Shown here: piece by piece, positions 1 to 64,000 of the stretch
How the letters are laid out: every line of letters starts with the position of its first letter
How positions within the stretch are numbered: the first letter of the stretch is position 1
NCBI GenBank assembly: GCA_950097015.1
Contig: CATNEN010000038.1
Coordinates: 8,122,001-8,186,000 of the forward strand
DNA length: 64,000 nucleotides
Direction of reading: 5' to 3'
From: Macrostomum hystrix
Lineage: Eukaryota; Animalia; Platyhelminthes
Notes under the pieces: model-generated
What the model saw: only the letters and a program-made list of their open reading frames with translations
The model's database searches: none
What the model was told of the DNA's origin: nothing
Made by a program: the position numbers and the translations under genes

Positions 1-401
1 ATCTGCTCACCCAGCCTTTCTCATTTCCTAGTTAGACAGCTCGAATATCTCCTTAGTCCCTCATCTTTGAGTACCTCCCGAATCCTTGCTCGTCTCTTAG
101 GGAAGTCCTGTTCTTGAGTTTGCCCGCCCGCACACAGTGGAGATACGCCCTTCGCTTTGAGTGTCCGCATATGCATGCAGCAGTTCTCTCGTCATGCCAC
201 TTCTTGTAGATGATGCAGCTTTATAAGTGTTTGAAAACTAGAAATTATTCTATTCAAATAGTTACAAATTAGTTGCTTATAAAGAGTAAAGTATGAGGAA
301 CACACTGACACCATGCATTTGTTTTATTGAAGCATGCTGATCCGTATCTAAAGCGTTTATTTTTCAAATGTTCAAATGTTCATTAGCAGCCTTATAAACT
401 G

Positions 402-1150
402 TCACTCGGTGCCGCCATACGTCTTTTGACTTTCGAGCAAGCTTGCCTGCCTTCTGCGTCTGAAAATGACAGTATAATGTTGTTGTAGTCAGGTTCGCTT
501 CAAGCCCGCTTTTCAAAGTGCTTAATTGGATGGGTAATAAACGCCGAAAGCGTAGAAAGACCTTACACACGAAATGTAAGAAAATTAAGATAAGAAAAAA
601 AAGAAAAAAGTTGTTACTTGAAATACCCCCATGGTCGTTCTGGTCGTTAATGAGACAGCACGCACCTGACACGCAACACAACACCAATTAACGCTGCCAT
701 GGACGCCAGGCAGATGACAATGACGCCAACCCAGATACCGACTGCAGAGGAGGACATTCGGGAGTAGGCGAACTTGATCCCCGATCCGGTGCCATTTGAA
801 ATGACAGGCGCCGGCGAGGACGCGCCTAATAGGACATGTTCCAGGAGTTTACCAGAGATATCAATCGGTTGGGACAAAACCGACTGCCGATCCGCCATCA
901 CCAGCTCTTTCAGCGTGGCAGGGGTCGCCGCGTCTACTGGAATGATGATGGGAGGTACACGTAAGAGACCACGCTATTTTTCGAGCTAGGGTGGTCTTTC
1001 TACCATTGACTAAAATGGAAATAGTCTGCGCAACTCACAGGCCAAAAAGAGGCACAATGAGACAAACGAAATTTAAACATAAAACCAACCTGCAGACAGC
1101 AGAAATAGGGAGGCCAGTAATGCACAGCAGAGTGATGACATCGGTGACAT
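402..1150 (-). CDS. Small type-I membrane protein, 129 aa; exons 1150-1090, 936-666, 459-402
   Basis: GT-AG introns join in phases 1 and 2 into a 390-nt ORF: signal peptide MSPMSSLCCALLASLFLLSA, short ectodomain, TM AVGIWVGVIVICLASMAALIGVVL, basic stop-transfer RVRRRR, tail QASLLESQKTYGGTE*. Confidence 0.75.
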
Positions 1151-1559
1151 GAAGGCTATCAAAAGAATCTGCCAGAAATAACACTGCAAAACAACAGAAT
1201 TGAGTTACGAGCGAGCTAAAATTGCGAATGGCTTTATCGTTTATAAACGGACTGAAACACTGAAAGACTAATGTAGCTAACTGATCAATGTTGCCACTAT
1301 GAGCCGTATCGATTTTATACGATCCTGCACACCAACTCACGCTCGCGTGCTCAGGCAATGCAAGGTGGCATTTTCAGCTACAGCAAACTAGAATCTCAAA
1401 TGCAAGCAAAAGTAGGAATAACTCAGCAAATTTGTTACATTTAGCGTAAAGGAATTTTAAAAAATACACGTTAATTGCGATCGTCAAATCTACTAAGAGT
1501 ATAGTCAAAGTTCTATGTAAAGAGATAAAAACTGTTAAATTATTATTAGACTTATTATT

Positions 1560-1800
1560 ATAAAAAAGCGCTAGCAACTGTTGAACATTCATTAATGAGA
1601 GGCCAAAAGAGTCGTGCACGGTTTTACCTGGCTTTACCTGGCCCAGGCTTTACCTGGGCGGCCTCTTCGTCAAATGCAATAATTAAAGGCTTTAAGTGAT
1701 AAATAAAATATAAACGAGATTATCAGGGCACTGCTCAGCGTCAGGCCTCTCATTAATGGCCTCTCATGATAAATGGTCAACAGTTGTTAGCGCATTTTTA
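1560..1800. mobile_element. MITE-like element with ~43-bp imperfect inverted ends
   Basis: Left end taaaaaagcgctagcaactgttgaacattcattaatgagaggcc is close to the reverse complement of right end ggcctctcatgataaatggtcaacagttgttagcgcattttta; no coding capacity. Confidence 0.6.
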
Positions 1801-1910
1801 ATATAAAAATTCGTAGACACTAGCAACTTTTGGCCACCTTCGGGAAGCAGAAATGTTGTTAATCCGTCCAGTATATACCTTTTAGCAGCTGTATTTTTAT
1901 GCTTTTTTAA

Positions 1911-3075
1911 GCTACAATGATCCCCAGTTGACAATGATTACCCTGACCATTGACCATGGCAATGACAATGATTACCCAGTTGACAATGATCACCAAGTTG
2001 ACTGTGATCCCCCAGTTGACAGTGATCCCCCAGTTGACAATGATCCCCCCAGTTGACAATGATCCCCCAGTTGACAATGATCCCCCAGTTGACAATGATC
2101 CCCCCAGTTGACAGTGATCACCCAGTTGACAATGATCCCCCAGTTGACAATGATCCCCCAGTTGACAATGATCCCCCAGTTGACAATGATCCCCCAGTTG
2201 ACAATGATTACCCAGTTGACAATGATTACCCAGTTGACAATGATCCCCCAGTTGACAATGATTACCCAGTTGACGATGATTACCCAGTTGACAATGATCC
2301 CCCAGTTGACAATGATTATCCAGTTGACAATGATCCCCCAGTTGACAATGATTACCCAGTTGACAATGATCCCCCAGTTGACAATGATTACCCAGTTGAC
2401 AATGATCCCCCAGTTGACAATGATTACCCAGTTGACAATGATCCCCCAGTTGACAATGATTACCCAGTTGACAATGATCACCAAGTTGACTGTGATCCCC
2501 CAGTTGACAGTGATCCCCCAGTTGACAATGATCACCCAGTTGACAATTATCACCAAGTTGACAATGATCACCAAGTTGACAGTGATCACACCAGTTGACA
2601 ATGATCACCAAGTTGACAATGATCCCCCCAGTTGACAATGATCCCCCAGTTGACAATGATTACCCAGTTGACAATGATCCCCCAGTTGACAATGATTACC
2701 CAGTTGACAATGATCACCAAGTTGACTGTGATCCCCCAGTTGACAGTGATCCCCCAGTTGACAATGATCACCCAGTTGACAATTATCACCAAGTTGACAA
2801 TGATCACCAAGTTGACAGTGATCACACCAGTTGACAATGATCACCAAGTTGACAATGATCCCCCCAGTTGACAATGATCCCCCCAGTTGACAATGATCCC
2901 CCCAGTTGACAGTGATCACCCAGTTGACAATTATCACCAAGTTGACAATGATCACCAAGTTGACAATGATCCCCCAGTTGACAATTATCCCCCATTTGAT
3001 GATGACTCCCCAGTTGACGATGATCCCCCAGTTGACCATGATCACCCATTTGATGATGATCCCTAGTTGACAATG
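1911..3075. repeat. 18-bp minisatellite (cagttgacaatgatcccc and variants), ~60 units, with a higher-order ~236-bp duplication
   Basis: Directly visible tandem array; it generates the repetitive GDHCQL / VDNDPP ORFs, and identical ORF starts recur 236 bp apart. Confidence 0.95.
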
Positions 3076-3406
3076 TTTCTCAGTTGAAATTTTATATTAG
3101 CTGCTTTTGTAGAAAATTAAAAAGAACAACATAAAATGAATATAGGCAAAATATTTATCATACAAATATATATCATTGTGACTTTATAAGATAACAAAAT
3201 CTAAATGTAGAGAATTCGATTCAATGACAAAAGAAAATTTTTGCCATGATTCCCTTTATTTTCAAAATAAAATAAAAAAATTGCTTTGCATCCATGACTA
3301 CGGACTGACAATTAGTTTAAATATTTGACGCAGTGAAGAGTCGAACCAGGGACGCTTCTCCTAGCCTAGCCTAACCTATTCCTAGTGCCTACACATCTTT
3401 GGAGCT

Positions 3407-6400
3407 ATGTCAACTTCAGGCTCAGCATCCGGTGTACTCAGCGAGTGCAACAACTACAAAAGAGTCAGAGGTCCAATCGAGTTGGACATTGCAGTCAGCA
3501 GTGAGCTCGTGAATGAGACGGCCGGGCTGAGTGAGCTCCAGTGTGTGCTCAGGTGTCGGGCGAGGCGCTGCGCAGAGGCGGTTTTAGTGAACTCGAGCAG
3601 CATCTGCCAGCTGGTCATCATCCACACGGTTCCTGGACCGTCCGGCAGCCATCAGCACAGGCTGCTGGCCTCTGAGGCAGGCGCGGTGGTGTGGAAGGCG
3701 GACAACTTCCAGACGCTTCTAGCCGACACCCAGTGGAATGTGAATGCGGAATTCCTCAGTGAGTACAATGCAATCACCTCTAGACTAGCTAGCGGAGTGC
3801 TTCACATGAACGTCCCTGAGCTCGAATCCGTGTCAAGGCCACATTGATTGGGCGTAACCAGCGAGGGAAGGTTTCGGGAGTTGTACTATTTAGCCAGGCT
3901 CTGAAGGGCCAACCCCACAATACACAGTGATGGTGTACACTCCCAGTTAATATGAAAGACATTTCAGCCGCACACATTTGTGCGACAAACGTATCTGTGT
4001 GCATTTGCGTTCCCGTGGCGGACAACTCAAAAGAAGTTGACCCTGGAGGTTTTGAGATTGAGTTGTGAGACGATCGCTGCGTGACAATATAGTGTTCACT
4101 GAACTTTTGTTTATGAATGCACAAATACAACTGCCATTTTTTACGCCAAACATCTTAATAAAGAGCAACAGAGGTTCAAACATTTAAAATCTCTCCTGTA
4201 GATGTCAGCTCAGGACCGAACGGGTCGGTGCAGCACAAGGTTGTCATGGCAACCGGTTGTTACGCACTGGAGGCGAGGGGCGCCGCAGGGGGGAAGTGCA
4301 GCTGCCGAATCGGAGGCCAGGGAGCCTCTGTGAGCGGGAACTTCTACCTGACCGCTGGAAGTCGGCTTGAGATTGCTGTCGGACAGGCAGGTGGGTCGGT
4401 CAGCAACTATTACGGTGGCGGCGGAGGTGGTGGCAGCTTTCTGTACCAGCTGACTGGTGGCAAATCCAGGTTGCTTCTGGCTGCTGGCGGTGGCGGAGGT
4501 TCGTCTATTTGGAAAAGCGGTAAGTGAAAGCTGCTCAGCCTTTAATTAACTAAAATTTTTTATTAATTATTAATTAATTACACCTGCCCCAATCGGGCCA
4601 GATGTGCAGCCGACAGCACAGCCGCAGCTATTGCGCGGCGCATATGAAGACTGCGTACAGCTGTTCAGTCCATGGACTGGGGGGACGCCACACCCACCTT
4701 CAATTATCCCAGCTAATGCTGGTACCCATTTAACAGCTGGGTGAACTGAAGCAATGCAGAGTTAAGTGTCTTGCTAAAGGACACAAATTGTTTCAGTGGA
4801 GTCGAATATCGAACCCACGACCTTCAAGTCCTGAGTCCGACGCCCTAACCACTAGGCTACGCTCGTACAACCTCCTTTTGTAGGTTGTAGCTAAAATTAA
4901 CTATATCGGTGGTTTTTGCAACTAGAAACGCGACGAGAATCGTTTACTATCTCGTCGATGCCGATGTTTTGTCATTCCATGAGTCTTTTTAAATGTAGTG
5001 AGCCGTAGCTTAGGTGGCTCCCTTTTCCCGGCACTGAGTGGCTGTCCGGCCCGCCCTCTCTGGCGCTGTCCGGTCTGCCCTCTTTGTCCTCCCTTTCCCA
5101 CGGCAGCGCTTGCACTTAGAGTGTGTTGTCTCTCCCCCAGGGATGAGTCATCACCTCTTTGTCCCGCGCTGGCCAGTCCCTTTCTTTGTGTGCGCGTTTG
5201 TCTGCACTCAGTCAGCGCATGATTCTCCTCATGTGACTGGCCTCTCTCTTTGTCTCCTAAAGTGCACGTAAACATGTTTACTGCACTTGGGGCTTTGATT
5301 ATGGGACAGGAGCCTACGTAGGAGTGACGTTTTGGCGCCACTGACGTCAGTTGCTATTTTTAGAAACCACGTGAGCCCATCACGTGCTTTCTAACGTAGC
5401 ACTGACCCTATGGGAGGCCCCTGCCTATAAAAGAAAGGCCCCGCTCCTCTGGTTCTCTAACCCTTCTATCCCTTGTTTAAACCTTCTCTTGATAACCGTC
5501 GTTCTTAACTTGTTCTCTGTGCCATCAGTGTCTAAGTTTCCTACTTCAGTCTCTGCATGTGACTGCTCGTAAGCTCAGTTCTGGCTAAGTCCCGAAACTA
5601 ACTTAGCCTTCCACCCCACCATCCGAGCTACGCAGGACACTGACAGCCTGTAATTGCAACTGGAACTCTGCACTGTGTGCTTCTCGAGACTTTGTGACTT
5701 CGTTTCTTTCGGGCCAAGGATCCTTCACCTCACCGAAGGCAGAAGTCCTGACGCCCTGGTGGCAGCGCTACTACTACACTACCTGATATTCTTGGACTTC
5801 ATATTGGAGTCCGCCGGATCCTCATTGTTAGCAGGACGACCGGCACAACATAAAGAATAGAGCGGCCAATTTTAGACCGTGTTTAGGATTTTCATGGCGA
5901 TTGGTTATTTTAGGAGTTACAGAAGAAAGACAAAATGTTGTTCTTCCAAATTTTATTAACTGTTTAGTATATAGTGGTCTTTCTACTGTTAAGAGCAACT
6001 TGACTTTTATTGCCACGCAGCTGTTAACGTAGCTTGTAATGTCGAGTCTACGATGTTTGTCGGTTGACGATTGCCCAGTGAAAAAGCGTGGCAAAACGAC
6101 GATCTTTGGAATACGTTTCTAAGATGTTTACCTAATAATACGTGCGTTTTAGGCAGAATATTAGCACAATGGAAGCGAAATAATTGTCTTTTAAAAGGTG
6201 TCTCCGGTCAAGAAAGTGTCAACGGGAGCGACCCTCTACTCTACTCCAGCTTGTACACCCAAACCGGATTCGGCGGCACCAACGGCAATCCCGGCTATAA
6301 TGAGCCGAGCAGCATGTCCAGCAGCACAGACAGCAGTGTCAGGCAAAGCAACCAAGGCGGCAAAGCAAACAGTAAAGCTGGTTGAATCGGCCTCTCAATC

Positions 6401-6723
6401 CACGACGCAGCGTGTCCGACGGTGATCGTGGTGGCAGTCTCGTCGACGGTTGGACCGGAGGAGCCGCGGGAGATGGAAGTGTCGGGCATGGCGGCTTCGG
6501 AGGCGGCGGAAGTGGTGGCATATACAGCTCGAGTAGCTCGGGTGCATTGTTCGGAGCCGCTGGAGCCGGAGGCGGCTTCAGCGGAGGCGGCGCCAGTCTT
6601 AGCCGCGTGGACGGTGGAGGAGGCGGCGGCTCGTTCTGCAGCGGAAACAGCTGCGTGGCCGTCACTGGAAACAGCGCTGGTGTCGAGCAAGGTCGGGCTG
6701 CGCTGCGGCTGCTCAACGTATAG
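3407..6723 (+). CDS. PAN/Apple-like Cys module + ALK/LTK-type glycine-rich domain protein; exons ~3407-3758, 4202-4519, 6198-6723, frameshift near 6375-6385
   Basis: Phase-1 GT-AG junctions. GRD motifs GCYALEARGAAGG, GGQGASVSGNF, LEIAVGQAGG, GGGGGGSF, LLLAAGGGGG, GGFGGGG, GAGGGFSGG, GGGGSF. Exon 1 has C-x3-C-x4-C...C. The true start may lie upstream. Confidence 0.7.
4575..4875 (-). mobile_element. tRNA-derived SINE family A (CORE-like central domain)
   Basis: Reverse strand reads gtagcctagtggttagggcgtcgg...ggttcgatatt (A/B boxes), then gtgtcctttagcaagacacttaac...cagctgttaaatgggtacc, resembling the MIR/CORE core; homologous copies at 15347, 46696 and 55065. Confidence 0.8.
4994..5850 (+). mobile_element. 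Solo LTR (857 bp) with 4-bp TSD TAAA
   Basis: Begins TGTAGTG and ends CACAACA (6/7 inverted match); TAAA at 4990-4993 and 5851-5854; internal TATAAAAG near 5427; flanks rejoin colinearly with a repeat also seen at 16170-16360 and 42820-43018. Confidence 0.8.
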
Positions 6724-7652
6724 GACGAGAGCGCTTGCAGGTGATGGTGAATGACGTCCCTCTAAAAGTCATTGTTAGGCCCTGAGGTTCGATGACTTTT
6801 TCTCATCTTCGTGTCAGGAATTGAACATGCCTCTAGAATTAATCACCGTCATTGCTGCGGGACTAGGATTTTCTGGTTGAAGTCAACGAAGTGACTGTTG
6901 TTTTCTGTAACTAATTTTTTTTAACCAAATATGATTGTTTATATGATTGATCTTATTAAATCCCCTATACTTTTAGGAAAATACGTTTAGGAAACGTGCT
7001 GAAACTGTTTCTAATGCCTTGCGCAATGTAAGTATTAATTGCAAAGATACATTTACTTGCTATTTGTTTTGAAAACTTTATAGTAATATTTATTCTCATT
7101 TAAAATTGTATGGATTTATGAAAGTTTCCGCAAAAACATTAAAGGTCACTGAAAAAAACTTGGCAGACACTGCCAAAGGTCTTGCCAAGGGTTAGCGGAA
7201 TGGGGGGTCCTCTCCGCCTCCTCGCTGCGTCTGCCGGTACGGAGCACCCTGCAGCTAAGTCAAGTAAGTCAAGTCTGCCAAGGGTCATTGCCACCTTCTG
7301 ATAGTTTGGGATTTGCTAAATAAACGGAAAACGGCTTTGAATGGACTTTATTTTCAGGGGACATTGATTGTGTACGGGCGTAAAAGTCCACCTGATAGTG
7401 TCAGCATATCTGTTTTGCTAAAAATGTCTTATAACTCAGACATATGAGACGAAGTAGATCAGTTTCCATAAAAATCGATGCGCGGCACAGTTACGAAAAA
7501 AGGCACATCAGTAAATTGATGAAGAAAAGAATTGAGGGAAAGCGTAGGAAGGTACCAAGATAAAAAGTTAAGCGTGAAAAATACTACTGAGCTTAGTTAG
7601 TAGTGCAGCACAAGAATACGAGTTGACGAGTTCCTCATCGCAAGCGGCGGCC

Positions 7653-10600
7653 TCAGTCGTGGTAGGCTTCGATGCCGCCGTAGCCGCTCTTTTCCATGGG
7701 ATCCGAGGTGAGGAGCGGATCGATGCGCTTGTACCTGCCTCTGCGGAGCGGACAGACTGTGTTTAGCTGCTCATCAATAGCTAACAATAGAAACGCGTTC
7801 GTTTTACTTACCGAAAGTATCGCCTATGCACTGCACAGCCAGTCACAGCGACCGCCAGGGTCAGCAGCCCGCAGGCGACGCCAAGTGACACGACAAGACC
7901 GACGCCCCACTGCGAGCTGCCGTCGTCGCCGCTGCTGCTTGAGGAAGAGACGCCGCCAGCAGCCGCAGCCGCTGCCGCTGCTGCATGCTTTGAACCCGAG
8001 GCCTCCGCACTCACCGCAGCTGCCTCGCTCTTGACGGCGTTCCGATGCCGGCCGATCTTGAGCAGGGCCGCCAGTCGAGCACCCGACAGGCTGCGATGCC
8101 AGCCAACCGCCCTGAGAAAGTCTGCCGTTGTTGCATTCGGAGATTCGCAGAACGCCCAGTCGCCGCTCGGCCAGCTCACTGCGCCGATGGAAGCTTTCAG
8201 GCCGCACCAGAAGCCGCTGGTTCCGGTTGATACGGGAGAGGACGCAGCAACGGTCAGTGGCAGGCAGTTGTAGTGCAGACGTCCACCGTAGGCAAACGGA
8301 ATGCGACAATGGAATCGTTTGACGTCATGATCTGGAAAAGACAATTTAGGCATTTTAGGGAGGGGCGCTAATGTGTGAAAAGTCAGAACACTATCATTCA
8401 TGGTTTTTAATGCGCTAGCTGGCATAGTATTATTATCTAGCCTCATCAGCCATACAAGGAAATTATCAGTCTATCACTAGTATTAGGAGGCAAATTTCCA
8501 GCTGCAAATGATTGTGATTGCGCGGCTGGGAAAGAAGTTTTGGCGTGTTTTGGCGCACTGATAATTACGCCTCCGCAAGGCGACTATAAACGAATAGCTT
8601 TTCGAGAATACAGGCTGCGGCTCTTCGGCCCCTTGACAAGACGCAGGTCATCCGTGGAGACCTGATCACAGACGCTCAGCCCTATAAGAGATTCAGAAAG
8701 GAAGGAAAATAAATGGGTTCTGGAAAACATGCAATTTAGATTTTTGTGCTCTGGAGCTTATTTAACTTGGGCTCTTTTAGAATTAAAGAAACGAGTTGAA
8801 AAACAAGAAAAAATGCTAATTTTCTTATCTACGAGACTAAAACCGTGCTTCCTATGCAGCCCTATTCGTTGGGGGTACATGAGATGAGAATGAGCTAAGC
8901 AGCTTGAAGGTCAGTAGTTGGTCAGAGGGTTTTTGGAACGCGTGATTAAGAATTGACTTTGCGAATTGGATCAATGGCATTGATGCGCTGATATAGTTGT
9001 AAGAAAAGATGCGAAAGCACTCATATCAATGAATGACATTTGAGTGCACTCGAAACCTGCCGCTGCTACTATCGCATTTCAAAGACAGTACTGCCCAACG
9101 CTTGATAGATTTATAGAATGTGATAACAAAATAGCTAATCTAACAATGAAGGCGTCTAACCAAGAGACAGAGTCGAAATCGCTCAGCTCGGAAGTGAATC
9201 CCTTAATTAGGAGCTGATTTTCCCTTAAGGCGTACTACATCGGAAATCATTTAAGTTATTGTCTGCCTTTCGATTACATGCTGAGACCAAAGCGTTGGTC
9301 CTACTAACAGTAGCTGGAAAAATATTAAAATTAGAAAGTTTCCAACTTTTTTCTGCTTCTATTGACAGACTATGTTGTGACATGCTGGGCCCATTGTCAC
9401 AATTTTAGAATATTTCTGAAATTTTTTTACTTATTCAATGTGATAAAAAGAACGTAGTACACAACTAGGTGAAACTAAAAAACAAAAAAACTAAAAAAAG
9501 ATGAAAAACTCTTGTGCAGCTCTAAAATATTATTTAAAAAATTTTCTACAATAGAGATTTTCGAGAAACGGAACGACTTTTTTCGACCTCTGTGAAGAAA
9601 GCAGCCGAGATTCTCGGAAGCAAAAAAAGTTTTGTCTACATAACAATTTCGCTTCTTCAATATTTTTTCAGTGAGCTCCAACTGCAGTAACTTTCTGTCT
9701 GCTCTCGTAGAGTGCAGTAGTGCAACTTCCGACTCACTGTTGCATCGCATCCAGTTCTCGTCGCGTGTGAAATTAGCCGTTATCGAGCACCACTCCTCGC
9801 CTTTGAGATTGTACCTGACACAGGTGTGATGCCAGCGACCGTGCCACCAGAAGGGGAACACGCAGCGGCGATCACCAGGCACTGAAGGCAGAACCACGGG
9901 AGGCGGCGGCGGTGGCCGTGGTGTCGTTGGATGAGGAAGCTTTGTTGGGGCCATGGTTGCACCAGCGCCACCTGATTGTTGAATTATGGAAATACTTTCT
10001 TGGATATTTGTCAAGAAATTCTTCATTGTGTCTAGCAGCTATCCATTCTGTTGCTTGTATCAAGCAGCTATCCATTATGTTGATTGTAACTAGCAGCTAT
10101 CCATTCTGTTGCTTGTAACTAGCAGCTATCCATTCTGTTGATTGTAACTAGCAGCTATCCATTCTGTTGATTGTAACTAGCAGCTATCCATTCTGTTGAT
10201 TGTAACTAGCAGCTATCCATTCTGTTGCTTGTATCAAGCAGCTATCCATTCTGTTGATTGTATCAAGCAGCTATCCATTCTGTTGATTGTAACTAGCAGC
10301 TATCCATTCTGTTGCTTGTAACTAGCAGCTATCCATTCTGTTGATTGTAACTAGCAGCTATCCATTCTGTTGCTTGTATCAAGCAGCTATCCATTATGTT
10401 GATTGTAACTAGCAGCTATCCATTCTGTTGATTGTAACTAGCAGCTATCCATTCTGTTGATTGTATCAAGCAGCTATCCATTCTGTTGCTTGTAACTAGC
10501 AGCTATCCATTCTGTTGATTGTATCAAGCAGCTATCCATTCTGTTGCTTGTAACTAGCAGCTATCCATTCTGTTGATTGTATCAAGCAGCTATCCATTCT

Positions 10601-12362
10601 GTTGCTTGTAACTAGCAGCTATCCATTCTGTTGCTTGTATCAAGCAGCTATCCATTATGTTGATTGTAACTAGCAGCTATCCATTATGTTGATTGTAACT
10701 AGCAGCTATCCATTCTGTTGCTTGTAACTAGCAGCTATCCATTCTGTTGATTGTAACTAGCAGCTATCCATTCTGTTGATTGTAACTAGCAGCTATCCAT
10801 TCTGTTGATTGTAACTAGCAGCTATCCATTCTGTTGATTGTAACTAGCAGCTATCCATTCTGTTGATTGTATCAAGCAGCTATCCATTCTGTTGCTTGTA
10901 ACTAGCAGCTATCCATTCTGTTGATTGTAACTAGCAGCTATCCATTCTGTTGATTGTAACTAGCAGCTATCCATTCTGTTGATTGTAACTAGCAGCTATC
11001 CATTCTGTTGATTGTATCAAGCAGCTATCCATTCTGTTGATTGTAACTAGCAGCTATCCATTCTGTTGATTGTAACTAGCAGCTATCCATTCTGTTGATT
11101 GTATCAAGCAGCTATCCATTCTGTTGCTTGTAACTAGCAGCTATCCATTCTGTTGATTGTAACTAGCAGCTATCCATTCTGTTGATTGTAACTAGCAGCT
11201 ATCCATTCTGTTGATTGTAACTAGCAGCTATCCATTCTGTTGATTGTATCAAGCAGCTATCCATTCTGTTGATTGTAACTAGCAGCTATCCATTCTGTTG
11301 ATTGTAACTAGCAGCTATCCATTCTGTTGCTTGTAACTAGCAGCTATCCATTCTGTTGATTGTAACTAGCAGCTATCCATTCTGTTGATTGTAACTAGCA
11401 GCTATCCATTCTGTTGATTGTAACTAGCAGCTATCCATTCTGTTGATTGTAACTAGCAGCTATCCATTCTGTTGCTTGTAACTAGCAGCTATCCATTCTG
11501 TTGATTGTAACTAGCAGCTATCCATTCTGTTGATTGTAACTAGCAGCTATCCATTCTGTTGATTGTAACTAGCAGCTATCCATTCTGTTGATTGTAACTA
11601 GCAGCTATCCATTCTGTTGCTTGTATCAAGCAGCTATCCATTCTGTTGATTGTATCAAGCAGCTATCCATTCTGTTGATTGTAACTAGCAGCTATCCATT
11701 CTGTTGCTTGTAACTAGCAGCTATCCATTCTGTTGATTGTAACTAGCAGCTATCCATTCTGTTGATTGTAACTAGCAGCTATCCATTCTGTTGATTGTAA
11801 CTAGCAGCTATCCATTCTGTTGATTGTAACTAGCAGCTATCCATTCTGTTGATTGTAACTAGCAGCTATCCATTCTGTTGCTTGTAACTAGCAGCTATCC
11901 ATTCTGTTGATTGTAACTAGCAGCTATCCATTCTGTTGATTGTAACTAGCAGCTATCCATTCTGTTGCTTGTATCAAGCAGCTATCCATTCTGTTGACTG
12001 TAACTAGCAGCTATCCATTCTGTTGATTGTAACTAGCAGCTATCCATTCTGTTGATTGTAACTAGCAGCTATCCATTCTGTTGATTGTAACTAGCAGCTA
12101 TCCATTCTGTTGATTGTAACTAGCAGCTATCCATTCTGTTGCTTGTAACTAGCAGCTATCCATTCTGTTGATTGTAACTAGCAGCTATCCATTCTGTTGA
12201 TTGTATCAAGCAGCTATCCATTGTAACTAGCTGTCTAAAACTTTCCATTCTGACCGGTATTTGATCTAAGCTTGATAAAATTGTATTAGAAAACTCACCT
12301 AGGCACATCAATGTGATGTGCAAGCACATCTGAAAGCTTGCTAGACTCAGCAGCAGCCTCAT
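7653..12362 (-). CDS. Type-I membrane protein with two fibronectin type II (FN2) domains; exons 12362-12299, 9971-9738, 8331-7812, 7740-7653
   Basis: Signal MRLLLSLASFQMCLHITLMCL; FN2 #1 CVFPFWWHGRWHHTC...WCSITANFTRDENWMRC; FN2 #2 CRIPFAYGGRLHYNC...FWC...DWAFC; TM WGVGLVVSLGVACGLLTLAVAVTGCAV; tail RGRYKRIDPLLTSDPMEKSGYGGIEAYHD*. Phases 1,1,2 are consistent. Confidence 0.8.
10032..12221. repeat. 29-bp minisatellite (aactagcagctatccattctgttgattgt), ~75 units, filling intron 1 of the FN2 gene
   Basis: Directly visible tandem array with only a few variant positions. Confidence 0.97.
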
Positions 12363-13319
12363 CTTGAACGAAGGCATCGTTACACAGTCAACTGTTCCGG
12401 CAAACAACAAGACGTTGAAAGTAATAGGTTTTAATTCCTAGCTTGGTAAACGGTAAATATTAAGCTGCATGAGGCTCTGCCCAATCTCATGGTGCCAGTA
12501 AAACAAAAATCGATCGCGCAGCAGATCGAAACTAACTTTGATAGCCATTGATTACATTGCAGTGGACGCTGCTGTCGAATCCTCACTGCAGTGGAAAATT
12601 CCTGCACCTGACAGCTGTTGAGTGTCTCCCTGTCTCTTCTTCCCTTGGTTCCAGGCTAAACTGAAATTTTTCTGCTCAGAACTTGTCTCGAGCTAGTGGG
12701 TTGCGAGATTAATTCCCAATTTGGGATATTGAAAACAAAATACTGTGAATACAAAACAGTGTAGGAGCTGACAGCTAGATGTTGAATAGAAAAACGACTT
12801 CTTTTTTAATTCGATTAATTTTGGGGAATCGCATCATAAATATTCATCAGCCTCTAGTGGTATTTTATGAGGGTCATTTCATTATCAATATATATATTAG
12901 TTTCAACTCACGGAAACAATGCATTTGCCAGTTTAATTTCATTTCATTTAATCTCGCAGCTGATTTCTAATTTAACAAAGAACGGTTTGTATGCATCAAA
13001 TACGGCAGGTGACAATTCTTAGATTTTTAGTCTTCGAGTTTAGCAATATCGAAATAATATAACGGCTCAGTGGACATAAAATTTCGCAAGATTAAAGCAA
13101 ACATTTAATATTTCTTGGAAATCAATAACTGAGAAACTTCTCTTATCTAAACATTCGCTTTTTGTATATTTGTTTATCTATCTTACGATTGCAGTTGTTA
13201 CTATGCTTAAGCTTTCATTGATAGAATTAGAAAATTTAGATCGTAAAATTGGGAGAAGGGAAGTTCAGATCAGTATAATTGAAGCGATCAGCGATCGGTC
13301 GCACAGACTGGCCCAGTGT

Positions 13320-13805
13320 TCAGCCGTAGCCGGGACACACGCAGTCGCAGATACCTCTTGGCAGATTCAGATAACCCATGCAGCCAGCGGATGGGCCAAA
13401 GTACGACCGGCAGCGTTGGGTGCAGTAGGGCAGCGCGGTGTGGAAGTCTGAAATGTGATCGATAAGCCATAGAGATTTTCACAGCTTCAAACTATAACAA
13501 ACTCTGGCGGCCGAACTTCCTACCCCATGAATGTACACTAGCTGGCACTGACTCGATGTACATGAAGAGCCATGGGGTGGTGGGCGCTATTTATTGATCG
13601 GAAATGCTACCATTGAAATGAACTAACTAATGTCTACTACGATAACTTCAACTGTAAAACCCGTAACAGACGACCAAACTTAGTTTCTTGGCTCACAGAA
13701 TAGTCTCTTGCTGACTTTCACCGGCTCTTCGGCCACTGGCGTGGCCCCGATCGAATTCATGAAGCTAAAGCAAAGAATCTGGACTATGAGGCAATACAGA
13801 AGCAT
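13320..13805 (-). CDS. Secreted cysteine-rich prepropeptide, 99 aa (defensin/CS-alpha-beta-like); exons 13805-13697, 13586-13524, 13447-13320
   Basis: Two phase-1 GT-AG introns give a 300-nt ORF: MLLYCLIVQILCFSFMNSIGA-TPVAEEPVKVSKR-LFSPTTPWLFMYIESVPASVHSWDFHTALPYCTQRCRSYFGPSAGCMGYLNLPRGICDCVCPGYG*. Confidence 0.8.
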
Positions 13806-14344
13806 TTTTGGCTCCATTCTATACTAATGCTGCTGTTTGGTAGAAATGTGTAAAAGCTGTTTCTTTTATGGAAAATATGGTGGGCCGTGAGCGTCCGTGA
13901 TGAATTCAGTCGCAAATGGTCGACTTTTTATGGTCGACTTGCGATTCAGCTGAGCCAATAATAAGTCTACATTAAGCCTCCACGAGAGCCAATCATCGTG
14001 CGGTGATTTGTTAAATGGAAAGCGCATTATCAAGGTCATCTCCAGGATGGATGACAGCGTCAGTTTAAAATCCGTTTGCCATGTTGCTATGCCAAAAAGA
14101 GCAAATGTTTAGAATGTAAGGATAAACAACAAAGTAACGAGACTAGAATTTTAATTTGGACCACCTTCGACAATAGCGTACTGTACATGTGAATATCCGT
14201 CGAATGTCAAATACAGAAGATATTCTCGAACCATAGCAGTTTTGAAATGAGCAAAATCGAGATTGATCTAGAATTCTCAATCTAGACTGACACACTGACA
14301 TCTCCTTTATCATCCCTAACAGTGTACACTATATCACTGCCTTG

Positions 14345-14670
14345 AGGGTTATCGCGTTTGCCTTTCGCACAAAGGTTCCTGAGCTCGATTCCGCGGCGAG
14401 GCCACATTAATCTGGGGCGCAGCCGCGAAGAGAAGGCTTGGGGGCTTGTAGTGCAATTTACGCCATGGAGGGCCAACCTCCAAGGCACAGTGAAACGTGA
14501 CACTGTCTGACGAAGAGAAAGTCATGGCAGATGTACACATCTTTGTGTGTCTGCGTACAGTATCCGTGTGTATAAGTGCTCAGGAGTCAGTTAAATGGGC
14601 AGAATTGCCATCTCACTGGCTGCGGGTCCACTGTCACCAAAATGACGTGCCATTATTGGGCCTCTTGCAA
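14345..14670 (+). mobile_element. tRNA-derived SINE family B
   Basis: cgcgtttgcct...gagctcgattcc head and gtgctcaggagtcag...aaatgggcagaattgcc body are shared with copies at 19480 (-), 44505 (-) and 54100 (+). Confidence 0.75.
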
Positions 14671-15346
14671 AATAAAAAGTTTATTTTTAGGACCTCCGTC
14701 CGCTGCTGCGCCCCTCAAATGAAATTGACCTCGTCGCGAATTCGAGCTCAGGGACTCACTCAGGATTTGGCCAAATCTCAAGATGCTTTTCACCATGTTT
14801 AGCAGTCTTCTTTTAAAAAGAACTTCGCATTTGACATGAGCTTCTTAATCAGTGTATAGATAGAAGATTAGGAGAGAGTGCAAGTTGTTTTGCATTGGTG
14901 ACTGGCTTCGTAGTTACAGCACAGAGAGCCTGCACTTCGAAAATTTGATATAGAACGCATTTTACAAGTACTTTTGTCATCAAGCTATTTGAAGAGCACT
15001 TCAACTGATTCAAATTCAAAACAGCTGGAATCTATTATTGTGTCGAAACGTATGATATAGCAGCAGAACAATGCGAAGCTTCTGCACAGGACTTTTAAAC
15101 AATGTGATGCAGGACATATTTTTTGTTAATAAAAAAACAGTGGACTGTGTATCAATGCTGAAATACTAAAAACATCAACCAAAATAACTTTTGCCTAGAC
15201 ACTACAAAGCCAGCAAATATCGCATATAAATTATAAGCAAACGCTGTTGCCAAGTAGTACAAATCATCCGATCTTTGCCATGACAATGGCCAGTGACAAT
15301 TTTCATTAGGTTTTATGAGCGTTTCAAACCTTTAAAAACCTCATTA

Positions 15347-15650
15347 GGAGGTTGTAGCGTAGTGGTTAGAGCGTCGGACTCACGACTTGAAGGTCGGGGT
15401 TCGATTCAGCGACACAAATCGACATTGTGTCAATTAGTGTCGCTAAAAACTTTGCAACTCTGCATTGCTTCAGTTCACCAAGCTGTTACCAGCAGGGTAG
15501 CAGTATCAGCTGGGGTAATTGACGGTGGGTGTGGCCTCACCCAGTCCATGGACTGAACGGCCGTACGCAGCCTTCAGATGCGCCGCGCAATAGCTGCGAC
15601 TGTGCTGTCGGCTGCACATTTAACCCGATCACCCGAGGGCAGGTGTAATA
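15347..15650 (+). mobile_element. SINE family A copy
   Basis: ggaggttgtagcgtagtggttagagcgtcgg...ggttcgatt head and the ccagtccatggactgaac...gggcaggtgtaat 3' end match the other copies. Confidence 0.8.
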
Positions 15651-16164
15651 AATTACTATTTTTTTTTAATTTCAAACCAGTCCACTCATCCAATGCAATC
15701 GCGTGGTTATCGTCAGTCAAGCACAATGTCTGCCTGCGTCACATTTTTATCAGTAGCAACTCCTACACATACTACCGACTAATATTTTATTAAGCAGCTA
15801 CATATTTTTGTAAAACAGCAGAAAGAATCACGTTTCTCCCCCCTGTCGAAAGGTCACGGGGGATATTTCAAATTCCCACTGCCTACTTCTCGATAGCTCC
15901 CAAACCAAATGACCGATTTTAGTGAAAGTCCACCATCTGAATCAAATTTTTTCCGCACTTTAAGATGAACTAACTTTCAAAGCCGTACGAGCCAGCATCG
16001 TCGACATATTCAGCGATTCAGGTGAAAAGGACAAATATCATTAATTGCTCTGTTAAAACCCATTTGGCGAATCCATAACGGTTCACAAAGTTAATAAACT
16101 AACAGTATTATCAATATAGTCAACAATTTGCCGGCATGATTACTTGATAAAATTTTGCGACGAA

Positions 16165-16360
16165 ACACACTGACGAGAATCGTTGAATATCTTGACGATG
16201 CCGATGTTTTGTGATTCTGGAAGTTGTTTTATCGGATAGAGCGGAAAAATTAAGTTCGTGATCTATAGATTTTCATTGCGATTGGTTGAATATTTGAAGA
16301 GATGCAGGAAAAAATGAGGGTATTTTAAATACCTACCAATGGTCTTTCCACTGTTAAGAG
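16165..16360 (+). repeat. Dispersed non-coding repeat (copies at ~4925-5995, split by the solo LTR, and ~42820-43018)
   Basis: Shared blocks gacgagaatcgtt...gatgccgatgtttt...tagagcgg...gattttcat..cgattggtt...ggtcttt..actgtta. Confidence 0.6.
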
Positions 16361-16921
16361 AAAAACACGAGTATATTTATCTGTCAATTATTTAAATCGC
16401 ATGAGCATCTCAGAATGTGGGCTAAAATACGAGCCAAGCTCGAAAACAGAGAATTAATGATGATTATACGAGTAAATAGGAGGGCTGTTAAAATTGGCTG
16501 TAATTATAAACATTTTAAATCAACGACTGACTAATTAATCTGGTCGAATTTGAACACCCCTGGCTTCATAATATTTCTGCGCTTGAAAATGAAAAGTCCG
16601 ACAACTGGAACTCTTCATTATAAAACACGCATCATACACAAAGCTAAGAAGATAATTTAAATTCAAATGAACTCGGCATGCTCCGAGAAACACAAGCCTA
16701 TGCGAGGCTCTCATTAATACAGTATTTCTAATTTCTGAGCACTGATTTGGCCGGAAAGACAATCTTAGTGACATATATGGCCGAGCTATACTTGATATGT
16801 CATCGATCCAGCTGCCTCAACCAATCAGTGAGGCTGCTGAGCAATGCTGATAGCAATATTTAAGCCAAAATCATCAGCTCGAGCCTGGTTTTATTCGCGA
16901 CTACTGTAAAACATCTTGCCC

Positions 16922-19280
16922 ATGGAAGGGCTAATCACCATGACAACAGCGACTCCACAGCCAGCATTGCCGAGCTATAGCGGCGCATCTGACGAAATGA
17001 ATGAAGATAACATTAAGGCGACGATGAAGGAGCCTGATTTGGCAATGGCTAGACAGAATTGTCACCGCAGCCAGCTGAAAGTGTTGGTGCTGGGAGCTGC
17101 ATGGACCCTTCTAATCTCATCTGCTGTTGCGGCAATCACTGCCTCCTTCTTCACTGAAAGCATCGGTTGCCGAAATGCTTCGACTACAGCGACTGTGAAA
17201 GCAGATTCGGTTTCTGAAGCAGCTGCGGCCGATTCTAAAAAAGTCCTCAGTTGCTATCAGAACGAGCGAACCTGCGAGCTGTTTAATCGTGATGTCAGTC
17301 TGCAGTGGTCGGTTAATGGAGGCTTCGAAGTTCACACCAATACATTGCGTCGGGCTCAACGACAAGCCGCAGCGGCGCTAGTTGAAGCTCTGGCATCGCG
17401 GCCGACTTTCGCTGGCTCATCGGCATGGAAACGGGTCGCGTTCAACCTGACGCTTTCGTGTCTGCGGCACAGCCCGGCTAGAGATCTGTTCGGGGAGACT
17501 ACTGAGGCAGTGGAGCCGGCCCTGGCGCGCATGCTGGGACCTAGAAGCGGCTTGTTGAGCTCGAAGTCCACTAGGCTGGTGGCTGGCGAGTTACCAGAGA
17601 GGCTGCTAGGCTACCTGGCTGGGCTGGGCCTACCGGCGGGTGTCGAAATCGTGACCTATGCGGCGGTGGATCACATGACAGTGCCGCTGCGGTTGCAAGC
17701 TGCTGAGCTGTCCACAGATAAAATAGGCACCACGCCGGAGTAAGTGTGCTTCAATTTTTTCTTGCATTTGATATAAAAGTTTAAATACACAGAACCGAAT
17801 ACTTCCAAGTTGCATGCTTCACAACTTTTAGAGCCGAGAGCTACCGCTCGGCTGCGGTGCGGGCTTTCCTACGCGCTGGTCGAGGCCTGCCCGCAATTAT
17901 CGCTGACCGAATAGTGGCTCTGCGACTGAGCCTTGACCGGCTGCGAGAGCTGGACAGCGAAAATGGTGAGGCCAATGCGTCTACGTAGAGAATTAGAGAG
18001 GCTTGATAATGGTCGAAAGTAATTCGTAATAGGTCTCGCAGTAATTTAGCAGTAGAACTGCTAAAATCCATGGCATTTTCATATTTCTGTCGCAACCTTC
18101 CTCGCCTAGCGCAGGTGTCAGGGAGCTCGCAACTTTGTCTGATCTAGCCCACACATTTCCCAGTGGGCAGCGCGGCTGGAATGCCTTTCAGCTCGATCAA
18201 CTGCCAGCAGCAGGCCTGCCTAAGACCGAAGACGCCGCAGTCAGGGTGGACGGCAGATTCGGTTTTGTAAGCGTGCGCGGCAAGTTAGAAGTGATGCGTC
18301 AGCGCCTTCAGCTGCTGGCATCTCAGGATCAGGACACACTGGTCGGCCTGGCCTTCGTGGAGGGTGCAGCGCGACTTAGAAGATTCTTGGTCGGCTGCAG
18401 CGATGGTGGACAGTTGACACACAGCGAATCCTGCGCTCGAGCCGTCCTGCTGACGATGCCAGTCGCCTCGCGGAAAGCATTCTTTGATGACCGGTGGGAG
18501 GTGTTCAAATGGATCAACTTGACAGCAAGGACTGATCCGACCATAAAAGCTATTCACAATGAGGACACAGAGCTTCATTTAGCCGGACTGTACGATGGAC
18601 TAAGCCTGAGCAGTGACGCCAGCTTCTTGGACAACCTGATGAAAACTCTGACGCACACAAGGGCGGTTCTGACAGCCACGGCAGCTCGCGGAGGCACAAA
18701 AGACCGACAGGCGCTTGAACTGTTTGGCGAGACGGCTCTTTCAAAGTCCTTCGCCGTCAGGGATGCGGAGAGCTATCAGCTTCCTATGTACTTTTATGCG
18801 CAGTTTCTGGATTCGCCGACTCAGGTGGCAACACTGCTGGCTTATAAGATGCTGAACAGCGAGCTTCATTCTAACAGACTACAGATGCACTCAGATACCT
18901 GCCGCACAGCTAGCGCTGATAAGATCCATGACGCCGCACTCAAAGCTGTCAGCGCAAGAGCAGCTCGTCAAGCATTGAAGCTGAGCTCCTCAGAAATGCA
19001 AGCCTTTTGCCTGGAATCCAACGCCCTGTGGTGCCAGAAATCAGCAACGCAGAGCGATGAATCGCCATGGTCCAACGAAGCCAGGGCGCAGCGTTTTCTG
19101 ACGCTGAGTCTGCTGCCCGAGTGCCAGCTGAGCCACCACTGCTTGCGACTGGCTCCTGAGCCGGAGTGGCGTTGCGCTGCGCAACTATTTGAGCAGCTCA
19201 GCAACAGCTCATCTTTGCGAGGGATTCAGAAGAGACTCAGTGAAATCGATTGGAAAAGCATTACAGATTTGCTCACTTAG
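16922..19280 (+). CDS. Type-II membrane neprilysin (M13)-like protein lacking HExxH; exons 16922-17739, 17832-17965, 18115-19280
   Basis: N-terminal TM anchor; M13-like segments KKVLSC..RTCELF....LQW, KRVAFNLTLSCL, EMQAFCLESNALWC, ESPWSNEARAQ and C-terminal Cys pair; splice phases 2 and 1 are consistent. Confidence 0.65.
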
Positions 19281-19479
19281 TTAAAAGGCCAGAAAATGTT
19301 TGACTTCAGAACAAATCACGTACAAAAAATTAATACTGCGGTACGCGTCTCTCGTTAATATGGCTTGAAGGTCACTTTTTGATGAAATAAGCTATACTAG
19401 CTCTTAGATTAGTCATTAGGCTGCCGTCAAATCTCTGCCTTCCCACTCATTTAACTCTAGAGCGGATTGCCTAATATGG

Positions 19480-19760
19480 TGAGACCTATTTGGTGAGACT
19501 AGACCCGGAGGCAATTCTGCCCATTTCGCTGACTCATGAGGACACACACACACACAGATAACGTACACAGGCACACGCTCAAACAGGTGTGTACATCTGC
19601 CCTGACTTTTTCATCGCGCCTTGGAGAATGGCCCTCAATGGCATAAATTGCACAAGCCCGCAAGCCTTCTCTCCGCGGCTGCGCCCCAAAAAATGTGATC
19701 ACGGAATCGAGCTCAGGGACCTTGGTGCGAAAGGCAAACGAGTTAGACCGAAGGCTACAT
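19480..19760 (-). mobile_element. SINE family B copy
   Basis: Reverse complement of the 14345 element (ggcaattctgcccattt, gaatcgagctcaggg, aaggcaaacg). Confidence 0.75.
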
Positions 19761-20110
19761 GTATGGTATAGAGATTACAATGGTAAAACCTTTAAGACAA
19801 ACATTTTCTTGAATGAGTTCAAATCAAACGAAGCTTAATTAAAGGTAAGCTTAAGTTTTCCTCTGTATTTCTGTTTAATAAGTTTCTACTCTTGAATTAC
19901 AGAACAATTAGGAAACATGGATGGGAAAGAGACGGCGAAATCAGGACGATAAAACAAATGGCCATTTGCATAAGAATTCGGTTTAATTATGATTATTCGC
20001 TAAGCATCAGTTCAAAGCAGAAACAATAAATCATAACAACCTAGCAACCTACCCATATAAGAAAAAAAGTTTTCTAAGAACACCCGTTTATAAGGAAAAT
20101 GTAAAACAAT

Positions 20111-23100
20111 TCAAAGCTTGGACTTTCGCGCGAAGAATTTGGCCACAGCGTTGAAGCAGTCCTCGGAGATCCAGCGCTCCTGCAGCCGGTTGCACTCGCG
20201 CACATTGGCCGCGTGCAACTCGGCTCTGATTGGCTCGCGCAGCAGCTGCTTGGCGTAGAGCAGCGTCTGAAAAATAGAAAATTCATTATAGCTTACTTGC
20301 AGTAGACCACGACTGACTTTTAATGCTTAAATAAGCATTTAAATCGAGTCCCACCCACCTGCTTGGGCAGGGCGGCGATCTCATCAACAGCGGCGCCAGC
20401 GTCGGCAGCGAAGGAGCTGTGGGGGAAGACTCGGCTGACCAGGCCGCAGGCCAGAGCCTCCTGGGCCGTGATTTTCTTGTTGAACATAATCAACGAAGCG
20501 GCGGCTGGCAGGCCCATAATGCGTGGGAAGGTGTAGGACGAGCAGCCCTCCGGGGTCTGGCCTAGCGATGAAAATGGCATATGGAAGGTGGCCGCGTCCG
20601 ATGCGAACACCTGCGGGCCGGGATTGTGATGCACTTTAGCTATGCACTTCAGCTGTTTTGCTTTCTCGGCTCCGCGGTGGCAACCGGTTTCCAACTTTTC
20701 TGGCTCTCTAAGATTGATTTATCACTCAGCCTCAAACCACCATCTCTAACCCCAAGCGATGATTGGCTGAAGATCCGTTCTGCCTCTATCTCTCACTCAG
20801 GCACTAGCCCACGCCCTCTAACCCCAAGCGCTGATTGGCTGAAGATCCGTTCTGCCTCTATCTCTCACTCAGGCACTAGCCCACCCCCTCCAACCCCAAG
20901 CGCTGATTGGCTGAAGATCCGTTCTGTCTCTATCTCTCACTCAGCCACTAGCCCACCCCATCCAGTATCAGTGATGACACAAAACAAAGAAATGACGCAC
21001 ATCGTAGGGCATACCCGACAGGCCACATCACAGATATGACACTCCAAAAATATACATCTGACCAGAATATTTCGAAATATGACACAAAAAAGTTTTGCAA
21101 AGAAACTGTAAATTTTGCATTACAAGCTACTACTAGAAGAAATGTGAAAATAATTCGGTCGCAGCTCCAAAGGGTTTTAAATAAATCGTATTCGACACAA
21201 GTCCAGCTATTTCAGTCATATATATATATATTATTATTATTATTTACTTTATTTTAAAATTTTAGAATTATATTTCACGTGCATACGAATTTTAGTTATA
21301 ATTAATAAGTTTCAAATAATATATTATATTTACATGCTTCACATGTTAGAAAATAGTTTTAATAGCATGTTGAAATAGTGCAAAAGCGCAGAAAATGTGC
21401 AACAGAGAAAAAACCGCGCAGCACAGGTGTTGGCACCGCTGCTATGCACTAAATTGAGCTTGCCTCTTCTGCTTTGGATCACCCTGCTAGAACTGTCTAG
21501 TAGATCTGGCTAGAACTAGTAGATCAGCGCCACCCTACTAGAACTGTCTTCCTATAATCACCCTGCTAGAACTGTCTTCCTATAATCACCCTGCTAGAAC
21601 TGTCTTCCTATAATCACCCTGCTAGAACTGTCTTCCTATAATCACCCTGCTAGAACTGTCTTCCTATAATCACCCTGCTAGAACTGTCTTCCTATAATCA
21701 CCCTGCTAGAACTGTCTTCCTATAATCACCCTGCTAGAACTGTCTTCCTATAATCACCCTGCTAGAACTGTCTTCCTATAATCACCCTGCTAGAACTGTC
21801 TTCCTATAATCACCCTGCTAGAACTGTCTTCCTATAATCACCCTGCTAGAACTGTCTTCCTATAATCACCCTGCTAGAACTGTCTTCCTATAGTCACCCT
21901 CTTTGAATCGATCTAGAATCTGCTGCGTTCGTTTTTTGGCCTAATCAATCAAGAAAGTTACACAGAGTACAGAAATCTGTCAATACGGTTTTCAGCACTC
22001 ATTTTTGCAGCAGCTGCCATTCGCTCGAAGGCTTTTCTCAGCTTTTGTGATGCGCCTCGTGGTGCTGCCATTGAATTTTCCACGAACCGCCACTGGTGCA
22101 ACCACGCACTTGACGGTCAGCGCCAGCGACGCCAGAGGAGCCCGCAGCCGACTCCGCGGGTAGATCAGAGCCAGCGACGCCAGAGGAGCCCGCAGCCGAC
22201 TCCGCGGGCAGATCAGCGCCAGCGTCGTCAGAGGAGCCCGCAGCCGACTCCGCGGGCAGATCAGCGCCAGCGACGCCAGAGGAGCCCGCAGCCGACTCCG
22301 CGGGTAGATCAGAGCCAGCGACGCCAGAGGAGCCCGCAGCCGACTCCGCGGGCAGATCAGCGCCAGCGACGTCAGAGGAGCCCGCAGCCGACTTCGCGGG
22401 CAGATCAGCGCCAGCGACGTCAGAGGAGCCCGCAGCCGACTCCGCGAGCAGATCAGCGCCAGCGACGCACTCCTTCGGTGTGGTTTTGATGATCTGCCAT
22501 CAAGCGCTGATCTTCCGCCGTGGCGTTTTCCAGGCCCATCGTTTCCAGCCACTCGCGGAATTTAGAAACAGTGACATTGTGCAGCAGCGGTGAGTACCGT
22601 TTTCTATACTGGTAAAATAGGCGGTCGAATGAGCCGTACGGGAATACAAACGCCTGAGCGTTATCGCTCAGGCTCTCCTCAAATCGTTGCGCCAGGACCT
22701 GCATCACCAGGTCTGCGCACGGTGTTACACTTGCCCACGCTGAGCCGTGGCCCTCAATAGACTTGTGCTCTTTAACTTTAAGAGGCTCATTCGGCGACTT
22801 CAGCCACCGGCGTGCGTCCGAAATTTTGCAGGCGGAGGCCACGCCCTGCCGGTTGGCGTTTCCATCGATGAAACAAATGCATATCCCGATGGCCAGGAAT
22901 GTCACCGTCCTGTGTCAATGTTGAGGCCAAGACTTTTTAATCTCATGATTAAGTGCCATTTCAAAGATTATAAGAACTCACCAGTCTTTTGTGCGCCTAG
23001 CCTCCTCCAGTACGGTGGTCTTCATGTCGAAGACGGCCTTAATTTGGTCGCCGGTCAGGAGCTCTTCTTCTTTCTGGTCCATCAGGTCCGCGTAATATTT

Positions 23101-26100
23101 TGCCTTGGCACCCATGGAACTAGCAGTCCAATTTTTTGTCGCCTGCCTGTACGATGTTAGGTGCTGCAGCAGCCCATCATCAATCACTTGTTGATAGCGT
23201 CGGGTGACCATCATAAAGTTGCCGACTTTTTCCAGCGCAGAGACGCTCTGCTTGAGCATCGAGTATGAAAGGTTATCCAAATACGCGCTGATTCGGTCGC
23301 GCTGGTCTTCGATGACCAGTGAGTTAAATGAGTTGATGTCAAGTGAGCGCATCAGCCGCTTCAGGTAGCACCGAATTTCGCGTACCGTTGCCGGCTTCTT
23401 GCGCCCACCGAGAGAGCTGGCCAAGAACGCACAGAGTGCCTCAACGTCGTCTGTCGACGGGTGCCACGGCTGGTCTAGCCGGCACTCTGCTTCTGGCCTC
23501 AGCCAGCTTCTGCTCCTTTGCAGCTCTTGCTGCGTCTGGGTGGCTGTTGCGTGTGTGGCTCGCCAGCAAATTTCTGTCGTTGCGCCACTCGCCGCAGATG
23601 ACGCACTGTACCGCCTTCTCTGCCATTGGGCCGGCAGTCGGCTGATGCGTGTTGAGCTTCACAGAAGCACGCAGAATCTGGAGGGCTCTTTTGTGTAGAA
23701 AAAATGCAGGAACCCCATCCGGGACTCTTTGATTGGCATGCAGTCACAGAATAGGCAAATGTACTCCTGCCCGGCACGCGACTTGGGCTGCTGAGCTGCG
23801 GCGAGCGGCTGCTGAGCTGGTAGAGTACAGGTAGACTGCCCTGTATGGTAGAGACAGGGCAGTATGGTAGAGACAGGGCAGTATGGTAGAGACAAGGCAG
23901 TATGTTAGAGACAGGGCAGTATGGTAGAGACAGGGCAGTATGGTAGAGACAGGGCAGTATGTTAGAGACAGGGCAGTATGGTAGAGACAGGGCAGTATGT
24001 TAGAGACAGGGCAGTATGGTAGAGACAGGGCAGTATGGTAGAGACAGGGCAGTATGGTAGAGACAGGGCAGTATGGTAGAGACAGGGCAGTATGTTAGAG
24101 ACAGGGCAGTATGGTAGAGACAGGGCAGTATGGTAGAGACAGGGCAGTATGGTAGAGACAGGGCAGTTATTAGTAAAAATATGCTCTTCACTTTCACTTA
24201 CCATTAACTGGAATCGATCAGACGCGTCGAGCTCTTTCTCAAACGACTTTTGCCACTTAGCGACGTCATAGCATTTGCCTTTGCGGCTTATCAGCTGTTT
24301 TATGAACTCCAATTGTTTGGAAATTTGAATTAATTTATTGAAAAAAAAAGAAATTAATTGAGAATAAGAAATCTGGCTTTTGAAAGGCCAGCTGAAGTCC
24401 CATTTTATATGAGGTGGCAGTTTGACATCAACAATGTCAACATCTGCGCCGCCATTAACACCGCAGCGGAAAGCACGCTGCCACTCGTGCGACTCCCGCA
24501 GCGCTCGCAACCAGTGTGGATGAGCGACCCAGCAATCAGAGAGGCCAAAGAGCGATTGCAACGACTAAGGAGGAGCAGGCGCGCTACAGACGAGGCAGAA
24601 AATGCTCTTGCCACTGTCTACAAAGAGCAGCAGCTGGCTGCGGTGGGCGAGGCCATCCGTGCTGTCACATCCGCCGCCCTGGACAGGAAGAGCGGCACAG
24701 TCTGGAATGCCCAAGTAGCCGGGCACAAACAAGATCGAAGAACACCGAGGCATCTCCTTAATGTCCTGCGCCGCCAAGCTGTATAACAAGTTGCTACTGA
24801 TGCGCTTGCAGCCTGTGCTGGACCCGTAACTGCGGCATGAGCAGAATGGGTTCCGGCCACGACGCGGCACTGCCACACAAATTCTGGCGCTCCGGAGAAT
24901 CATCGAGGAATCGCGTATTCGCCAGTTGGACCTTTTCTGTCTGTTTGTTGACTTCCTGAAAGCTTTCGACTCAGTGGCTCGAGGCGCGATATCACTGGTT
25001 CTCCGAGCCTACAATATACCAGAAAAGCTGATCGCAGCAGTGATGGCGCTCTATTAAGACACGCTCGCCGCTGTGGTCACACCTGACGGCCTGTCTGACC
25101 CATTCACAACATCATCTGGAGTCCTGCAGGGAGACAACCTCGCTCCTTTCCTGTTCATCCTCATCCTGGACTGGGTGCTGCGGATAGGTCTACCGGACAA
25201 CTCAGACGGCTACATCCTATGCAGGCGAACAAGCAGCCGGCACCCAGAGAAGCGACTGGCAGTCCTAGGCTACGCCGACGACATGGCCCTGTTAGCCTCC
25301 ACCGCTGAAGGTGCCCAACGCCTGCGTGACGGCCTCGCTGCTGCCGCTGCAAGGGTTGGCCTCAAAACCAACGCCAAGAAGACGGAGGTCCTCACTGTGC
25401 CTGCTGACCTGCCAGCTGACACCCGTCTTCCCAGCATGGACAGCTCGACGGCAACATCCCTACCCAGGTGTGAGCAGTTCCGGTATCTTGGCGGTCTTGT
25501 GCCCAGTGTCCAAGAGGATTTGCGACGTCGCAGAGGGCTCGCCTGGGCGGCTTTCCGCTCGGCAGACTGTGCGGCCAGACGTGTTTTTTGACAATGCCCC
25601 CCTTTTCAGGCCACTTGTGGTCGGTGAACATTGTACTTATTGTATTGTATTGTATTGACATCAACAAGTAATGTTCACTCTAATTTTCATTGGCTCGGAA
25701 TGGGGTGGTTAAAATATTTCACGTTCATGGAACGTGTCAAATCCATTATGCTTTTAGACTCAAAGGGGTGGACTGTCTCATTTCAGTAGTGACTCATTTT
25801 GGCACCAATTTACTTTGATTCAAAATGAAACATGCGCATCAACGAGTATGAAACATAGATTAGGTACAATGTGCCTCACTCACATTCACAGCCTCATTCA
25901 CTGCGTCATTTGCATTCGCAGCCTCATTCACTGCCTCATTCACAGCCAGTTAGTTCTGCATTTTCAATTCATTGAGTAGCCCTGTGAGATCCACTGCTGT
26001 CAATATACAGTGAACAGTGAATAACAAAGATATGACACACAATGGGAGGGATATACTGTTATTAAAAATGACACAGACATGCTGCAAATCTTAAGCGCTG

Positions 26101-28303
26101 TGAAATCATTCACAGCTTAATATTCGGCCTCATTCACACCCACAGCCTCATTCACAGCTTGATTCACATTCACAGCTTCATTTACAACCTTATTCACACT
26201 CACAGCTTCATTCACAGCCTCACTCACATTCACAATCTCACTCACATTTACATTCATGGCCTCATTCGCAGCCTTACATGTATATACAGCTTTTTCACAT
26301 CTTTACCCACACTTTTAGTGTGTTAATATTTAGATTTTAAGATACTATTGATTTTAAAATTGTTGTTAGTATTGTATATTTTAAAAGATAGGTACCAAGA
26401 CTATTGGTAGTAGTTTTTAGATTTTCTTCTTCTTTTTGCGGTTAGAACTTAAATTCTGTCTTTGTTTTTGCATTGCTTAAATATACACAATTTTTTACTT
26501 CAGTTTTTGCACAAGCTTGGATCTTGGTTATTACGTCATTTCTCTTTTTGGCGTCACACCAACCCCCCTCCAACCCCAAGCGCTGATTGGTTGAAGATCC
26601 GTTCTGCCTTTACTCGTATCTCTCACTCAGCCACTAGCCCACCCCCTCCAACCCCAAGCGCTGATTGGCTAGAGTATCTATAGCTTGTTAAAGAAAAGCT
26701 TTCTATCCTCCAGAACCTGATCGTAGAGCCCGAGCGTTGACACGGAGATGCCCACAGCCGGGCCGTTGACCAGTGCGATCAGCGGCTTTGGAAAGTCGAT
26801 GAATGCGGCAACGAACCGTCGCAGCAGGGCGTTGCCATTGGCTGACATTTGCTCGATGGTGACGCCCGGCTTCAGATTGGTGAAGCTGGACAGATCGTTT
26901 CCTGAGCTAAAATACTCGCCGGCTCCCGTAACCACCATGGCTTTGATCTTGTCATCTGCCGCCGCCTGCTCCATGGCGCGGGCCCATTCCTCGTACAGGT
27001 CAGTAGAGATGGCGTTCCGCTTGGCCGGCTTGTTCAGCGTGAACCAGAGCACCCCGCTGTCTGATATCGACACCAGGGCCTCCTGCAACATTTATATGCG
27101 CAGTATGTATATAAGAGGTACAGCGAGTACCTTCACTTATTATTTAAAAATTCACTTCAGTTCAAACATGGCTTGACATCAATAGCCTCATCTAATTTAA
27201 CAAATAGCGTGTTTGCGTGCCTACTGTGAGTAGAATAACAATTATCCTGAAAGCTACAAAGTGACTATTTTTAAACCAGTCTTCCCCATTGATTAATGGA
27301 ATATTAATTTTTTTGCAAAGAATAAGAAAATATTATAATATTTCAATGTAATCTACATTATGTAAAAGAAGCAAAAATCGATAAAAAATTCTCATCATCA
27401 ATTTAAACGATATGTTTTTATTTACTTTAACTTGTTTTGCTACTTAGATACTCAATTAATTCAACTTGTCACCTTTAGGTAAAAATCGTCACTTTTCTAA
27501 TAAAAATCTTCATTCTTCAGGCATTTCAATATTTTTTAATTAACTACTAACTAATTTATAGTACAACTAATGCAGAAATCAAACGGTTGTTTGAAAGACA
27601 ATAAAAAGCTAAAATTTGTAAAGCCGAAACAAGACATGGCCAGATACACAGCCAGTCACACAATCGCGTGTCTATAAGCTGTGAACGAGCTTGTACAGCT
27701 GTCCGTGGACGAGGAGGGTCCCAAATATTCCCCCGTTGATACTCATTCAACTGATTTAATTAGTCTTATTAAGACAAGAGCTCAAGCAATTAATTTGGGG
27801 ATTGTTTAATACACGAGATGACAACCTTGAGAATGCCAATCAGCATCAAATCGGCTACTTTGTCATGAACCGTCCAGCTGTAGCTAATGTACCTTATAAT
27901 CGCCAGCTGTGGAGCTGCTGGCAGCGGTAGCTGCGGGCGCCTCGTCGGCGTTCAGCTTGCCACCGAGTGATACAACCAGGTCGACATACTGCTGCATCGC
28001 CTGCTCCTTGCTCAGTCCACCCAGACCATTCCAGGCGTCCCATTTGGCACGGCCGACAAAGTCGGTGAAGCCGGGCTTCGGCTTGCTGCAGGCGCCCTCT
28101 GTGGCCTGCTTGTACAGTCCGTAGATCTTCAGCTTAGTCGCATTGCCCGGATCATCTGTTAGGCGCTGCAGAGCAGCCTGGGCCAGGCTAAACTTCTCAG
28201 GTAGTGAGCCGGTGGACACGCAGCGAATGCTGTTGGTTTGCACAATGGTGGCCAATCTAAGCAGGGTGCGACTGGTCACTGAGCCCAGACGGTGAAATGC
28301 CAT
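20111..28303 (-). CDS. ECI2: Enoyl-CoA delta isomerase 2 (ACBP + crotonase domains); exons 28303-27893, 27082-26717, 20610-20359, 20266-20111
   Basis: ACBP motif [22 protein letters not shown]; crotonase motifs [40 protein letters not shown]; all introns phase 0; protein ends RKSKL*. Confidence 0.95.
20740..20959. repeat. 72-bp minisatellite (3 units), resumed at 26561-26670
   Basis: Unit aaccccaagcgctgattggctgaagatccgttctgcctctatctctcactcag..actagccc lies at both ends of ECI2 intron 2. Confidence 0.9.
21478..21900. repeat. 28-bp minisatellite (atcaccctgctagaactgtcttcctata), ~13 units
   Basis: Directly visible tandem array. Confidence 0.95.
22117..22467. repeat. 48-bp GC-rich minisatellite, ~7 units
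   Basis: Unit gatcagcgccagcgacgccagaggagcccgcagccgactccgcgggca; abuts the 3' end of the YR reading frame. Confidence 0.95.
22453..23816 (-). pseudogene. C2H2 zinc finger + tyrosine recombinase gene (spliced, frameshifted)
   Basis: ZF-like CLFC..HFFLH (needs +1 T in a T-run) and CVIC..HTRNSH; [11 protein letters not shown] core-binding-like segment; 72-nt phase-2 GT-AG intron 22981-22910; YR motifs NANRQG (R), KEHKS (K), TVSKFRE (HxxR position), MADHQNHT (H). The catalytic Tyr is not seen. Confidence 0.75.
23845..24167. repeat. 19-bp minisatellite (tagagacagggcagtatgg), ~17 units
   Basis: Directly visible tandem array. Confidence 0.95.
24390..25561 (+). mobile_element. Degenerate RTE-clade non-LTR retrotransposon RT fragment
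   Basis: RT motifs [37 protein letters not shown]; stops, deletions and truncation at both ends. Confidence 0.9.
25875..26280. repeat. Degenerate low-complexity (cattcacagcct-like) repeat
   Basis: Recurrent ctcattcaca / cattcacag motifs. Confidence 0.6.
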
Positions 28304-30399
28304 TCTTTAATAGGAGAAATTAAAAAAAGCTGGAAATCATTGAATCACTAAATTACTAAAAATATACCAAGGCATTTACCCATGCAAATTTATACATAGT
28401 TACTCAAGTAGTCTACCTAATAGCTGCAAATTTTTTCCATAGTAACTAAAAGTTCATGACAAAAAAAGTTTGGATTATATTTGTTCTTATATCCATTTGA
28501 GGCAACTACTTTTTTATGTTAGCTAGCTAAAGCTAGATTATATTTATTCTATACAGATATTTTCCTATTTTTTTGTTTGGCAGTAACAAGGTACAAGCGG
28601 GTTTTTTAAACACCAAAAATCTGTAGCTAGCTATATAAAAATATACCAATGACTATATAGTAAAACCATAATCATGTATAGTTAGCCATATATAATTACA
28701 TATAGCCATATATATCTAGACAATAGTTAACCATATGCTAGGCCCAAACATTAGAGGTTAGATAGGATCCCAATACCAACATCTAAAGATCTAAAGGAAA
28801 ATTAAATTACTGAGGGATTAGGATCACAGATCCTGAACATTTTGTCACACTTATGTGTTATCCCCTTACCACTTTAAAAGTAGGACTATTAATCAAAATA
28901 ATAAGTATTTTGATTAAAATATTGTAGAACTAGAGCATAGAGATTACTAATATATATATATTGTTTTAACCTTTGCTTGTTGTGTGTTCTGTCATTACTT
29001 TTTGTTGTAGTAGTGTTAAATATTATTTGTATTTGTACTCGTAGTATTCGTATTTTGTATTCTCAACAAAAATCATGGCAAGTTTAAAAAAGTGTCATTG
29101 TATTTGTATTTATAGTAGGCCTATACATACAAATACAAACATAACTAATAATGTTTGTAACTAACATAAGATATAACATATGAGGCAGTGAATAATTAGT
29201 TATTTTTGTAATAATACTTATTTTGTATTTCGTATTGGTGCGAATGCATGCAGTATACCAAACTAATGCATATTATAATGCATTATATGTTGCATTGTAT
29301 TATCTGTTAGGGTTTCACTCAGATCACACTATGCATATTGAATATCATAATGTACAATGTAGAATAATGTGCAGTTGATGATAAGTATAATAAATGCTAA
29401 ATCATGGCGGCAAACTCTTAGTGGCTATGCTGTATAGTGTGCCTCCTAAGCTGAGAGCTTGGGCTAAATGGAGTTGTGAGTGAAAGGCTAAAATTCTAGA
29501 GTTGGGTTCCACCTACATTCTTTTTACATTTTTCTTATTTGAATTCCTGCCACTTTTCTTCCCCACGCACTAGTTACTTTTTGTAATATTCACGCAATAC
29601 TATTTGTTTGTTATTTGCAATCAAGCATGACACGCACCCACCCCAATTTTGGTGTATAAATACAGAGAAAATTAAACTGTAGAAAGACTACTGGTACAAC
29701 CCTACAACCTGGAAGCAATTCCACTTTCTACTAACTTTCGCTGTTCTGCTCCAGAATTGTTTGCTACCAAATAAACTGAGTTCCTTAGTCATTTTCTAAT
29801 AGGAATAAACTGATAAATCCTTTAATCTTCCCAATCCTCTCCCAAGGACCACTCATCAGCCTTCTTCACCCAAATCCACCCTATTATATGACCCCTTTGA
29901 AACCCTAATATACCTACCTGAATCCCGCCTAAAGTCCACCTGAAGTCTACCCGAAGTCCACCTGTGGCTCCTTAAATATGCCCCTGAAGTCCCCCTGAAG
30001 TCCCAAAAAACTCTGCTGTAAATCCCCTAGCAAAACTGTACTAATCCCAGAACCCATAGAGGAAAAAAAGTGAGAGTGTGAATGACTTTCACCAGGCAAC
30101 TTTGATCCATCCTGATAAGCCCCACGGACTGTGTGCCCCAGATCAGTGACCTTAGCCCTTGTGCCAGCAGCAGTAAATTGCTCTCCCATTGTTAGTGTAA
30201 GGCGTGCATACTGTTTACTTCGCCTCCCTATGTGTCTGATCGCTCCAGCCAATCAGAGCCTTGCGCACGTGCTCAGCTATCAACTCTCACCTGCAGTACC
30301 CCCACCCCAAAATATCGATCCATCAAATATATAGTGTCACCCGCTGGGCAGGGCTCAGTTGAGCTTTACTTTCGGCTACTAACTAAAGCCTCTACAGTG

Positions 30400-31190
30400 G
30401 CATCGCAAGCAGTCATGTCTGTGCCCCTACACCTGCAGCCCAGAAACAGCAAATGCATCCGCTGCGGCGAGCCGGGCCACAGAACTTGCGAGGCGGCCCG
30501 CGGAAAGCTTGCCGGAGCTGCAACAAAGTTGGGCACCTAGCGAAGGCCTGTCTGTCGAAACCGTCCAGCTCGAGGAGGGTGCACACCATCACCGAGGAGC
30601 AGCAGCCCGTACAGCAGGGACCTGATGACAGTGACAGTAGCAGCGAGGTCTTCTGCCTCTCCCCTCTGAGAAAAAAACTGCCGCTCGTGAAAGCCGACAT
30701 CAACAGCCAAGCAGGTCTCAATGCCACAGACCTGCTTATTGACAGCGGCGCGAGCTGCAACCTGATGGACATCAGGACCTTCAAGGCCATCGAGGGCACA
30801 GCGGCCCAGCTTGGTGAGTCCCAAAAAATATTCCCGTTCGGCTCCAGCAAGCCGCTGACGACATTGGGCAAGGCCACCTTGCAAATGACTGTCTACGACG
30901 ATAGCGCCCGCATCAGCTACATCATTGTCAAGGAAAGCGGTACAACGATAATCGGCTGCCAGACCAGCGTGGAACTCGGCATTCTGCGCATCAGGCCAAG
31001 CCAACCGACGGTCTGCCAGCTGGCGGAAGCCAACAAGCTGCTAAAGTCTCTCAATACAGCCCTGGAGGCAGCAGCAGCCGAGGCAAACGATCGGACACTA
31101 CCAGAGCAGGAGTGCCTAGCTAATATCCTCCGGGCACATCGCCAACGATTTGAGGGCATCAGCTGTGCCAACAAGATCGACAAGAAGCTT
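30400..31190 (+). mobile_element. Gypsy/Ty3-like gag-protease fragment
   Basis: CCHC knuckle CRSCNKVGHLAKAC plus a preceding broken knuckle CIRCGEPGH; aspartic protease LLIDSGASCN ... IIG; truncated before RT. Confidence 0.85.
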
Positions 31191-31572
31191 CTTCGAAGCT
31201 TCTTCGAAGCTGCTAACTGTCAGTTCTTAGAACTCTTGACATTTAAAAAATTTTTTATTGTTTCTAACAACTGTTTTTGCTATCCCAAAAACAAGCATTT
31301 TAATTTTTTTAAGCTCTGTTTTAACATTAAATAATATTTTTTCTTTTTTTACAGAAAATGTTAAAAGCTTTTTGTCCTAAATTTTCGGACGACTCTCACT
31401 TATGATTTAACCGTTTTGTGACTTTGTCGTTTCGGAAATTTTTACGACAAAAAATTAGGTCTCCGTCAGCAGGACTCAGGTTTCTATTCAGGTTTTGTAA
31501 TCACCAGACTTTTTCGGTTGTGTCTAGTGTACAAGTCAGAAAGTTTGTTTATTGAATTTTAATTTTAATACA

Positions 31573-34500
31573 ATGTCATTCTTCATTATAGCGTTCTTTG
31601 TTTTGGTTGTAGCTTGCATTGCTTTATATTTGTATTCAAGAAAAAGTGGACCCAAGGTCGAAGGCAGCAATGATCCTGGATTCGTGCATTTCCGGAATCT
31701 TTATTTATCTGTTTATCTGCTTGGAATGGGTAAGATAAGTCGTTTCTGTAACATTTTAAAGTCACTAGTTATTCATTTTTAATTTTTATGTTTTTGTAGC
31801 TAACATCAGCTTGCTTCCTATAAATATATATGATTCATAGGCCTATATTATGCATATATTGGCTTTTATGCTTCTTTAAGGCAGAGCTTATTCCCACGGT
31901 CCCGTGCCGATAATTTCAATTTTATCCACACGGATCCGTGTGGATAAAATTGCAATTAACGGCACTGCATATATAAAGAGTTGTAGACCTATTCATACAA
32001 GCTGCCGTGTGGATAAGCAGAAAATTATCGGCACGGATCCGTGTGGATAAAATTGAAATTATCGGCACGGGACCGTGGGAATAAGCACTTCCCTTCTTTA
32101 AATCTTACCTAAAAGCACTTTCAATTTGGAAGTATGAAAATTAATATGGCTATGGCACTTGATAAATTAATTAAATTACCAATTTGTTTGATATTTTTTT
32201 TGTAGGTAGGATGGCCTAGCCTAGTCTCTACTAGGCATCTCATTTTTTATATACCTATGGCTATTGGCTAGAGCTAGGCAAACTAATATATATTTTAAGA
32301 AATATTTTGTCTTATATATTTCAATACTTTCAAGCATATTTTTTATATTTATAATTGATTAACTATTATCATTTAGTTACATGTTAGGGTATTTGAATCT
32401 TGATAAAAATCTGGCAATAGTGCACTTTCGTTTGCGAAATTATTTTTCGTTTAAATTTAAAACTTTGACACCAGAAAACAATAACAACGACAAAAATTGA
32501 TGCTTTGAACAATTCTAACAATTGTGCCAGAGCACAGTGTCTCTTTTTAGCTCTTTGGTTGCCAAACTTGCCAACTCGTCATTGTGTTCTAGTGGCGGAC
32601 ACAGGTTCAAGTAGCATTCGAGCGTGGCACAAAAAAGGCATGTCACAGATTTAATGAAAAGATAATAATAGAGCGTCCCACATGCACGCTTAAGGATTTT
32701 GACCATAGACTAAGACTAAAGCATATATTAGCATATATTCTAATTTCGAACTTTCAAATTTAAACTGAAAAATAATTTTGCAAATGAAAGTGCACTATTG
32801 CCAAAAATCTTTCTATATAAAAATAGCTAGAAAGCTTTAATGAAATAGTTCAGACTCAGTGACTATATTCATCACAAAGACATGTACCAGAAGGCTACAT
32901 GTATGAGTTGCTTAAACATTAAACAGGTGTTGTATTCCCAAATCCCTAGGAATGTACTTTAGCTTAGTCGGACCTCATATAGTTAAATACTATTAGGTCT
33001 ACACTGGCCCATGCTGGCCTTTGTTTTAATACAAGTATTTCTAATGGTCTTAAGTTAGGGGCCTCAGCCCTCAGGTAGGCACATGCATAGGTGACACTGG
33101 TCTTGACCATAGGGTAATGTATCATCAACCAAAGTGTATCTTCAAAACCAAACAATAATTTTGACTTCTTCCTTGGTCTCGTGCAAGACAGAAACAAGCT
33201 ATTGTGTTTCACAGAACAACTAATTTCAAAGTTGAAGAAATTATCTACAAGCTGAGGCATGATGTGCAATGAAGCATTAGGAGGAAAGAAAGATATTGAT
33301 GTTTCAATAGAATTTTTTATTGCAAAAGCATACTTTTTAACAACATTTTCTCAGTATGTACTTTAGATGAAGATTGTATGTGGTTGCTTGTCAATTAGAT
33401 GACCATAAATATAGTTATTTATAGAGCATGAAAAATGCTTTCAAATTACATAATTCATGATAGTTCACTCTTTAAAATAAGATTAAACCACTCACTCAAA
33501 TTGTAAAACCAAACATCAAATTCTCTGTTTGGTTTGAAGATACAAGAAAATCATTGTTCGGTTTTATATAAAAAGCAGGAATAACTTTTTTCTATTTGAT
33601 AAAATAGCAAAGGCATATACTTTTTAGAAAGATGTAACTGTTTTCTATAACTTGGCTTTTGATTTATCATCATATCTTAAATAGAAAATCTGTAGCTTAG
33701 GTTTGAAGTTAAAAAAATACACATTCTTGTTTGATTGATGATACATTACCCTACCCAGACATACAAGCTGGATAGCTAGTGTAGCTTGTGATACAATAGG
33801 GATACAGTACAGAGTGCCCTTTGCTAATACCTAGCCTAACTTTCTTACTTGTTGGCACCAGGACATATAGATAGTTCCCACTATCACACCCAAAATAAAT
33901 GAGTGAAGGAAATGACCTACTTTAATTGAGACTAAGTCTTGGTTTTGCCTTGTATGTCTAGCTGGGAATATATTTTAATCAAGTGTGGATAGGTTGCATA
34001 GATATTCATTGCAAAAAATGACTTTGTGGCATATTTGTTTTTCTCTGTTTGCTTTTTTTGCTATGTTTTTAGCAATGTTTTTAAGTAAGAAAATGTTAGA
34101 AATATGAAACATCTTAATCCTTATTGATGACATGTATTCTTAAAACATTAGTAACAATCTTATTGCCATGACCTATTGACACAATCCTATTGACACTAAC
34201 ATGTGAACATGCTATATTAGCTATCTTTATGCATACCAACCAATGGCCATATAGTTTTATATAAACCAAATGCAGGTGTTAATATCCTAGTATCATATGA
34301 GTTACATTTTAAACAAAATTCCAAATTTAGCTATTATATTTTTGTTAGGCTTTTTACAAATATTTAAAATTTAGCTATATACAAGTGCTATAAAAATTCT
34401 GCATTAATTTGTTAAGGCTTCAAAGTGTTGGTCGATTGATATTTGCATATTTTCCTGCCAAGTAAATAAAAAACCTAAGCACTTTATTTGCTTATAATAT

Positions 34501-37500
34501 TATTTCTCTGGTGTCCTTGAAAGTGCTAAAAGAAATAAATGTTGTTTTTGGTGACAAGTGTGTAAAACACTTGTGAAACATAGTATAAAACACTATGTAT
34601 TTATGTATTTTAGGTATAGTTACTATATTACAGGTTCTTTTTGTAGAAAAAATAATTTCTTAGTATTTTATTAGTCTAATTCTCTTTTCTTTGCATTAAT
34701 TTCTGTTAGCCGGCGACTGGCTGCAGGGACCCTATGTGTACGCGCTGTACGAGCACTATAACCTGTCCAAGCGGGACATCGAGTTCCTCTTTGTTGCCGG
34801 CTTCGGCGCCAGCATGCTGTTTGGCACAGTTGTCGGCTCCTTCGCCGACAAGTTTGGTCGGCGTCGCAATTGCATAATCTATGGCATCATCTACGGCCTG
34901 TCCTGCCTGACCAAGCACTCCAGCAATTTCTGGGTGCTGCTGCTGGGCCGTCTGCTCGGCGGCACTGCCACGAGCATCCTGTGGAGCGGTTTCGAGACCT
35001 GGCTAATCCACGAACATCACAGCCGCGGCTACAGCGACCGCCTGCTAGAGGAGATCCTGAGCTGGGCCACCATCGGCAATAGCATCGTGGCCATCACCTG
35101 CGGCATTGTAGCCCAGTACGCTGTGGACGCATTCGGCTATGTTGCTCCATTCGACCTGGCCCTGCTAATCCTGGCCGTCATGACCGCCATTGTGTGGTAC
35201 AAATGGCCAGAGAACTACGGCGACGCCGGCGCCGACGTCAAAAAGAGCTTCGTGGACGCCTGGAAGACTGTCCGCACGGATCGTCGTGTCCTGGGCCTGG
35301 GCATTGTGCAGTCTCTGTTCGAGGGCAGCATGTACTGCTTTGTGCTCGAGTGGACACCAGCTCTGACACCCACTGCTCCTGGTTTGTGCTCATGCTCAGC
35401 TGCCTTAATTGAATTTTGCCTTCACCAGATCCTCAATCTAGACTGTCGAATTCTCCACCAGATCCTCAATCTAGACTGTCGAATTCTCCACCGGATCCTC
35501 AATCTAGACTGTCACATTACCCACCAGATCCTCAACCTAGACTGTCACATTCCCCACCAGATCCTCAATTTAGACTGTCACATTCCCCACCGGATCCTCA
35601 ACCTAGACTGCCACATCCTGAAATCCCAAACTCTCTTAGCAAAGTGCATAATTAGCTTCCATTATAACCCTCCCCCAGCCAAGCTGAGCAGCGGTCACGC
35701 CGGCAAGATTCCCCACGGCTACATTTTTGCCGCCTACATGGTGAGCCTGATGATTGGCGGCCAGCTATTCTCATTCTGCTGCAACCGGGCCCGCCCCGAG
35801 TCCTTCATGCGCTGGGTGTTCGGCGTGAGCTCCTTGTGCCTGATGCAGCCCGCTCTGCTGCGCAGCGACTCGCTCATTCCCGTCACCTTCATCGGCTTTC
35901 TGGTGTTCGAGTGCTGCGTTGGATTGTTTTGGCCCGCCATCGGAACCATGCGCAGCAAATACGTGCCAGATTCCAGTGAGACTTCTATTCCCGTTCAAGA
36001 TTAGTCTGTGAATGCCCATTGGTTGGTCTGTGAATATCTTCTGTCTCTGATGGGTCTGTGAATGCCTTCTGATGGGTCTGTGAATGCCTTCTGATTCGTC
36101 TGTGAATGCCTCGTGATTCGTCTGTGAATGCCTGTTGATTGGTCTGTGAATGTCTTTTGATTGGTCTGTGAATGTCTTTTGATTGGTCTGTGAATGTCTC
36201 TTGATTGGTCTGTGAATGTCTTCTGATTGGTCTGTGAATACCCATTGATTTGTCTGTGAATGTCTTTTGATTGGTCTGTGAATGTCTGTTGATTGGTCTG
36301 TGAATACCCATTGATTTGTCTGTGAATGCCTATCGATTGATCTGAAAAATGATTTGTTTTTAGTCTGAATATGGTCTAGATAAATCGAGCGAGTTTACAG
36401 TCTTTTGTTTTCATGGAATTGCAGTTCGCGCTACCATCATGAACCTGTTCCGCATCCCGCTGAACCTGGTTGTGGTGATTATCCTGACTCAGAACTTTCC
36501 TATTGTGTTCATCTTCAAGTGCTGCGTCCTGTTCCTCGTGATCTGCAGCGCCATCCAGTTCTATTTGGAGCGGTGAGTTGCGGAATAATTATTTTCGTCA
36601 TTCTCTACCTATCTTGTTAGTCTCTGGTTAGCTGCTATCAACTAGAATTAAGCTAAGCCGAATGAAGTACAATGCAGTGTTTTTGCTAAATCATGATTTA
36701 AATAGTTCAGTCTAATGAGAAATTAATGGAACTATTTACAATGACAATTCAGCTGTGCTCAAACTAAACTCACGGCTTCCGCCCAATTGCCTAGGGGCGG
36801 CCCCACCCCCTCCCCGAGGAACTTAGTGAGGAAGAGCAAGTAAATGTGACAGCTGTGCAATGGCTGAGCTGGGGCAGTAATCCTGTACCAAATCCAACCG
36901 ACTTGAGCATTGCTTGCGCGTGTTAGTTGATCCCGCACACTGGCTTACCCGAATCCATGATTTCCTGATCACCGATGCCCGCACACTGGCTTACCCGAAT
37001 CCATGATTTCCTGATCACCGATGCCCGCACACTGGCTTACCCGAATCCATGATTTCCTGATCACCGATGCCCGCACACTGGCTTACCCTAATCCATGATT
37101 TCCTGATCACCGATGCCCGCACACTGGCTTACCCAAATCCATGATTTCCTGATCACCGATGCCCGCACACTGGCTTACCCTAATCCATGATTTCCTGATG
37201 ACCGATGCCCGCACACTGGCTTACCCAAATCCATGATTTCCTGATGACCGATGCCCGCACACTGGCTTACCCGAATCCATGATTTCCTGATCACCGATGC
37301 CCGCACACTGGCTTACCCGAATCCATGATTTCCTGATCAGCGATGCCCTCACACTGGCTTACCCGAATCCATGATTTCCTGATCAGCGATGCCCTCACAC
37401 TGGCTTACCCGAATCCATGATTTCCTGATCACCGATGCCCGCACACTGGCTTACCCGAATCCATGATTTCCTGATCACCGATGCCCGCACACTGGCTTAC

Positions 37501-38108
37501 CCGAATCCATGATTTCCTGATCACCGATGCCCGCACACTGGCTTACCCGAATCCATGATTTCCTGATCACCGATGCCCGCACACTGGCTTACCCGAATCC
37601 ATGATTTCCTGATCAGCGATGCCCTCACACTGGCTTACCCTAATCCATGATTTCCTGATCACCGATGCCCGCACACTGGCTTACCCGAATCCATGATTTC
37701 CTGATCAGCGATGCCCGCACACTGGCTTACCCGAATCCATGATTTCCTGATCACCGATGCCCGCACACTGGCTTACCCGAATCCATGATTTCCTGATCAC
37801 CGATGCCCGCACACTGGCTTACCCGAATCCATGATTTCCTGATCACCGATGCCCGCACACTGGCTTACCCGAATCCATGATTTCCTGATCACCGATGCCC
37901 GCACACTGGCTTACCCGAATCCATGATTTCCTGATCACCGATGCCCGCACACTGGCTTACCCGAATCCATGATTTCCTGATCACCGATGCCCGCAGCGTC
38001 ACTCGCGACGAAGTCGGCAGTGCTGGACTGGAGGCAGGCAACTCTGCCAAGCAGCCGCAGCAAGAAAAATCGATCGATGATAGCCAGGAGTTCCAAGGCA
38101 TTGCTTGA
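31573..38108 (+). CDS. MFSD5: Molybdate-anion transporter (MFS); exons 31573-31729, 34710-35381, 35679-35975, 36425-36572, 37997-38108
   Basis: Signatures AGDWLQGPYVYALY, ADKFGRR, GRLLGGTATSILWSGFETWL, QSLFEGSMYCFVLEWTP, RATIMNLFRIPLN; all junctions GT-AG and in phase. Confidence 0.93.
31879..32094. mobile_element. Palindromic MITE with flanking direct repeat tcttta
   Basis: Near-perfect inverted arms gcttattcccacggtcccgtgccgataatttcaattttatccacacggatccgtg / cacggatccgtgtggataaaattgaaattatcggcacgggaccgtgggaataagc. Confidence 0.8.
32413..32802. mobile_element. MITE with GGCAATAG... TIRs and 8-bp TSD aaaaatct (Merlin-like)
   Basis: TIR ggcaatagtgcactttc... / ...gaaagtgcactattgcc; aaaaatct at 32405-32412 and 32803-32810. 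Confidence 0.8.
33112..33751. mobile_element. MITE with TIR gggtaatgtatcatcaa and TA TSD (Tc1/mariner/pogo-like)
   Basis: ta|gggtaatgtatcatcaa ... ttgatgatacattaccc|ta, plus internal inverted subrepeats. Confidence 0.7.
35423..35617. repeat. 33-bp minisatellite (~6 units) in MFSD5 intron 2
   Basis: caccagatcctcaatctagactgtcgaattctc units. Confidence 0.9.
36003..36330. repeat. 22-bp minisatellite (gattggtctgtgaatgtctttt-like) in MFSD5 intron 3
   Basis: Directly visible tandem array. Confidence 0.9.
36932..37995. repeat. 46-bp minisatellite (~23 units) ending at the MFSD5 last-exon acceptor
   Basis: Unit cccgcacactggcttacccgaatccatgatttcctgatcaccgatg. Confidence 0.97.
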
Positions 38109-39341
38109 GTTTGTTTTTAAGCAGCCTTTATATTAGAAGGCCCATGCCGGCCATGATATCATGTCAGTGCCACACCTATAACTATTTAACTTGTTCACTA
38201 CTTTTTGCTACGTAATCGTCATTAGTTTATGCGCAACATGTTTATTAACACTTTTGAAACCAGATGTACTCAAAGCAAGCTAAGCAGACAATTCATTAAC
38301 AGTTTTATATAGATAAGCTTGTCTATCGGATATTTGCTCTCCGTGCAAAACCAAACCGCACTGGGTGTCTGCACCTACTAGCCATATTGTGATCTAGGCA
38401 TTCCACTTTCCTTCTGCGATCAGTTTTTTTATTTTTCTATCCAAACTAACCAAAAAAGAGCAGAACAGTTTCCAACCCACAGCTCTTTGTATATGATATC
38501 TTCGAAAACTATTTCAACTATTTGTGCCTTGCTCTCCGTTTGATCAATGCGATTGATCCTTGTGTTTTTTTAGTGTTTTATTAATATGTATTTTTTTATC
38601 TTATTATTTTCACACACAAGTAATTGTAGCTAGTTTTTGCTATCTTTTTTCTTTGCTTCATTTTCTACTAGTTTTAATTGGCCTAATAGTGTATCCGTCA
38701 GTACTGAAGCTTGTTTACTACTGGTTAAATGTTTTGAGCTGCTTAAAAAGCGCTCGTTTTTCTCTTATTTCTACTTTCAGTAGGCTGTCGAGGGTGTTGT
38801 TTAATTCACGGTAGATAATAATTCAGGATCAATCAGCCTACGGTGAAAGTTTTCATGTAATACGGCACACTGATAAAGCACTTGTGTTGCTTTGGTTCGT
38901 TGTGTTTTGGTTCCCAAAATACAAAACTCTAGCACTGTATGTGCGTCATACTTTCTTAGCAAACTTTCTTCTTCTCTGCTGACAGATTGTCAATTTTATC
39001 ACTAAACTTGCTGTTAATGTTCTTTATTAAACACTCTGGTTTACTGACAAAAATCTGGCAAGGGTAAGATTATTGAGGCTTTGACAAAATTATTTTATCA
39101 AATAAAATGTGTGCCGACCCTATTACTAAACGATAAAGCCTAAAGTGGCGCAATTTTCGACATTTTTCTGTTTTAAATAATTTTACATTAAATAACCAAT
39201 CGGCAACCGCGGGCCCTAATAGGCACTAATTGTAAGATGAAATACGGAAACGGAAATGTTTCGCTTCCGTCTGAACCATTTTCATCAGGAATTTAGAAGC
39301 AACTTAAAGAAATAGTTTTTTAAGACTGTCCTGTGGGCTTG

Positions 39342-40388
39342 CAATCAATTCTGTAGCGACTCTAGAGACTGTTCCTTCACAATCAATTCCGTAGCGACTC
39401 TAGAGACTCTGTACCTTCACAATCAATTCCGTAGCGACTCTAGAGACTCTGTTCCTTCACAATCAATTCCGTAGCGACTCTAGAGACTCTGTACCTTCAC
39501 AATCAATTCCGTAGCGACTCTAGAGACTCTGTTCCTTCACAATCAATTCCGTAGCGACTCTAGAGACTCTGTACCTTCACAATCAATTCCGTAGCGACTC
39601 TAGAGACTCAGTTCCTTCACAATCAATTCCGTAGCGACTCTAGAGACTCTGTACCTTCACAATCAATTCCGTAGCGACTCTAGAGACTCTGTTCCTTCAC
39701 AATCAATTCTGTAGCGACTCTAGAGACTCTGTTCCTTCACAATCAATTCCGTAGCGACTCTAGAGACTCTGTACCTTCACAATCAATTCCTTAGCGACTC
39801 TAGAGACTCTGTTCCTTCACAATCAATTCCGTAGCGACTCTAGAGACTCTGTTCCTTCACAATCAATTCCGTAGCGACTCTAGAGACTCAGTTCCTTCAC
39901 AATCAATTCCGTAGCGACTCTAGAGACTCTGTACCTTCACAATCAATTCCGTAGCGACTCTAGAGACTCTGTTCCTTCACAATCAATTCCGTAGCGACTC
40001 TAGAGACTCTGTTCCTTCACAATCAATTCCGTAGCGACTCTAGAGACTCTGTTCCTTCACAATCAATTCCGTAGCGACTCTAGAGACTCTGTTCCTTCAC
40101 AATCAATTCCGTAGCGACTCTAGAGACTCTGTTCCTTCACAATCAATTCCGTAGCGACTCTAGAGACTCTGTCCCTTCACAATCAATTCCGTAGCGACTC
40201 TAGAGACTCTGTTCCTTCACAATCAATTCTGTAGCGACTCTATAGACTCTGTTCCTTCACAATCAATTCCGTAGCGACTCTAGAGACTCTGTTCCTTCAC
40301 AATCAATTCTGTAGCGACTCTAGAGCCTCTGTCCCTTCACAATCAATTCCGTAGCGACTCTAGAGACTCTGTACCTTCACAATCAATT
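39342..40388. repeat. 40-bp minisatellite (aatcaattccgtagcgactctagagactctgttccttcac), ~26 units
   Basis: Directly visible tandem array just upstream of the Schlafen-like coding exon. Confidence 0.97.
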
Positions 40389-40514
40389 ATTATCTGTTAT
40401 CGATAATTCGATAGTTTTTATAAGAAATTATTTACCTACTCTCCACCCATTTCAGTTTTTTCTAGTCTCGCAGTAGAGCAAGTCCGCTTGCCTCGCTACA
40501 AATTGAAGGTTGTC

Positions 40515-42086
40515 ATGCAGGTTTCGGGGAAACGCATTTGCGACAGAGCCTATGACGATACACTCGATGCTGTTGTCAGCTCTGTGCCGCAGAGCACGGT
40601 GTCGTTAATTGTGAAGGAGAACTGCTTCTACTACCCGATGGGCAGCACACTGGACTGCTCGGAGGATAATCGCTACGAGTTCAAGGGCTATTTCGCTCTC
40701 ACCTGGGGAGACATCATCAGAGGTAATCAGCAAACAACGGTGAATAACCTGCCGCACAGTCGAGACTTGCCTCGCAACATTTTGACCCCGGACTTCACCG
40801 GCAAGAAGCCAATTAGCCGCTCCCTGTGCGCGATGGCCAACTCGCCCGATGGCGGCGTCGTACTCTGCGGCGTGACGGACGCCGGCCGGGTCGGCGGCCT
40901 GCCTTTCTCCGTTCAGGAAAAGGAGCACATCATGCTGGCAGTAGGAGACCTCTTTTCCAGGTTTAGTCCGCCAATCGGAGTAGACCGCTATCGAGTCAAC
41001 TTTGTACCAGTGCTAAAGCCCAATGAAATCGACGAATACATTCAATGCCAAGCTAGTGGCGCTGGATCGGATGCGTTTGCAGAATTTTCTCCTGATTCTT
41101 TGCCATACTTGGCGTCTCGGGACACTGCTGAATACCTTTCAGGAGGCTCAGACTGCTCCTCCAACTTGCCGACTGTGGAAGGCCAGGCTTCTGATTCAAC
41201 ATTATCACCAACCAGCCTGAATTTTTCCAATGTAATGGATACAAATTTACTGCTAACGGAAAAAGAAAATTCTAAATGTTCCGATTCGCAGTCTAATTGT
41301 ATGCCAACTAAGCTTCTGCTCAATGATGAAGCTGATGGCTCGCTTGCCTGCATGCAGCCACTACCCAAGTTTGACAACGAATTGCTGAATCAGCGCCTAC
41401 TGCTTACTGCTGACGATGGCGAGCCAGACTTGCCTGTGGAATCAGGGGAAGAGGTGTCGAGGCTGCTGACGGTCGATGACGGCTCGGGCCCGAAAGTTCA
41501 CATCGGCGACGCCGTTCGCGACTCGCCTTCTTGCGAGTCCGGATCTTCGTCCACTTCTTCATCCTCCTCTTCCGACTTGCCAAATAACGGCGGCCCTCTG
41601 AAGCATAACTTGTGTTGTTATCTGAACTGCTGGTGCCTTCAACAGCGGTTGGATAGGTTCACAGAGGGGATAGCAACTAGGCGCTACGTATTGCGCATTG
41701 AGATGCTGCCGCAGGCCTATTGCCGCATTAGTTTTACTCGGTCTGCCCTTTCTAGCGGAGGTACCAGTGCCGCGGATGACACCGAGGCAGATAGGCATGA
41801 CGAGGTCGACACTGAAGACGATGACGCATCGGATTGCACTATCGGGGAGGAGGACGAGTTCTTGGCTAGCGAGCCGCTGGCTCTTAGCATGCCGGTGTTT
41901 GTAGAAGACGAGGAAAAAGAGTGCCGAGTGCGCAGCCTGGGCGCCAACCGCTGCCTGTCCCTGCTGCAGGCACAGCAGCTGGCCGAGTCTCGCGCCATGG
42001 CCGCACTCGACGACGAGCTGGTTGAGGTCAGACGGAATTTAAAGGAGCTGCGCCTGCTGCGAGACCAGCTGATTGATAGTATCTGA
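40515..42086 (+). CDS. Schlafen AlbA_2-domain protein (invertebrate SLFN-like) with C-terminal coiled coil
   Basis: Motifs SEDNRYEFKG, SLCAMANSPDGGVVLCGVTDAGRVGG, YRVNFVPV, YVLRIEM, DEEKECRVR; single long exon after polypyrimidine/AG acceptors. Start codon is uncertain. Confidence 0.8.
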   Translation: MQVSGKRICDRAYDDTLDAVVSSVPQSTVSLIVKENCFYYPMGSTLDCSEDNRYEFKGYFALTWGDIIRGNQQTTVNNLPHSRDLPRNILTPDFTGKKPISRSLCAMANSPDGGVVLCGVTDAGRVGGLPFSVQEKEHIMLAVGDLFSRFSPPIGVDRYRVNFVPVLKPNEIDEYIQCQASGAGSDAFAEFSPDSLPYLASRDTAEYLSGGSDCSSNLPTVEGQASDSTLSPTSLNFSNVMDTNLLLTEKENSKCSDSQSNCMPTKLLLNDEADGSLACMQPLPKFDNELLNQRLLLTADDGEPDLPVESGEEVSRLLTVDDGSGPKVHIGDAVRDSPSCESGSSSTSSSSSSDLPNNGGPLKHNLCCYLNCWCLQQRLDRFTEGIATRRYVLRIEMLPQAYCRISFTRSALSSGGTSAADDTEADRHDEVDTEDDDASDCTIGEEDEFLASEPLALSMPVFVEDEEKECRVRSLGANRCLSLLQAQQLAESRAMAALDDELVEVRRNLKELRLLRDQLIDSI

Positions 42087-44504
42087 ATGCGTTGCTTCTG
42101 TCAAGTGTCTCGACAATTAGCAAATGCATCGGCCTAGAACTTTTATCTTCAATAATTTTTGTATTGATAGTTATGGTGATTAATAATACCGATTTAAAAA
42201 TGTACGTTCTCTGTTATTTTCTTGTTGCTATATATCATTATCTCACTTTAATTTTGTGGCTCTAGTCCGCATTATGTTTTGCTTTTTTATCCGCACTTGT
42301 TCAACGCTTTTGCTGTTGAATCTTTTGTTTCAAGACGTATTGATTGTTGCATAAATTTCTCGGCGCTGACGCCTCATACTTTTTTACTGCTACAGCTGCA
42401 TTTTGAAGGCTACATCAAAACATTGAAGCTACATTTACGAGTACATGGATGAGACTATCATTGGAATCTCATGAGTTGGAAGACCACACTATTTTTCACC
42501 TTGGGGACAGACCACGCGGAGAAATACCCGCAACCTTCAACCCGCAACTTCACGATAACTCCCAAGCTGAATGACCGACCTAAAGTACACCACAGGGATC
42601 ATAATTTTCGATGAAATCCTTCTAACGTCAGCATCGTCGAGATATTTAACGATTCTTGTCGAAGACCCTGGTGACGGGGACAACTGACGTTCAATGATAC
42701 AATCATTAACAATATGATCAACAATAAATAGCGACATGGTTACTTTATGTCGTTATGAGATTTTGTGAGCCGAAAAAATATTCCCTATACTGATGTTCCT
42801 TTCTACTATAGACACCCCGTCCAGAATCTTTGAATATTATATCTCGACGATTCCGATGTCTTGTTATTCTAGAATTTGTTTCATCGGAAAGAGCGGAAAG
42901 TGTTAGCCCGTTTTCTGGATCTGCATGGCTCTGCATCTGATTGAATATTTTTGGGGATGCAGATAAAATTCAGTTACAGTTGGTTATTTGAAATGTCCCC
43001 GTGGTCTTCTTACTGTTAGTTTAGTTTAGTTTAGTTTTTATGCCTGCCTTTCATTAGATCATTACTACTGGAGTTTCTAAGAGTTCTTATCAAGGCAGCC
43101 CTACTGTTAATGCATTACTGTTTGCATGCTTTTTATGTCTTGAAATTTCTGAAAGCATCTTCTAGTGGTTGGTCACTGAAGCTCTCTATTAGTATATAGT
43201 TCAGTTTTATATGCCTTGTCTGTGTATTTTAAGGTTCTCGTGAGAATTATTATTCAATTTGAAAAAAATTACTTTTAAGCAGTCCGAGCATATTTTTCAA
43301 GGATTTAATTAAACTGTCTCTCAAATTATTTGCGTACTGTGCTATTGTGTGGGCCAGCCAGCCAGACATACTGTGTGCGAGAGCTCAAAACAGTGAGTGC
43401 ATATTTTGCACCTCTTCTGAATCGTATGTGCATCTTCTTTCGTATTTTGGCAGGTACTTAAGAGATGTGGAGGGGTTAAATATAGCAAAAACTACAGTCC
43501 TTTCTTATTCTGTGAGAGCCTGTCTTGTGGAATTCCAGGCACTTGACCATCCGAAGATCTGGACTTGGAGTGGCCTGGATTTGGTCCCGTGATTCCCAGA
43601 CAGGCTACTGAAGTCTAGAACGGTGATAGGACAGAAGCCAAGAAAATGATGGCTGAAATTTCCGCCTACCGGAGTAAAATGTGCGAGTATTCACGGTCAA
43701 TTGGAGTAACACTCAGTTACTTCCTGCAGTTTTGCAGCTGACAGTTACAATTGGAAATTATCAAACAAGTTTGATTACTTTGTATCAAGCGATAAAATGC
43801 TAATCAAAACCAGATTTGACAGGCACCAAGTCTGCCTTTGACATCCGAGATTTCTAAATGCCAAAGGTTCAAGTGCGAACCTGTTTTTAGCATTGTACGA
43901 ATATATTGTACGCATGGACCAGTTAGCAAGCTTCTCTTTCTTGCTTAGCAAGCTAGACCAGTATTTTCTATATTCCGTCCGTCTAAAAACGTACATTTTT
44001 GTTCCTTGTGTAAATGTACGCCGGCAAGTTTTCTTAAGCATTGAAGCTTAGAATCTGTTAAGAAAAAAATATTTTTTAGCATCCAGCATCCTCATTGCAA
44101 TCTCTATTAATAATGCCTCAAATACAGCATCAAGGACTTTTAGTAGTCCTAGTATAGCATCATCGCATTAACTTCTAATCCCTGAAGCAAATTGCTGCGG
44201 TTTTTTATTTAAAGCTGTAGAAACTGTTCGTGTTATCTTCTGCAGTCAGCTACGAGTATCATAGTGAATGTAAGTATACATTTTTGCATAGTAAAACAAG
44301 TCCTTGGCTGCGTTGTGAATTAATAAAAGTGTTTCCTTAATGGTGCTTGCATGTCTTCTTGCCAGACCGACTAAAGTGTACTTTTTAATTATCATTTAAG
44401 TTCATGTAAAATCCCATATTAATTATTGAGCATTATCAATAGAAACGCTTTCAGGAAGGCTGTGGGTGGGCATTAGGCGACAGTCGGCAGCAGTTCTGCG
44501 AGAA

Positions 44505-44725
44505 GGGCAATTCTGCCCATTCCGCTGACTCCTGAGCACGTCCTCAATGATACCTTACGAAGGCTCACACGCACATTTAAATTTCTCAGGCAGTGTACAC
44601 TCTCACTGTGCCTTGGAGATTGGCCCACAAGAGCTTTAAAATTGTAATCCTGGCTGCGCCCCAAATTAGTTCAACGTGGCCGTGGATTGAGCTCACGATC
44701 CCATGGTTCGAGAGGCAAACGCGTT
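44505..44725 (-). mobile_element. SINE family B copy (degenerate)
   Basis: ggcaattctgcccatt..ctgactcctgagcac and gagaggcaaacgcg match the family. Confidence 0.65.
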
Positions 44726-46695
44726 AACTTCTTTGCCGCTCACCCCATTTTATAGGTTTTTCTGTTTTTTTTAAATCTGGCTGTTTAAAGGGAGATTTCT
44801 TGCCTACCAGAGAGTTTAAATCATATCTACATGTAAAAATGTCGAATGAGTGCATAAGAAAACATTTATTTCGCATAGTGCACATCATTTTTGCGCTTAT
44901 CTGTGCCAAAAAAAGTTTTCTCAACCTTTTCTTAGCCATCACAGCTAGACCAGATGGAGCGTCACCATTTGACAGTTTTATGGCCCCATTTTCCAGACCA
45001 AATACAGACCCGTAATAAATAAAAATGTAGTTTCACGGAATCTCTGAATTCTCTATTTGCTTGTTAAGCGCTGTGCTGAGAGGTATGGCACGTCTAATTA
45101 GGAAGATAATAACTTCACTCGGTTAATACAACTCTGAAAGAGTAAGGCTTCAAATGCCTACCCGCTTGCTTGTACTTTTACAATATAAAAGAACGACATA
45201 AACAAAGTATCAAATAGCTTGACGGGTTTGGGATAGACATGGAACTTCTCCAGCCAATCAGGGCGCACCACATGTGCTTTCTCTAAAGGGCGGCATGCAA
45301 TCCACAAAAATCACCGAAAAATAAATAGCAAGTTTTTTAATGCTCCAATCGAATTTAGAAAAGTGTGCCTGGTTTCTGCTTCTTGATTGTATTTAACAGA
45401 GCTCTTTGCTTTAATTATCAGAAAACTAATAAAATGAAAACTAACCAGATAAAAAATTCATCATTCTAATTTCATTATATCAAATGAACGTTTATATTGG
45501 TTAAACATAATTATATATTGGTTATTGATACATATTCCTTGACTATGTCACGCGCAAGCATTACCTGGAATATTTCAAACATTGTAGACCCACATAAAGA
45601 GCGGATATACTATACTTACTACTAAGTTTAAGTAGTCCTTCGGTGGCATAAAGTCGTGAAGAATATTAAAAAGGAAAATAACCTTTCGCTGTAACTACGA
45701 GTATAGCTGTGTACAGAAAAGAAGAAAACTAGAGAGATGGGTAGAGAGTGATGTTTTTTAGTGTACTCGTAGTTTCTATTTTGCTTCTACGCTCGGTAAG
45801 AGGTTCAGACACGAAGGTGAACTTCTGTCAGCTTATTCCATGGCGTAGTTGCAGCCGAGTTAAAATATAGTTTTTGCAACTTTTACGGATTCTGCATTTC
45901 ATACTGTCGCTTTTGTGGTTGCCTTCTTGCGGGCCAAAGCTCAGTGCTTCAAGTGGTTTAGTACTGTCGTGTACATGACTTCCTTGCATTTCATCAGTCT
46001 AAAAATTGTGCTTCATACCAATTTATTCGTTAGATTGATATTTAACACCTGGTCGATTCAGTTCACTCAACTGTATAATGGGTATCAGCAGCATCAGGAA
46101 GAGTAAAAATTAAGATGATTGAAGCACCCTGTACATTAGGCTCAACTGGTCTTTGTGTCTATGTGATGCTCAACCGATTAAAGAATGCATAACATTAATT
46201 TCTTACATTTACATACTTGCAATTACATACTTCTATTTGCAAAGTAGAAGTAAGCGAGGCAGTCATTACCTGGAAATCGAGGTCTTGTTTTGTTTGCATT
46301 GGTTCTATAAATGTAGCATCTGGCTCGCATAAATATTATGCTTTTTACAATGAGCAATACAGTCTGAGTAAAACGATGGAACAATAGCTGAAATGTACAT
46401 GTGTAAATAACTCATTTATTATGTATAAAAGGAGGGTTGAGAAACAGGAAGTCTGAAATTTTGTATTTAAGAAATGGTTCTTTTCTATTTGATTTACTAG
46501 TTGTCTTGCCGTCCTACTAGCGTAAGCAGATTTTTCCTTTTGTGAGTCAAATCTTTAAGCATATATCTTTTAGCCTAGATTTTGCAATTTTGTGTGTAAA
46601 ATCCAGTCGCAACTTTTTATAACTTCCCACAGTTTGCACACGCACTGTGCTAATGAACTTCTGATACGGTTTTTTAACTGTTCGTCGGTATTGTA

Positions 46696-46943
46696 GGGTT
46701 TTGTAGCCTATAGATGCTACTCTAGCCTACTCCGACTTGATGGTCGGGGGTTCGATTCTCGACTCTGCGTTGCCTCAGTTAACCCAGCTGTTAAATGGGT
46801 AGCAGCAATAGCTGGGGTAACTGAGGGTGGGTGTGGCGTCCCCCAGTCCATGGACTGAACAGCTAGCCGTACGCAGCTTTCAGATGCTATGGCTGTTTTA
46901 TCGGCTGCACATCTGACCCTATTGGGGTCAGGTGTAATCAATT
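46696..46943 (+). mobile_element. SINE family A copy (internally deleted)
   Basis: ggttcgatt B box, cagctgttaaatgggta, ccagtccatggactgaac, ggtgtaat end. Confidence 0.75.
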
Positions 46944-47397
46944 ATTGTGATTTGTTATATTGTTGTGATTTTAATAGCAATAAGAAACTTTTTCTTATGG
47001 GTGATAATTAAAAGGCTATTTGATTTTCCCTCATTAAAATTGTTGGTATTGGTTATCTTGCGTGTACTCTACTCTGCTATGTCCCAATGTCAGTACACAA
47101 TTACTATTACTATTACTATTATTACTATTTATTTTTATTCTCATTATCGGTAAAGATGTCTCTTTATCATAGCTCTTATATTCCACTAGCCTGCAGTCTC
47201 TTAGCTTTCGTCCTTTAATTTTTTCCTGCTCAAACACTGGCGATAATTAAGTTTAGTCTAAAAACTGTCTCTCGATTTCTGTACATGTATAACTGCGTCA
47301 CAGAAGTTATTTTAAGCAAAATGAGTATTATTTAAAAAAACTGGCGGGTTTTTCTTACATTTCTTTCATTTCTTTCGTCTCTCTTTTAGTGGAGAAA

Positions 47398-50300
47398 ATG
47401 TTTTTCTGCCTGGCCTTGATCCAGTGTCTACTGCTCTCCTCGTCGACTGTTTGTGGTAGTTCTCTGATCTGCCAACACGGTGCCACCTACGATGTCGTGT
47501 ACAACCGCTGCCTGTGCACTCCCAACTATCATGGAGTCTCCTGCGAAAGCAGCTTCACGCAAGACAATCCATGTCTAGTGGCCCAGCCAGTCCTGGCTGA
47601 CACGATGGGCTCCCATCGTCCAGGAAGTCGCATATCGTGCGCTGCGGGCGCGGACTCGTGCGAGGACTTCTCCAAACTGCGCCCTGGTTGGTTCCGCCTG
47701 AGTTCGCCAGCAGGCAACAGTCTGACAGAAGGTTGCGTCCACAGTGCCCGGGGTGACTGTGGAAGTTTCTATCCGTACATTGTAGACGACCTCGCTCGCG
47801 AGAATACCAACAGTCGGGCATTGTTCTCCGGTAATGCTTATCAAGTGCAGCGACTGAGCAACGGTAAATGCCACCTGAGCAAGGAACAGCAAACTCACTT
47901 TCCAGTTCGACTGCTGATTTGCTCGGCTGAGTTGAGTCTGTATTTTTTGTATCCGCTTCCTAGAGACCATCACTATTGCATTGGACAGCCACTGGCACGT
48001 TTGCCCCGGGTAGCATCGGTGAATCACCAGATTGTCAACTCGCCCTTCGTCCCTGACGCCAAACCACCAAAGCTGGAGCTGGAGTACTACCGCCTCAAGA
48101 CCAGTGGCGGCCAAAGTGGCAATTTCATTTGCACCGTCAGCACGCTATTTAAACAAAGAGGTATAAACTACATAGTGAAGTTTCTTCTAACGGACAAATT
48201 TGGCATCACCGAGGAAGTCAAGGAGTGCAGGGCCTCTCTTACATCATTTCGTGGAACTGCGAAGCCATCTTGTCCCACGCAGGACATTCTGCGACTCAAG
48301 GAAAACATCTACGGCGCTAACCTAGTTTGTCAAGTGCAACTGTCGGACACCACTGATTCCAATCTTATTTCATCGAACATCCATTCGTTCACATTTAACT
48401 TTTCCTTTTCTCTGACTGACTCTTCTAATGGCACAACCGTCGGACTTCTCCGCCCAAACGATACTGTTCACGTGTGCATCGATACCAGAAAAGTTCCGGT
48501 GTTGAGTCAGTTGATAAAATTTCGAGTGTCAGTCGGTAGGCAGAGAACAATACCCAAGGACGGAATCGACATCAGCGTGGTGCATTGGGCTAGAAACGGG
48601 AGCAGAATGCCTGATAATGCCACTAGTAGGGGATGTGAGTTCCAATATTACAGTGAAAGGATGGGCGAACTGTGCATTGACCTCGTGCTGTATAATCGAG
48701 ACCCTGATGGCCGGGTGGTTTTTGGTCTGAGCAACACTGAACAGGTGAGCTTAGTGAAGCTTAACATATCCTATGGTTCCATCTCAAACGGCATACGCAC
48801 TGGCTTTAATGGTTTAACTAACAGGCTGAAGTTTGAGCTTCTTGAATCTCTTGAGCTAAAAGTGGATCTTCGAACACTGTCAACAAACCCTCTGAACTAT
48901 CTGCACATTTTTAGTGATCCCTTTGTAAAGCCGGTGAGTGGCTCCTACAAAGAGGACTCAGTGTACGAGCTGTCTGTTCATCCAGGACAAACGGCAGTCT
49001 TTGACGCCCTGAGGCACAAAATCTTACCTTATCAAGTCCAGGTGTTAATCAGTCGCCCGAATGGGACTCAGCACCAGACTGATGCCAGCGTGACAAAACG
49101 GGTGGCGATTCGCTACGGTAACTATATCATCAGAGTGCACAGCAGCGTTGAGTCTGGTAGACTGCAGTACGATGTTTTCAGCAAGCTCCCAAATGAATAC
49201 GAAGCTAGAGTCATGGAACAGGACCTCAGAGGCGTAACAATCGAGCCAACTACCGACGTTGTTCGCATTAAGTTAGACTTCTATGGCACTATTATCTACG
49301 TGTGGAGGTTTCGAACTCGATTTTCACCCTGCAGCCATGGATTCGTCATGACCCAGCTGGAGATGCAGCTCTTGGACTGCAAAGATTTGAATATGGCGCA
49401 CAAATCAGGCGGTGATTTCGTGCTGGACGTGGTTATTGTGCCTGGCTTCTTCGACACGGAAGGAAACGTTGAAGGACTAATGTACACTAAACTAGGCAGC
49501 GATGCTGCAATAGACAGGCACAGTGGCAGAAGCCTGTTCTCCAGCTCCTACGCAATGCCCGAGCTTAAATCGCTGAACAGCATCTTCATGCCTGTGGAAG
49601 TACTGAAGTTGTGTTCGTGCAACGAGCAAAGCACACTTAGTTACTCAACTGAGCAGTGCATTGCTAACGTCAAGAAAGTAAGGAGAAATAGAAGACCGAT
49701 AAGAGCCTCTCCGGGGAGAAGTCTCGGCAACGGAATAGCTTCTGGTGAGCTAGCAGACGGGTATGGAACCATTTCTGTAACTGCAGTCGAAGCCAGACGA
49801 TTCTGTCTTGACTTTCTCAAAGTGAGATCAGGTGAGAAGCGCTATAGTGTGGACTTTTGCTCGGCAGTGGCTGACTACATGGCTCAGTTTAAGTTCGTCT
49901 GCGTTAGATACGCAATGACACTCCAGAGCTACGAATTCGCTGAGAGCCTGTTTAACTCGATGCTCGGTATTTGTCAAGAGGGTCTAACCTACAATGCTAC
50001 CGAGGTCCGTGATGACAATGGGCTTGCGGCCAGCCGGGTTGAAAGCGAGCTGTGCCCCAAAAAGTGCTCCGGGAAGGGAGCCTGTCTATCCGGCAGCTGC
50101 GTCTGCGTCGCTGGCTTCGCAGGAGCCGACTGTGGCAAGCGAGTCTCGGACGTGGCTGCTCTGCCGACTGTGATATCAACGCCACAGCAAGGACCATTGT
50201 GCACATCTGACGTCTGTCAAAGGGCGCTAATTGAGGTTGCTCCAATGCTGAAGCCATATCGAGTCATTCAATGCCGCGTGGCTCAAATGATTAGAAACAA

Positions 50301-51102
50301 GACCAGTCCTGAAGGAATGCGCTGGACACTTCCTGCAATGCACATGACTGACAACCTGATCACCTGCAACCTGTCCCAGATTCACTCATGGGTGCGAGAA
50401 TCTGGCAAACTCTTCATTGTTGTTGAGGTGAGTTTTTGATTGGGTACCTATACTTATTTTCATTCTTTAAATACAACCATGTACAATTCTTGAGGCTGAT
50501 TAATCTAGCAAAATCTAATCTTTCGGGAGAGATTTATAAATATAAAAGGATTGAAAAGGTTGACTGCCGGAGCAGGCTGTAACGCCAAAGTCCTGGCCTT
50601 GACCATATTTGGTAAGCTGTTGTGCTAAATTCATTGTTGAGGGCCAACCACCAATTCACTGTGGGAGTATTTATACTTTCTCATATTTTTTAACCATTTG
50701 ATAGGTGACGAATCGCTTTAATTAAAAAAAATTTGAAACCTGTTGCAGATATTCTTGGAAAGTGACAGCTGGAAGTCATCTAACAGCATCCAGTGGCTGC
50801 TGCATCAGAAGAGGTGCTCGGATCGGCCACTGAACTGTTCTGCAACTGCAAGCACCTGGAGTTCTAAATCTGCAACCATGATTGCAATGGTCACGATTGC
50901 CTTGTTTTTTGCACCGGTTATGGCAGCAACGTTGTACCTCTGCCTCCGATCTGCTCGACAACCGAGATCAGGTTGGACAAGGAGTCTTCCGAAGCTGATG
51001 AAGGGCGAGTTCAGAAAAGTAACAAATCAAGGCAAGGCGTCCAAGAAGATTGTGCTGGTTGAAGAAAGCCAAGAGCTTCAGTGTGTATCGTGTCCACTTT
51101 AG
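47398..51102 (+). CDS. VWDE-like type-I membrane glycoprotein (signal, EGF, UMOD/GP2-type Cys module, degenerate VWD, EGF, TM), ~1127 aa; exons 47398-50427, 50749-51102
   Basis: Signal MFFCLALIQCLLLSS; EGF CQHGA..CLCTPNYHGVSCE; LRPGWFRLSSPAG..C....CG module; FSDPF (VWD GDPH-like); EGF CPKKCSGKGACLSGSCVCVAGFAGADC; TM MIAMVTIALFFAPVMAATLYLCL; phase-0 intron. Confidence 0.75.
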
Positions 51103-51517
51103 GCTGGTGGAAGAACTCGTCGATCGAACGGAAATTTCAATCGTGGTCATGTTATGGCGCCTCTGCTGATTATATTTATGAATTCACGGTTACTAATGAT
51201 GTGTCCAAAGGCGAGCCATATTCAGATAAATGTAACTTCACTTTTTTCGACTCCACATTATCTTCCAGTTATCTCCATACAATAAACCCCTTAGCACTTT
51301 TTCCAAATTTTATGTAAATTTAATGACCTTTACTAAATCTTTAAAATGCATCCTTTTTTAGTTTACCTATTCATTTCTCATGAATTTCTCGTTATTTTTC
51401 TTTTTTCATTAGTAATCTTTTTCAGCGATTAATGAACCGATCATGTACTACCATCCACCTCACCTCTCCAAAGCTTAATGTACGACGTCCACCCAATCGG
51501 AACGCAGAAGGGCTCGG

Positions 51518-51700
51518 TTGTACACTGCGCAGGGTCAGGGCTGGGTCAACGGAGACTTTTTATCACGATTCATGCGCGTGATTCTCCCCCATATAATCCC
51601 ATTGCTTTTTCTCACCTCAGCACACCTCACACACCGATCAGCGCCGTCGAGACACCTTCGACACCCTCGAAAGATCGACGATCAGCATCGCGCCCAGCCG
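51518..51700 (+). mobile_element. Possible pogo-type DDE transposase remnant
   Basis: QGWVNGDFLSRFMRVILPH..LLFL.SAHLT resembles the GW..F..LLxD..AH segment of DDE_1 transposases. Confidence 0.4.
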
Positions 51701-51961
51701 CCTGGCCGTGCAGTATACACCGAGTCCATGTACTGTTTTGCTTTAACGCATTAGACTAACAGTATACTATCATCATTTCTCTGTAAATCAATACACCCTT
51801 GCCAGAGTGGAGCTACTGCTCGTAGGTTGCGATACGAGCGTACAGCTAAATCTAGATCTTTATCCATTTCCTGTGCTCATTTAAGGATGCAAGTTTTAAG
51901 TGAGTTAGAGGGCGCATGTTACTGCGATCCGAGAGGTGGTTTTTGGCTGGAAAAATAATTG

Positions 51962-52053
51962 TAGCAACAACAACAACAACAACAACAACAACGACAACAA
52001 AAACAACAACAACAACAACAACAACAAGCACAACAACAACAACAACAACAACA
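51962..52053. repeat. (CAA)n microsatellite
   Basis: Directly visible. Confidence 0.95.
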
Positions 52054-52159
52054 ATTACAAATACCCTGGCCAAGGCCGAAGGTGGGTAGCTGTCGAAATG
52101 CGCGCGCAAGTGCAGCGTTTCGCAGAATTTTAAATTCACGGGGGTCAGATCGATGCCAG

Positions 52160-52470
52160 CGTAGCGCCACCGCGGTCCCTGCAGGGAAAGCAGCAGCACA
52201 TCCTGCAGGGGGTCTGGGCAGCGCTGCTCCGCTCGAATGCCGTGGCCGGTCAGCTGCAGGCGCCGGGTGCGAAGTAGCTGTGGCTTGCTCGGCAGAGCTG
52301 GGCTCGGCAGTACAGTTCGTCGTTGGTAACATTGGCGGCTGTATCCCGAAGGCAGCGCGCAGGAGTGCTGCGTGTGCGGCGTCCTATTGCCGGTCAGGGT
52401 CCACGTGTGGGTGTTGTACAGGAGCACGGCCTCGATCACGGCCTGATACAACCGCCCCTCGGCCTCAGAT
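52160..52470 (-). mobile_element. RTE retrotransposon 3' fragment
   Basis: LYQAVIEAVLLYN..TWTLT ... RRLQLTGH.IR, the post-RT region of RTE ORFs. Confidence 0.75.
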
Positions 52471-53654
52471 TTTAGATAATACTTCAGTATAAAGTGCAAC
52501 TCTAAATGTAAATACGGTATGATATTGCCACAGCAGTACTGATCGCACACAAAGCCGCATTCATGAACGGCTAGGCATTTATTGGTGGAGCGAGGCACAA
52601 ACCTTGTATGAAAGGATTGAGTCTATATTCTATTCATTTAAGCTTTAGCGAATGCCTCATCCCCAGCTGGAGTTGGAGCAGATTAAAGTACAAAAGAACC
52701 CTCTATTCGAAAGACCTTGCTTCCTGCACTGACCAGGACACCCAGTGGATGCCCAGCATAGAGTCCCTATATAGAGTCGTAGAGACATACAGGCTTAGCA
52801 GCCCTGTCTGTTATAGTTCCCCCGACTGTGGCATTCCCTGCTGAGATGACACTCGCTGCCGCACAAGTAGCAGGTGACCTTGTTGCGTCGATTGCGTCGA
52901 ACTGCTTTCTCTGCGCCCTTAGCGTTCTCGGCGCAGCAGACGCAGCAGAAATCCCGATCGATCATGAGGCAGCCTTTTTAACAATTACAAGGCCAGAAAA
53001 AAATATTCCCTGATTCCCCAGGACTAAGTCTTCTGGAGACGAACGCATCGAAAGCCTTGAACTCGTTGAGGCTGAATGCCGACTGGAAAATACTGGTGTA
53101 GTCTGACACAAGACTTCAAGCGAGCCTTCAAAATACCTTTGAACCTTCGCTGTTGCTTAAGAAATCGGTTCAATAAGTACAAAAATGTAAACACGAATGG
53201 CTTTTTCGAACGCTACAATCACGCAACACAATATTTAAATGATATTCAAATGTACTAACCATAAATATTGGAAGCATTATATTCAACCGTTTGAGAATTG
53301 GATTTTCGTTTTCAGATTTCCGAAAAAATCTGAATAAATTCTAGTACCTTAGTTTGAAAATACTTTTGTATTGAATTCCGAACCCGTCTTGCTAAAAATG
53401 CAGCAGGTGGCTTTGAAACCGGCTGCCTCCTCAGTGGACCATAAATCATTACTTCTCTGCAGTAGTATGTCAATGGCGCTCCATTATAATGAACAATAAT
53501 AAACAATACAGTCGGCCAAGTATGCCATCCTCTAGATCAGCCATAAGTATAGGAGCAGGTGTGTTATTACTTTTGATATAATCGGGAATGGGTTTAATAT
53601 TTCTAACCCGTTCCCGATTAATATATTATTTTTTGTTTCTCGTAGTTTGGCACA

Positions 53655-55918
53655 ATGAAGGGACGCATTCACTTGGAACTGCTGCTAACCCTCAGCCTAT
53701 CCTTGATGGGCGTCTTGGGTGAGCCTACACAGGAGGAGGCCTTCATGAGCGCCATGGTGTCGGCTGCACTGGCTGGCGGCGGCTCTGTCGGTTTTGACGG
53801 CGCGAGAAGCGGCGAATCAAAAGCGACGGTCGGCGAAGAAGCAAGCATCGCGCAAAAGCTGCTCCTTGCGATGGCCTCAGTGGATGCCGCGGGCTCCTTG
53901 ACTTCGAAGGACTCGCTAAGGCGATCGGCGACAGCTACACGTCTAGGGAAGTCGGTCCTGACGCCGGCAGTCAAGCAGCAGCTGCTGGACCTGCACAATC
54001 GGATGCGCTCGAGCATCGCACTGGACCAAGCTAACAACCTGCCGCCCGCTGCCAACATGGCACTGATGGTGAGAATGTTGAGTTGTTTTGTTAACCACAT
54101 GTAGGAGAGTGATCGAGTGGCAGAGCAGTAAACGCGTTTGCCTCTCGGACCATGGTCCCTGAGCTCGATTCCACGGCGAGGCCACATTTTTTTGGGCGCA
54201 GCCGTGGAGAGGGCTTGGGGCTTGACTTGCAATTTACACCCTTGACTGCGACGATAAGAAAGTCAGGACAGATGTGTGAGTGCGTGCCTGCGTGCAGTAT
54301 CCGTGTGCGTGTGTGCTCAGGATTCTAAATAGGCAGAATTTCTGGCTGCGGGTCTAGTATCACTTAATGATGTGCCTCTCCCCGCAGCCCTCTGCTGTTC
54401 CTATCTAAGAACTATAATTCAATGCACAAGCGTTACGACTTACAGGTAAACTATACTAGCTTTACCCTGTCCCTAAAACGCCAGGAATGGGACGATCGTC
54501 TGGCCTCGACTGCGGCAGACTGGGCTTCTCAGTGCACCGCCGGCCAGACAGATGTCCCGGCCAATCGGGCAGTGCCGGGGCTCAGCGGCCAGGTTGGACA
54601 GAGCACGGCTGCGGATTGGTTCGCCGATCCGGCAACCCTCGTCGCAGTCTGGTGGGATCAGCGTCGGCTTTGGGACCCCAGAACTGGGCGCTGCCTCCGC
54701 GGACGTCATGGCGACAGTTGTGCTGGAATTCGGCAGCTAGCTTCTGGTTCGGCTCGCCTACTTGGCTGCGATCTGAGGGACTGCAGCAGCGGTGGCAGCA
54801 GCAACCGTCAGTTCGCCGTTCTGCTTGTGTGCAACTATGGCGGTGGCGACGCAGGCAGTGATGGCATTGGCGGGTACCTTGTCGGGCCCGCCTGCACCGC
54901 CTGTCGTGGCGAGTCGCGCTGCCTGCACGGTCTTTGTGTTGCTAAAGACGCGTGCGCTGCGGCAGCTGCGGCTTCAGGCAACGCAGAGGACCGCTGCAAG
55001 CGTAAGCAATTATACTTGCAAGACAAGATAAACTGGGTCTTCGCTGTAAGAGACCGTCTCTTACGGGGGTTGTAGCCTAGTGGCCAGAGCGTCGGTATCT
55101 AGAATTGAATGTCCTAGGGTTCGATTCCCGACTCCACTGGAACAATTTGTGTCCTTTACGAGTAGCAACATACTAAATTAATTTTGCATTGCGTCAGTTC
55201 ACCCATCTGTTGAATGGGTACCAGCATTAGCTCGGTTTATTGACAGTGTGGCATCCCCCCAGTCCATGGACTGAACTACAAACGTAAGCGCGCAGCCTTG
55301 ATGCACCGCGGAATAGCTGCGGCTGTGCTGTCGGCGGCACATCTGGCCCAATCGGGGCAGGTTTGATGGAATATTTTACCTACTATTCTTCGACAGATAA
55401 TATAACTGTAAGAAAATCTTTATCGAGAACATTCATGGAGTCAAATGGTTTATTATCCTTCGCAAACTAAGCACCGGACTACTAACTCCTGGGAGTCTGG
55501 TAGAGTCAGGAATAATCCTGAGACTCATGAGAGGGAGCGTTTAATAGTAACTGCAATAACCGAATCCGTTAAATGAAACTGGTGTACTCTAGTATTTTTA
55601 ATCAGTACTCGATACAGACCTACGCGCTACATGCACCATACACCTTCCAAACGCATGATGTACATCGCCGCTACCACATTATCCTCAGCCGCGGGCTGCA
55701 CTGATGCGCCGTCCTGCAAGCAGCTGTCGACGGCTGAGAAAACAGCGCATTGTGCCAATCCCTCGGGTCGGGAGCTGTGCCCGAAACTGTGTGGCTCCTG
55801 CACCTTGGCGGCTCATCAGCTCGTGGCAGCTGCCTATCAACCAGAAAATGCCGATAAAATTCAGCCCAGAATTCTTGCCGCTGCCAGCAAGCCCCAGTAT
55901 GCAGTTAACAATGTTTGA
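53655..55918 (+). CDS. Secreted CAP/SCP-domain protein with C-terminal ShKT domain; exons 53655-54068, 54485-55001, 55689-55918
   Basis: Signal peptide; LLDLHNRMRS, PPAANMALMEWDDRLA, LGC, LLVCNY, GPACTAC hinge; ShKT CTD..SC....HC....RELCPKLCGSC; phases 0 and 1 are consistent. Confidence 0.9.
54100..54380 (+). mobile_element. SINE family B copy in CAP intron 1
   Basis: tggcagagcagtaaacgcgtttgcctctc...gagctcgattccacggcgaggcca tRNA-like head plus family body. Confidence 0.75.
55065..55363 (+). mobile_element. SINE family A copy in CAP intron 2
   Basis: gttgtagcctagtggccagagcgtcgg...ggttcgattcc head plus family body. Confidence 0.8.
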
Positions 55919-58092
55919 TTATGAGTGGAGAAAGGTTTACTAAACCTTTTTGCTTATAGTGCAATTGTTGTCAAGCACGAATGCAAATAAATGCTGGCAA
56001 AAGTTGAATCGGTGACGGTAGACGGCACATGCAGATCTCCTATCATTATATTCTCCATATAAACTAAACTATCGTGTCCTACTATATTAATTAAGCGGCC
56101 TTACTAGTAGAATGTATAAAGACTTTTACTTTTCCAGCAATACATGCATGAACCAGAAAAATACTGAGCAGATTTCTAAAGTTAGTTCGAAAATGTGAAC
56201 TAACTGCAGGTATCTCAAAAGGATATATAACAGCTTTGATTGTTGGAGACTCATGAACAGCAATTCTAGCTACGATACACGGTAAATAAAATTTATTACT
56301 ATATATTAATAAAAGCATGTAGCACTAACAGAAAATACCTGTTATATATTCTGTTACCCTGTATACACCTATTTCCGCATAAAATATCGGAGTCATGATT
56401 TTTGCAGCTGCTGCATGATAGCTGCATGATAGCATTGATATCGATCTAGTTAGCAAATTGATTTAAAACTTTAGAGCACGTCTTTTATACCAAAACGAAG
56501 AGAATTTTCAAGAAATCTATTAACTGCAAGTATTTTAATTTGTGTAAAAAACGAGTTGAATGTCTATATCCTCTAGATATGCAATATATTATCTCCACTC
56601 GAGCTGGATACTGCCATCCTGGTTGCAAACATTGCTGCAGGATTCAAACCGCAGCAGCTTAAATTTCGCAATTTCGTCCGTGGTGCGCCATAAGAAATCA
56701 ATGCATGGCAGTTCATTTTTGATTGTGACACAATTAACTAGGTGCTACGAACTGCTCTTTATTCTGAAATAAATTATAAGTGCCGCGAAGTATCGTCTAC
56801 GTCAGTCAGCTCTTTATAGCCATGGCTTAAATGCAGCTTATACGCCAGCCTAGCTCCTGCAGTGGTCCCTCGAAGGAAACCCAACGCCCGCTGCTAGCCT
56901 GATGGTAGTCTGCAACTAACGTCCTCTTCCGGGCGACCTTTTTCCTGAGGCAGGTCAGATTACGAAGCTTCTAATTACGCACGCATGTCAGTATAGTTCT
57001 TATTCAGTGTCGAGTCTTCATTGTCTGATACCTGCAGACAATCACGAAGACCTGCCCCGTGCAGGTTTTTTTAAACCTTATATTGGGCTATCGTCGCGTT
57101 GCACTGCTGACTTGGCAGGTTGAGACGTTAAGATGCAATGGACCTATGGTCATAGCTAGAGGTAAACATTTGAATTCGGCGTCCTTAAAAGAAGAGCTTG
57201 TAAGGTTACGATGTGCTGAGCGTTTGCCATATTTAACGATTAAGGTATGAATTACTAAAAAGTAATATATTTTATTCAACATAACTGCTTTGGCTGTTAT
57301 GATGTGCTAGCTTGCCTAGTTCTGTAGATTTTGTTATAGTAATGCTATAAAATTGTAGAATTATAAATTAAAAAAAAAATATTGTAAATTTTCTTTATAT
57401 TATTTAATTACTATGGTACGTATATGAATCTATATATCGCCATTATTTCAGCTCACTAAAAGCATTACATTTTTCACTTCTAAAGATATCAGAGCATAAT
57501 TATTTGTTAAGGGTACTGTATGCAAACTAACAATGCAAACGGTGGACACGTAAATAACACTTTTACTACATGACTCCTAGTCTTAGGCTCTTTTCGATCT
57601 ATAACTTATTTAATTTCCTCCAACCTTACATAAAAGAAAGAATCGCAGCGTGATTTCAAGGAAATATTATTTAGAAATGAGTACTACATTAATTATGATA
57701 ATTTAGCACAGTTCAACGTTAACATAGCTTACATAGGGCCTATGTCATACACACCAACACCCAGCTAGCTAAAAAACTTATATCATTTTTAATATAACCA
57801 AGCCATGGCATAGGGCTGCATTTAGACAAGTAAAGACACAGCCTTGGCATCCATCAATTTTTTGTTTCATGTTATTACAAGAAGAAAGTTGAAATTCCAC
57901 AAAATTTGTTTTTAGTGGCATATCAGTTTTGGACTTGTGATATTGTTTATTGTTTAATTTTTGTGTTCTATCTATAAATTTAGTGTTTTGGCACTATTTG
58001 TCCAAATTCAGAGTGTCAAATAACATATTAAAGCACCATGTCTTATTATATGCTATGGTACTAAAAACCTGCTTTTCAGATAGCAATAGTGT

Positions 58093-58397
58093 TGATTTCG
58101 GCGATTTCTTAGTTTCCCGCGTTAAATTATTTTTTAAGTCCAAGCAATAAGCAATTAAGCAATAAGAAGTCCAAGTCCATATATAAAAGTCCAGGGGCCA
58201 TAGATGGGATGTCAGGGATGTCAGACAGCGGGGTAGTAGTGCGCAATCCAGAACATGATGTTGCCAAACTGCTTGTGCGGAAACTGGCGGCGCCACATGT
58301 ACTCTTGCAGGTACGTGTCAAAGAGGACAGTCAGCTCCCGATGGAAAAAGCAAAAAAAATAATTTTACGCGGGAAACTAAGAAATCGCCTTGATTTC
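58093..58397. mobile_element. Inverted-repeat-bounded element (MITE-like) upstream of the ZF gene
   Basis: ggcgatttcttagtttcccgcgttaaattatttt versus aaaataattttacgcgggaaactaagaaatcgcc, a near-perfect inverted pair. Confidence 0.6.
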
Positions 58398-59871
58398 TGT
58401 AATATAAAATATGTTTGCTTTTGAGGACAAAAATGTGTATATTAATTTGTACCAATTTACAATAAGTTGTAATGTATGACCTTAAAATAATATTTGATTT
58501 ATAACTAACTGTGCCTATAAAAAGCAACATAATTAGACCTTTGGTTTCATTTGTTAGGCCCATAATTTTTATGCCTTCTTGTAGGCCTAAATTAAGAAAT
58601 GGCTAGAGAACTCAGAACTTCTGTTCTGTGTAGGTTCCACTTTTGTAGACCCCAGAACCCAACTGTTCATATTAACAATATTGAGGTATCATGAGGGCAT
58701 TGCAATGCTAAGTTTCACAATATGTATTAGGCAAGGACAACTGATACCTTGCTTAAATTTGTTGAAACTCATCCATGATAATATTGCAATAATTATATGG
58801 CACCATCTATCCCCATTAATAATTTTACAAGTTAGCCATAATTTTGCCAAATTAGCTTATGTTTTTTTCAATTATGTTAATGTTTTAATACTTAAATTAT
58901 TTACACTCAATTACATTTTTAACTTAATAGTTGGCTCTATTGTTTAGTATATTTTGTATTTGCTAAAGTTTTGGCCCTAACGACTAAGAATAAAATAAAT
59001 TAATGCTTGTATTTCTTCATTTTTTTATTAAATTTCATATAATTTAGGTTTTTCTTTGTAAAATCAAAAAACAAAATGTTTGTTTGCTAAAAAGGTCAAC
59101 TATGATGATAGTTTGTTTCTATTGCTCTATTATAGACCTATAAGTTGTTTGGCAATCGTTAGGCACTTGTATAATCTGAATTGATTATCTTATATATCTG
59201 AAAAATATAAAATAATTTTTTTTTAATCATGATTTTTGTATGTCCTGTCCCTCACAAAGGCTGCATGCAATATCATGTAAAAGCTACATGAAGTGATTTA
59301 TAAGTGAATAAGCAATATACACATTTTTTTGTTAAAAAATATATCACTGCTTCTCATAAAATTCTTTTGTTTTTTTTATCAGAAATCCCATTTTATTCTG
59401 TTATAAAGAAATTCTGTCACAAAACAATTTATTCTGATTTTCATATGAATTGAAATTGTGATTTCTGATATCAATGTGATGATTTGTTTTTTTGACTAAA
59501 ACATTATTGTAATTTTGGGAACTGCTATAGCTAAAATGCTTATTAGAAATAAGATAATGTCATCTGTCATTTGTCAATGTCATAATTATGTCATCAATCA
59601 AGTGTTAAAATAGTTTACATGCTTACCTTACTGTCAACTTCAACTCAGATTTCTTTCTAGCTCTCTGTGTTATTTTAGTTTTTTAATAATACATTTCAAG
59701 TATAGTGTTGACCAGTTAAAATAGTTAATTTTTTAAAGTCGGCTATAACTCAAATGCATTTACTGTGCATTCCAGCGCCAACACAGGGCAACCAACTAGG
59801 AGACTTTGCCGCCTCTCTGACTAGCCACAGTGCTGTAGGGACTGCCAACTCCGCACCACCAGCCAGGAGTG

Positions 59872-61266
59872 ATGGACAACATCGTGAGCATACCTGTCAA
59901 CTTGTTCACCTATTCACGCTTTATCGAGTCCAAACAGCTGCTGAGCCTCCAGAATGCCAGCGATGACGACTTCCTGCTGCTGCTTCTTGACCACGTGGGC
60001 AACTGCGAGCTGCATTCCAACGGGGCCGGCGCGCCCAGCTCCGTGTCTGCTCCGCCACTGTCCGCTCTAGATCACTTCGGCGGCAGCAGCCAGCAGCAGC
60101 AGGACTCGAGCGCTTCAGGTCAGCATCAGCACCAGCATCAGCCGCCACAGCAGCAGCACGAGCAGCAGCCTTCTCAGCAGCTGCCAAAGTCTACATCTTC
60201 GGTGAAGTCCGACCAGGACTATCAGCGCCCGATGATAAATCCGTTCTCGGACCCCGGCGGCGCCGTCCTGACACCTAGCCCGCCATCCAGGCCCACCCTG
60301 GCCTGCCAGATCTGCGGCTACGCCTGCTCGGACGAGAAAGATTTCAATTTGCACCTGACAAATCACATTAGCCAGTTCAGCCACATCATGTACCAGCAGA
60401 TCCAGTGCGATCGCTGCGGCTTGAAATGCCTCTCCCAGGAGCTGCTCCAGCAGCACATGGCCGAGGCGCACGGCAGTCCGCCAAGCCATGGCAGCGCCTG
60501 CAGCGGCAGCGGAGCCAGCAACAATGGCCACGGCGGCGGAGGCGGCAACGGAGGCAGCGTCGAACGGCGCTTCCAGTGCGAATTCTGCGGTGCCAGGTTC
60601 AAGCAGCAGCGAATCCTGCGGCAACACCTCGACGGTATGCACGCCGCCGCCGTAGCCGCAGCCGCAGCCGCCGCGGCCCCTAATTCGACCGCCGGAACAG
60701 GCAGGTCGTCGGAGTCCCACACGCCGCCCCAGCTGGGCGCCGCTGACTTAGGCCAAGTGCAGCAACAGCAGCAGCCGTCTGCATCGCCAGCCTCAGGCGG
60801 CAGTGCCGGGGTGGCCGCCGTTGCAGCCGCTGCTGCCGCCGCCGCAGCCGCAGCCGCTGCCGGCGATCTGTCGCCACTTCATCGCTGTCAAAAGTGTGAC
60901 ACTCTGTTTGTCAGTGTTTCCGGTCTAAACGACCACGTCTGCCCTCAGCATCATCAGCAGCACCATCTCCAGCACCCTGGCCAGCTTCACCAGCACCACC
61001 ATCAGCAGCATCACCAATCTTCCACTGTGCAGCACCATCCACAGCCGCCACACCTGCACCAACATCAGCACCAGCAGCATCACCAGCACATGCAGCCGCC
61101 CCACCATCACCAGCAGCAGCAGCAGCAGCAGCAGCACCTTCATCAGCCGCAGCACCATATGATGGCTGGAGGCGGTCAGGGTATTGACCAGCAGCATCAT
61201 CATCAGCACCAGCAGCATCATCAGCAGGCTCACCAGCAGCAGCACCAGCCACACCAGCAGCAACAA

Positions 61267-61297
<31 letters not shown>

Positions 61298-62175
61298 TGA
61301 AGCAGCACGCCTGCCAGGAGTGCGGCAAACTATTCCGCACCAAGACCCTGCTGGATCAGCACATGCACCTGCACCGGCCGCCGGCCTACCAGTGCCGCTA
61401 CTGCCAGAGAAAGTTCCGCTGGCCGCCAGTCTATTATCAGCACCAGCGCCAGTGCAAGCTCAATCCGAATCCGGAGGCCCGGCGAGCCTCCGGAGAGAGT
61501 GGCGGCGGCGCCGGTAGACGCCGCAACAGTCACGCGGGTAGCAACGGCGGCAGCGGGATCAATGGTCAGCAGCAGCAGCACATACATGGCAGCTTGCATC
61601 ATCAGCATCAGCAGCACCAGATGCCGCCATTGTTGCTAGATAGCAGCGGAGAGAACAGTCAGTCTTCCGCCTTGATGGCTGCCGCCGCGGCCGCCGCCGC
61701 AGCTGCTGCTGCCGCCACATCGTCGGCCTCAATGAATCATCACCTGCCGCCGCCGCTGCCGCCCCCGCTGCCTCAGCAGCAGCAGCAGCAGCCGCCCTCA
61801 ATGGGCAGCGGCTACGTGTGCCCGCAGTGCAACAACTCGTACAGTTCCAAGCTGTCACTCAAGCAGCACATCGAGGGCATGCACAGCCTTGAGGGTCGCT
61901 ATGAGTGCGAGGGCTGCAAGAAGCGCTTTAGGTGGGGCGCCTCCTACTACTGCCACAAGAAGACCTGCGGCTCATACCGGGCCTTGCAGTCGGACAGCAT
62001 CCAGCAGCAGCAGCAGCAGTTGCATAGGCAGCCGCAGCAGCAGCTCATGTCTCCAATTCAACAGCAGCAGGAGTCGCCGCAGTCGCAGGGTTTGCCGCAG
62101 CTGCCGCCGCCGCCTCCGCCGCCTGTGTCAGCTGAAGCTTCGCCCTACGAGGCGCAGCAGGCAGCGGAGGCCTGA
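59872..62175 (+). CDS. Zinc-finger transcription factor, 8 fingers (5 C2H2, 3 C2HC), with poly-Q/H/A/P tracts
   Basis: Single 767-aa ORF after acceptor attccag (59775) and an in-frame upstream stop; CxxC..H..H/C fingers. Confidence 0.9.
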
Positions 62176-63293
62176 ACAGAGTCTGAGACAGAAGTTATTT
62201 TGTGTAATTGCTTCTGCTCTCATGCTGTTTTAGAAAACCTTTTGAGTTGATATAGTTATTTAGTGTTCAGAGACTATAAAAAATTAAAAGTTGTTTTTTT
62301 TAATGAAATTAACTTTTTATGAAGTGAATTTTTTTGTCGAGAAGCACCAGATTTCCCAGATTGGACCTTTGCTTGAGAGGACTCCTGCGTCTCCTTCCCA
62401 GTGTTCTTATTTCTGCTTGTCTCTATGCGACCTGTGCAACTAACCCTTGTTAATTACTGTATATTTTAGTTGGTTTTTTTCTCATTTGTTTTACTTTAAT
62501 CAGTTACTATTTTTTAGATATTGTTTTGTAGCCTGTGTCCATCTCTCACATTTTAACAGTTGATATACTCGTCATTTACTGATTGTTGCTGCTAAAACTT
62601 TGATCAGGTTTGTATGCAGCTGCCTGAATGCAATATTTTATCATTGATAATTAAGCTATGCAAATCAAACTATAGCCAGTCAGCGGCACCCTTCTCATGT
62701 TGGCATTTTTATATTTGAAGAACTGCTTGAAGGTAATATATTGTTGCTGAATACAGCTTAGCTTGTGTCTGTAAACATGTGTCTGTAATGTTCTGTAATC
62801 TGTTTGTTTTGCTCAGCTTTAAACATTTTTTTAATAAGATTCTAACCTCCCTGCTACCTCCCTATTTGAATTTGATCTCGATAACTTCTCTCTATAGACT
62901 ATTGGCAGCCGTTGGTTTAATTATCCCTAACAATGCTTCAACATCCTCTAAGCATAAGCTGGCTGATATATATATATATTTCTATATATTTATTTAGTTT
63001 TCAGTTTCATATAAGTTTTAGTGTTCTATAATTTTGCATTCTCCGCTGTTGTATGCAATAGTAATGAAATAACTGATTGCATTGTAGAGAACCCGACTGA
63101 ATATTAGCATGCTTTGCATCAGCTTAGATACCTGCCTGTGTGTACTTGTATAGCACCTAGTAGATACCTGCTCTGTATAAAGATATTAATTTGCTAATTC
63201 AATTGAATCCTTGTTTACAGATGTACATAAATGTACTTATCACCTGCATATGTATGAATTGCTATTGCTGGGAGAGTAAATCTCAACGATGTG

Positions 63294-63740
63294 TAAGGGG
63301 GAAATCCCGAGATTTAGAAAGTAAATCCCGATGATATTTAAAAGGAAATCCCGAGGACATCTTATGCTAAATCCCAATGATATTTCAAGGGAAATCCCGA
63401 GGATTTTTTAAGGGAAATCCCAATGATGTTTAAAAGGAAATCCCGAGGACATTTTAAAGCTAAATCCCAATGATATTTCAAGGGAAATCCCGAGGATATT
63501 TAAAGGGAAATCCGATTATATTTAAAAGGAAATCCAAAAGATATTTTAAGCTAAATCCCGAGGACGTCTAAAGGGAAACCCAGAGGATATTATAAGGGAA
63601 ATCTCAATAAAATTCAAAGGGAAATCCCAATGATATTAGAAGGAAAATCACGACGGTTATTTTAAGGGAAATCCAAAGAAAAATGGAAAAGGGAAATCCC
63701 AAGGATATCGGAGGGAAAATCCCGGGATATTGGAAGGAAA
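63294..63740. repeat. Degenerate ~21-bp tandem repeat (aagggaaatcccgaggatattt)
   Basis: Recurrent gggaaatccc core. Confidence 0.85.
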
Positions 63741-64000
63741 CTGACCAGAGATCGATAAACGATCAATAACAGACTTTCACCCGGGCAGAGTAAAGAAATT
63801 TTTGAGACTTAACAAACAGAGAGAAAATGCGCATGTTAAAAAATCTAATCTTCCGTGAAGTATCAGGTATGATATTATATTATTTACTATATATAGTTTC
63901 AGCTCGTTTGATATAGTTTCGATGCATTGCACTCACATGTACGCACACTAGCAAGTCAAGTCAGTCCTGTTACTACTTATCCCTAATAACTGTTAAGAAC

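Follow-up and report, generated by a model that had tools for sequence, protein, structure and literature searches.

The window, meaning the whole 64-kb stretch of DNA that was analysed, carries on its minus strand a small gene of two exons. Its features, in the direction of transcription, are the following.

13925..13932, minus strand: TATA-like element CATAAAAA, ~40 nt upstream of the 5'-most point reached by contigs (sequence scan; function inferred)
13697..13886, minus strand: exon 1, comprising the 5' UTR, signal, propiece, two mature codons and one base of the phase-1 codon (contig coverage)
13743..13817, minus strand: predicted signal peptide Met1-Ala25, with a second in-frame ATG at 13805 (hydropathy; same site predicted in the relative Mlig034330)
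13704..13742, minus strand: 13-aa propiece ending Lys-Arg, a predicted convertase site (KR invariant in all three gene groups)
13448..13696, minus strand: single 249-nt phase-1 GT..AG intron, which holds an exon proposed earlier at 13586-13524 (contigs, all four crossing runs of study P2)
13320..13447, minus strand: coding part of exon 2, with most of the mature peptide, all six Cys, the terminal Gly and the stop (sequence, alignment)
within 13320..13447, minus strand: six Cys codons, starting at 13424, 13412, 13382, 13349, 13343 and 13337
13130..13319, minus strand: 3' UTR according to contigs, which end at 13156-13130; variant hexamers at 13178, 13170 and 13109 (contigs, sequence scan)

Five public runs (X1-X5) matched the gene stretch. 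Contigs from X2, X3, X5 and X4 span 13156 (13130 in X4) to 13447 and 13697 to ~13886 with zero mismatches, and they join 13697 straight to 13447. Every contig crossing this joint belongs to study P2, so the junction is supported by a single study whose runs carry no RNA label on record. A neighbouring intron (20266-20359) provided an RNA control: it lies in a spliced enoyl-CoA hydratase/isomerase gene (19809-20718, minus strand) and was likewise skipped in all three P2 runs compared, as expected for spliced RNA. Contigs from X1 (study P1) cover 13153-13412 only, with two differences, and stop short of the junction. This run differs from the window by ~1-2% both there and at 19865-20107, which implies that a close relative or another strain also has the 3' part of the gene. 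A sequence scan found no AATAAA in the 3' UTR region.

The first, sequence-only reading of this locus had drawn three exons of exactly 99 codons, joined at 13697/13586 and 13524/13447. The GT and AG sites exist and the frame is open for 99 codons plus a stop, but the contigs skip the middle exon in all four runs that cross the intron, and no joint at 13586 or 13524 is listed for X2-X5. Rare isoforms can go missing from contigs, yet the insert is seen in no relative and its acceptor is weak (purine-rich AAATAAATAG versus CACATTTCAG at the acceptor in use). Moreover, the proposed exon is one of seven different frame-keeping AG..GT cassettes that a sequence scan can draw within the 249-nt intron. 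We consider it highly improbable that the 99-aa form is either the predominant isoform or one of importance. The two-exon junction codon encodes Tyr and keeps the frame, giving a precursor of 82 aa from the ATG at 13817. This ATG is in frame and within the transcribed part, four codons upstream of the start chosen earlier (13805, which would give 78 aa), with no ATG between.

A tandem array with a 29-bp unit (10025-12222; 75.8 copies, 95% matches) lies ~0.9 kb downstream of the gene, and smaller arrays occupy 20737-20959 (72 bp) and 21531-21900 (28 bp). Short multi-copy elements with many contig matches lie at ~14347-14440, 15350-15620, 16170-16250 and 19500-19780; loose ends that include a tRNA box-B-like GTTCGATTCC suggest that they are SINEs. 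An ARAGORN scan of the whole window detected no tRNA, and 12300-20600 gave no Rfam match. On the plus strand are two ORFs of 277 and 411 aa without a Pfam match, possibly parts of one gene or element (16910-17743 and 18045-19280), a reverse-transcriptase piece (25058-25591), an MFS_5 transporter piece (34700-36004), and a CAP/SCP piece (54371-55075). A 559-aa ORF on the same strand (40407-42086) has a Schlafen AlbA_2 domain (E 2.6e-7) and is possibly an innate-immunity gene, and an unbroken ORF of 1048 codons (47293-50439) has a signal-like start and an EGF domain with no other family. A Fibronectin type II piece lies on the minus strand at 9475-10038.

The encoded precursor has the layout of a secreted peptide. 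As noted at first reading, its N-terminus is hydrophobic (Kyte-Doolittle 9-residue mean, peak 2.8) and is followed by a propiece ending in KR. Signal cleavage is predicted after Ala25, and Mlig034330 has a predicted cut at the same Ala|Thr-Pro site (PMC10414684, S5). Removal of the middle exon shortens the mature region from the 65 aa first proposed to 44 aa, and the long aromatic Cys-free arm once assigned to its N-terminus turns out to be intron sequence. The six Cys are spaced 3-9-10-1-1, as originally described; the window contains this pattern a single time, and none of 100 block-shuffled windows contains it. The mature peptide begins only 10 residues ahead of Cys1 and ends four residues after Cys6. 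The distance from KR to Cys1 would be 31 residues in the three-exon form, as compared with 10 in the two-exon form and 10-12 in relatives. The mature peptide contains three Arg, one Asp, zero Lys, and eight aromatics among its 44 residues, for a side-chain charge of +2; the net charge of the relatives is +3.

We scanned 1.84 billion representatives with HMMER using the second-exon peptide, which gave three matches at E ≤ 0.001. Two are gene groups of Macrostomum lignano, each comprising near-identical copies: Mlig034330 (P0004; PAA82953.1 and copies; E 1.3e-10, 62% identity; 61-63% over the aligned exon) and Mlig020375 (P0006; PAA68142.1 and copies; E 5.3e-5, 51% identity; 46% over the aligned exon). 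The third, a moth repeat protein (P0005), is a spurious repeat artefact. Since one of the three matches is spurious, the P0006 match at 5e-5 rests on its alignment. That alignment has 15 invariant columns, among them the six Cys and a Gly-Tyr, and all five full-length related proteins share the signal, propiece and KR layout as well as the Cys spacing. Mlig034330 has exactly the layout of the two-exon form, with 10 residues separating KR from Cys1 and a mature length of 44. UniRef automatically names both groups 'invertebrate defensins family profile domain-containing'.

Further searches did not enlarge the family. A five-sequence profile recovered only the two known M. lignano clusters among 36 candidates, and a word-index search with the exon peptide returned no candidate of 23-74 or 75-2000 aa. 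Neither tblastn, blastn nor the Cys pattern located a paralog within the window, none of 97 pattern matches in metagenome contigs was confirmed, and sequence searches of the PDB gave chance-level matches only. Pfam defensin families (Defensin_2 etc.) had no match at E ≤ 10 to the exon peptide or any relative, and weak Pfam matches to a zinc ribbon, YacG and Sha_B_N were below cut-off. Two other candidates were set aside: P0014, which is unrelated, and P0013 (UniRef A0A1I8I6D2), a probably chimeric 400-aa 'Apple domain' model that embeds most of Mlig020375. The only relatives detected by sequence are the two M. lignano gene groups, which suggests that the window comes from a Macrostomum-type flatworm. 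The window gene may be a further paralog alongside these two or, if it belongs to a sister species, the counterpart of Mlig034330 by orthology. In agreement with the description of the gene as unannotated, these searches did not find it as an annotated protein record.

Splicing, reading frame, and conservation of KR and the six Cys across three gene groups are direct observations. Conservation does not extend to the C-terminal Gly, to which the first reading had assigned the role of amidation donor. The residue is present in the window gene, where amidation is possible judging from the sequence, but in the five related proteins the last residue is Pro or Asn. Since none of them ends in Gly, amidation is not a family trait and would be confined to the window gene's peptide among the members compared.

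To examine the fold, we ran AF2 in single-sequence mode on the 41-residue direct translation of exon 2. The resulting model (pLDDT 84.2) has a short strand, a helix at 6-16, and strands at 23-27 and 32-36. The model of the divergent relative, from a three-row alignment, is less confident (pLDDT 75.6; helix 4-21, strands 28-32 and 37-41) and has an identical helix-hairpin register. Foldseek produced no match at E ≤ 0.001 for the exon-2 model (best E 2.1), but VIA-align against 48,161 chains placed CS-alpha-beta peptides foremost: 18 chains had Z ≥ 2 and 15 of these are CS-alpha-beta peptides, a class that we presume for three of them and take from titles for the remainder. Termicin was the best match (Z 3.2, rmsd 3.5, 36 aligned). 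Among 211 chains picked by Foldseek, all 11 rows with Z ≥ 2 are scorpion toxins or plectasin variants. The relative's model matched termicin (Z 3.6, rmsd 3.0, 36 aligned), ASABF, the plant defensin AtD90 and Sm2a as its top four of 79, although unrelated alpha/beta proteins reach Z 3.2 with it. No PAN chain, mollusc defensin or mytilin appeared among the matches listed (50 of 79 for the relative), which excludes no reading. Atlas feature scores of 0.80-0.81, usable as leads only, pointed to scorpion short toxins for the exon (0.81) and to arthropod defensins for the relative. Low structural scores are expected for so short a chain; the models agree with the motif but fall short of proving a fold in which a helix carrying CxxxC is predicted to pack on a two-stranded hairpin, as in defensins.

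The CxxxC and CxC signature pointed out earlier is indeed present, in the product of an expressed gene that is most likely defensin-like. In the numbering of Tarr 2016 (PMC5116183), C3, C4, C8 and C9 form the cystine-stabilised helix and a C2-C6 bond completes the fold. The models put CxxxC on predicted helix 6-16 and CxC on predicted strand 32-36, corresponding to the core of the array. What the first reading overlooked is that the canonical C2-C6 bond is absent. No Cys lies ahead of CxxxC in the mature peptide, and in the window gene and all aligned relatives the residue after the invariant Gly-Tyr is Leu or Val (GYL/GYV for GYC), at a place where MGD-1 and Cg-Def have C-x(1-2)-G-Y-C (PMC10414684). 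Because the C2-C6 test failed, we file the family as a CS-alpha-beta-like variant and not as a canonical member. The original proposal was partly confirmed: the gene is real and the class largely right, although the exon model was wrong.

We derived disulfide pairing from strand register, not from model coordinates. In the predicted hairpin, Cys3 faces Cys6 and an invariant Gly faces Cys5. When the model is aligned with a plectasin analogue (residues 1..36 on chain residues 7..40), the alignment ends match Cys4 to Cys37 and Cys5 to Cys39, provided that the final residues are gapless. In plectasin these two pair with the helix Cys, and the third bond is Cys4-Cys30 (PMC11875557). Together, the hairpin register and this alignment make C3-C8, C4-C9 and C5-C10 the likely bond set, and a mytilin-type alignment yields the same three pairs. 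Cys1-Cys4 and Cys2-Cys5 would then form the cystine-stabilised helix and Cys3-Cys6 would close the base of the hairpin, so that the mollusc-type extra bond is likely kept and the canonical third bond lost. This set is absent from the patterns in the parts of Tarr 2016 compared, and Figure S1 of that work may hold it.

We favour, with modest confidence, a role in host defence: the 82-aa two-exon precursor would be cut at KR to give a 44-aa, three-disulfide, defensin-type peptide serving a Macrostomum-type flatworm. The precursor would be imported into the ER and oxidatively folded, a convertase would cut after KR to liberate the 44-aa peptide, the terminal Gly might optionally be turned into an amide in this member only, and the product would be released to mucus or gut. 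Its action may then depend on binding to a particular target in the microbial envelope, in the manner of plectasin and lipid II, instead of on membrane lysis by charge alone; weak charge together with many aromatics makes target binding the better fit. Every step of this scheme beyond splicing is predicted or inferred. AMP predictors accepted Mlig034330 at 54.5% (PMC10414684, S5). We counted low net charge, low structural scores and the missing Pfam defensin match against a defence role.

The same gene and fold could serve other ends, since sequence cannot tell a toxin from an antimicrobial within the CS-alpha-beta superfamily (Tarr 2016, PMC5116183). A ligand that targets ion channels or receptors of animals or protists, delivered in rhabdite or pharyngeal secretions for feeding or defence, would suit the scorpion toxins that fill the exon's Atlas list and many of the fold rows, the possible amidation, and the repeated recruitment of the scaffold to venoms (PMC5116183; structure titles). 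We nevertheless regard this as improbable, given that the peptide is without KCXN, Lys, the C1-C10 bond, and the long C-terminal extension of long-chain toxins, that the likeness scores are chance-like, and that the amide donor is not conserved. A part in reproduction or signalling, whether as a seminal-fluid or cocoon peptide or as a ligand like LURE and SP11, is unlikely. Its appeal lies in a small, secreted, lineage-restricted and fast-diverging family with low charge, and in the presence of plant defensin-fold SP11 and LURE among the fold rows. KR processing and amidation are typical of signalling peptides, and the former is at hand here along with a possible amide. Against such a part, the invariant Gly-Tyr is retained at the defensin site, and the supplements of PMC5730564 and PMC7806878 hold no expression data on the relatives, which other supplements may contain.

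More remote is the idea that the peptide forms a PAN/Apple-like core by itself, bonded Cys1-Cys4 and Cys2-Cys3, so that its defensin likeness would be convergent. This possibility was raised by the automatic name 'Apple domain-containing' on the 400-aa model containing Mlig020375, and by the Cx3C...C-x-G-Y...G-x-C spacing of the window peptide, which we take to be PAN-like. We think it very unlikely: Pfam gave no PAN match at E ≤ 10, 10 residues before Cys1 and four after Cys6 are too short for a PAN domain, and the pairing would give the last two Cys, both invariant, no good partner.

A defensin-type peptide in this lineage would bear on a published absence. Irvine et al. 2023 concluded that flatworms encode no CS-alpha-beta peptides, called this surprising, and included Macrostomum lignano within their species list (PMC10414684). 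Two Mlig034330 copies are in fact present in their supplement S5 as fAMP-LP 149, an unclassified candidate that the 'same genome' filter removed. The four Schistosoma ESTs reported by Tarr are described as unconfirmed in genomes (PMC10414684). Neither the window gene's motifs nor Mlig020375 were found in the seven supplementary files of that paper, one of them covered in part. The Mlig034330 and Mlig020375 identifiers are absent from the main text of the literature searched and from the supplements of PMC5730564 and PMC7806878, although other supplements may hold data. Databases already hint at the family through the UniRef names, which tempers the novelty first claimed for it; in the literature searched we found no published description.

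If the fold holds, the family fills the gap left by PMC10414684 and undercuts its claim that flatworms are without CS-alpha-beta peptides. Under the same condition, the miss would be explained by the lost C2-C6 pair, which defeats standard profiles. We tentatively advance a wider proposal, somewhat more open to doubt than the defence role itself: the family may consist of flatworm antimicrobial peptides that have the defensin fold, with C3-C8, C4-C9 and C5-C10 bonds and without C2-C6, and may stand as a natural intermediate that links the defensins of molluscs to the mytilins, and free-living flatworms may have kept a CS-alpha-beta immunity missed by homology searches. The family offers a small natural test of disulfide swapping on the defensin scaffold. 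It also supplies named effector candidates for an animal in which RNAi and transgenesis are available and whose microbiome has been described (PMC10024726); by word search, that paper's main text does not mention antimicrobial peptides. Were the wider proposal true, control of the microbiome by antimicrobial peptides would be testable in a transgenic flatworm.

Compared with known peptides, the window family shares parts of its array with several groups. Scorpion short- and long-chain toxins share the CS-alpha-beta scaffold and a weak Atlas and fold likeness, but the features that the window peptide is missing include KCXN in the gamma-core, the mark of K-channel toxins, since its mature form is without Lys; the C1-C10 bond and long tail are missing as well. 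Macins have eight to ten Cys with a C1-C7 bond, whereas the window peptide has six and none N-terminal to CxxxC. Within the family, the C-terminus is Gly in the window gene and Pro or Asn in Mlig034330 and Mlig020375. Six-Cys insect and fungal defensins (sapecin, termicin, plectasin, eurocin) share three disulfides and the predicted helix-hairpin, and they supply the best structural matches. They too have a prepro layout with a basic cleavage site. Their third bond runs from an N-loop Cys to the GXC Cys, both of which the window family is without.

The closest parallels in Cys arrangement are with molluscs and nematodes. The eight-Cys mollusc defensins and myticins (MGD-1, Cg-Def, myticin A) and nematode ABFs share CxxxC, the Cys before the Gly-Tyr strand, CxC, and a further C-terminal Cys (array C3, C4, C5, C8, C9 and C10). 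The proposed Cys3-Cys6 bond would be the counterpart of their C5-C10. They differ in having eight Cys, array positions C2 to C6 and C8 to C10, as opposed to six without array C2 and C6, and in separating the last two Cys by two residues instead of one. Mytilin B shares CxCxC after Arg-Gly-x, as well as a Cys 10-11 residues upstream that is followed by Gly-Tyr, and the earlier statement that CxCxC matches no familiar defensin or macin spacing was too strong. As in the mytilin type, a CxCxC stretch lies close to the C-terminus of the window family and its first Cys completes a GXC, whose Gly, two positions ahead of Cys4, is invariant. Mytilin B differs in its three helix Cys (CxxxCxxxC), a total of eight Cys and a C-terminal propeptide, whereas the window family has two helix Cys, six in all and an N-terminal propiece; its third mytilin helix-Cys position is an invariant Phe, and its stop comes four residues after Cys6.
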